DNA of 32,000 nt. Source: Planctomycetales bacterium (GTDB lineage Bacteria > 4484-113 > JAFGCY01). This document shows, piece after piece, positions 1 to 32,000 of the stretch (position 1 is the stretch's first letter; each line of letters starts with the position of its first letter). Location: NCBI GenBank assembly GCA_022646745.1, contig CP060262.1, forward strand, positions 1,020,001-1,052,000, in the 5' to 3' direction. The notes beneath the pieces are model-generated. The model was not told the DNA's origin, searched no databases, and saw nothing but the letters and a program-made list of their open reading frames with translations. Both the position numbers and the translations under genes were made by a program.

Positions 1-1799
1 ATCACGGAGCCGCACTTGTCACAGCTGTGCTCGGTCTCCTGCGGCTTGGCCTTGAAGTACTTCTTCTCCTCGCCTGCCGCGTCCACCTTGCTCTTGAAGG
101 GCTGGTAGAAATTGCCAAGCACGTTGCGCCAGTCCATCTTGCCATCCTCGACCTCGTCGAGCTTGCCCTCCATGTCGCGGGTGAAGCCGACGTCGACGAT
201 CTCGGGGAAGTAGTGCTCCATCATCTCCGTTGTCACGAAGCCCCACTCGGTGGGCTGGAACTGCTTCTGCACCCGGACGACGTAGTTGCGGAAGATGATC
301 GTGTCGATGATCGAGGCGTAGGTGGACGGGCGGCCGATGCCGTACTCCTCCATCGCCTTGATCAGTGAGGCGTCGGTGTAGCGCGGCGGCGGCTTAGTGA
401 AGTGCTGCGTCGGGCGCAGTTCCTCGAGGCTGACACCCTCGCTGGCTGACAGCGGCGGCAGCTCAGGCTGCTCGCTCTCATTGCGGGCGTCGCCATAGAC
501 CTCGAGGAAGCCCTTGAACAGGGTGTTCGTGCTGGACAGGCGGAAGGTGTACTGCCCGCCGGTGATTTCGATTGAATGCGTCTCGAACTCCGCCGGCTTC
601 ATCTGGCTGGCGATGAAGCGCTGCCAGATCAGGCGGTAGAGCCGCATCTGGTCCTCATTGAGGAAGCGCGCGAGCATCTCCGGGGCACGCTCGGCGCTGG
701 TCGGGCGGATCGCCTCGTGGGCGTCCTGCGCATCCTTCTTGCTCTTGTAGTAGTTGGCCTTCTCCGGCAGGTGGGCCTGGCCGAAGCGGTTCAAGATCAG
801 TGCGCGGGCGTCGTCAATCGCCGCCGGGTTGACACGCACGGAGTCGGTTCGCATGTAGGTGATCAGGCCCTCGGGGCCGCTGCCGAGGTCGATTCCCTCG
901 TACAGCTGCTGCGCGATGCGCATGCTGCGCTTACCACTCCAGCCGAAGCGCCGGGCGGCATCCTGCTGCAGGGTGCTCGTGATGAAGGGCGGGGCCGGGC
1001 GGCGGGTGTGCTTGCGGCTCGAGATGTCGGAGACGGCGTAGCTCTGGGAGTTGGCATCGGCCACGAGCCTGTCCGCCTCCTCCTGGTTGCGGATGATCAC
1101 GCTGCGGCCGGTGTCCGCTCCGTTCTCCTCCTCACGGCGGTGCTCCTCGCTCGGGCGGCTGATGCGCTGGTCGCCGATGCGCACCAGGGCGGCCGTGAAG
1201 TTGTCAGAACCGCGGGAGAAGTCGGCTTCGAAATTCCAGTACTCCTCGCGGTTGAAGCTGCGGATCTCCTCCTCGCGCTCGCAGATCAGTCGCACCGCCA
1301 CGCTCTGCACGCGGCCGGCGGAGAGCCCGGGCTTGATCTTGCGCCACATCAGCGGGCTGATCTGGTAGCCGACCAGGCGGTCCAGCACGCGGCGCGCCTG
1401 GTAGGCGTCCACCAGCGAGGCGTTGATGTCGTGCGGGTTCTTCAGCGCCTCGAGCACGGCCTTCTTGGTGACTTCCTGGTACTCGACGCGCTTGACCGGC
1501 TTCTTCAGGATCTGCGCGACATGCCAGGCGATCGCCTCACCCTCGCGGTCGGGGTCGGTTGCCAGGTAGATCTCGTCGGCGTCCTTGATCGCGTCCTTGA
1601 GCGCCTTGATGGTCTTGGCCTTGCCGCGGATGTTCTGGTACTCCGGCTCGAAGTTCTTGTCAACGTCGACACCGAGGCTGCTCTTGGGCAGGTCCCGGAT
1701 GTGCCCGACGGTTGAAACCACCTTGAACTCCTTGCCAAGGTAGCGCGCGATTGTCTTGGCCTTGGTGGGCGACTCGACGATCAGTGCTTTATGTCCCAT
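1..1799 (-). CDS. topA: DNA topoisomerase I (N-terminal ~599 codons; C-terminus lies beyond the left window edge)
   Basis: Minus-strand ORF with ATG at 1799-1797 and no stop before position 1, so it is absent from the ORF track. Translation starts MGHKALIVESPTKAKTIARYLGKEFKVVSTVGHIRDLPK (Toprim start). It contains GLITYMRTDSVRV (type IA active-site Tyr region) and reaches ...YFKAKPQETEHSCDKCGSV (first Zn-finger) at the window edge. Confidence 0.93.
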   Translation of the reverse strand, partial: MGHKALIVESPTKAKTIARYLGKEFKVVSTVGHIRDLPKSSLGVDVDKNFEPEYQNIRGKAKTIKALKDAIKDADEIYLATDPDREGEAIAWHVAQILKKPVKRVEYQEVTKKAVLEALKNPHDINASLVDAYQARRVLDRLVGYQISPLMWRKIKPGLSAGRVQSVAVRLICEREEEIRSFNREEYWNFEADFSRGSDNFTAALVRIGDQRISRPSEEHRREEENGADTGRSVIIRNQEEADRLVADANSQSYAVSDISSRKHTRRPAPPFITSTLQQDAARRFGWSGKRSMRIAQQLYEGIDLGSGPEGLITYMRTDSVRVNPAAIDDARALILNRFGQAHLPEKANYYKSKKDAQDAHEAIRPTSAERAPEMLARFLNEDQMRLYRLIWQRFIASQMKPAEFETHSIEITGGQYTFRLSSTNTLFKGFLEVYGDARNESEQPELPPLSASEGVSLEELRPTQHFTKPPPRYTDASLIKAMEEYGIGRPSTYASIIDTIIFRNYVVRVQKQFQPTEWGFVTTEMMEHYFPEIVDVGFTRDMEGKLDEVEDGKMDWRNVLGNFYQPFKSKVDAAGEEKKYFKAKPQETEHSCDKCGSV

Positions 1800-1860
1800 A
1801 TATGCCTACTGCCTGATAGTGGAATTCACTGCCTATATATAAGGTGTCCGCTGAATTATT

Positions 1861-3024
1861 TCAAAGGCGGACATAATATCCGCCGCTGGCCGAGGAGATT
1901 AAACCCCTGATCTCCAGCATCGTCAAGAGGCTGGAGCATTGCGCCGTGTTCATCCCGAGCCGGCGCACGACCTCGTTGATGTGCGTTCCCTCATAGCTCA
2001 ACAGCTCAAGGACCCGCTGTTCATCGGGCTCCAGCGCACCGGAGGCAGCCGCCGCCGGCACTTCGCGGTCCCCATCCGGAACCTGCGCGGGCTCCACAAT
2101 AGCACCTGTGCGCCGGCGGGAGCGTGCGGCCTGTTCCATCAGTGCGCTGCGGTTGGTGCCGAATTCGACGAGGATGTCGTCCAGCGTTTCAGTCAATTTG
2201 GCATGCCCGCTTTTGATCAGGTGGTGGTTGCCGGCCACATAGGGACTGAGCGCCGGGCCGGGCATGGCGAAGATCTCCCGGCCCTGGTCGGCGGCGATCC
2301 GTGCGGTGATCAGTGCACCGCTGCCCATCGGGGCCTCGATCACCAGCGTGCCGCGCGACAGGCCGCTGATGATGCGGTTGCGCTGCGGGAAGTGCGTGCG
2401 GTGCGGCTCGGTGCCCGGCGGGTACTCACTGACGAGCAGGCCCTCATGCGCCAGCCTGTTGAACAGTTCGTGGTGGCGTGGCGGGTAGCAGACATCGACC
2501 CCGCAGCCCAGCACGGCGACAGTCGGCCCATGCACACTGAGCGCACCTTCATGCGACTGCCCGTCCACCCCGAGCGCCAGCCCGCTGACAACCGGCAGGC
2601 CGCATTCTCCGAGTTCCACGCCGAAGTTCCAGGCATGCCTGAGTGCCCGCTCGCTGCACTTGCGGCTGCCGACGACGGCGATGCCCTCACCTTCGAGGAT
2701 CTCCAGCCGGCCACGGCAGAACAGCATCACCGGGGCATCGCTGCAGTCCGCCAGCAGTTCCGGGTAGCCCGGCTCAGTGATTGCCAGCAGGTGGATCCCG
2801 CGCTCGCGCATCGCAGCCATGTCCGCCGCAGTGTCACAGCCGCGGCGCGCTTCAATCACGCGCTGCAGGATCCCGGCCGGCATCGGCAGGCGCTGCATTT
2901 CCTCATCCGACAGGTCAAGCAGCGCTGACAGTTCCCCCAGGCAGGACTGCAGTTCCAGAAGTTGGGCCCGGGTCACATTACGGGCCAGCGCAAGCAGGTA
3001 TGTTGCCTCTGTATTTCTTGTCAT
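1861..3024 (-). CDS. dprA: DNA processing/protecting protein DprA (Smf)
   Basis: 387-aa ORF with the DprA Rossmann-like core GIAVVGSRKCSERALRHAWNFGVELGECGLPVVSGLALGVDGQSHEGAL...HFPQRNRIISGLSRGTLVIEAPMGSGALITARIAADQGREIFAMPGP. A C-terminal winged-helix-like tail is present. It lies directly upstream of topA on the same strand, a common synteny. Confidence 0.9.
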   Translation of the reverse strand: MTRNTEATYLLALARNVTRAQLLELQSCLGELSALLDLSDEEMQRLPMPAGILQRVIEARRGCDTAADMAAMRERGIHLLAITEPGYPELLADCSDAPVMLFCRGRLEILEGEGIAVVGSRKCSERALRHAWNFGVELGECGLPVVSGLALGVDGQSHEGALSVHGPTVAVLGCGVDVCYPPRHHELFNRLAHEGLLVSEYPPGTEPHRTHFPQRNRIISGLSRGTLVIEAPMGSGALITARIAADQGREIFAMPGPALSPYVAGNHHLIKSGHAKLTETLDDILVEFGTNRSALMEQAARSRRRTGAIVEPAQVPDGDREVPAAAASGALEPDEQRVLELLSYEGTHINEVVRRLGMNTAQCSSLLTMLEIRGLISSASGGYYVRL

Positions 3025-3452
3025 GTTTATATATTATCCGATACTTATAGACAAATGTAAAGTAGTTTGCAGATAAGCCGATGAATCTCTGGGTGCAGGG
3101 TGTTCCCTCGAAGTGTTTCCTCAGATTGGACTGCTTGTGTGTATTTCACAATCCGGCTAATCGGGGACAATAAATATGAACAGGGACCCGTGTTCCTGGA
3201 GCTAATTACCAGTGGGAAGCATAAGCGAGATGATTTCCCGGAGTCAGGCTGTGTATTTTGGAACGGTACCGCTGCCTGAGGAAGGATTGAAACAAGCAAG
3301 TGTTCCCCCCTCCCGGCTGTAAAGAGATTTCAGCCATTTCGCCTGGATAGATCCATTTGGGAAGGGCTGGGCCTGGCCTACCCGGTGGATTTGTCCGGGC
3401 GTCCTTTTTTTCTGCGACGCTTCCCCACTTTGCAATTGCTGCGCCGCGGCCT

Positions 3453-3461
3453 TAGAATCAG
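3453..3461 (+). promoter_or_regulatory. TAGAATCAG motif, candidate promoter (TTGCAA-17-TAGAAT) of the 3487 lipoprotein gene
   Basis: ttgcaa at 3430-3435, a 17-nt spacer, then tagaat at 3453-3458. The GTG start at 3487 is 29 nt downstream. Confidence 0.4.
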
Positions 3462-3486
3462 GTGGGTACCCCTGGTGGAGATAGGC

Positions 3487-5544
3487 GTGGCACGATTCCT
3501 CTTCAACTTCTGCATCCTGCTGCTGGCCGCTGCAATGCTGGCGGCCTGCTCCGGCGAACATGCGCGTCCGGCCAGTGGACAAGAGGCGCAGCCGGGTGAC
3601 GGCAAGCCACCTGTCAGCCTACCGCCGCTGGAAACGCTCGACTCGCTGGGGGATGCAGTCCGCAGCATCAGTTCCTCAAAGCTTGAACTGCTCGGCACGG
3701 CCGCGATTCTCCAGACTGACAACGGAGTGGCGCAGCTGCCGGGCTTCCTCAACCTCGATATTTCCGGTGGAGCACCGGTCTGGGCGATGTTCTCGGCGGC
3801 AGGACTGGAACCCGGCGGTGAAGTGGTGCCGAGCGGGCTGCTGACGGTGTTCAACAAGCCGGTGTACGTAGCGCTGGCGGATTTTGGCAGCGGACGCTGG
3901 CAGTGGACGCGGCGCGCTTCGATCGGCACATTGCCAATCACGGACGGCGGAAACTTCGTCTCGCCCTCCGGCAAGGTGTACGTGGTGGTGCTGGCCTGGG
4001 AGCAGAGCAGCGACCTGAGTGCGCTGGAGCTGCAGTTCTCCGGCGAGGTGCCGGCCTCCCCGCAGCCCCAGCTGCACGTCCCCGACAGCATCGTCGCAGG
4101 TTACGAGCTGGAGTATGACGCAACGGGCAGCACGGCCGGCAGCGGCGCGCTGGTCACCGGCGTGAGCTACGACTTCGGCGACTCCACTGGCACCACCCTG
4201 GCACTGAGTCCAGACGACAAGGTGACCCATGTCTACGAGATGCCCGGCACTTACACCGTCGGCGTACGGATTGACAACGACCTCGGTTACAGCGGTTACG
4301 CCTCTCAGCAGGTTGAGGTGACTGCCGGTGTGACGGAACTGCTGGTGGTCTGCAATTCGCTCAAGCCCGACAGCCAGGAACTGGCCGATTACTACATGTC
4401 ACCGGTGACCGGACGCGGGATTGCCATCGGCAACCGCCTGGAACTGCCGATTGATGATGCTGACATCCCGGAGATTGACCGCCAGCAGTACGAAAGCGAG
4501 ATCCGCGACCCGATCAAGGAATTCATTGATGCCAATGGCATCAAGGCCAGCCTGAAGTACATCCTGCTGATGGACGGCCTGCCGCACCAGATCCCAGGTG
4601 TGAACGGCGGCGACTACAACCAGAGCACCTTCAGCTCCGTTGACAGCGAGCTGTGCACCCTGTTCTCGGATGACACATATGCCTATGCCAGCTTCCTGTG
4701 GAATGAGGAACAGTGGCAGGATTTCGGCCTGCTGGCACCGGACTTCGCCAGCTTCTACATCGGGATGAGGGACCTCGACACGGACTACTCATTCAGCCAC
4801 GGGCAGTACAAGGTAACGGACAGCGGTGGCACGAAGTACGACCTGGACTACCTCGTCGGCCGGCTGGATGCCTACGACCTGGCGGATGCCAAGGCGCTGG
4901 TGGACCGCTCGAAGGCTGCAGACACCTCAGGCAACGGCTGGGTGGTGTATGACACCACACCGGCGCGTTTCCCGCTGGATACGATGTCAGACCCGGTCTG
5001 GCCCTTCACCGAGGACGGTGACGCACTGTCCGGGGACGAGTGGCTGACTGCCGCTGCATACAATCACTTCATTGACCTGAGCACCACCCGCATCATCGGC
5101 CAGGAAAGTGACGGCATGCCCGCCGGCAGCGTTGACAACGTGATTGCCTACGCCGGCTGGGGCGTGAACCATTCGGGGGGCAGCTATCCCAGCGGCAATC
5201 TCTACATCCTCGATGACCTGCTGTTCACATACCTGCCGGGCTGCGCCTGGATCAGCTATGAAAGCTTCAACGGCACGGACTTCGACAGCGCCACCGTGGA
5301 TGGCGACCGCTCTGACATCAACCGCAAGGGCCAGGGCCAGATCTGCGACTTCCTGCACAGGGGCGGCAGCGTTGCCATCGGGCATGTCTATGAGCCCTGG
5401 ACGATCGCCGTCGGTGACGAGCGCGCGGTGTTCTACCGCTACTGCGTGAAGGGTGACAACTGGATCGAATCCGCTTACAAGGGCCTTCGCTGCCTGAGCT
5501 GGATGGACGTCGTCGTCGGCGACCCGCTGTGCCAGGTGAAGTAG
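3487..5544 (+). CDS. Lipoprotein: array-type N-terminal domain, PKD-like segment and TIGR03790-like C-terminal domain
   Basis: The track ORF is 3385..5544. I prefer the in-frame GTG at 3487, which has GGAG at 3476-3479. It gives (M)ARFLFNFCILLLAAAMLAAC with a lipobox L-A-A-C. The PKD-like motif is VSYDFGDSTG...THVYEMPGTYTVGVRIDN. The C-terminal ~400 aa begins LLVVCNSLKPDSQELADYY and ends GHVYEPW...VVVGDPLCQVK. From memory this resembles the uncharacterised TIGR03790 family; not verified. Confidence 0.75.
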   Translation: MARFLFNFCILLLAAAMLAACSGEHARPASGQEAQPGDGKPPVSLPPLETLDSLGDAVRSISSSKLELLGTAAILQTDNGVAQLPGFLNLDISGGAPVWAMFSAAGLEPGGEVVPSGLLTVFNKPVYVALADFGSGRWQWTRRASIGTLPITDGGNFVSPSGKVYVVVLAWEQSSDLSALELQFSGEVPASPQPQLHVPDSIVAGYELEYDATGSTAGSGALVTGVSYDFGDSTGTTLALSPDDKVTHVYEMPGTYTVGVRIDNDLGYSGYASQQVEVTAGVTELLVVCNSLKPDSQELADYYMSPVTGRGIAIGNRLELPIDDADIPEIDRQQYESEIRDPIKEFIDANGIKASLKYILLMDGLPHQIPGVNGGDYNQSTFSSVDSELCTLFSDDTYAYASFLWNEEQWQDFGLLAPDFASFYIGMRDLDTDYSFSHGQYKVTDSGGTKYDLDYLVGRLDAYDLADAKALVDRSKAADTSGNGWVVYDTTPARFPLDTMSDPVWPFTEDGDALSGDEWLTAAAYNHFIDLSTTRIIGQESDGMPAGSVDNVIAYAGWGVNHSGGSYPSGNLYILDDLLFTYLPGCAWISYESFNGTDFDSATVDGDRSDINRKGQGQICDFLHRGGSVAIGHVYEPWTIAVGDERAVFYRYCVKGDNWIESAYKGLRCLSWMDVVVGDPLCQVK

Positions 5545-5548
5545 GGAG

Positions 5549-5601
5549 GCCAGGCTGTTAGCCTGGCGAACGGGGAACTGGAGGTGCGACTTCAGTCGCA
5601 C
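5549..5601. terminator. Two hairpins between convergent genes (candidate terminator region, no clear U-tract)
   Basis: Hairpin 1 is gccaggc (5549-5555), loop tgtta, gcctggc (5561-5567). Hairpin 2 is gtgcgac (5584-5590), loop ttca, gtcgcac (5595-5601). The region lies between the stop at 5544 (+) and the stop at 5652 (-). Confidence 0.3.
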
Positions 5602-5651
5602 AACTGGTTTCCGCTTGGCAGCGGGCCCCCATCGCCTGACTTGCGTTAGGC

Positions 5652-6266
5652 CTACATTGAGCCGATCGCCGCGATCTGTGCACGCGCCTTTTCGATTTCA
5701 GCCTTGGCAATGTCTTCGCCGGCAAGCGTCGGCTGCACCACGATGTGCTGCTGGTCAACAATCCCCATGAACTGGAAGATCTTTTCGATGTAGGGCAGCT
5801 GGAAGTCCCATTCGCCCTGCACGGGATCGGCATAGCTGCTGCCGCGCGCCGCCACCACATACAACTTCTTGCCGTTCAGCAGGCCGAGCGGGCCCTGCTC
5901 GTTGTAGGTGAAGGCCACCCAGACCCGCATCACATGGTCGATCCAGTTCTTGAGCGTGGCTGGGATCGCGAAGTTGATCATCGCCGCCGCCAGCACCACA
6001 ATGTCCGCCTGTTGCAGCTCGCCAAGCACCCGGTCGCTCAGTTCGAGCGCCTGGCGCTGCTCCGGGCTGCGCTGCTCCTCTGGCGTGAGCGTGCCGCTGG
6101 CAAACTCCGCCGTCACATGCGGCAGCGGGTCGGCCGCCAGGTCACGGACGTGTACCTGCGCATCCGGATGCAGTTCCCGCAGCCGTGCCACGAGTTCATC
6201 CGCCAGCATGCTGGAGTACGATGCGCTGCCACGCGGGCTGCTCTTCAGTAACAGGATCCTGGTCAA
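5652..6266 (-). CDS. azoR: FMN-dependent NADH-azoreductase / flavodoxin-like quinone reductase
   Basis: 204 aa. The N-terminus (M)TRILLLKSSPRGSASYSSMLADELVARLRELHPDAQVHVRDLAADPLPHV is the typical AzoR FMN-binding start. The start is TTG at 6266, preceded by GAGGTGG. Confidence 0.85.
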   Translation of the reverse strand: MTRILLLKSSPRGSASYSSMLADELVARLRELHPDAQVHVRDLAADPLPHVTAEFASGTLTPEEQRSPEQRQALELSDRVLGELQQADIVVLAAAMINFAIPATLKNWIDHVMRVWVAFTYNEQGPLGLLNGKKLYVVAARGSSYADPVQGEWDFQLPYIEKIFQFMGIVDQQHIVVQPTLAGEDIAKAEIEKARAQIAAIGSM

Positions 6267-6430
6267 ACCGCCACCTCTTTCAACTTGATTCGTGCCGCAG
6301 GCCCCGGCCCGGCGCAGAGTCTACTATGTTCCGTCCGTTGCCAGAATTAGCCAGCCCTGAATATGCCGATCGGAACAAGCTGGCTGCCAACTGGCCGAAG
6401 CGAGCCCTGAACGCCGCCTTGCCGGACAGA

Positions 6431-7054
6431 TCAGGCGCCGACCACAGCCCTGCCGAGCTGCATGATCCGCTCGCGGGCCTCTCCGAGGTTCTTCTCGGCG
6501 ATTTCCGCCGGGGCCAGCATGCCCTGTGCGCAGACCACCTCCGGCTCCTGCAGGCCGATGAAGCTGAAGATCTGCTTCAGGTAGCTCAGCTGGAATTCCC
6601 AGGCCTGGCGCTCCGGGCCATAGGCACCGCCGCTGGCCAGCACGAGGTACAGCTGCCGGCCGCCTAACTGGCCGACCGGTCCGTCAGCGGTGTACTGCAC
6701 GGTCCGCCCGACGCGCACCACATGGTCCAGCCAGGCCTTGAGCGTGCTCGGGATGCTGAAGTTGATCATGCCGGAACTGACCACAATGTGGTCCGCCCAT
6801 TCCAGCTCATCGATCAGCTCATCGCCGTAGCCGACCAGCTGCGACTCCTGCTCGCTGCGCTGGTCCGCAGGCTTGAAAACGCCTCCGATGTAATCCGGCG
6901 TGATGTGCGGCACCGGCTGGCTGGCCAGGTCCCGCACCTTCACGACCGCGCCGGGATGCTGCTCCTGCAGCTGTTGCACCAGCTCCTCACCGAGTTGGCT
7001 GGAAACCGAGGCACCGCCCCGCGGACTGCTCTTGATAAGAAGGATATTTGTCAT
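6431..7054 (-). CDS. azoR: FMN-dependent NADH-azoreductase paralog
   Basis: The track ORF is 6431..7123. I prefer the internal ATG at 7054 (MTNILLIKSSPRGGASVSSQLGEELVQQLQEQHPGAVVKVRDLASQPVPHI), preceded by GGGAGA. It has the same fold signature as the neighbouring gene. Confidence 0.8.
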   Translation of the reverse strand: MTNILLIKSSPRGGASVSSQLGEELVQQLQEQHPGAVVKVRDLASQPVPHITPDYIGGVFKPADQRSEQESQLVGYGDELIDELEWADHIVVSSGMINFSIPSTLKAWLDHVVRVGRTVQYTADGPVGQLGGRQLYLVLASGGAYGPERQAWEFQLSYLKQIFSFIGLQEPEVVCAQGMLAPAEIAEKNLGEARERIMQLGRAVVGA

Positions 7055-7140
7055 TGCTTTCTCCCGTTTTGCTTGCTGCTCAATCTGATGCAGCGCTCGC
7101 TGCACCGGGAGTAATATCCCCATAAGCAGTTACTATTTTA

Positions 7141-7166
7141 TACTTAGTCGTAAATAAGTACTAAGT
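7141..7166. promoter_or_regulatory. Nested palindromes in the azoR/hxlR divergent promoter (candidate HxlR operator)
   Basis: tactta (7141-7146) pairs with taagta (7155-7160). acttagt (7142-7148) pairs with actaagt (7160-7166). The site sits in the AT-rich 7055-7210 divergent intergenic region. Confidence 0.3.
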
Positions 7167-7210
7167 TTCTGTGGACAACTGATGGTAGTCTTATGGAGGA
7201 GGTGTCACGA

Positions 7211-7612
7211 ATGTCATCAGGCCACAGTGTTGAATCCCCCAGCTGCAAGGCACTGGGCGAGGTGCTGGCGCGCATCGGTGACAAGTGGACGATCTTCGTG
7301 GTGCGCGCCCTGACCGACCGGCCGCTGCGCTTCAATGAGCTCAAGCGCCGTGTGGACGGGATCAGCCAGCGGATGTTGACCCGCACCCTGCGCTCACTGG
7401 AGCGCGACGGCTTCGTGACCCGCACGGTGCACCCGAGTGTGCCGCCCAGCGTGGAGTACGCCCTGACCGAAAGCGGCTACTCCCTGCGCTGCCCGCTGGA
7501 CCAGCTGGCGATCTGGGCCACGGAGCACATGCCAGGCATCCTCGCGGCACGTGAGGCCTTCGATGCGGATAACCAGTACGGCAGCGACGAGGATTGCAGC
7601 GGGGACGAATAG
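7211..7612 (+). CDS. HxlR-family winged-helix transcriptional regulator
   Basis: CKALGEVLARIGDKWTIFVVRALTDRPLRFNELKRRVDGISQRMLTRTLRSLERDGFVTRTVHPSVPPSVEYALTESG is the canonical HxlR domain. The track ORF starts at 7193. I prefer ATG 7211 because GGAGGAGGTG (7196-7205) lies just upstream. The gene is divergent from azoR. Confidence 0.85.
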   Translation: MSSGHSVESPSCKALGEVLARIGDKWTIFVVRALTDRPLRFNELKRRVDGISQRMLTRTLRSLERDGFVTRTVHPSVPPSVEYALTESGYSLRCPLDQLAIWATEHMPGILAAREAFDADNQYGSDEDCSGDE

Positions 7613-7708
7613 GCAATCCCGGCCGCAAAGTGTTTCCCCGGATAGCGCGGATAGTGACCGCCTGGATTGATTGTGCCGCTCCCCCCGTTCAGGTAGGATG
7701 GATAGGCA

Positions 7709-9988
7709 ATGCAAATCCGGCTGATCCTCTGCACCCTGGCTGTGCTGCTGCTCGCCTCCTGTGGCGGTGGCGGTTCGGTTCCCGATGGCAACCGCGACCC
7801 TGACAACGGCGATCCCGTCGTCACTGAACCGAACCTGGCTGACCCCTCCGAGGTGCAGAACCCGCGGGCCATCCTGCCGACGGCAGCAGTGCTCTGGCCG
7901 GCCCAGGGCGGCGGCCCGGGGAACAGTTCCCGTACGGGCATGAAGCTGCCGGACGACCAGCCGGCGATTGCCAGCATCACGAGTGTTTCCGACCTGACCA
8001 GCAGCTCAGCGCGCATCGGCCCGGATGGCAACATCCTCGTCGGCGCCGGCAGCCTGCTGCAGAAGTTCAGCCCGGACGGTTACCTGCTCTGGCAACGCAG
8101 CCTGCTGCGCCAGCTCAACGGACGGCCGAGCATTGACAGCAGCGGGCAGTGCGTGATCGCAAGCGGCGACCCGTCCTGGATGGACAGTGCGCAGCGTGGC
8201 AACTGGGTGGAGGCGATCGACCCCGCCGGCCAGACCCGCTGGCGCTGGGACAGCGGGGATTACGCCGCCGTGGTCTACGGCATGCGTGACGACGGCTCCG
8301 TGCTGGTGCGCAGTGCACAGGACCGCTTCAGCATGCTCAGCTCCGCTGGCGGCGTGCTCTGGCAGGCGCAGCTCAATGCCTTCGCACTGTACGGCGTGGC
8401 CTTCGACGGAGCCGGCCGGGTATACGGCGGCAGCGACACTACCGCGCTGTTCTGCCTTGATGCGGACGGCGAGCAGCTCTGGCAGTACAACCCGGCGGAT
8501 GTGGACCCAACCACGCTGACAACCAACAGCCGCATGCTGCACCCCGATGGCAGCATCGTGCTGCTGACCGGCCGCGAAGGCGATGCGCAGTCCTTCCATG
8601 TCAGCATCGTCGGCAACGACGGACAGCTGATTGATGAATGGCCCTGCCTCGAGGTGTTCAGCCTGAGCGGTGCCAGTGAGGCCGGGGAAATCATGCTGCT
8701 GGACCGTGAAAGCGGCCTGCACAGCTACAGCCTGTCCGGTGAGCTGCTGTCCAGCTTCAGCCCGGGCTATGGCCTGCCCTTCGGTGTGAATGTCAACAGT
8801 ACTCCGCGCTACTACAGCGTGCAGGCCCAGCCGGACGACTTCAGTGAATACCTGCTGGCGGCGATTGACAGCAATGGCAGCGAACTGTGGCGCCTGAGTT
8901 CGATGTGGAGCTTCCGCTTCCCGGTGGATGGCGCCAATGGCCTACTGTACTGCGGGGACGAGCAGAGCTTCTTCGCGCTGGACAGCCTCGGGCGCAGGCA
9001 CTGGCAGCAGATCCACGGGGACCGGCTCAACGGCCTGAGTGTGTCCTCCAACGGGCGAATCTACTCCAGCGGGGGGCGCAACCTCTACGCATTTGACGGC
9101 AATGGCCGGCAACTCTGGCAGATCAGCGCGGATGGCGAGATACACAGCACGCCGGCCCTGCTACCCGGTGGCCAGCTGGCCTTCGGCGACAGCGAGGGCT
9201 TCTTCTACTTCTACGAGGACAACGGCACCCGGATCAGCAAGTACATCCTCGACGGCAGCGTTGCCAGCAGCCCGGCCGTCGCCGCGGATGGCAGCCTGTA
9301 TGTCGGAACGACCACTGGTGAACTGTACTCCTTTGGCGCAGACCTGAGTCCGCTACGCCAGTTCCACGCGGACAGCGGGATCCGCAGCACCCCGGCTATT
9401 GATGGCGACGGCACGGTCTTCGTGGCAACGGAGGACGGGCATGTGCATGCAGTGTTCTCGGACGGCGTGGAGGCCTGGGAGTACAACCTTGGTGAGCCGC
9501 TGGCCGGGCAGCTCGTGCTCGGGGACGGCTTCAGGTTGTTCGGCGCCACCGCCAACGGCCGGGTGTTTGCGATCCACGCCTATGACGGCAGCCTGCTGTG
9601 GGACCACTTCATCGGCCAGGACATCGCCGGCGGGCTGGCGCTGCACAGCGATGGCAGCCTGCTGGTGGCGACGGACAACGGCGCGGGCCGGCGTGAGGTG
9701 CCGCAGCTGGAGAAGGACGGCAGCGGCCGCGGACTCTACTGCCTCAGCCCGGAAGGCAGCGTGCAGTGGAGCCTGAATGGTCCATACTCATTCAGTTCCC
9801 AACCGCTGGTGGATGCTTCCGGCCCGATCTGCTTCGAGGCCGGCGGCTGGCTGGTCTGCGTGGACAGCACAGGCAAGGAGCTGTGGCGCCTGCAGGCAGG
9901 CTTCGAGGACGACGTGACTGCTGCAGCCCCGCTGTCCGATGGCCGCCTGGCTGTCTGCAGCGGCACGCAGCTGCTGATCGTGGAGTAA
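7709..9988 (+). CDS. Lipoprotein with PQQ/BamB-like beta-propeller repeats (probably two propellers)
   Basis: The signal peptide is MQIRLILCTLAVLLLASCGGGG (lipobox L-A-S-C). Many repeats follow of the type S-P-A-x-x-x-D-G-x-hydrophobic-Y-V-G ... L-Y-x-x-x-x-x-G-x-x-x-W. Examples are STPALLPGGQLAFGD, SSPAVAADGSLYVGTTTGELYSF and STPAIDGDGTVFVATEDGHVHAV. Confidence 0.8.
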   Translation: MQIRLILCTLAVLLLASCGGGGSVPDGNRDPDNGDPVVTEPNLADPSEVQNPRAILPTAAVLWPAQGGGPGNSSRTGMKLPDDQPAIASITSVSDLTSSSARIGPDGNILVGAGSLLQKFSPDGYLLWQRSLLRQLNGRPSIDSSGQCVIASGDPSWMDSAQRGNWVEAIDPAGQTRWRWDSGDYAAVVYGMRDDGSVLVRSAQDRFSMLSSAGGVLWQAQLNAFALYGVAFDGAGRVYGGSDTTALFCLDADGEQLWQYNPADVDPTTLTTNSRMLHPDGSIVLLTGREGDAQSFHVSIVGNDGQLIDEWPCLEVFSLSGASEAGEIMLLDRESGLHSYSLSGELLSSFSPGYGLPFGVNVNSTPRYYSVQAQPDDFSEYLLAAIDSNGSELWRLSSMWSFRFPVDGANGLLYCGDEQSFFALDSLGRRHWQQIHGDRLNGLSVSSNGRIYSSGGRNLYAFDGNGRQLWQISADGEIHSTPALLPGGQLAFGDSEGFFYFYEDNGTRISKYILDGSVASSPAVAADGSLYVGTTTGELYSFGADLSPLRQFHADSGIRSTPAIDGDGTVFVATEDGHVHAVFSDGVEAWEYNLGEPLAGQLVLGDGFRLFGATANGRVFAIHAYDGSLLWDHFIGQDIAGGLALHSDGSLLVATDNGAGRREVPQLEKDGSGRGLYCLSPEGSVQWSLNGPYSFSSQPLVDASGPICFEAGGWLVCVDSTGKELWRLQAGFEDDVTAAAPLSDGRLAVCSGTQLLIVE

Positions 9989-10232
9989 AGCGCTTATTTT
10001 TCCGTGAATTTCAGTGCACAGTGTCACCCGGCCGCCGCCCATCGCGTCTAGATTGGTAACGAGCACTGCATGGGAAGCAGGGCCGGACACGCATGCCGGG
10101 CGGAAGTCCGATACCGGGAAGGAACGGGGACGCCGGCTGTAGACATGATGCTTTGGGGAAGCACCTTCATACCTGCGCGCCAGCGCAGGCTGCCTCGGGG
10201 AAGCATGATGCCGCCATCATCAATATCCTCGG

Positions 10233-10262
10233 GGCGGGCAGGTTTGTACGCGCCTGCCCGCC
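10233..10262 (+). terminator. Strong GC hairpin inside the long intergenic region (terminator-like, interrupted U-tract)
   Basis: ggcgggcagg (10233-10242), 10-nt loop, cctgcccgcc (10253-10262), followed by tgtctcgtttta. Confidence 0.3.
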
Positions 10263-10517
10263 TGTCTCGTTTTACCGGATGGATGAGACAATGTGGTTTC
10301 ACATCTGCATAGCTCAGTACAGTAAATCCTGACTTTGCCCCATGATTCAATTTTGATTGTTTGTGGACGTAAACTTGCCTGAGTCTTCAAAGAGTGCTAA
10401 AGTTATCGCCTGTTATGGGGCATTTTGTACGGTGGGTACATTGTGCTTCGCTGTTGAAACCGGCCTTTGGGCCGTGCAGGGTTGAGATTTAGAACATCGG
10501 GTGGAATTACACGTCCA

Positions 10518-11132
10518 ATGAGCTTCGTGGAACGCAATGGGAAGAATGCGGGATTGACTCCTGAACAGGAACTTAACCTGTGGGAGAACTACAATTCCCA
10601 CGCACGCGCCCGGATCGTCGAGGCCTACCAGCCGCTGGTCTTCCACATCTTCGGCCGCCTTGGGCTCAACCTCGGCGAAGAGGCTGTGGACCTCATCAGC
10701 GAAGGCAACGTTGGCCTGATCCAGGCGGTGGACAATTACGACTACCGCCGTGGAGTGCCTTTCAAGAGCTACGCCTACCTGCGGGTCAAGGGCGCGATGA
10801 TCGACTACCTGCGCAGCCAGAAGATCGCCGTGAAGGGCGGTGAGCTGCGGGAGTTCGATTTCTTCAGCGCACTGGCCGCCGAGGGCAAGGACAAGTACAG
10901 CATCGACCGGCTGGAGTTCGTGTTCGCGCACCTGCCGGCGCTGTCACCACGTGAATCACAGATCATCAACGGGTTGTACGTCGAAGGACTCAGCCAGCGT
11001 GAGCTGGCCACCCGCCTGAAGTGCACCCCGGCCAACATCAGCATCCTCCACGGCCGCGCCGTGAAGAGGCTGAAGAAGTTCGTCGCCGAGGAGCGCAAGC
11101 GCGGCATGGCCGCGGGCATCGCCTGGTTTTAG
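10518..11132 (+). CDS. Sigma-70 family sigma factor, FliA/WhiG/SigB-like (group 3-like), short
   Basis: Region 2 is YQPLVFHIFGRL...DLISEGNVGLIQAVDNYDYRRGVPFKSYAYLRVKGAMIDYLRSQ. Region 4 is LSPRESQIINGLYVEGLSQRELATRLKCTPANISILHGRAVKRLKKFV. The track ORF starts at TTG 10467; I prefer ATG 10518. Only about 40 aa separate regions 2 and 4. Confidence 0.8.
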   Translation: MSFVERNGKNAGLTPEQELNLWENYNSHARARIVEAYQPLVFHIFGRLGLNLGEEAVDLISEGNVGLIQAVDNYDYRRGVPFKSYAYLRVKGAMIDYLRSQKIAVKGGELREFDFFSALAAEGKDKYSIDRLEFVFAHLPALSPRESQIINGLYVEGLSQRELATRLKCTPANISILHGRAVKRLKKFVAEERKRGMAAGIAWF

Positions 11133-11150
11133 GTTATTCACGTTCGACTC

Positions 11151-11231
11151 AGCACTTCACAGGTGTGGTTCGGACGCCATCAGCAATTATTCACTTGTAC
11201 GGGGCCTCGCTGAGAGGCCCCGTTTTTTTTT
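11151..11231 (+). repeat. Conserved ~80-nt element, copy 1, ending in a hairpin plus T-run
   Basis: agcacttcacaggtgtggttcggacgccatcagcaattattcacttgtac followed by the hairpin. It is near-identical to 16978-17056. It lies between the sigma gene stop (11132, +) and the A1 stop (11230-11232, -). Confidence 0.8.
11201..11231 (+). terminator. Intrinsic terminator (plus-strand polarity); in minus polarity the A-run comes first
   Basis: ggggcctc (11201-11208), loop gctga, gaggcccc (11214-11221), then g and T9 (11223-11231). The T-run overlaps the TAA stop of the convergent gene A1. Confidence 0.7.
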
Positions 11232-14010
11232 ATTCACTTCCGAATGCGTAAAGCACACCCGTCAGGGAGGTGATGTACAGCCGGCCTTCCTTGCTGATTG
11301 CGCATCCGCCCCAGAAATCACCACCGGTGGCAAAAGACCAGACTACGTTCCCATCAGTGTCCAGGGCGAATACAGTTCCATTGTGCCCACCGAAGTAGCA
11401 TGTGCCATTGGCATCAATTGATGGAGACATATCGGTCCCACCCTCACCGGTGAAAACCCATCTCTGCGAGCCATCGGGATTAACGGCATGCAGCCCACTG
11501 CCTGCCGTGCCGATTCCCGGTCCGACGGTGCCGATCAGAATCGTTCCATCTGGTGCGATGGATGGCTTGCATTCATGGATTTCAGCACCAGTGGGGTAGG
11601 ACCAGAGAAAGCTGCCATCCGCTGCCAGGGCCGTCAGCGTGCCAGATCCATCTCCGAAGTAGACCGTGCCGTCAGGGCCAATTGCCGGGCCGGACTGCAG
11701 GTTCGAGCCAGTATCGTAGGACCACTTGCTCTTTCCCTGGGGGGTCCAGGCTGACATGTGGGTTCCGTTCATTTCCGTATAAACCGTTCCGTCTGAGCCA
11801 ATGGCTGGAGAACTGATACCTGGCAGGGAAGGAATTGTGATCGAGTTCTTGCCATCAGGTGTCAGTCCCCGCGTGAAGTTTGCCACTGAGTTGGCGAAGA
11901 TCAGGCCATCACGGGCAACGGCAGGGCTGCCCCAGATCTGGAATCCGATGCTCTTCTGCCAGAGAACGAAGCCACCCTGTGAAACTGCAGTTACGTATCC
12001 GCCGTCATCGCCCACGCAGATGGCACCAGTTCCGCTGATTGACGGGCTGGAATGAATGGCATCAATGCCGATACCTGCCGACCAGTCCAGGTTCCCGTCA
12101 GGCGTCACCGCAACAAGCAATCCGTCCCAGCCACTGACATGGATGTTCCCATCTGCTCCGATGGTCGGAGAACTGTCACACTGTGCACCAGTAGGGAAAG
12201 TCCACAGCAGGTTGTCAGTCTGCGGCCCGGCGTATGGGCTCAGGCCCCTGCGGTCCGGGCCCATGCCCAGTGTGGACCATTCGGAAGGCAATGTGATGTC
12301 GATGCTTGCCGTCGCCTGCCCGCCCTTGTCGTCAGTCACACGCAGAACCGGAGTGAACCAGCCCATGTAGGGGTAGGTGTATGTCACCTGGGTCGATTGC
12401 CCTGACTGCTCGTAGCTGCCGTCGTTGTTGAAGTCCCACTCGTACAGCACGATCTCCCCGTCAGGGTCGAAACTGCCGTCCGCGTAGAACCGGACAACGA
12501 ACGGCGCATAGCCGGTCGTCACGTCTGAGTTCAGCACAGCTGTCGGCAGCTCGTTGGCAGGGTCTGTCCCCGTTACGCCGATCGCAACACTCGCCACTGC
12601 CCAGGCCGCGGAACTGTCCACCACCCGCAGCTTCGGGTTGTAGGTACCAGCCGCACCATACTCAAAGGAAGTCTCATAGCCGCTGGTGTCATCCTCGAAG
12701 AAGCCGTCACCGTCAAAGTCCCAGTAGATCCCCAGCGCTGATGCGTCATCCTCACTGTCCTGGGCCTCACCCGTGAAGTTCACCATCAACGGGGCCACTC
12801 CGCTCTGGGGGTCCGCGGCCAGGCTGACCGCCGGGCGCGTGTTGCCACTGATCAGCAGCGATATGCTGCCAAGCGCCACAGCCGTCCCGTCCGCGGAATG
12901 GCCGCGCACCAGCGGCCGGATGATGCCCGGACCGGGGATCGCCGCGAGCTGGAAGCCCGTTGCGTCGTCAAGCAAATCGAATATGCCGTCTCCATCCAGG
13001 TCCCAGTCGTACAGGTCCGCTCCGCCCGCCGTCAGCCCGATCGAGGCATTCAGGCTTGCGCTCACCGTATCCGTCTCCACGCTCAGGCCCGGCACCACTC
13101 CTTCCTCCACCGTCGCCGTGACCACCTCACTCAGGGGACTGCGGTTGCCGGAGAGGTCCACTGACTGGATCCCAACATGGACAGCACCTGACAGACCATC
13201 CAGCAGGTGGCGCGTACTTCCCTCGAGGTATGGCAACTGCTTCACGCCTGCTGCCTGGGGGTTGATGAAGGGCTTGCTGCCATAGCTGATCACATACCCG
13301 GCCAGGTCCGCCGCCGGTACGGGCAGCCAGCTCAGCTCAACACCTCCATTCACGGCCTGCGCTGCCAGACCCAGCGGCTGCGCCGGTGCCGTCGCGTCCG
13401 CCAGGTCAAGCGTGTTCAGGCCGAGCCCCACCAGGTCCAGCGAACTGCCAGGCTCAACGAGCACCATCACGAATGTGTTGCCCAATGTGCTCGTGAAGTC
13501 ATCCGCGCTGTCGCGCGCCAGCTCCAGCCTGACGTGGCTGTCCTGGAAGGGTCCGTGCCAGGCCCAGCGCTTGCTGCCATAGTCACTGACCCCCACCGAA
13601 TAGCGGGAACCGCTGCCCAGCAGGTTGGCATCAATGCTCAGCACCGCTGGCTGCTCGGCCTGCAGGCTGACCCGGTACATCACCCAGGCCGGCACTGAAT
13701 CACCATTCAGCCTCGCCGCCTCCTGGTTGCCGCTCACATCCCCGCCGCTGCTGAAATACTCCACACCGGGAATGAACTCTGTCCCATCGTTCAGCGACGA
13801 TCCACTGCGCAGCAGCTCCACCGCATACCCTGCGTCGTCAAGCTCCTCCCAGGGTTGCAGCCGGTCGGAGGGGAATTCAGGCAAACCTGCTTCCACCACC
13901 GGTTTGTTCGAGCTTGGGTCCGCATCTGTCCCTGCGATCTTTCCTGAACAGGAACCAAGCGATAAGACCATGATTGCCAGGAGCAATCCGGAGTGGATGC
14001 TTCTACTCAT
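11230..14010 (-). CDS. Modular surface lipoprotein A1: conserved stalk plus PQQ-like propeller
   Basis: The track ORF is 11230..14076. I prefer ATG 14010 (AGGGTGA upstream), giving MSRSIHSGLLLAIMVLSLGSCSG with a lipobox. Then come FPSDRLQPWEELD and an unrecognised domain (SIDANLLGSGSRYSVGVSDYGSKRWAWHGPFQDSHVRLE). An FN3-like segment (VNGGVELSWLPVPAADLAGYVISY) and three PKD-like segments (YDWDLDGDG, YWDFDGDG, YEWDFNNDG) follow. The C-terminal ~330 aa carry PQQ/BamB-like repeats (SSPTIGADGNIHVS, SGPAIGPDGTVYFGD). Confidence 0.85.
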   Translation of the reverse strand: MSRSIHSGLLLAIMVLSLGSCSGKIAGTDADPSSNKPVVEAGLPEFPSDRLQPWEELDDAGYAVELLRSGSSLNDGTEFIPGVEYFSSGGDVSGNQEAARLNGDSVPAWVMYRVSLQAEQPAVLSIDANLLGSGSRYSVGVSDYGSKRWAWHGPFQDSHVRLELARDSADDFTSTLGNTFVMVLVEPGSSLDLVGLGLNTLDLADATAPAQPLGLAAQAVNGGVELSWLPVPAADLAGYVISYGSKPFINPQAAGVKQLPYLEGSTRHLLDGLSGAVHVGIQSVDLSGNRSPLSEVVTATVEEGVVPGLSVETDTVSASLNASIGLTAGGADLYDWDLDGDGIFDLLDDATGFQLAAIPGPGIIRPLVRGHSADGTAVALGSISLLISGNTRPAVSLAADPQSGVAPLMVNFTGEAQDSEDDASALGIYWDFDGDGFFEDDTSGYETSFEYGAAGTYNPKLRVVDSSAAWAVASVAIGVTGTDPANELPTAVLNSDVTTGYAPFVVRFYADGSFDPDGEIVLYEWDFNNDGSYEQSGQSTQVTYTYPYMGWFTPVLRVTDDKGGQATASIDITLPSEWSTLGMGPDRRGLSPYAGPQTDNLLWTFPTGAQCDSSPTIGADGNIHVSGWDGLLVAVTPDGNLDWSAGIGIDAIHSSPSISGTGAICVGDDGGYVTAVSQGGFVLWQKSIGFQIWGSPAVARDGLIFANSVANFTRGLTPDGKNSITIPSLPGISSPAIGSDGTVYTEMNGTHMSAWTPQGKSKWSYDTGSNLQSGPAIGPDGTVYFGDGSGTLTALAADGSFLWSYPTGAEIHECKPSIAPDGTILIGTVGPGIGTAGSGLHAVNPDGSQRWVFTGEGGTDMSPSIDANGTCYFGGHNGTVFALDTDGNVVWSFATGGDFWGGCAISKEGRLYITSLTGVLYAFGSE
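12201..13875. repeat. Near-identical direct repeat, A1 copy (partner 15023-16697, offset 2822)
   Basis: Several shadow ORFs in the track are identical at offset 2822 (12573..12770 vs 15395..15592; 12773..13285 vs 15595..16107). Only a handful of substitutions are visible by eye. Both ends of the repeat lie inside the CDS. Confidence 0.9.
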
Positions 14011-14075
14011 ATTTATCACCCTATGTATTGAAATGACAACCGGGTATCCCGGAGTGGATATCAGTAACTGCCGCA

Positions 14076-16844
14076 TCAGTCACCAAATGCGTAGACAACT
14101 CCGTTGTTGCCGCAAATATACAGGCGGCCATCGGAACTGATTGCCGGTGATCCGGAGAAATCAGTGCCAGCATCATACGACCATGCTTCAGTCCCATCGG
14201 GATTAAGGGCATACACAAATCCCGCGTGGTCCGCAAAATACACCATTCCATCCGCTGCAATTGCCGGGGAGCTGTCTATGGCGCCGTTGGCGGAATAGCT
14301 CCATTTTGCATTTCCGTCCAGATCGACACAGTGGAGTTCACCACCAACCGTGCCCACACAGATGCTCAGGTCAGGGCCGATAGAAGGTTTGCTCTCACGG
14401 ATGTCGCTGCCACAGAAGTAGTTCCAGAGGAAATTCCCATCAAAGGACAGCGCTGTCAGCCAGTCGCTGTCATCCCCGAAGTACACTGTGCCATCAGGCC
14501 CGATTGCCGGGCTGCATGCTATCAGGGCCGCTGAATCGTAGGACCACAGGAGCACACCATTTGGGGAGTAGGATTCAATCTTCTGGTTGAGCGATTCCAG
14601 CACAAGGTTGCCATCACGGTCAATTGCCACGGATGTTGCTCCACCCTGGGTTGGCTCAAACATGCGGATGCTGCCTTCGCTTGAGACCCCTGTCACGTTG
14701 CCATTGATTGCATTGACATACACCGTCCCATCCCTGCCTATTGCCGGCGAGCCCCATACACTAAGGAACACTGAGGCTGTCCAGTATTCGGCACCATTTG
14801 CAGTCAATGCATACAGGAGTCCATTATCGGTGCCGACATAGACATTTCCTTCCGGGCCAATGGTTGGAGTACTGTGCAGATTCGTGCCTGAGGCGTAGGT
14901 CAGCCAGTCCTGCGTCCCTTCCGGTGTCAAGGCCAGTACGTATCCGTCATGACGACTGACATATATCCTTCCATCGGCACCTATTGAAGGCGAGGAATCA
15001 ACCACGGACAAGGTCGGAAAGCTCCACAGCAGGTTGCTCGTCTGCGGCCCGGCGTATGGGCTCAGGCCCCTGCGGTCCGGACCCATGCCGTATGTTGACC
15101 ATTCGGAAGGCAGCGTGATGTCAATGTATGCCGTCGCCTGCCCGCCCTTGTCGTCAGTCACACGCAGAACCGGAGTGAACCAGCCCATGTAGGGGTAGGT
15201 GTATGTCACCTGGGTCGATTGCCCTGACTGCTCGTAGCTGCCGTCGTTGTTGAAGTCCCACTCGTACAGCACGATCTCCCCGTCAGGGTCGAAACTGCCG
15301 TCCGCGTAGAACCGGACAACGAACGGCGCATAGCCGGTCGTCACGTCTGAGTTCAGCACAGCTGTCGGCAGCTCGTTGGCAGGGTCTGTCCCCGTTACGC
15401 CGATCGCAACACTCGCCACTGCCCAGGCCGCGGAACTGTCCACCACCCGCAGCTTCGGGTTGTAGGTACCAGCCGCACCATACTCAAAGGAAGTCTCATA
15501 GCCGCTGGTGTCATCCTCGAAGAAGCCGTCACCGTCAAAGTCCCAGTAGATCCCCAGCGCTGATGCGTCATCCTCACTGTCCTGGGCCTCACCCGTGAAG
15601 TTCACCATCAACGGGGCCACTCCGCTCTGGGGGTCCGCGGCCAGGCTGACCGCCGGGCGCGTGTTGCCACTGATCAGCAGCGATATGCTGCCAAGCGCCA
15701 CAGCCGTCCCGTCCGCGGAATGGCCGCGCACCAGCGGCCGGATGATGCCCGGACCGGGGATCGCCGCGAGCTGGAAGCCCGTTGCGTCGTCAAGCAAATC
15801 GAATATGCCGTCTCCATCCAGGTCCCAGTCGTACAGGTCCGCTCCGCCCGCCGTCAGCCCGATCGAGGCATTCAGGCTTGCGCTCACCGTATCCGTCTCC
15901 ACGCTCAGGCCCGGCACCACTCCTTCCTCCACCGTCGCCGTGACCACCTCACTCAGGGGACTGCGGTTGCCGGAGAGGTCCACTGACTGGATCCCCACAT
16001 GGACTGCACCGGACAGACCATCCAGCAGGTGGCGCGTACTTCCCTCGAGGTATGGCAACTGCTTCACGCCAGCTGCCTGGGGGTTGATGAAGGGCTTGCT
16101 GCCATAGCTGATCACATACCCGGCCAGGTCCGCCGCCGGTACGGGCAGCCAGCTCAGCTCAACACCTCCATTCACGGCCTGCGCTGCCAGACCCAGCGGC
16201 TGCGCCGGTGCCGTCGCGTCCGCCAGGTCAAGCGTGTTCAGGCCGAGCCCCACCAGGTCCAGCGAACTGCCAGGCTCAACGAGCACCATCACGAATGTGT
16301 TGCCCAATGTGCTCGTGAAGTCATCCGCGCTGTCGCGCGCCAGCTCCAGCCTGACGTGGCTGTCCTGGAAGGGTCCGTGCCAGGCCCAGCGCTTGCTGCC
16401 ATAGTCACTGACCCCCACCGAATAGCGGGAACCGCTGCCCAGCAGGTTGGCATCAATGCTCAGCACCGCCGGCTGCTCGGACTGCAGGCTGACCCGGTAC
16501 ATCACCCAGGCCGGCACTGAATCACCATTCAGCCTCGCCGCCTCCTGGTTGCTGCTCACATCCCCGCCGCTGCTGAAATACTGCACACCGGGAATGAACT
16601 CCGTAGCTTCATTCAGCGACGATCCACTGCGCAGCAGCTCCACCGCATGCCCTGCGTCGTCAAGCTCCTCCCAGGGTTGCAGCCGGTCGGAGGGGAGTGT
16701 CGAGACTGGCCCTTGTTGGGCTTCAAATGCAGACGCGTCCACGCCCGCGAACCCGTTTGGAGCAGACCCTTTCAATCCGCTGCTGCAGGAAACCACCAAC
16801 ATCCCACTCGTTAGCAGGACCAGGAGATACACCACAACTTTCAT
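14076..16844 (-). CDS. Modular surface lipoprotein A2: same stalk as A1, diverged PQQ-like propeller
   Basis: The track ORF starts at TTG 16856; I prefer ATG 16844, giving MKVVVYLLVLLTSGMLVVSCSSG with a lipobox. Residues from LPSDRLQPWEELD to ...DITLPSEWST are almost identical to A1. The C-terminal propeller matches A1 at only about half of positions by eye. Confidence 0.85.
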   Translation of the reverse strand: MKVVVYLLVLLTSGMLVVSCSSGLKGSAPNGFAGVDASAFEAQQGPVSTLPSDRLQPWEELDDAGHAVELLRSGSSLNEATEFIPGVQYFSSGGDVSSNQEAARLNGDSVPAWVMYRVSLQSEQPAVLSIDANLLGSGSRYSVGVSDYGSKRWAWHGPFQDSHVRLELARDSADDFTSTLGNTFVMVLVEPGSSLDLVGLGLNTLDLADATAPAQPLGLAAQAVNGGVELSWLPVPAADLAGYVISYGSKPFINPQAAGVKQLPYLEGSTRHLLDGLSGAVHVGIQSVDLSGNRSPLSEVVTATVEEGVVPGLSVETDTVSASLNASIGLTAGGADLYDWDLDGDGIFDLLDDATGFQLAAIPGPGIIRPLVRGHSADGTAVALGSISLLISGNTRPAVSLAADPQSGVAPLMVNFTGEAQDSEDDASALGIYWDFDGDGFFEDDTSGYETSFEYGAAGTYNPKLRVVDSSAAWAVASVAIGVTGTDPANELPTAVLNSDVTTGYAPFVVRFYADGSFDPDGEIVLYEWDFNNDGSYEQSGQSTQVTYTYPYMGWFTPVLRVTDDKGGQATAYIDITLPSEWSTYGMGPDRRGLSPYAGPQTSNLLWSFPTLSVVDSSPSIGADGRIYVSRHDGYVLALTPEGTQDWLTYASGTNLHSTPTIGPEGNVYVGTDNGLLYALTANGAEYWTASVFLSVWGSPAIGRDGTVYVNAINGNVTGVSSEGSIRMFEPTQGGATSVAIDRDGNLVLESLNQKIESYSPNGVLLWSYDSAALIACSPAIGPDGTVYFGDDSDWLTALSFDGNFLWNYFCGSDIRESKPSIGPDLSICVGTVGGELHCVDLDGNAKWSYSANGAIDSSPAIAADGMVYFADHAGFVYALNPDGTEAWSYDAGTDFSGSPAISSDGRLYICGNNGVVYAFGD
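15023..16697. repeat. Near-identical direct repeat, A2 copy (partner 12201-13875)
   Basis: See the A1 copy. Identity decays at ...ccacagcaggttg (low end) and at ccggtcggagggga (high end). Confidence 0.9.
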
Positions 16845-16890
16845 GGCAAACCCCAAGCTTGAAGTGAGTTTGATTTTAAGCCCAACTCAT

Positions 16891-16899
16891 CTGATTCCA
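16891..16899 (-). promoter_or_regulatory. TGGAATCAG motif (variant of TAGAATCAG), candidate -10 element upstream of A2
   Basis: The plus strand reads ctgattcca. On the minus strand TGGAAT ends 38 nt (TTG 16856) or 50 nt (ATG 16844) upstream of the start. Confidence 0.25.
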
Positions 16900-16977
16900 G
16901 CACCGTGCTGGGAGAAATTCCCCAAGCTCATGTGTAGGGTGCCTGAATTGGCCGGCACACTGTCCAGGGACTCATCG

Positions 16978-17056
16978 AGCACTTCACAGGTGTGGTTCGG
17001 ACGCCATTAGCAATTATTCACTTGTACGGGGCCCCGCTGAGGGACCCCGTTTTTTT
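16978..17056 (+). repeat. Conserved ~80-nt element, copy 2
   Basis: agcacttcacaggtgtggttcggacgccattagcaattattcacttgtac followed by the hairpin. It lies immediately after the B1 stop (17055-17057), with no plus-strand gene upstream. Confidence 0.8.
17028..17056 (+). terminator. Hairpin plus T7 (terminator-like), copy 2
   Basis: ggggcccc (17028-17035), loop gctga, gggacccc (17041-17048), then g and T7 (17050-17056). Relative to copy 1, one stem pair changed T-A to C-G (compensatory) and one C-A mismatch appeared. Confidence 0.6.
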
Positions 17057-19919
17057 AGCGAATTTCAACGGCATATTTGCAGCTGAACTGCTCCCTGAAA
17101 ACAAAAGCCAGGTGACCATTGATGACTGCAGCGGAAAGCGCCGCAGGATTCTGGAAAGCGATCTCCGGGGAACTGCCATTTCCCCAGACTGTTGGATGGT
17201 TACCCGAAGGAGTTGCAGACTCCAATACCACCAACTGGCTTGCTTCATCATCCAGATACCCGATTGCCGGCATGCCATCCAGTTCCACCAGGGTGGGATA
17301 GAATCCCACACGATGTTCCGGACTGCCATCGAGTTTCATGAAGTTGAAGTCGTAGTAGATCTCGGGATCATCCTTTACTGCCCTCCCGTAGAATAGGGAC
17401 CCGTCGATCAGCTCAACAAAGGCAATACTCGCCTTGCCATTGATTTCCCTCAAGGAGCAGTTGTAGCCATACTTCAATCCGGGTTCGGAAAAATAGAGAA
17501 CATTGTCATTCCAATCCGTCTGAGTTGTCCCGTCCGCAGTGTCACTGTAGGCAAACCTGAGCTCATCTGCATCGAAGTCATAGTAGGCAATCGCAGGCTT
17601 GCCGGAAATCTCAGCAAGCGAACTTTCGGTAATGCCTGCTGTGACGACTACAACCGGCTCTGACCAGTCACCGGGATTCATACCATTGCTGGTACTGCTG
17701 CGGCTGTAACGCAGTTCATCCAGTAAGGGTTCCTCATATGCAATTGCCGGGTTGCCGTTGATAATGGCAAGCGAAGGATTCTCGCCAGTATCATCCTCAA
17801 AATCAACTGTTACGAATGACCAGTCATTGAAGCTGAGTCCTTCCACGGTGGAACTGCGCGCATACTTCAGGTCCTGGGGATCCAGATGCCTGTATGCGAT
17901 TGCCGGTGTGCCATCCACCTCCTGCAGGCCTTCGCGGGATCCAACGAAATCGCCCTGGGTCTCCAGTTCTATGACAGTCCAGGGCGCAACCATCCCGAGT
18001 GGGTCTGCTGGCCTGGCAAACTTCAGGTGATATGGAGCAATGGAATTGAAGCTGACTGCAGGCTTGCCACCGACCAGGGCCAGGTTTGGGTTGCCACCGG
18101 TCTGGTTTCCTGCATTCCCTTCCTCAATTGTGACAACCTCCCAGCCTGTAACCGTGTACTCCATCTGCCAAGTGGCAGTGCCACCTTTGCTGTCAGATAC
18201 TCGCAGACCGATGTCGTAATATCCGGGATCAGGGATGTTGAATTCGTACAGGGGGTCCGTACCGTTGTTAGTTTCGAACGTCCCGTCCCCGTCCAGGTCC
18301 CATTCATACTGCGTGATCGTTGCCCCGAATGCGGCACGAGATCCGGAGGCATCCAGGCTGACATCCGTGCTGTAGTAGCCTTTCGGCGGGTCGGTATTGA
18401 ATTCAGCATCCGGCGCGCTGAAATCTTCTCCCATCGGCAGCACCGGTACGCTGGCAACACTCCATGCACCCTGGGAGTCCTGGGCCCGGAAGCGGGCGTT
18501 GAACAGGCCGGGGATGAGGTATGTGAAAGGATCGGGGCTGGCGGTGTCCGTATCCGGTTCGAAGATGCCATCGCCATTGAAGTCCCATGCGTAGGCCAGC
18601 TCAGCACCGTCCTCCGCATCCTCGGCGGTGCCGGCAAATGTCACATCAAGCGGAGTGCTGCCGCTCTGCGGACTGGCAACCGCTGTAACATAGGGCGCAC
18701 TGTTGCCACTGACAAGCAGGCTCAGCCCGCCAAGCGCCACGGCCTCGCCGGATGCATCAATGGCCCGTACACGGGGACGGATGATACCCGTGGCGGAAGT
18801 GTCAGCAGTCTGGCTGCCGCTGCTGTCATTCTCAACTTCAAACACGCCGTCGCCGTCCAGGTCCCAGTCATAACTGTCGGCTCCGCTGGCAGTCAACTGG
18901 ATCACATCATTGATCGAACCGCCGGGAGCGCTGCCCGTCAGCAACAGTGCCGGAGCATCACCAGCCAGAGGGCCGGCATCCATCACCGCAGTCGCTGCGC
19001 TTTCATTTCCGGAGAAGTCAACGGCGCTGATCGCAACCCATGTGCGATCCGACAGGCCGCTGAGCAGGTGCCGGCTGCTGCCCTCTAGGTAAGCGAGCCG
19101 CTGCACACCGGCTGAGTGCACTGAGATGAATGAGCGACTGGCGTAGTAGACCGCGTAGCCTGCCAGGTCAGCCTCCAGCACGGGCGACCATTCCAGCTCA
19201 ATTCCGCCTGCCACCGGGCTGAGAGCCAGCCCGGCAGGTGCTGACGGGGCCTGGGCATCCGCGATCTCATACTGGTTGACACCGACGCCAACCACATCGA
19301 CTCTGCTGCCGGTATTTACAAGCACCGTGATGAAGGCATTGCCAAGTGTGGAAGTCAGGTCGCCGCCTGCTTCGGGCAGGGCTTCAATCCGTACGTGGTT
19401 GTCGCTGAACGGCCCATGCCAGTCCCAGCGAGCATGTCCGTAATCGGAGATTCCGACGAAGTACTCGCTGCCGCTGCCCAGCAGGTTGGCATCGACGCTG
19501 ACGATGCCGGGCTGCTCATCCTGCAGGCTGACCCGGTACATCGCATAGCTCGTGCCAGAGTCATCCGTGCCGTTCAGGCGGCTGGCTTCACCGTTGGCAG
19601 CCACGTCACCGCTTTCGAGGAAGCGCTGGATGCCTGGCGTGAAGTCCGTGTTGCCATTGATTGAGGAGGAAATCCTGTAAGGCTCAGGCTGCACATGGCC
19701 ACTGGCATCCAGCTGCTCCCAGGGCTGAATGCCGTCCGCGGGCAGCCCAGAAGGGAACCCCGAACCTTCCCCTCCGGCAAGCAATGTATCCTGGGAATGC
19801 AAGTCCTCAACAGGACCGGACTTTGGATTCCCCAGCCGGTCCTGTTCAACGCTTGACGAACAGGCGGAAACTGCCAGCAACAGAGCTGCGATGCAGCCCG
19901 TAATCAGTATGCGTGCCAT
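17055..19919 (-). CDS. Modular surface lipoprotein B1: conserved stalk plus NPAIAY-type propeller
   Basis: The signal peptide is MARILITGCIAALLLAVSACSS (lipobox), followed by LPADGIQPWEQLD. The shared domain reads SVDANLLGSGSEYFVGISDYGHARWDWHGPFSDNHVRIE. FN3-like and three PKD-like segments follow. The C-terminal ~360 aa carry repeats such as GTPAIAYRHLDPQDLKYARSS, GNPAIAYEEPLLDELRYSRSS and GKPAIAYYDFDADELRFAYSD. Confidence 0.85.
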   Translation of the reverse strand: MARILITGCIAALLLAVSACSSSVEQDRLGNPKSGPVEDLHSQDTLLAGGEGSGFPSGLPADGIQPWEQLDASGHVQPEPYRISSSINGNTDFTPGIQRFLESGDVAANGEASRLNGTDDSGTSYAMYRVSLQDEQPGIVSVDANLLGSGSEYFVGISDYGHARWDWHGPFSDNHVRIEALPEAGGDLTSTLGNAFITVLVNTGSRVDVVGVGVNQYEIADAQAPSAPAGLALSPVAGGIELEWSPVLEADLAGYAVYYASRSFISVHSAGVQRLAYLEGSSRHLLSGLSDRTWVAISAVDFSGNESAATAVMDAGPLAGDAPALLLTGSAPGGSINDVIQLTASGADSYDWDLDGDGVFEVENDSSGSQTADTSATGIIRPRVRAIDASGEAVALGGLSLLVSGNSAPYVTAVASPQSGSTPLDVTFAGTAEDAEDGAELAYAWDFNGDGIFEPDTDTASPDPFTYLIPGLFNARFRAQDSQGAWSVASVPVLPMGEDFSAPDAEFNTDPPKGYYSTDVSLDASGSRAAFGATITQYEWDLDGDGTFETNNGTDPLYEFNIPDPGYYDIGLRVSDSKGGTATWQMEYTVTGWEVVTIEEGNAGNQTGGNPNLALVGGKPAVSFNSIAPYHLKFARPADPLGMVAPWTVIELETQGDFVGSREGLQEVDGTPAIAYRHLDPQDLKYARSSTVEGLSFNDWSFVTVDFEDDTGENPSLAIINGNPAIAYEEPLLDELRYSRSSTSNGMNPGDWSEPVVVVTAGITESSLAEISGKPAIAYYDFDADELRFAYSDTADGTTQTDWNDNVLYFSEPGLKYGYNCSLREINGKASIAFVELIDGSLFYGRAVKDDPEIYYDFNFMKLDGSPEHRVGFYPTLVELDGMPAIGYLDDEASQLVVLESATPSGNHPTVWGNGSSPEIAFQNPAALSAAVINGHLAFVFREQFSCKYAVEIR

Positions 19920-19960
19920 GCTGTGCCTTCCTTTACAGTCAGGCTGATTCTAGCAGAGCC
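18737..19960. repeat. Near-identical direct repeat, B1 copy (partner 21595-22815)
   Basis: The repeat covers the first ~395 codons plus 41 nt of 5' leader. The offset is 2858 at the low end and 2855 at the high end because a 45/42-nt replaced patch lies inside it. Confidence 0.9.
19944..19952 (-). promoter_or_regulatory. TAGAATCAG motif, candidate -10 element upstream of B1
   Basis: The plus strand reads ctgattcta. On the minus strand TAGAAT ends 28 nt upstream of ATG 19919, and AAGGAAGG (SD-like) lies between them. Confidence 0.35.
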
Positions 19961-19987
19961 CAGCCTGCATCGGATTTCAAATGTAAC

Positions 19988-22774
19988 TCATGGAAGGTAA
20001 TTCATGAATCCCAGCGAGGCTGACTCAGACGTCATGCACATCAGGGGACTGCCATTCAGGACTGTGAGATCGGGCCATGTTGTCACTTTATCGGGAAGCA
20101 ACAACAGCGCCGGATCCCACTGCTGGCCGGCGGGATCCTGGGAGCGCATGTAGCTCAGCTTGTATCCGGGTGCATTGAAGAGGATCGCCGGGTTTCCATG
20201 CACCAGCTCGAGGCTGGGAGGCGAATTCGTGGCAATGATCTCCGCGAGATCCTGAGGCTCGCCCCAGCTGCTGCCGTCTGCAGCCAGGGCGCGGACGTAC
20301 AGCAGCCTGTCCTCAATGTTGTTAATGTAGACGACCGCAGGCATGCCATTGACGATCTGCATGTCCGCCCACGTGCCCGTGTTGGCCGTATCATCAACAG
20401 TCAGCAGCGCATCCCAGGCCAAACCGGTGGCATCCTGTGCCCTACTGAAGACCAGGTGGTCATTTGTAGTGTCCATGCAGGCGATGGCCGGCCGGCCTTC
20501 GACGACCTGCATGGAGGCGTATGCGGCCTGGATGCCGTCATCGATAATCTGTGGCGTGCTCCAGCTGGTGCCGGTAGCATCAGAGGCCCTGATGTAGCGC
20601 AGCCGCGCGCTGCCGTTGCTGTAGGCAATGGCCGGATTGCCATCCACAATGATCATGTCATTGCCGGAACCTGCGTTTGCGGAATCAAGCAGCTGAGTGC
20701 TGGACCAGGCCGTTCCGTTGGAATCCAGGCTCCTCATATAGCGCAGTTCGTTGTCAATCAGCACCAGGAAGCAGATGGCCGGGTTTCCGTTAACGATAAC
20801 CAGCTTGGGGAAGAACGGCGGGTTGGCAACCGTTGCGATGAGCTGCGGAGAGCCCCAGTTGCTGGCCTGAGGATCCACTGCCCGTACATAGCGGACGGTG
20901 TTGTCACTCAGGTCGGAATACGAAATGGCGGGATTGCCATTGACAATCGCAATGCTGGGGAACTGGCCAGTTGCCGCGGTGCTGTCGTCCACTATGCGCA
21001 GAGGCGACCAGCCGCGCACGACAAGCTGGGCACTGTCCAGCGCGAAAGCACCGCTTTCATCGGTGACACGCAGCCCCAGGGAAAAGTAGCCACGCTCCGC
21101 CATGGACATCGTGAACTGCGGAATTCCTGCGGTGGCAGTCTCGAAACTGCCATCCCCGTCAGTATCCCATTCATACAGCACAATGTTCCCGTCCGAACTG
21201 CTGGATGCCGCGTTCAAGGTGAACAATTCACCGGTGGTGACACTGTTGGGGTTGATTTCCAGCACGGCAACCGGGCCCGCTGCTTCGCTGACCAGCACTG
21301 GCACTGTGTCGGCATCCCAGGCACCCTGGGAATCTTCTACCCGGAATTTCACGCCATAGAGGCCGGGGGTTGTGTAATTCTGAACGGCAGGGCTGAGTGT
21401 GTCGGTGTCATCCTCGAAAATACCATCCCCGTCAAAGTCCCATGCGTAGGAAAGTTCAGAAGACTCATCCTCACTGTCCTCCGCAGTTCCCGTGAAGGTC
21501 ACGTCCAGCGGGGCCGGTCCGGACTGCGGATCTGCTACAGCGCTGGCAACTGGACGCGAGTTGCCTGTGATGATCAGCGACAGGCCACCTAGGGCCACGG
21601 CCTCGCCGGAGGCATCACGGGCCCGAACACGAGGACGGATGATGCCGGTGGCGGAAGTGTCAGCAATCTGGCTGCCGCTATTGTCATTCTCAACTTCAAA
21701 CACTCCGTCGCCGTCCAGGTCCCAGTCATAGCTGTCCGCTCCGCTGGCAGTCAACTGGATCACATCATTGATCGAACCGCCGGGAGCGCTGCCCGTCAGC
21801 AACAGTGCTGGAGCATCACCAGCCAGAGGGCTGGCATCCATCACCGCAGTCGCTGCGCTTTCATTTCCGGAGAAGTCAACGGCGCTGATCGCAATCCATG
21901 TGCGCTCCGACAGGCCGCTGAGCAGGTGCCGGCTGCTGCCCTCGAGGTAAGCGAGCCGCTGCACACCGGCTGAGTGCACTGAGATGAATGAGCGACTGGC
22001 ATAGTAGACCGCATAGCCTGCCAGGTCAGCCTCCAGCACGGGCGACCATTCCAGCTCAATTCCGCCTGCCACCGAGCTGAGAGCCAGCCCGGCAGGTGCT
22101 GACGGGGCCTGGGCATCCGCGATCTCATACTGGTTGACACCGACGCCAACCACATCGACTCTGCTGCCGGTATTTACAAGCACCGTGATGAAGGCATTGC
22201 CAAGTGTGGAAGTCAGGTCGCCGCCTGCTTCGGGCAGGGCTTCAATCCGTACGTGGCTGTCGCTGAACGGCCCATGCCAGTCCCAGCGAGCATGTCCGTA
22301 ATCGGAGATTCCGACGAAGTACTCGCTGCCGCTGCCCAGCAGGTTGGCATCGACGCTGACGATGCCGGGCTGCTCATCCTGCAGGCTGACCCGGTACATC
22401 GCATAGCTCGTGCCCGAGTCATCCGTGCCGTTCAGGCGGCTGGCTTCACCGTTGGCAGCCACGTCACCGCTTTCGAGGAAGCGCTGGATACCTGGCGTGA
22501 AGTCGGTGTTGCCATTGATGGACGCGGCACTGCGATCAGCAGGCACAATGAAGCCCTGCGCATCCAGCTGCTCCCAGGGCTGCAGGCCGTCCGCGGGCAG
22601 CCCGGAAGGGAACCCCGAACCTTCCCCTCCGGCAAGCAATGTATCCTGGGAATGCAAGTCCTCAACAGGACCGGACTTTGGATTCCCCAGCCGGTCCTGT
22701 TCAACGCTTGACGAACAGGCGGAAACTGCCAGCAACAGAGCTGCGATGCAGCCCGTAATCAGTATGCGTGCCAT
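19988..22774 (-). CDS. Modular surface lipoprotein B2: B1-identical N-terminus, distinct PKD region, 7-blade NPAIAY-type propeller
   Basis: The first ~395 aa are almost identical to B1. Seven blades are readable: IAIVNGNPAISY, LVIVNGNPAICF, MIIVDGNPAIAY, MQVVEGRPAIAC, MQIVNGMPAVVY, LELVHGNPAILF and LTVLNGSPLMCM. Each is followed by L-x-Y-x-R and ...G-x-x-W. Confidence 0.85.
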   Translation of the reverse strand: MARILITGCIAALLLAVSACSSSVEQDRLGNPKSGPVEDLHSQDTLLAGGEGSGFPSGLPADGLQPWEQLDAQGFIVPADRSAASINGNTDFTPGIQRFLESGDVAANGEASRLNGTDDSGTSYAMYRVSLQDEQPGIVSVDANLLGSGSEYFVGISDYGHARWDWHGPFSDSHVRIEALPEAGGDLTSTLGNAFITVLVNTGSRVDVVGVGVNQYEIADAQAPSAPAGLALSSVAGGIELEWSPVLEADLAGYAVYYASRSFISVHSAGVQRLAYLEGSSRHLLSGLSERTWIAISAVDFSGNESAATAVMDASPLAGDAPALLLTGSAPGGSINDVIQLTASGADSYDWDLDGDGVFEVENDNSGSQIADTSATGIIRPRVRARDASGEAVALGGLSLIITGNSRPVASAVADPQSGPAPLDVTFTGTAEDSEDESSELSYAWDFDGDGIFEDDTDTLSPAVQNYTTPGLYGVKFRVEDSQGAWDADTVPVLVSEAAGPVAVLEINPNSVTTGELFTLNAASSSSDGNIVLYEWDTDGDGSFETATAGIPQFTMSMAERGYFSLGLRVTDESGAFALDSAQLVVRGWSPLRIVDDSTAATGQFPSIAIVNGNPAISYSDLSDNTVRYVRAVDPQASNWGSPQLIATVANPPFFPKLVIVNGNPAICFLVLIDNELRYMRSLDSNGTAWSSTQLLDSANAGSGNDMIIVDGNPAIAYSNGSARLRYIRASDATGTSWSTPQIIDDGIQAAYASMQVVEGRPAIACMDTTNDHLVFSRAQDATGLAWDALLTVDDTANTGTWADMQIVNGMPAVVYINNIEDRLLYVRALAADGSSWGEPQDLAEIIATNSPPSLELVHGNPAILFNAPGYKLSYMRSQDPAGQQWDPALLLLPDKVTTWPDLTVLNGSPLMCMTSESASLGFMNYLP

Positions 22775-22815
22775 GCTGTGCCTTCCTTTACAGTCAGGCT
22801 GATTCTAGCAGAGCC
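21595..22815. repeat. Near-identical direct repeat, B2 copy (partner 18737-19960)
   Basis: See the B1 copy. Identity runs through the start codon into the leader and stops after tagcagagcc (22806-22815). Confidence 0.9.
22799..22807 (-). promoter_or_regulatory. TAGAATCAG motif, candidate -10 element upstream of B2
   Basis: Same sequence and spacing as upstream of B1. A TTGGCC hexamer lies 17 nt upstream of TAGAAT on the minus strand. Confidence 0.35.
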
Positions 22816-22841
22816 TGGCAGCCGGGCCAAGCCGGTGCTGA

Positions 22842-25634
22842 TCAGTACTGGATCGCGAAGCGGATGTCACTGTTCGGGTTATCGTAGTAGGCAATTGCCA
22901 GGCGGCCGCCCAGGTGGATCACGCAGACTCCATCACCGACATCGGGATCCCCGTCCACCAGGAAGGGCTCAGCCCAGCCCGTGCCGAGTGGCCCATCCGC
23001 CACCGACAGCATCATCCCGGCTGTCGTGTTGTCATGGTGGAAGATATGCGGAATGCCGTTGTGGATCAGCATGTTCGCCGAGTAGCCCGCCAGGCTGGCC
23101 GTGGCCACGGGCAGCGGGTCTGCCCAGCTCTGCCCATCCGCATCATTGGCACGCACGAACATCAGGTCCGCCCCGGTGTTCAGCTGGTAGCCGATTGCCG
23201 GAGCTCCCTGCACCACTGCCAAGGTTGTGTAGTAGCCAGTATTCGAAGTTGTGGTGATGATCACGCGCGTTCCCCAGCTGCTGCCGGCAGCGTCAGTGGC
23301 GCGGACGTAGGCCAGGTCCTGCCCATTGAACAGGTTGTAGCTGATCGCCGGGTTCCCGTTGACGATTGCCATTGAACAGAAGTTGCCGGGAATATCCTGG
23401 GTGTCAACGTCAACGGGCGTATCCCAGCTGGAGGCTGTCGCATCAGCCGCCCGGATGTAGCGCAGCTTTGCGTTGGCGCTGTCCCTGTATGCAAAGGCCG
23501 GGTTGCCGGCCACCTGCAGTGCATCCACGTAGAAGGTGCTGCCGCTGGTGGGGTCGATCGTCGTGGGCGAACCCCAGCTGCCTCCTGTTTCGTCACTGGC
23601 ATGGATGAACTTCAGCCCGGGAGCGCCCGTGCCGCTGAAGCCGAGCGCCGGCCGGCCATCCACCATCAGCGCGCTGCGCTTGCCACGTGTATAGCTGTTG
23701 ATTGACAGCAGGGTGCTGGCCGGCCACTGGCTGCCCTGCGGGTTGCTTGCCCTGACATACAGCAGGTCGTCAGTATCGTTGTCATAGTAGAACAGCGCCG
23801 GGCTGCCATGCACGTCCAGCAGCACGATGTCATTCACCGGTTCCACCGGCAGTTCCAGCGCAGTGATGCGCCAGCCCGTTACGGCCACCTCCAGTCCGGC
23901 GGTGCCGGTATGGCCGTCTGCATCCGTCACCCTCACGCCAACCGGATAGCTGCCGGGTTCGCTCCACCACAGGCTGATCAGCGGCTGGCCCTCCAGTGCA
24001 GCCTCACCGTTGCCAGCCTCACTGAAGATGCCGTCGCCATCCAGATCCCATTCGTAATTCGTGATACCGCCACCGGCATCCGTGGATGCCGATGCATCAA
24101 AGCTGACCGGCACATTCTTCTCCACGCGCATACTGCTGGCTGACAATGCCGCCGTCGGCCAGCCGCCGAGCCCCTCACCGACACTGATCGCCACGCTGTC
24201 AACGTCCCAGGCCCCCTCGCTGTCTGTCACACGGAACTTCGCGTTCCAGGTGCCATCGACGATGTAGTCAGTCGCCGGGGGCTGCAGCAGGTCAGTGTTG
24301 TCCTCATAGATGCCGTCGCCATTGAAATCCCAGGCGAACTCCAGCGCGGACAGGTCATCCTCAAGGTCCTCAGCGGTGCCCGTGAACTGCACGCTGAGCG
24401 GGGCCGGGCCACTCTGCGGATCGGCCACGGCGCTGGCCACCGGGCGGTTGTTGCCGATGATCAGCAGCGAAACCGAGCCGAGCGCGACAGCCTCACCGAG
24501 CGCATCCCGTCCGCGGACCGCCGGCCGGATCACGCCGGATGCCCCGGTGTAGGCCTGCTGGCTGCCTGACGCATCATCCGTCAGCTCGAACACTCCGTCG
24601 CCATCAAGGTCCCAGTCATACAGGTCCGCTCCGCTGGCAACGAGTCCGGCGGCCTGGTTGAGCTTGCCGCTGACCATGTCCGTCGCCAGCATCAGCTGGC
24701 CGGGGCTGCCTGCCAGCGGCAATGCATTCAGCACGGCCGTCGGGTCACTTTCGTTGCCACCGAAGTCCAGTGCGCTGACCGCAATGTAGGTCCGCGCGGA
24801 CAGGCCACTGAGGATATGCCGCGGTGCACCTTCCAGCTGCCTGACACGCTTGACACCAGCTGCATGCGGATTGCTGAAGGGCTGGCCGGAGTGGTAGACG
24901 ATGTAGCCCGCGATGTCATTGGCCGGCACCGGGTTCCAGGCCAACTCAATCCCGCCATTCACCGGAGTCAGGGCAAGGCCACTGGGACTGGAGGGCTTGA
25001 TTGCGTCCGCCGGGTCGTACTGATTCACACCGACGCCGACGATGTCCAGGCTGTTGCCGGCCTCCGCCAGCACCGTGACGAAAGTGTTGCCGAATTCACT
25101 CGTGTAGTTTCCGTTGCCATCCGTCAGCACCGGCAGGCGGATCCGCCCGTCACTGAATGGACCGTTCCATTCCCAGCGCACGCCGCCATAGTTGCTCACG
25201 CCGACGTAGTAGCGGCTCTTTGGCCCAAGCAGGTTGGCATCGATGCTGACGATGCCCGGCTGCTGGTCCTGCAGGCTGATGCGGTAGATCGCGTAGGCGA
25301 TGTCATTGGTGCTCGTTGCATTGAGGCGCAGTGCCTCTCCGTTGGGGACAGCGTCTCCGGCGGAGAGGAAGAGTTCCACTCCCGGCGTGAAGATCGTGTT
25401 TGCCGTGATCGAGGATGATCCGCGACCGCTGGGCAGCACATGTCCCTGCCCGTCGAGTGCCTCCCAGGGTTGCACACCGTCTGCCGGCAGGGCCAGCTTG
25501 GCGTCTGGTAACTCCTGTTCCACATCAAACCCTGCGGCACCAGCCAGCTGCACGCCAGCCCTGTCTGCAGTTCCACCGCAGGCAGAAATAAATATGAGCA
25601 GCGCCAGTATTGCCAGCGAGCCGGGTAGTCTCAT
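22842..25634 (-). CDS. Modular surface lipoprotein C: divergent family member with NPAIAY-type propeller
   Basis: The signal peptide is MRLPGSLAILALLIFISACGG (lipobox), followed by LPADGVQPWEALD. The shared domain reads SIDANLLGPKSRYYVGVSNYGGVRWEWNGPFSDGRIRL. FN3-like and three PKD-like segments follow. The C-terminal blades include GSPALFYYD, GRPALGFSG, GNPAFAYRD, GNPAISYNL, GAPAIGYQL and GRLAIAYYD. Confidence 0.85.
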   Translation of the reverse strand: MRLPGSLAILALLIFISACGGTADRAGVQLAGAAGFDVEQELPDAKLALPADGVQPWEALDGQGHVLPSGRGSSSITANTIFTPGVELFLSAGDAVPNGEALRLNATSTNDIAYAIYRISLQDQQPGIVSIDANLLGPKSRYYVGVSNYGGVRWEWNGPFSDGRIRLPVLTDGNGNYTSEFGNTFVTVLAEAGNSLDIVGVGVNQYDPADAIKPSSPSGLALTPVNGGIELAWNPVPANDIAGYIVYHSGQPFSNPHAAGVKRVRQLEGAPRHILSGLSARTYIAVSALDFGGNESDPTAVLNALPLAGSPGQLMLATDMVSGKLNQAAGLVASGADLYDWDLDGDGVFELTDDASGSQQAYTGASGVIRPAVRGRDALGEAVALGSVSLLIIGNNRPVASAVADPQSGPAPLSVQFTGTAEDLEDDLSALEFAWDFNGDGIYEDNTDLLQPPATDYIVDGTWNAKFRVTDSEGAWDVDSVAISVGEGLGGWPTAALSASSMRVEKNVPVSFDASASTDAGGGITNYEWDLDGDGIFSEAGNGEAALEGQPLISLWWSEPGSYPVGVRVTDADGHTGTAGLEVAVTGWRITALELPVEPVNDIVLLDVHGSPALFYYDNDTDDLLYVRASNPQGSQWPASTLLSINSYTRGKRSALMVDGRPALGFSGTGAPGLKFIHASDETGGSWGSPTTIDPTSGSTFYVDALQVAGNPAFAYRDSANAKLRYIRAADATASSWDTPVDVDTQDIPGNFCSMAIVNGNPAISYNLFNGQDLAYVRATDAAGSSWGTRVIITTTSNTGYYTTLAVVQGAPAIGYQLNTGADLMFVRANDADGQSWADPLPVATASLAGYSANMLIHNGIPHIFHHDNTTAGMMLSVADGPLGTGWAEPFLVDGDPDVGDGVCVIHLGGRLAIAYYDNPNSDIRFAIQY

Positions 25635-25662
25635 GGAAGTACCCCTGTAAGTATTGCTGGCA

Positions 25663-25671
25663 CTGATTCTA
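25663..25671 (-). promoter_or_regulatory. TAGAATCAG motif, candidate -10 element upstream of C
   Basis: The plus strand reads ctgattcta. TAGAAT ends 32 nt upstream of ATG 25634. Confidence 0.35.
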
Positions 25672-25703
25672 TCAGGATTTAACCCTGTGGGGCAGGGACA
25701 CTT

Positions 25704-26018
25704 TCAGGCGGTGACCCGGAATGTCACCCAGATCTCGCTGATCTTGCCGTCGCGCATGCGGATGAATTCCCCGACCTTGATGTCACCCACGCCGTAGGCC
25801 ACGTATGCGGTATTGCCACCGTAGGCCTCCTGCACGGGCTCAAAGCTGTTGAATCCGGCGGCGTATTCCCAGCAGCAGTCCAGGAAGGCATCCGCCCCGT
25901 CGAAGTCATGCATCGGGCTGCGGAACACAAGGTCATCCGCCAGCCGCGCGCGGGCCCCGGCCCGGTCATTGCCGACCCAGCAGCCATAGTATTCGCTGAT
26001 CAACTGCCTGATTTCCAA
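25704..26018 (-). CDS. NTF2/SnoaL-like small protein
   Basis: 104 aa: (M)EIRQLISEYYGCWVGNDRAGARARLADDLVFRSPMHDFDGADAFLDCCWEYAAG...GKISEIWVTF. This is the typical SnoaL-like cone-fold pattern. The start is TTG with GGGAGGA 5 nt upstream. Confidence 0.65.
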   Translation of the reverse strand: MEIRQLISEYYGCWVGNDRAGARARLADDLVFRSPMHDFDGADAFLDCCWEYAAGFNSFEPVQEAYGGNTAYVAYGVGDIKVGEFIRMRDGKISEIWVTFRVTA

Positions 26019-26065
26019 TGTTGTCCTCCCGGCTGCCCGGCGGGCCAGCGCATCGACTAGGATAG

Positions 26066-27082
26066 GTGAGGATGCTCCTGCAGCAAAACAGCGGTTCGGA
26101 AGATGGCGGCTTCGCCAGCCATGTGCTCGACCACAATCCGCTGGTCAACTACGTCTCGGAGCTTGTCGGCGTATCGCTCGCCACCTCCGAGAAGCTGATC
26201 CTTTCCCTGGTCCTCTTGGCGGTCGTGCCACTGATCAACACGATCATCCTGCGGCTGATCCGCAGCGGGGCGAAGGACAGCACGACGGTCTACCGCGCGC
26301 GTGTGGCGCTGCGCTACTTCTCCGGCTTCGCCGTCTGCATCCTGCTGGTGGCGATCTGGTTCGGCAGCCTGGCCGACCTCGGCACCTACATCTCAATCGT
26401 CTCCGCTGGACTCGTGATCGCACTGCAGGACAGTGTTGCCAACATGGCGGGCTTCGTGTTCATCATGTGGCGCCGGCCGTTCAGTGTGCAGGACCGCATC
26501 GAGATCAGCGGGCTGCGCGGCGACGTGATTGACATCCGCCTGTTCCAGTTCACCGTGGTGGAGGTCGGCAACTGGGTGGATGCCGACCAGAGCACCGGGC
26601 GCATCGTGCACATCCCAAACCGCAAGGTCTTCACCGAGCCGCTGGCCAACTACACCGCCGGCTTCGAGTACATCTGGAATGAACTGCCGGTGGTTGTCAC
26701 CTTCGAGAGCAACTGGCGCAAGGCCAAGGGCCTGCTGACTGACATCGCCAGGCAGCACTGCGAGCAGTTCACGCCCGAGGCCGAGAAGCAGATCCGCACC
26801 ACGGCCCAGCGCTACATGATCATCGCCGGCAAGCTGACGCCGATCGTCTACACCCGCGTTGTTGACATCGGGGTCGAGCTGACCCTGCGCTACCTGACCC
26901 ACGCCCGCAGCCGGCGCGGCACATCACAGCAGCTGTGGGAGGCGATCCTCGACGAGTTCGCGCAGCACCCGGACATCGACTACGCCTACGCGACCACACG
27001 CTTCTATGACAACCGCACGGAGGGCAAGCCCGGGGCGGGGGGCACCGACAGGGAGCAGGGAGCAGGGAACGGGGAACAGTAG
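26066..27082 (+). CDS. Mechanosensitive ion channel family protein (MscS-like)
   Basis: TM helices are followed by the MscS beta-domain motif LQDSVANMAGFVFIMWRRPFSVQDRIEISGLRGDVIDIRLFQFTVVEVGNW...GRIVHIPNRKVFTEPLANYT. The start is GTG 26066 or ATG 26072. Confidence 0.85.
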   Translation: MRMLLQQNSGSEDGGFASHVLDHNPLVNYVSELVGVSLATSEKLILSLVLLAVVPLINTIILRLIRSGAKDSTTVYRARVALRYFSGFAVCILLVAIWFGSLADLGTYISIVSAGLVIALQDSVANMAGFVFIMWRRPFSVQDRIEISGLRGDVIDIRLFQFTVVEVGNWVDADQSTGRIVHIPNRKVFTEPLANYTAGFEYIWNELPVVVTFESNWRKAKGLLTDIARQHCEQFTPEAEKQIRTTAQRYMIIAGKLTPIVYTRVVDIGVELTLRYLTHARSRRGTSQQLWEAILDEFAQHPDIDYAYATTRFYDNRTEGKPGAGGTDREQGAGNGEQ

Positions 27083-27258
27083 CAGGTTGGAGTTCGGAGG
27101 TTGGAGCTTGGAGCGGGGAGTCAAGTGGTTGGAGAGCAAAGGATTGAGGAATCGTAGTTTGGAGTAGGGAAGGGAGCAGCAATGTGAAGCCATGCTTCGC
27201 GACTCCAAACTCCCCACTCAAACCTCCAACCTGTCTCTGTTCCCAGTTCCCAGTTCCC
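27051..27258. repeat. Long imperfect inverted repeat (arms ~27051-27113 and ~27203-27258) rich in GGTTGGAG/CTCCAA units
   Basis: The left arm reads gggagcagggagcagggaacggggaacagtagcaggttggagttcggaggttggagcttggag. The reverse complement of the right arm reads gggaactgggaactgggaacagagacaggttggaggtttgagtggggagtttggag. The element lies between the convergent MscS and NUDIX genes, and the left arm overlaps the last ~10 MscS codons. Confidence 0.7.
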
Positions 27259-27737
27259 TACTTCAGGTCATTCGCCACGATCACTTCCACGCCATCCGGA
27301 ATGTTGAGCAGGCGCTGCTTGAGCATGTCCGGGTTGAAGGGGGCCGTTGCCAGTTCACTGAGCGGCAGCCAGAAGAAGATCAGACGCTCGCCGGCCTCGT
27401 CGCCATCGAAGTGGCCGTCGTTGGCATGCAGCGGGTCGTCGTCGGCCAGCTTCATCAGGTAGTAGAAGCAGATCTCATGCACCTGCTTGCCTTCCTCGTA
27501 GCCGAACAGGTTCTCCATCACCCACAGCGTGCGCTCCACCGTGACTACTGCGCCGAGCTCCTCAGACATCTCGCGCACGAGGGCATCGCTGCTGAATTCA
27601 AGGGGCTGGATCCGGCCCCCCGGCAGGCTCCAGTTCGTTTCCTTTTCATTGCGGTGCACCAGCAGGCGGCCGCGCGAGATTGCCACTCCGGCGACGCGGA
27701 AGTTGAAATGGACGCTGGAGTTCTCCCAGTCCTTCAC
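27258..27737 (-). CDS. NUDIX hydrolase
   Basis: The Nudix box GGRIQPLEFSSDALVREMSEELGAVV fits GX5EX7REUXEEXGU. The start is GTG at 27737, 4 nt after the stop of the upstream CAP-domain gene. Confidence 0.85.
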   Translation of the reverse strand: MKDWENSSVHFNFRVAGVAISRGRLLVHRNEKETNWSLPGGRIQPLEFSSDALVREMSEELGAVVTVERTLWVMENLFGYEEGKQVHEICFYYLMKLADDDPLHANDGHFDGDEAGERLIFFWLPLSELATAPFNPDMLKQRLLNIPDGVEVIVANDLK

Positions 27738-27741
27738 GGCT

Positions 27742-28641
27742 CTACTTTAGCACTTCGATTGCCACGCAGGCCGCCTTCACCTCGCCGCCTGTGCGGGTGT
27801 CATGCAGCATCAGGATCACGTAGTAGCTGCCGGGCTTGCCCTTGTAGTCCAGCAGCAGCCGCGCGTCAATCCGGCCATCATCCTTGAGCCCGACATCGTA
27901 ATAGGTGTCCACATTGAAGCGCCGTTCCGTGTGCGGCGTGTAGACGGCGAACATCGTGTCGCCCTCGCTGTAGGTGCCGGTATTGTTCAGCCAGCGCTGT
28001 TCGCGCAGTTCCGGCAGTGGCTCATGCCGAAGCAGGATGTAGTTCAGCGCGTAGCGCTTGGGGTCGAATTGCCCGCTGAAGCTGACCACATCCCCGACCC
28101 GGGCCTTGAGCGGGCAGGCGTAATTGCCACCGGCCCGGCAGATGAATTCCTGTACGAGGTAAACGCGACTGCCGTTGACGGCCATCCCCAGCCCAACATC
28201 CGTGTAGCCCGGATTGAGCATCGTGGCCCGGTGCCCGCTGGATGCCTCCAGTGAATCCATTGCCTCATCGATGACGCGCTGCCAGCCGCCAGCCTGGTAC
28301 TCGGCGAAGAAGATGTTCTCCCCGAGGCCGTGCATCCCGCCCAGTTCGTTGTAGCGGCGGGTCGGCTTGTGGCCCTGCATGTCCCAGTGCGAGAAGTAGC
28401 CGGCCTCAGCCATGTCGCGGGCATGCTGCAGGGCCAGCTCGCTGGCCAGCGGTTCCAGCCTGACGCTTGGCAGGCCATTGTCCGAGCGCAGCTCATTCAC
28501 GAGTTCGAGGCAGTATTCACGCGCCTCTTCGTAATGGTCGAGCAGGGATGCGGCTCCGTCCTGGGCATGCGCCGGACGGCAGCAGATGAGTGCGAGGAGG
28601 AAGAGCAGGATGCCGGGAAGCTTCACAGGGCAGTCTAGCAT
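27742..28641 (-). CDS. Secreted CAP/SCP (YkwD-like) domain protein with extra C-terminal domain
   Basis: The signal peptide is MLDCPVKLPGILLFLLALICCRPAHA. CAP motifs are ELVNELRSDNGLPSVRLEPLASELALQHARDMAEAGYFSHWD...GENIFF...SSGHRATMLNPGYTDVGLGMA. About 130 further aa belong to no family I recognise. Confidence 0.8.
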   Translation of the reverse strand: MLDCPVKLPGILLFLLALICCRPAHAQDGAASLLDHYEEAREYCLELVNELRSDNGLPSVRLEPLASELALQHARDMAEAGYFSHWDMQGHKPTRRYNELGGMHGLGENIFFAEYQAGGWQRVIDEAMDSLEASSGHRATMLNPGYTDVGLGMAVNGSRVYLVQEFICRAGGNYACPLKARVGDVVSFSGQFDPKRYALNYILLRHEPLPELREQRWLNNTGTYSEGDTMFAVYTPHTERRFNVDTYYDVGLKDDGRIDARLLLDYKGKPGSYYVILMLHDTRTGGEVKAACVAIEVLK

Positions 28642-28680
28642 GGCTGCCGTGGCCAGATCAGTGGCTTGCCGTTATTCGGC

Positions 28681-28917
28681 CTAGCCCCAGGTGTTCTGGG
28701 CAAACACCATGTAGATGATGGAAAGGCCGATGAAGGCATAGCCGGAGTAGGACAGCAGCTTCTTCTTCTGCTCCTCGACGCCGGTGGCGCCGCGGTAGCT
28801 GTCGGTCTGGCCGGTGATGGCCGCGCCGAGACCCTCGCTCTTCGTGTTCTGCGTGAGCGTGACATAGGCCATCACGGCCCCGATGATCCAGATCAATACG
28901 CTGATAGCTGCAAGCAT
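28681..28917 (-). CDS. secG: Preprotein translocase subunit SecG (probable)
   Basis: 78 aa with two TM segments. The linker TQNTKSEGLGAAITGQTDSYRGATG matches the Gly-rich SecG loop pattern (Q-x-x-K-x-x-G-L-G-x-A). Confidence 0.55.
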   Translation of the reverse strand: MLAAISVLIWIIGAVMAYVTLTQNTKSEGLGAAITGQTDSYRGATGVEEQKKKLLSYSGYAFIGLSIIYMVFAQNTWG

Positions 28918-28970
28918 TATGGTTACCCCGAACCCGGGATTATATCACAACAGTTCCAGGCCTGCCCGGC

Positions 28971-29306
28971 TCAGCCCTTCCAGGTGCGAAATGCTCCGAA
29001 GCCGGCCAGCCAGCTGCCGAGCACGAGGACCAGACCGGGGTTGCGAAAGGCCCCCAGCAGGCCCGGCAGGCTGCCCTCAGGCGGTTCCGTCCCGCCCCAC
29101 CAGCCGATGTAGCCGAGGATGAAGGCGCAGGCCCCGAGCGTATAGACCCCTACGAGGCCACTGATCTCCGCCAGCACCACCGGAGCGGTCGGATCCTTGC
29201 CGCTGCGGTCCTGCTTGTCGGTCTTTTTTGAGGTGTAGCCGAACAGCACCCCGGTGGCCAAGCCAAGCAGCACGGCGATGACAAGCATGGTGAGGTTCTG
29301 TGGCAC
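28971..29306 (-). CDS. Small integral membrane protein, unknown function
   Basis: 111 aa with about 3 hydrophobic segments (MLVIAVLLGLATGVLFG, LVGVYTLGACAFILGYIGWW, GLVLVLGSWLAGFGAF). I recognise no family. Confidence 0.5.
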   Translation of the reverse strand: MPQNLTMLVIAVLLGLATGVLFGYTSKKTDKQDRSGKDPTAPVVLAEISGLVGVYTLGACAFILGYIGWWGGTEPPEGSLPGLLGAFRNPGLVLVLGSWLAGFGAFRTWKG

Positions 29307-29422
29307 GCGCAGATTTTAGTACAGGCCCCGGCTTTGCCGCCTCATAACCGCAGCTTCACCGCCGCTTAACCACCCAGCGGGCCGCAGTTCCTAGACTCTT
29401 GGTGGAGATAAGTGACTAGTTA

Positions 29423-30526
29423 ATGTCTGACCAAGGCGAGAAGACAGAAGCCGCAACACCGCGAAGACGGCAGAAGGCGCGCGAACAGGGCCAGGTGGCG
29501 AAATCCACAGAGCTCGTCAGCGCGATCCTGCTGTTCGGCATGTTCCTGCTGCTGTTCAACCGCAACCACGGGCTGGCCGCCCAGTTCAGCGCTTACTTCA
29601 CCGACACAGCCGGCAAGGCCTGGGTCACCGACCTTTCACATGACGGCCTGCGCCTGCTGATCCGTGACAACGTGGTCGCCCTGCTGAAGATCCTCGCGCC
29701 CTACCTGCTGGCCAGCATGCTGCTGGCATTGATCGCCAGCCTGCTGCAGGTCGGGCTGGTGTTCTCCAGCGAGCCGCTCAACCCGCAGCTCGGCCGGCTC
29801 AATCCGCTCAAGGGTTTCCAGCGCATCTTCTCCATGAAGGCGCTGGTGGATTTCCTCAAGAACATCCTCAAGCTGGCGGCTGTCGGGCTCGTCGGCTTCA
29901 GCGTGCTGTACACCGCCTATCCCGGCATCATCGTCAGTGTCGACCGCCAGCCCTTCGATTCCGTCGCCTTCGCCACCACCATCGGCTTCCGCATCGGCAT
30001 GTTCTGCTGTGGGCTTTTGCTGGTGATTGCCATCCTGGACTACATCTACCAGAAGTTCGAATTCGAGAAAAGCATCAAGATGAGCAAGCAGGAGATCAAG
30101 GAGGAGTACAAGAACATGGAGGGCGACCCGCAGATCAAGCGCCGCATCCGTGAGATGGGCCGCCAGTACGCCATGAGCAGCATGCAGGAGCAGGTGCAGC
30201 GCGCCGATGCGGTGATCACCAACCCGACGCATTACGCAGTGGCGGTCTGCTATGAGATGGACTGGCCGGCGCCGAAGGTCGTTGCCAAGGGCGTCGACTA
30301 TGCGGCGCTGCGCATCATCCGCTACGCAGAGGAACTGGAGATCCCGGTCTACCAGCAGCCGGAGCTGGCCCGTGCGCTTTATAACGTTGACCTCGAGCAG
30401 TACGTGCCTGCCAACCTGTTCCGCGCCGTGGCCCGCGTGCTGGCGCACCTCGCCCGCTATGACGGCAAGCTGCGCCGTAAGCTCGGCAGTGGCAAGGGCA
30501 GCCCGGTTGCGCAGGCGAAGCCGTAG
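29423..30526 (+). CDS. flhB: Flagellar/T3SS export apparatus switch protein FlhB
   Basis: The N-terminus is MSDQGEKTEAATPRRRQKAREQGQVAKSTEL, followed by four TM segments. The motifs KMSKQEIKEEYKNMEGDPQIKRRIRE and the autocleavage motif NPTHYAVAV are present. Confidence 0.92.
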   Translation: MSDQGEKTEAATPRRRQKAREQGQVAKSTELVSAILLFGMFLLLFNRNHGLAAQFSAYFTDTAGKAWVTDLSHDGLRLLIRDNVVALLKILAPYLLASMLLALIASLLQVGLVFSSEPLNPQLGRLNPLKGFQRIFSMKALVDFLKNILKLAAVGLVGFSVLYTAYPGIIVSVDRQPFDSVAFATTIGFRIGMFCCGLLLVIAILDYIYQKFEFEKSIKMSKQEIKEEYKNMEGDPQIKRRIREMGRQYAMSSMQEQVQRADAVITNPTHYAVAVCYEMDWPAPKVVAKGVDYAALRIIRYAEELEIPVYQQPELARALYNVDLEQYVPANLFRAVARVLAHLARYDGKLRRKLGSGKGSPVAQAKP

Positions 30527-30577
30527 CTGCGTGGGATCCGAGGCAGGCGGGCACTGTCCACCAGCGCCCTTCTCCGC

Positions 30578-30586
30578 TAGAATCAA
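30578..30586 (+). promoter_or_regulatory. TAGAATCAA motif, candidate -10 element upstream of the FG-GAP repeat gene
   Basis: tagaat at 30578-30583, 37 nt upstream of ATG 30620. Confidence 0.3.
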
Positions 30587-30619
30587 GCCACAGTGCCGGC
30601 CAGCGGTTACAGCTACAAA

Positions 30620-31945
30620 ATGCCAAGGCATGGCGGCGGAAAGGTTAGGCGCAATACCGAACCTCGCCGGCCGCTGTCCTGCTGCTGCCTGTCCCCGTTG
30701 ATCGTGCTGCTGCTGGCCGGGGGAGCTCTGTGGTACTGGCAACCGGCCATGCTGGGCCAGCTCCGGCAGGATGCCACAAAGCTCATTGGACAACTCCTCC
30801 CCTCCGAACCGGAGCCGCAGTTCAACCACCCGAAGGTCAACTACAAAAGCGACCCCAACAAGTTCAGCCAGGGCGCACTGGATGTCCCGCCGCTCAGCGA
30901 CTCCCCCGCGCTGCCGGGCTTCCGCGAACTGCTGCTGCTGGAGAAGCCGCAAAGCATCGACGGCCGGCTAAGTCGCCTGAAGCATGAAGGACAGGAGTAC
31001 CTGTTCACGGCGATGGGCGCGAACGATGTGCAGTTCATCGGGCCGGAAGGCCCGCTCAGCCTGCCGTATTCGATCACGCCACTGGATGGCAGCTGGCAGG
31101 CGGGCTGGGACTTCAACCGCGACGGGCGCGATGAAGTGGTACCGCTGTTCTCGCTGGAAAGCATCTTCGAAACCCAGCTGCCTGTGCCGGAATACCTCTG
31201 GAGCGGAATGATGGTCAGCAATGCCACGGTGGTGGAGGATGAAAACGGCCAGTCAATCAAGGTGCTGCATGGCCTGCCGGACCTGACCCGGCAGGAGTTC
31301 ATTCCGGCTGTCGATGTGGATGGCGACGGCTGGAAGGAGCTGGTGCTGACCGATACCCGGGTCGGTGATGAACGCACCAAGTTCCTTGTGTACGGTTACC
31401 TCGGGGAGAAGCGCGCCAGCCTGCTGGTGGAGCGTGATGCCTACTTCGCCGGGGTGAGCGATACCAACGGTGACGGCGGGCGCGAGCTGATCCTGTTCGA
31501 CCGTCGCCGCGAGCTGGTTGTGGCCCTGTCTCTGAAAGGTGGATCTCGGGTGGTGCTGACCCCGCTGCCCTTTGCCGATATATCCGCCATGCCTGACCTC
31601 AACGGGGATGGGATCAGCGAACTCGTGGACAGCGGCCGCGCATGGTGGGATCCGGTCAGCGGCTCCTATGTGGAGCTGGAGCCGGCACTGGGCAGCAAAG
31701 ATCCGGATGAAGTGAAGCGGCTGAAGGTGCTGGCCTGTGACCTTGACTCAGATGGCCGCCGGGAACTCATCATCTTCGAGGGCCAGCTGCATGGCCTGGA
31801 GCGCATGGCGGTCTACGCCCCGGACGGCAAGGCGCAGCAGCTGGTGGAATTCGACGATCCACTGGTGGATGCCGCCGTGCTCAGCCGGGGGCAGCAGGAA
31901 TTCCTGGTGCTGGCCGGGCGTAATGGCCTGTGGAGCCTGCCCTGA
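30620..31945 (+). CDS. Membrane-anchored FG-GAP/VCBS-like repeat (integrin-alpha-type propeller) protein
   Basis: The track ORF starts at GTG 30593; I prefer ATG 30620. The N-terminal anchor is LSCCCLSPLIVLLLAGGALWYW. D-x-N/D-x-D-G-x-x-E-L repeats are DFNRDGRDEVV, DVDGDGWKELVL, DTNGDGGRELILF, DLNGDGISELV and DLDSDGRRELIIF. Confidence 0.75.
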   Translation: MPRHGGGKVRRNTEPRRPLSCCCLSPLIVLLLAGGALWYWQPAMLGQLRQDATKLIGQLLPSEPEPQFNHPKVNYKSDPNKFSQGALDVPPLSDSPALPGFRELLLLEKPQSIDGRLSRLKHEGQEYLFTAMGANDVQFIGPEGPLSLPYSITPLDGSWQAGWDFNRDGRDEVVPLFSLESIFETQLPVPEYLWSGMMVSNATVVEDENGQSIKVLHGLPDLTRQEFIPAVDVDGDGWKELVLTDTRVGDERTKFLVYGYLGEKRASLLVERDAYFAGVSDTNGDGGRELILFDRRRELVVALSLKGGSRVVLTPLPFADISAMPDLNGDGISELVDSGRAWWDPVSGSYVELEPALGSKDPDEVKRLKVLACDLDSDGRRELIIFEGQLHGLERMAVYAPDGKAQQLVEFDDPLVDAAVLSRGQQEFLVLAGRNGLWSLP

Positions 31946-32000
31946 GCCAGGGAAAAGTCCTCCAATCAGAGTAATCGGGGAAATTTTCTGAGTGCCTGTA

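Follow-up and report, generated by a model that had tools for sequence, protein, structure and literature searches.

A tandem array of five undescribed lipoprotein paralogs with two types of C-terminal beta-propeller in a Planctomycetales bacterium

Five consecutive minus-strand genes, here called A1, A2, B1, B2 and C, lie in the window, the 32,000-nt stretch of a Planctomycetales bacterium genome (GCA_022646745.1; CP060262.1:1020001-1052000) that was analysed as a whole (Table 1). A preliminary description of this DNA had placed them at 11230-25634 with gaps of 65-210 nt; the open reading frames are present there, all five intact and full length (922-954 aa), and the spacers measure 65, 210, 68 and 67 nt. 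The A2 protein is identical to UNM09246.1/MCB1220873.1, annotated as 'PQQ-binding-like beta-propeller repeat protein', and the B2 protein is identical to UNM09248.1. Each signal peptide ends in a lipobox cysteine, as had been read from the sequence (LGSC, VVSC, VSAC, VSAC and ISAC, all matching the lipoprotein signal-peptide pattern [LVI][ASTVIG][GAS]C), and this cysteine is at least 90% conserved among 82 family members; the array proteins are predicted to be lipid-anchored through it. An extended -10-like motif (TGnTAGAAT) was seen by eye upstream of B1, B2 and C, and a sigma-70 promoter scan did no better than on shuffled sequence; each array gene probably has a promoter of its own.

Table 1. 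Positions of the array genes, their relatives and neighbours, and the shared or exchanged tracts, counted from the first nucleotide of the window.
Feature	Position	Strand	Description
Lp6	3385..5544	+	Lipobox, divergent N-domain, one PKD, TIGR03790-family C-terminal domain
Lp7	7709..9988	+	Lipoprotein of PQQ-like propeller repeats, without stalk; syntenic in related genomes
FliA/WhiG-like sigma-70 family factor	10467..11132	+	Pfam Sigma70_r2/r4, NCBIfam; convergent with A1
79-nt segment	11151..11229		Carries the hairpin terminator of the sigma-factor gene
A1	11230..14010	-	926 aa; open reading frame; lipobox, N-domain (HMM E=2e-145), FN3-like fold, three PKD-like modules, 8-bladed PQQ/BamB-like propeller; Pfam PKD_4 and PQQ_2 above cut-off
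A1/A2 gene-conversion tract, A1 side	12306..13761	-	Gene nt ~250-1705; A2 counterpart ~15128-16583
A2	14076..16844	-	922 aa; A1-type architecture, PQQ-type head
79-nt segment, second copy	16978..17056		95% identical to the first; directly downstream of B1; junction of the A2-A1 block
B1	17055..19919	-	954 aa; stalk and 7-bladed NPA-type (Asp-box-like) propeller
B1/B2 conversion tract, B1 side	18820..19964	-	B2 counterpart ~21675-22819
B2	19988..22774	-	928 aa; stalk and 7-bladed NPA-type propeller
100%-identical tract	21590..26390		Relative to a strain with 94-97% identical flanks; MscS 5' end, SnoaL-like gene, C, B2 5' part
C	22842..25634	-	930 aa; stalk and 7-bladed NPA-type propeller

In all related genomes examined, the sigma-factor gene adjoins the array, and its product has 97% amino acid identity to those of L004 and L005. 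Lp6 and Lp7 are two further related lipoproteins within the window, and Lp6 is a distant member of the same family (hhalign probability 96.4%). The earlier statement that sortase, glycosylation and mobile-element genes are missing beside the array was correct, and accessory genes (transporters, secretion systems) are not consistently linked to it. Nor did other arrays (L002, L007) have a conserved partner gene beside them; the genes found there are housekeeping ones or unrelated. Near the present array lie secG, a housekeeping gene, and the flagellar gene flhB.

Both the LPxDxxQPWExLD motif and the N-terminal domain of ~170 aa (N-domain) that the preliminary description could not assign are indeed conserved, and neither has a sequence match in Pfam, NCBIfam or the PDB even at E<=5-10; PDB sequence searches with profiles of the N-domain and of the head gave nothing meaningful. 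In the AF2 model of the N-domain and FN3 region of C (pLDDT 93.4), the N-domain is a beta-sandwich. All that Foldseek gave for this model were weak matches across two domains (TM<0.33), to FN3 tandems and to the accessory domains of GH144/GH85, and the beta-sandwich has no family assignment. The proposed FN3-like module is backed by predicted fold (AF2, Foldseek) and not by Pfam (PF00041) or NCBIfam, neither of which gave a match at E<=5. Similarly, two of the three PKD-like modules are recognised by Pfam in each of the five proteins (PF18911/PF00801; PKD_4 scores of 47-70 bits against a cut-off of 27), while the first, with no Pfam or NCBIfam match even at E<=5, is recognised solely by its similarity to modules 2 and 3 (E~1e-6). 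The DNA motif coding for WDxDGDG repeats at a spacing of ~282 nt. Big_2 domains had no Pfam match in the array proteins.

At the C-terminus, the two propeller types reported earlier are unrelated by sequence, in that HMMs built from them do not cross-match. The A1 and A2 heads have eight countable blades and match PQQ_2 (PF13360) at 67.8 and 83.9 bits (cut-off, 27.6). Propellers of the PQQ/BamB type are generic scaffolds, and BamB orthology of A1 and A2 was rejected on scores of 57.9 and 80.5 bits for the BamB equivalog TIGR03300 (cut-off, 285). Like BamB and other PQQ_2 lipoproteins, A1 and A2 combine a lipid anchor with an 8-bladed PQQ-like propeller, but BamB is ~390 aa long and lacks a stalk, whereas A1 and A2 are ~925 aa with a long one.

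B1, B2 and C carry the second, NPA type, in which G-NPA-I-Y, L-Y-R and G-x-x-W recur in every blade. This head has no Pfam model and belongs to a widespread, unannotated propeller family (>370 matches); homologs in Bacteroidota bear T9SS sorting domains (PF18962). Seven ~47-aa blades had been read in B2, and the AF2 model of its head (pLDDT 94.8) is a propeller with seven blades of ~48 aa. Seven-bladed propellers often superpose well. The top 22 Foldseek matches of the B2 head are Photorhabdus PLL/PHL lectins (E~1e-14, TM 0.77-0.83), with 14-16% identity in the structural alignments; a head profile of 87 sequences matched no PDB sequence at E<=1, so there is no detectable PLL/PHL homology. Judged from the model, the NPA head comes closest to the PLL/PHL fucose lectins of Photorhabdus, a likeness at fold level only. 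These lectins (PDB 5c9l, 5mxf, 6rg2, 8q83) bind sugars between blades (PMC6943638); they share with the B2 head blades of ~48 aa and, like the array proteins, occur as several homologous paralogs per genome, but they are soluble and stand alone, at ~350 aa, with neither a stalk nor a lipid anchor (PMC6943638, PMC12203525).

A word-indexed homolog search with the N-domain returned just three fragments, and it was an exhaustive profile search that revealed the family, with 424 cluster representatives at E<=1e-3, of which 167 reach E<=1e-10 and 100 reach E<=1e-30. The N-domain always lies at residues ~50-230, in proteins of ~830-1400 aa. Among 193 family members, 124 have NPA-type and 38 PQQ-type heads; at least four kinds of C-terminal module occur on the family stalk (NPA-type, PQQ-type, an FGE-sulfatase domain in one member, and PKD-only), and a fifth, the TIGR03790-type domain, sits on a divergent N-domain. 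The claimed modular architecture is therefore borne out across the family, with an N-domain/FN3/PKD stalk bearing at least five kinds of C-terminal module. Some further heads in the family are without assignment. Genome matches comprise 19 loci confined to six MAGs, two of them labelled UBP7, in which ~7-12 copies occur per genome, often in tandem arrays of 2-4 genes. A scan of JGI metagenomes found no close relatives (best, 46% identity) and nothing that bears on turnover between strains, and the UBP7 literature contained passing mentions only. No characterised family was found to match the whole architecture, in keeping with the earlier statement that no system of this composition is known; the family is a real and undescribed group of ~900-aa lipoproteins.

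We think that the array proteins are adhesin- or lectin-like binders tethered to the cell envelope, a function and localisation that we infer. In such a protein, the lipid anchor would lead through a short disordered tether to the beta-sandwich, then to the FN3-like and three PKD/Ig-like modules and finally to a distal propeller. The stalk modules would keep the C-terminal propeller away from the membrane, with the conserved membrane-proximal part serving anchoring and presentation and the propeller serving ligand engagement. A binding, lectin-like role for the 7-bladed head is suggested by its leading Foldseek matches, because these are lectins that hold sugars between their blades, and the T9SS sorting domains of the Bacteroidota homologs point to extracellular use of the NPA head. 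Glycans are possible ligands of the 7-bladed heads; for the PQQ type, proteins as well as glycans would come into consideration.

Alternatively, these could be periplasm-facing structural or assembly lipoproteins whose propellers act as protein-protein scaffolds rather than as outward-facing receptors, as in BamB or in LpoA/B-like regulators, whose long linkers reach across the periplasm. The match of A1 and A2 to TIGR03300 (58-80 bits) and PQQ_2 is consistent with such a role, as are the lipoprotein nature of all the proteins, for which the inner leaflet of the outer membrane is the diderm default, and the finding of no surface-export machinery encoded nearby. However, the BamB equivalog scores fall far under the 285-bit cut-off, a stalk of FN3 and three PKD modules is typical of extracellular proteins, and the sorting signals on NPA-head homologs argue for use outside the cell. 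Furthermore, the 7-12 paralogs per genome, the replacement of heads and the gain and loss of genes (see below) are atypical of housekeeping envelope factors, and we regard a periplasmic scaffold as unlikely.

The proteins could also be tethered carbohydrate-active enzymes, a polysaccharide-degrading set with catalytic propellers (sialidase/GH33-type, other propeller glycosidases, or FGE-type) and the N-terminal beta-sandwich as a CBM. Sialidases appear among the Foldseek matches of the B2 head from rank 23, one NPA-head homolog is named 'sialidase family protein', one family member has an FGE-sulfatase domain, and the N-domain has its best matches in accessory domains from GH144 and GH85 enzymes, though these structural matches are weak (TM<0.33). 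A BNR_2 match (PF13088) was found in B2 only (E=8e-4), but at 19.2 bits it is below the cut-off of 31.4, and no GH or other enzyme family was matched in Pfam or NCBIfam. Sialidase/GH33 membership was rejected on this score, on the blade number (seven, against six in sialidases) and on TM values of 0.5-0.6 to sialidases, against 0.8 for the non-enzymatic lectins. In addition, the conserved residues are repeat-structural ones present in every blade rather than a single active site, and an enzymatic role seems improbable to us.

For envelope-tethered binders, partial parallels exist in other phyla. The LigA and LigB adhesins of Leptospira are lipobox-anchored, with a stalk of tandem Ig-like (Big_2) domains, an identical N-terminal part and a C-terminal part that diverged via partial duplication/gene conversion. 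The array resembles them in its lipobox anchor, its tandem Ig-like stalk and its paralogs with shared N-terminal and divergent C-terminal parts; however, Lig proteins are built of Big_2 domains and lack a propeller, whereas the array proteins join a novel beta-sandwich to FN3, PKD and propeller modules. SusE/F-like SGBPs of Bacteroidota likewise have a lipid anchor, a membrane-proximal Ig-like spacer and binding domains at the far end, a layout that the array proteins share, but the array lies outside any SusC/D-type locus, has other domains, and has no TonB-dependent transporter near it. Should the heads prove to be lectins or adhesins, they would offer a clue to attachment targets in activated sludge and sediments, and two new domain families would await curation: the N-domain, absent from the databases searched, and the widespread seven-bladed propeller, also without a model.

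The 'constant stalk' of the preliminary description does not extend across the array. Stalks of the A, B and C types are 50-56% identical to one another, and near-identity is limited to A1/A2 (the whole stalk) and B1/B2 (the first ~1.1 kb). A1 and A2 are 98.5% identical in stalk protein sequence and 48% in the head, while A1 and its ortholog L001|2370 share 67% in the stalk and 55% in the head; the best match of the B1 head (L001|2-2218) is 45% identical. The ~1455-nt A1/A2 tract has 7 mismatches, even with synonymous sites counted, and its longest perfectly matching stretch measures 867 nt. The B1/B2 tract begins 45 nt before the start codon, extends to gene nt ~1100 and contains ~30 scattered mismatches and a hypervariable patch at gene nt 216-258. 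The two tracts stop at different module boundaries. On these nucleotide patterns, the constancy of the stalk stems mostly from recent gene conversion between neighbours and not from a fixed design. Elsewhere in the family, the stalk of a PQQ-headed gene in L003 is 68-72% identical to those of its two NPA-headed neighbours, against 59% for another NPA-headed gene.

When the locus was compared with related genomes, copy number and head identity were both found to differ: instead of a single stable ortholog without head variation, there are two to five genes with differing heads, even between strains that are ~95% identical. One strain (L020), with flanks 94-97% identical to the window, is without A2 and A1, carries a different head on the kept stalk of its third gene, and has an additional PQQ-headed gene on the far side of the adjacent sigma factor. 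Its C gene has zero nucleotide differences from that of the window, and the 100%-identical tract around C (Table 1) indicates a recent recombination import between strains. B2 copies in the two strains differ by four synonymous and three nonsynonymous codons, and with all five reading frames intact the array proteins are, by this sequence measure, under constraint. The strain comparison draws on metagenome assemblies, possibly from related samples, and a chimeric contig behind it is unlikely.

Misassembly of repeats in MAGs, which would make both the near-identical stalks and the strain differences artefacts, was rejected as very improbable: although tandem, kilobase-scale repeats of ~98-100% identity are hard to assemble and other contigs stop inside B1 (L022) or at gene boundaries (L104, L021), the window proteins lie on one 4.11-Mb contig, an independent assembly (L022) repeats the order B1(part)-A2-A1-sigma at 99.97% identity over 15.4 kb, the L020-type junction recurs identically in a second assembly (L104) over 12,960 nt, the tracts are imperfect and end at different modules, and every repeat is flanked by unique heads.

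Stable positional orthologs of C and B2 in two MAGs, and of A1 and B1 in a third, argue that the array arose by old duplications and consists of long-standing paralogs rather than quickly generating new heads. The head diversification proposed at the outset, putatively for ligand, prey or host recognition, holds in so far as copy number and heads vary between related genomes, and fails in so far as the orthologs are stable. The best reading of the sequence comparisons is that the locus is a recombination hot spot. Similar stalk DNA provides homology arms for continual reshuffling by homologous recombination: intragenomic gene conversion has homogenised the stalk DNA of A1/A2 and B1/B2, one gene retains its stalk while its head differs between close strains, entire genes have come or gone to both sides of the sigma-factor gene, and a tract of ~4.8-6.6 kb with C and B2 has recently been exchanged between strains. 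Overall, we consider it reasonably probable that these undescribed lipoprotein paralogs are envelope-tethered binders whose array is reshuffled by recombination. The locus is a clear natural example of the evolution of modular, putative surface proteins, in which gene conversion, head replacement and exchange between strains all act on conserved stalk DNA.

Arrays of variable surface lipoproteins kept by gene conversion are found in Mycoplasma (vsp/vlp) and Borrelia (vls). With these and with rhs/CDI orphan arrays, the present locus shares tandem paralogs with conserved 5' and variable 3' parts, the latter moved by recombination, but it has no silent cassettes, invertible promoters, simple-sequence repeats, toxin domains or interleaved immunity genes, and consists of five complete, apparently independently expressed genes. 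A phase- or antigen-variation locus was rejected on the absence of inverted repeats of >=30 nt and of tandem repeats in 9500-26500, together with the full length of the copies. A polymorphic toxin or orphan-CT array was also rejected, as the C-terminal modules are propellers and spacers of 65-210 nt leave no space for immunity genes.

It is conceivable, though in our view doubtful, that the family represents a UBP7-wide, recombination-driven recognition system. In this case the lipid-anchored stalk would act as both scaffold and homology arm, and lectin-like and PQQ-like propeller heads would be traded among strains as well as inside them, with phages, prey, partners or host glycans exerting frequency-dependent selection. 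If true, the family would amount to a bacterial equivalent of polymorphic receptor loci, with an undescribed N-terminal domain as its basis. To our knowledge, almost nothing is known of UBP7 biology. The lipoprotein family is among the most expanded gene sets of UBP7, accounting for ~1% of a 4-Mb genome.

The array at 11230-25634 probably encodes envelope-tethered binding proteins lying in a recombination hot spot; we regard the evolutionary part of this reading as near-certain and hold the functional part with moderate confidence. All five consecutive minus-strand ORFs of the preliminary description were recovered at the same coordinates, with spacers of 65, 210, 68 and 67 nt and products of 922-954 aa in a window of 62% G+C. 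Their proposed lipobox signal peptides were likewise reproduced (LGSC, VVSC, VSAC, VSAC and ISAC in A1, A2, B1, B2 and C), each ending in Cys.

Features of the window, by position
Feature	Position	Strand	Description
topA	1-1800	-	Runs off window start
dprA	1861-3024	-	
Sixth lipoprotein (Lp6)	3385-5544	+	Divergent N-domain, one PKD, C-terminal TIGR03790-family domain of unknown function
Seventh lipoprotein (Lp7)	7709-9988	+	759 aa; PQQ/BamB-like propeller repeats only, without stalk
Sigma factor	10467-11132	+	FliA/WhiG-like, sigma-70 family
79-nt segment, after A1	11151-11229		Contains hairpin terminator of sigma gene; 95% identical to other copy
A1	11230-14010	-	ORF, PQQ head
A2	14076-16844	-	ORF, PQQ head
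79-nt segment, after B1	16978-17056		Second copy
B1	17055-19919	-	ORF, NPA head
Hypervariable patch, B1	19662-19704		~40 nt; gene nt 216-258, within otherwise 97-100% identical 1.1-kb tract
B2	19988-22774	-	ORF, NPA head
Hypervariable patch, B2	22517-22559		As in B1
C	22842-25634	-	ORF, NPA head
SnoaL-like gene	25704-26018		
FG-GAP/ASPIC-repeat protein	30593-31945	+	

Each protein runs from the signal peptide through a low-complexity tether and the motif LPxDxxQPWExLD to a conserved ~170-aa N-domain, which together with an FN3-like module and three PKD-like modules forms the stalk; a propeller head follows. Pfam called two PKD domains per protein and an above-threshold PQQ_2/BamB-like propeller in A1 and A2, with no call for the N-domain, the FN3-like module, the first PKD-like module or the B1, B2 and C heads. 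The three PKD-like modules claimed earlier stand, the first being matched by an HMM made from modules 2 and 3 (E~1e-6), while FN3 has no Pfam match and holds as a predicted fold: residues 42-330 of C comprise a ~11-strand beta-sandwich and, after it, an FN3-like domain (AlphaFold2, pLDDT 93.4). The DNA motif encoding WDxDGDG occurs 13 times at ~282-nt spacing. HMMs of the two head types, which had been proposed to be unrelated, gave no cross-hits. A-type (PQQ) heads have eight blades of SPxIGxDGxxY type, and the AlphaFold2 model of the B2 (NPA) head (pLDDT 94.8, pTM 0.93) has the seven blades previously counted, each of ~48 aa. The NPA blade consensus, G-NPAI-Y ... L-Y-R-A-x-D-A-x-G-x-x-W, may be read as containing an Asp-box-like hairpin that has one extra residue.

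In Foldseek searches of the PDB, the top 22 matches to the B2 head were Photorhabdus PLL/PHL lectin chains (E~1e-14, TM 0.77-0.83, identity 14-16%). Lectins of the PLL family are propellers with seven blades, and their binding pockets for fucose and O-methylated sugars lie between the blades (PMC6943638). A PDB sequence search found no relationship of the NPA head to any solved structure, so the likeness is one of fold, and membership of the lectin family was rejected. The seven-bladed head may bind glycans, and the array proteins would be lipidated, with the N-domain close to the membrane and the propeller at the far end, binding ligands outside the cytoplasm. The heads resemble BamB-type propellers as well as PLL/PHL lectins in fold. 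We consider it unlikely that the array proteins are periplasmic scaffold lipoproteins. Tethered propeller enzymes are an equally doubtful reading: sialidases match the B2 head at TM 0.5-0.6, ranking after the lectins. Beyond the generic domain level, the array proteins lack the features that define the known families compared.

The preliminary description could place the N-domain in no family, and Pfam, NCBIfam and PDB sequences indeed yielded no relative. The existence and size of a family around it are established by searching 1.84 billion cluster representatives exhaustively with a profile (424 matches at E<=1e-3, of which 167 reach E<=1e-10 and 100 reach E<=1e-30), with the domain at residues ~50-230 of a ~830-1400-aa protein in nearly all matches. 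The lipobox Cys and complete domain order are conserved in an 82-member alignment. The family is also lineage-restricted: scanning one genome per GTDB species yielded 19 loci in six MAGs, two of them labelled UBP7 (HKST-UBA01 and HKST-UBA03), the others being AC1.30, 'Planctomycetales' Ww346, Zod_Metabat.1143 and MFD04716.bin.2.297. Members number about 12 in AC1.30, 11 in HKST-UBA03 and 7 in Ww346, and 2-4 of them often stand in tandem. The window matches a MAG consisting of one 4.11-Mb contig, deposited under the name 'Planctomycetales bacterium', in which B2 carries the annotation 'hypothetical protein' and A2 the annotation 'PQQ-binding-like beta-propeller repeat protein'. Two head types predominate among 193 family sequences (NPA in 124, PQQ in 38); the rest are mostly fragments, with a few full-length members ending in an FGE-sulfatase domain, in PKD modules alone or in unassigned domains. 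The NPA head extends beyond these lipoproteins to >370 proteins of other lineages by profile search, almost all unannotated, including several from Bacteroidota that carry T9SS sorting domains and one named 'sialidase family protein'.

Copy number and heads both vary between related genomes, so the check for a single stable ortholog returned a different pattern. Within a conserved neighbourhood (FlhB, CAP, MscS, array, sigma factor, PQQ lipoprotein, flavodoxin), the window carries C, B2, B1, A2 and A1 before the sigma factor and none beyond; AC1.30 has C-like and B2-like genes before and none beyond; HKST-UBA03 has the same pair plus one PQQ-headed member beyond; and Ww346, whose contig is cut upstream, has B1-like and A1-like genes before and one PQQ-headed member beyond. 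Positional orthologs of C and B2 in AC1.30 and HKST-UBA03 share 67-70% of stalk residues and 41-53% of head residues, so even between orthologs the heads diverge more quickly than the stalks.

The 'constant stalk' described earlier did not hold across the array: stalks are 50-56% identical between A-, B- and C-type genes (heads 25-34%) and near-identical within A1/A2 and B1/B2 only. Between gene nt ~250 and ~1705, A1 and A2 share 99.5% of their nucleotides (7 mismatches, longest exact run 867 nt), with identity dropping to 40-60% beyond; B1 and B2 are 97-100% identical over a stretch that starts 45 nt 5' of the start codon and extends to gene nt ~1100, with identity dropping to ~45% past it. 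Protein-level selection is excluded as the cause, because synonymous sites are identical too. The A1 stalk is 98.5% identical to that of A2 and only 67% to its Ww346 ortholog (L001|2370), whereas its head is 55% identical to the ortholog and 48% to A2; the B1 head is closest to another Ww346 gene (L001|2-2218, 45%; about 30% to B2). Old heads thus sit on recently homogenised stalks. Gene conversion has acted on the stalks in tracts ending at different module boundaries, after PKD-like 1 in B1/B2 and after PKD3 in A1/A2, and most of the apparent constancy is its product. The hypervariable patch interrupting the B1/B2 tract encodes the loop right after the QPWEQLD motif and could reflect a third conversion donor or selection. 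Tandem neighbours in other genomes are less alike (stalks 46-76%), and stalk similarity does not track head type: at locus L003, two NPA-headed neighbours have stalks 68-72% identical to that of a PQQ-headed gene and only 59% identical to that of a further NPA-headed gene, implying historical head or stalk exchange.

Turnover extends to a close relative represented by a 91-kb metagenome scaffold (L020/L103), whose flanking genes are 93.6-96.8% identical to the window in DNA. The genes there run C, B2, X, sigma, A', PQQ lipoprotein, with no differences in C (2793 nt) and 7 in B2 (2787 nt). From ~21590 to ~26390, covering the MscS 5' end, the SnoaL-like gene, C and part of B2, the window is 100.0% identical to L020/L103 and to a second assembly (L104), then 99.3-99.7% down to ~19790, which suggests recent recombinational exchange between lineages by inter-strain import. 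X shares the B1 stalk to about residue 490 (74-91% DNA per 300-nt window, ~84-98% aa) and carries an unrelated head (~30% identity). The segment 11136-18447 (B1 head, A2, A1) has no counterpart in L020, and A' is a PQQ-headed gene where the window has 66 nt. The duplicated 79-nt segment marks the junction where the A2-A1 block joins the array. Metagenomic chimerism is a residual risk, but an assembly artefact is very improbable, since GCA_020440665.1 (L022) repeats B1(part)-A2-A1-sigma across 15.4 kb with 99.97% identity and L104 equals L103 over 12,960 nt, where L020-type flanks adjoin a C gene identical to that of the window.

For these recombining, putatively ligand-binding proteins, selection for diversity seems plausible. 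The closest analogues in design and evolutionary behaviour are the LigA and LigB lipoproteins of Leptospira, in which an identical N-terminal stalk of Ig-like domains precedes divergent C-termini; a second analogue is provided by variable surface lipoprotein arrays. The phenomenon, an expanded family of modular, recombining surface proteins, is familiar; new here are the N-terminal domain, a propeller family that lacks a model, the stalk behaving as homology arm and the UBP7 setting.

The array region contained no inverted repeats >=30 nt, tandem or simple repeats, or truncated silent copies, and a generic promoter scan gave nothing above shuffled expectation. B1, B2 and C share an extended -10-like motif, TGnTAGAAT(CAG), ~40 nt 5' of the start codon, a candidate promoter element. 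The sigma factor (97% aa identity in AC1.30 and HKST-UBA03, other neighbours 63-90%) adjoins the array in every related genome examined, with family genes on either side; this link is positional only. The genes around two other arrays (L002, L007) are unrelated.

The Lp6 N-domain aligns with that of the family at 96.4% hhalign probability, and Lp7, apparently two propellers, is syntenic in AC1.30, HKST-UBA03, L020 and L022. A plus-strand ORF at 576-1715 (379 aa) lies antisense to topA and was rejected as an artefact. Two genomes have FG-GAP/ASPIC-repeat proteins close to family arrays (in the window and at L002 3190-6795); these may be a further envelope or extracellular class enriched in the lineage. 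In HKST-UBA03, an 865-aa protein with a Prok-RING_4 RING-finger domain (L007 13239-15836) adjoins a family member.

Follow-up and report, generated by a model that had tools for sequence, protein, structure and literature searches.

Near-identical stalks between diverged ends suggest interlocus gene conversion in a tandem lipoprotein gene array of an uncultured bacterium

Organization of the lipoprotein gene array

The stretch of DNA analyzed here, in the following called the window, comprises 32,000 nt of contig CP060262.1 (assembly GCA_022646745.1). It contains a tandem array of five lipoprotein genes, A1 to A5, all of which are full length and start with an ATG and a lipobox-containing signal peptide; partial gene copies were not found in the window. 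Each member of the array is composed of a beta-sandwich, an FN3 domain, PKD domains and a C-terminal propeller head. The array is adjoined by a gene for a sigma-70-family factor, which is found next to it in all relatives and which was used as synteny anchor for locus searches. The genes and elements are as follows:

10518..11132, plus strand: sigma-70-family factor (regions 2 and 4), convergent with A1
11151..11229, plus strand: 79-nt element, copy 1, directly after the A1 stop codon, with a strong hairpin followed by T8 at its end
11230..14010, minus strand: A1, gene for a 926-aa lipoprotein (open reading frame and translation)
14076..16844, minus strand: A2, 922-aa paralog of A1 (open reading frame, translation and Pfam)
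16978..17056, plus strand: 79-nt element, copy 2, between A3 and A2, after the A3 stop codon
17055..19919, minus strand: A3, 954-aa paralog with a non-PQQ repeat head, apparent acceptor of the second tract
19988..22774, minus strand: A4, 928-aa paralog, apparent donor of the second tract
22842..25634, minus strand: A5, 930-aa paralog, fifth member of the array

The two copies of the 79-nt element are 95% identical and the same pair is present in the syntenic locus L001 of a relative. An origin of A2 and A1 by unequal crossover between these elements was considered and rejected, as the spacer of 65 nt between A2 and A1 does not contain the element.

In A1, the lipobox LGSC is followed by a linker, a beta-sandwich, an FN3 domain, three PKD/Ig-like domains and an eight-bladed PQQ/BamB-like propeller head, and Pfam assigns PKD, PQQ_2 and Beta-prop_ACSF4. 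The AlphaFold2 model of A1 has a pLDDT of 90 and its Foldseek matches are eight-bladed propellers, YxaL and BamB. The signal peptide of A2 (MKVVVY..., lipobox VVSC) is distinct from that of A1, and the PQQ-type propeller head of A2 is also its own, with 50% identity to the head of A1. The propellers of A1/A2 score 67.8 and 83.9 bits with the profile PF13360 (PQQ_2; cut-off 27.6), placing both heads among the PQQ-like eight-bladed propellers. Queried against the PDB, the sequences of the A3 head and of the N-terminal part resulted in only weak Ig/FN3 matches, and a fold search with the N-terminal model returned only generic beta-sandwich and FN3 matches.

A near-identical tract with abrupt ends

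The stalks of A1 and A2, which precede the propeller heads, are nearly identical over a discrete tract, which is divided into a core and two flanking zones:

12196..13878, minus strand: near-identical tract as present in A1, covering the stalk from PSDRLQPWE until shortly after ITLPSEWST
15018..16700, minus strand: A2 copy of the near-identical tract, at an offset of +2822
13648..13878, minus strand: 5' zone in A1 (A2 equivalent 16470-16700), 13 differences in 231 nt
12307..13647, minus strand: core in A1 (A2 equivalent 15129-16469), 4 differences in 1341 nt
12196..12306, minus strand: 3' zone in A1 (A2 equivalent 15018-15128), 16 copy-specific differences in 111 nt

The two copies differ at 33 of 1683 nt at an offset of exactly 2822 nt, and a repeat search of the window resulted in the same spacing, in agreement with the offset alignment. 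An earlier note on this DNA had described near-identical sequence at this offset, which is hereby confirmed with limits at 12196-13878 and 15018-16700; the differing signal peptides, the junction motif DITLPSEWST and the propellers of about 50% identity were also found as described there. Its statement that the substitutions are mostly synonymous applies to the core, where four differences are synonymous and none is non-synonymous (dS 0.012), and does not extend to the tract as a whole with about 17 synonymous to 16 non-synonymous differences. The core contains perfect runs of 867 and 398 nt, and in L006, a second assembly of the same strain, both core copies are identical. The sites at 13171-13200, which had been given as examples of substitutions, are three of the four variable core sites; their assignment to the copies differs between the two assemblies of the strain and they may be no true differences between the copies.

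In the 5' zone dS is 0.076 and dN 0.053, and its 13 differences mark each copy in all assemblies compared. The 3' zone, which spans the junction between PKD3 and the propeller, has a dS of 0.43. Both zones differ from the core in Fisher tests (5' zone 1.5e-8; 3' zone 1.8e-15). In windows of 50 nt at the offset of 2822, the identity is 0.86-1.00 from 12200 to 13850 and beyond the tract it falls to 0.16-0.26 upstream of 13900 and to 0.4-0.6 below 12200; outside the zones the overall identity is 22% upstream and 46% downstream. The identity is lost in one step at the 5' end and in two steps at the 3' end. From 5' to 3' dS is 2.25 for signal peptide and linker, 0.076, 0.012, 0.43 and 2.41 for the head, the values at both ends being saturated. 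In a GENECONV-style permutation test, using the polymorphic sites of a codon alignment of the five paralogs and 2000 permutations, the longest matching run between A1 and A2 was 558 compared to a permutation maximum of 49. The checks that the earlier note had proposed therefore agree with its reading: the identity profile is step-like and shows no gradual decay, the recombination signal is highly significant and dS per segment is low only within the tract. The A1/A2 tract is nested and comprises at least two age classes.

Two further explanations for the composition of the tract were rejected. A diversity-generating retroelement does not fit, since an adenine bias is missing (A in 8 of the 33 mismatches in one copy and in 8 of 33 in the other), all substitution types occur among the mismatches, the tract is far longer than a typical repeat pair of such elements and the available annotation of the neighbouring genes contains no reverse transcriptase domain; nor does the annotation of the neighbourhood contain a transposase, an integrase or another site-specific recombinase. 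GC-biased conversion as cause of the higher GC content of the stalk was discarded as well, as stalk GC3 lies at 0.68-0.82 throughout the family, unconverted members included.

Comparison with orthologs and relatives

B1 is the ortholog of A1 in the syntenic locus L001, of which the sigma factor is 93% identical. For the stalk, A1 and B1 differ with a dS of 1.03 and a dN of 0.27 compared to a dS of 0.03 and a dN of 0.007 between A1 and A2, i.e., within the tract the paralogs are far closer to each other than the orthologs. For the heads the order is reversed, with a dN of 0.41 for A1-B1, 0.53 for A2-B1 and 0.58 for A1-A2. The head tree ((A1,B1),A2), constructed by neighbour-joining without bootstrap, is accordingly in conflict with the likewise unbootstrapped stalk tree ((A1,A2),B1). 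Judged from these sequences, the stalks of A1 and A2 appear to have coalesced after speciation while the heads did not, and the stalks would have coalesced long after the heads, because the core dS is 0.012, the heads are saturated and the dS to the ortholog stalk is 1.03. This contrast between stalk and head together with the ortholog comparison rules out a duplication followed by uniform divergence, as the earlier note had argued. Near-identity is moreover no property of the family, because adjacent paralog stalks in the relatives L001, L011 and L012 are only 64-68% identical.

Sites common to B1 are mixed between the A1 and A2 copies, and the signal peptide of B1 shares 36% identity with that of A2 and 26% with that of A1 (40 columns). 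An A2 ortholog was not found in any other genome, so that the age of the A1/A2 tandem rests on the head divergence and on the unbootstrapped tree. When the A2 head was used alone as protein query, generic PQQ propellers dominated the matches listed and A2 itself was absent from them, so that the search was uninformative for orthologs or fragments of the A2 head. The exact-sequence look-up of three reading frames (A1 from two alternative starts and A3) gave zero matches; clusters and variants were reached via homolog search and cluster listing. In the JGI metagenomes, an exact 35-nt query from the A2 signal-peptide region had zero matches and a protein-guided scan found just distant PKD proteins of 24-53% identity. 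A sigma-anchored scan of representative genomes resulted in only three relevant loci.

A second tract between A3 and A4

A second near-identical tract with abrupt ends is present in the same array:

18740..19960, minus strand: second near-identical tract as present in A3 (about 21598-22815 in A4)

This tract is about 1.2 kb long and about 98% identical, begins 41 nt upstream of the ATG and includes a diverged island at 19662-19704 with a 3-nt indel. In the permutation test its longest run was 107 with a maximum of 26. The tree of the PKD region joins A3 to its ortholog in L001 and A4 to its orthologs in L011/L012; inside the tract, both A3 and A4 group with the A4 orthologs (unbootstrapped segment trees), so that here, as for A1/A2/B1, tract and flanks yield conflicting phylogenies. 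In the sister genome L017, A4 is 100% identical to A4 of the window, its A3' is only 82-93% identical to A3 of the window and the A3'/A4 pair of L017 is 85% identical. Because A4 is the same in both genomes while A3 has changed, these comparisons show A4 as the apparent donor and A3 as the apparent acceptor. The A3/A4 tract is a demonstrable conversion of a pre-existing gene.

In other assemblies the A3/A4 sites are shuffled, which could be an effect of the assemblers and not real exchange. The head of L017 A3' is replaced relative to A3 of the window. A4 of L016 carries a patch without known donor, and the 5' end of A5 is a mosaic between strains. Pairwise comparison revealed no recent tract between A5 and the other members of the array, and a formation of A4 as a recent A3/A5 crossover hybrid was rejected, as A4 and A5 are nowhere near-identical.

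Population assemblies and a fused gene

The L006 assembly contains both copies of the A1/A2 tract with the same 29 copy-specific sites, and over 18,284 nt it differs from the window at four positions, all of them at the four variable core sites 13174, 13183, 13189 and 13249. On the contigs L007, L008 and L009 from three samples of an activated-sludge time series, ERZ27309115, ERZ27309061 and ERZ27309083, a fused gene is found instead, which is composed of the A2 5' end, one stalk and the A1 head and encodes the protein P0120. This is the kind of chimeric variant that the earlier note had suggested to look for. What is absent from these contigs is one repeat unit:

12307..15128, minus strand: 2822-nt repeat unit, containing one copy of the stalk together with the A2 head, the spacer of 65 nt and the 5' end of A1

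The register of this deletion is arbitrary because the core is identical. The diagnostic sites of the fused gene are A2-type at the 5' end and A1-type at the 3' end, and for L007 and L008 a crossover would lie, in terms of the window haplotypes, between 13249 and 13189. Between A3 and the sigma factor gene, one PQQ-type gene is present in L001 and in the fused-gene contigs and none in L017. Both the two-copy and the fused structure are known from assembled contigs. L099 and L100 terminate precisely at 15129, which is the final base of the core, and the start of L100 falls precisely on 19960; assembly thus breaks off at the fork where both exits exist. Such fork ends come from the samples ERZ27309117 and ERZ28655783 of the time series. 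The four core differences could be consensus or bubble-popping effects of the assemblers.

Interlocus gene conversion as the probable mechanism

We consider it probable, at roughly 75%, that interlocus gene conversion, i.e., concerted evolution, homogenised the stalks of the old tandem paralogs A1 and A2. This reading builds directly on what the sequences show, namely the tract limits, the dS contrast, the conflict with the ortholog, the fused variant observed elsewhere and the donor and acceptor of the A3/A4 tract. The stalk would recently have been overwritten by non-reciprocal homologous recombination between misaligned direct repeats, for which a dependence on RecA and a direction between A1 and A2 are what we infer. 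An older event may have reached about 12196-13878 and a very recent one 12307-13647, which would make it probably at least two nested events, their number again being deduced from the zones. The tract ends would be the positions where the paralogs cease to align: the 5' limit would coincide with the LQPWE motif, which is common to the family and where the mature protein starts, and the 3' limit with the LPSEWS junction between PKD3 and propeller, with signal peptides and heads retaining their old divergence. The resulting direct repeat of 1.3-1.7 kb would itself be a substrate for recombination, and in some strains a crossover within it may have deleted one 2822-nt unit resulting in the single fused gene; the two-gene state would then have preceded the fused state.

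Comparison with known systems

Well-known cases of interlocus gene conversion and concerted evolution are babA/babB of Helicobacter pylori, tufA/tufB and the rRNA operons. The A1/A2 and A3/A4 tracts resemble known gene conversion in their discrete extent with diverged flanks, in paralogs that are far closer within the tract than orthologs, in a tract tree conflicting with the flank tree, in an unchanged donor and a changed acceptor (A3/A4) and in affecting a multigene family of surface-exposed proteins (predicted for A1-A5). Differences are the uncultured host (NCBI label Planctomycetales; a relative is labelled UBP7), the uncharacterised family and the conservation of a long internal stalk, composed of five beta-sandwich domains, between two diverged ends, i.e., signal peptide and propeller head. 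The process is known, the protein family is uncharacterised. Gene conversion or concerted evolution was also described for Mycobacterium tuberculosis antigen families (PMC13061034) and gene conversion for polyketide synthases (PMC8256042), and paralogs being more similar than orthologs is an established criterion (PMC2720389).

P0120 is similar to the Lepore-type hybrids in that the upstream paralog supplies the 5' end, the downstream paralog the 3' end and exactly one unit of 2822 nt is missing; unlike these, it is seen just in metagenome contigs of related strains. Such hybrids formed by crossover between tandem paralogs include haemoglobin Lepore, the red/green opsin hybrids and the chimeric emm-like genes of Streptococcus pyogenes.

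BamB is a protein of about 390 aa that consists of the propeller only and binds the POTRA domains of BamA. The A1/A2 heads share the BamB/YxaL fold with a target-normalised Foldseek TM-score of 0.70-0.83, and BamB is also a lipoprotein; however, the sequence identity to BamB is 16-20% and the propellers of A1/A2 (922-926 aa) are preceded by a stalk of about 550 aa with a beta-sandwich, an FN3 domain and three PKD-like domains. From their sequences and predicted folds, nothing suggests a role of A1/A2 in the BAM complex.

Programmed antigenic-variation cassettes are known as pilE/pilS in Neisseria, vlsE in Borrelia, tprK in Treponema and msp2 in Anaplasma. Similar to these systems, repeat recombination in genes for surface proteins leads to new combinations in the array, and conserved segments flank variable ones. 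However, the array consists of five complete genes instead of one expressed gene with silent, truncated or promoterless donors, it has no single expression site, and its homogenised part is the constant stalk and not a variable region.

Alternative explanations

The earlier note had left open whether the stalk was homogenised or different heads were grafted onto one stalk, and homogenisation of older paralogs fits better, leaving the graft as the lesser alternative for A1/A2. A recent graft or duplicative insertion, which we regard as unlikely though deserving serious consideration, would start from an ancestral single gene of the fused type that gained the A2 head, the spacer, the A1 5' end and a duplicated stalk by homologous recombination through the stalk, unequal or of the Campbell type, the partner being either a diverged paralog or another strain's allele; the stalks would be identical as a new duplicate without any homogenisation. 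It would account for the single PQQ-type gene at this position in L001 and its lack in L017, for the fused-gene contigs from three samples and for the B1 signal peptide being marginally nearer to that of A2, and the locus is clearly open to inter-strain exchange, as seen in the A4 patch of L016 and the mosaic A5 5' end. However, a donor with the A2 head or the A1 signal peptide was not found in any collection searched, and a Campbell donor would need a stalk that already matches the core at about 100% although the two zones diverge by 6% and 14%, by which the homogenisation is simply shifted into the donor. Moreover, the diagnostic sites of the fused gene are exactly as expected if a two-gene parent underwent a single crossover within its identical core, a deletion between 1.3-kb direct repeats is the easier event, and the sister tract A3/A4 demonstrably arose by conversion of a pre-existing gene.

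An assembly artefact, i.e., mis-assembly or polishing that made the two copies or their near-identity, is highly improbable. The differences between the window and L006 are confined to the four variable core sites, which leaves the read assignment within the repeat uncertain, and both assemblies may share underlying data. However, the two-copy structure recurs in L006, the reading frames of both copies are intact and differ in their heads and signal peptides, each copy keeps its own state at the 29 differences of the flanking zones in L006 as well as in short-read contigs, the short-read contigs L099 and L100 break off precisely where a true repeat would produce a fork, and graded dS zones would be unexpected.

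Extreme purifying selection on the stalk DNA without recombination, e.g., by an embedded RNA or an overlapping gene, could point to the stalk as the most conserved part of the family at the protein level and to the long antisense open reading frames overlapping the A1/A2 stalk, but it is already refuted by the dS contrast between paralogs and orthologs, as stalk synonymous sites are free to change (dS 1.03 for A1-B1; 64-68% nucleotide identity in other pairs) and an Rfam scan of the window gave zero matches.

Implications for the lipoprotein family

Beyond gene conversion as such, the array might be an evolved head-shuffling system, in which conversion keeps the stalk identical for the reassortment of signal peptides, stalks, heads and gene number; this we regard as doubtful. 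If true, it would provide a population-level repertoire of surface lipoproteins, e.g., against phages or predators or for different substrates, which would be similar to antigenic variation yet built from complete genes, and such a system would have given rise to the fused gene, the L017 A3' head, the foreign patch in A4 of L016 and the shuffling of the A3/A4 sites.

Read as gene conversion, the locus would be a clean case of concerted evolution in progress in an environmental bacterium, with two tracts of different age, one of them with identifiable donor and acceptor and the other one with a structural variant across it in the same population. Such repeats break short-read assemblies at predictable points and make copy-specific variant calls unreliable, and orthology calls and trees of this lipoprotein family mislead unless stalk and head are handled apart. 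The stalk appears to be the constant part of the lipoproteins, and this result suggests that the C-terminal propellers are the part that diversifies, and probably binds ligands, in an abundant uncharacterised family.

Gene Array and Neighborhood

The A1/A2 tract lies in an array of five paralogous genes in tandem, all on the minus strand, whose products have a length of approximately 925–955 aa and each carry a lipoprotein signal peptide. The source contig has a size of 4.11 Mb and is labeled as a Planctomycetales MAG at NCBI; the label on a close relative is UBP7.

Genes of the array and of its surroundings
3385-5544, plus strand: lipoprotein gene encoding a family-like N-terminal domain, a single PKD domain and ~400 C-terminal aa without assignment
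7709-9988, plus strand: lipoprotein gene with two PQQ-type propellers, without stalk
10518-11132, plus strand: sigma-70-family factor (regions 2 and 4; 204 aa), convergent with A1
11230-14010, minus strand: A1, lipobox LGSC
14076-16844, minus strand: A2, lipobox VVSC
17055-19919, minus strand: A3, lipobox VSAC
19988-22774, minus strand: A4, lipobox VSAC
22842-25634, minus strand: A5, lipobox ISAC

With the genes at 3385-5544 and 7709-9988 the surroundings are rich in PKD and propeller lipoproteins. HxlR and flavodoxin-like genes are among the neighbors, DprA flanks the array at one side and SnoaL-like, MscS, CAP and FlhB genes at the other, and the gene annotation of the neighborhood contains no transposase, integrase or reverse transcriptase. 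The sigma factor adjoins the array in every relative and is 93–99% identical across them, while the array proteins there reach only 40–70%; a regulatory tie between both is possible. The public annotation of the A2 start is probably wrong: the NCBI protein (P0002, 888 aa) begins 34 codons 3′ of the MKVVVY start (16737-16844) and would as annotated be without a lipoprotein signal peptide; the MKVVVY start is used in the ENA gene call for a fused gene described below.

A 79-nt element is present in two copies of 95% identity (11151-11229 and 16978-17056, plus strand) directly 3′ of the A1 and A3 stop codons. On the plus strand it consists of ~45 conserved nt followed by a strong hairpin and T8, with fold z-scores of −5.0 for the first and −0.6 for the second copy and without a match in Rfam. 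The related locus L001 (GCA_024645305.1) has counterparts at 2248-2310 and 5213-5278, after B1, the A1 ortholog, and after the A3-like gene. The first copy could serve as terminator for sigma. For the second, upstream of which the plus strand carries no gene, a small RNA is possible, or else a bidirectional terminator module moving with array units.

Protein Architecture

PKD domains are the only Pfam family found in all five proteins. PQQ_2/BamB-type propeller repeats occupy the C-terminal third of A1 and A2, the heads of A3–A5 are built of another repeat type (motif V.G.PAI.Y...L.Y.RA), and no Pfam family covers the first ~350 residues of the array proteins. An AlphaFold2 model of A1 (alignment of 53 sequences, mean pLDDT 90) comprises an N-terminal signal helix, a disordered linker (residues 20–41), a beta-sandwich (55–200), an FN3-like domain (216–300), three Ig/PKD-like sandwiches (310–575) and an eight-bladed propeller (600–926), which in a structure search resembles designed 8-blade propellers, YxaL and BamB. 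This domain order and these matches make the picture of a stalk with a head, drawn in the earlier note, sound. Residues 42–330 modeled separately (pLDDT 92) matched generic sandwich and FN3 modules only. The family is large, with 118 matches (E ≤ 1e-10) and several paralogs per genome, and is uncharacterized, as is its N-terminal domain.

Some family members (P0004, P0005) have ~1450 aa and two propeller heads with an extra PKD domain in between. An LPSEWS-type junction motif also precedes their second head, suggesting that this junction is a recurrent domain-shuffling point. GC3 of the stalk is 0.68–0.82 in all family members; that of the head is 0.54–0.62 in A1, A2, A3, B1 and A3′ of the sister genome L017, and 0.73–0.79 in A4 and A5. 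The low-GC heads may be later arrivals or under other constraints.

The A1/A2 Tract

At an offset of 2822, identity is 86–100% in each 50-nt window from 12200 to 13850, only 16–26% upstream of 13900 and 40–60% below 12200. This confirms the near-identical tract with diverged ends reported from the sequence alone; the profile is step-like, and the gradual decay that would have refuted the note is not seen. Identity ends on one side with the LQPWE motif, which is family-wide and marks where the mature protein starts, and on the other with the LPSEWS motif at the PKD3/propeller junction. The copies differ at 33 positions within 12196-13878, which fall into three classes: 13 differences in 231 nt of the 5′ zone (13648-13878), four in 1341 nt of the core (12307-13647), which includes perfect runs of 867 and 398 nt, and 16 in 111 nt of the 3′ zone (12196-12306; Fisher test against the core: 5′ zone, 1.5e-8; 3′ zone, 1.8e-15).

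Divergence of A1 and A2 per segment (Nei-Gojobori)
Signal peptide and linker: dS 2.25, dN 1.00
5′ zone: dS 0.076, dN 0.053
Core: dS 0.012, dN 0
3′ zone: dS 0.43, dN 0.091
Propeller: dS 2.41, dN 0.58

The dS value of the core stands against 2.25 and 2.41 in the ends. When the polymorphic sites in the codon alignment of the five genes were permuted, the maximum in 2000 permutations was 49, compared to a longest A1/A2 matching run of 558.

Young Stalks and Old Heads

L001 is syntenic, with the A3-like gene, B1 (60% identical to A1) and a convergent sigma factor 93% identical to that of the window. In the stalk, dS is 1.03 (dN 0.27) between A1 and B1 compared to 0.03 (dN 0.007) between A1 and A2. 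The heads are diverged in all pairs (A1-B1: dS 2.27, dN 0.41; A1-A2: dS 2.46, dN 0.58; A2-B1: dS saturated, dN 0.53), and the neighbor-joining topology of the PQQ-type heads, with outgroups taken from the rest of the family, is ((A1,B1),A2). Taken together, these substitution values and the tree indicate that the A1 and A2 heads separated at or before speciation and that the stalks coalesced long afterwards. Young stalks with old heads are the defining signature of interlocus gene conversion. The near-identity is not general in the family, since stalk identity is only 64–68% between the remaining paralog pairs of the window and between neighboring paralogs of three related genomes. The claim that simple duplication followed by uniform divergence cannot account for the tract is supported by the dS contrast with the ortholog and by the run test.

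A Fused Gene in Related Assemblies

The two-copy structure was also found in L006 (GCA_020440665.1), which is 99.978% identical to the window across 18.3 kb including both genes and both repeat copies, and whose contig terminates within the A3/A4 repeat. An assembly artefact is therefore poorly supported and very improbable. Chimeric variants, sought as the earlier note had suggested, were detected in three megahit contigs of three ENA samples (L007–L009; 99.4–99.8% identical to the window). These carry a single gene between A3 and sigma, encoding P0120 (930 aa), which joins the A2 5′ end, the stalk and the A1 head; compared to the two-gene arrangement, exactly one 2822-nt unit is missing. All 13 diagnostic sites in the 5′ zone of the fused gene are A2-type, and all 16 in its 3′ zone are A1-type.

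Bases at the four core sites (13249; 13189, 13183, 13174)
Window A1: A; ATT
Window A2: T; CAG
L006, both copies: A; CAG
L007 and L008: T; ATT
L009: A; CAG

The L007/L008 pattern is that expected of a single crossover at 13249-13189 between the window haplotypes; the four differences that separate L006 from the window all sit on these core sites, and therefore their assignment to a copy is unreliable. Two further contigs (L099, L100) run from A3 via the A2 5′ end and stalk and halt precisely at 15129, where the identical core has its last base; L100 begins precisely at 19960, where the A3/A4 repeat has its first. Assemblers therefore halt at a fork when two exits exist, suggesting that the run-through fused contigs most likely derive from genomes with a single exit and hence with a real fused gene.

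The polarity of the two states is probably from two genes to one. In the main rival explanation, the fused-type gene is ancestral, and duplicative recombination added the A2 head and A1 5′ end in the window strain. Outgroups holding one PQQ-type gene or none at the A1/A2 position agree with this, but no donor was found, the donor would need a stalk homogenized beforehand and the site pattern is that of a simple deletion, so that we regard this order of events as unlikely, at roughly one chance in five.

The A3/A4 Tract and Strain-Level Mosaicism

A3 and A4 are ~98% identical from 19960/22815 (41 nt 5′ of the ATG) to ~18740/21598, with a longest matching run of 107 compared to a permutation maximum of 26. 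In segment trees, A3 and A4 together join A4-like genes inside the tract; in the PKD region 3′ of it, A3 groups with the L001 A3-like gene and A4 with the A4-like genes of L011 and L012. In L017, whose flanks are 94–97% identical to the window, A4 is 100% identical to window A4, whereas A3′ reaches only 82–93% identity to window A3 inside the tract; the A3′/A4 pair of L017 itself is 85% identical. With A4 unchanged and A3 changed, the 5′ 1.2 kb of A3 was therefore replaced by A4 sequence in the window lineage, upon an older partial homogenization.

A diverged island of 43 nt that includes a 3-nt indel (A3 19662-19704, A4 ~22520-22559; residues ~64–85) breaks the tract; identity around it is otherwise 98–100%, and it is gene-specific in every assembly examined. 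Its A1/A2 counterpart falls in the 5′ zone (dN/dS ~0.7). The island corresponds to a loop in the N-terminal sandwich, which may be a specificity patch under selection that resists homogenization.

L016 and L009 share a sample, and across most of A5-A4 the L016 sequence matches that of the window with 100% identity. At 4480-5420 an 870-nt patch, 70–77% identical, replaces window A4 21650-22520, with no donor among the loci compared, and the A5 5′ end and upstream region are mosaic (1000-2050; window 25000-26000). This suggests import, with other strains or paralogs located elsewhere in the genome as sources. Other assemblies have A4-type residues in A3 (positions 235 and 316) and A3-type residues in A4 (291, 295, 316), compatible with ongoing short-patch exchange; they could also stem from bubble popping in short-read assembly.

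Mechanism and Implications

The best explanation is general, presumably RecA-dependent, homologous recombination between misaligned direct repeats of the array. Heteroduplex would form in the alignable part of the A1/A2 paralogs, and resolution without crossover would copy one stalk onto the other. The tract limits are the points at which the paralogs stop aligning (LQPWE, LPSEWS). The presence of three divergence classes suggests that a wider, older event was followed by a narrower, very recent one. The homogenized stalk repeat would then permit a crossover that removes one unit and leaves the fused gene. Purifying selection at the nucleotide level, poorly supported and of practically negligible probability, is ruled out because synonymous sites of the same stalk change freely between species. 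A diversity-generating retroelement was excluded by analysis of the tract mismatches.

No new mechanism is involved. Multigene families of bacteria, those for surface proteins among them, are known to undergo concerted evolution through gene conversion, and the process in A1/A2 and A3/A4 is the same; P0120 corresponds to a Lepore-type hybrid. Cassette-type antigenic variation does not apply, because all five array genes are complete.

Array size varies among relatives, with two genes in L011 and L012, three in L017, at least two in L001 and five in the window. A1 and A2 are absent from L017, the gene at its A3 position (12856-15648) keeps the A3-type 5′ 1.5 kb with a different PKD3 and head, and, as in L001 (Bx) and L012, a PQQ-type family gene (16905-19673, 922 aa) lies on the far side of sigma. 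Replacement of heads and gain or loss of genes are therefore common at the array locus.
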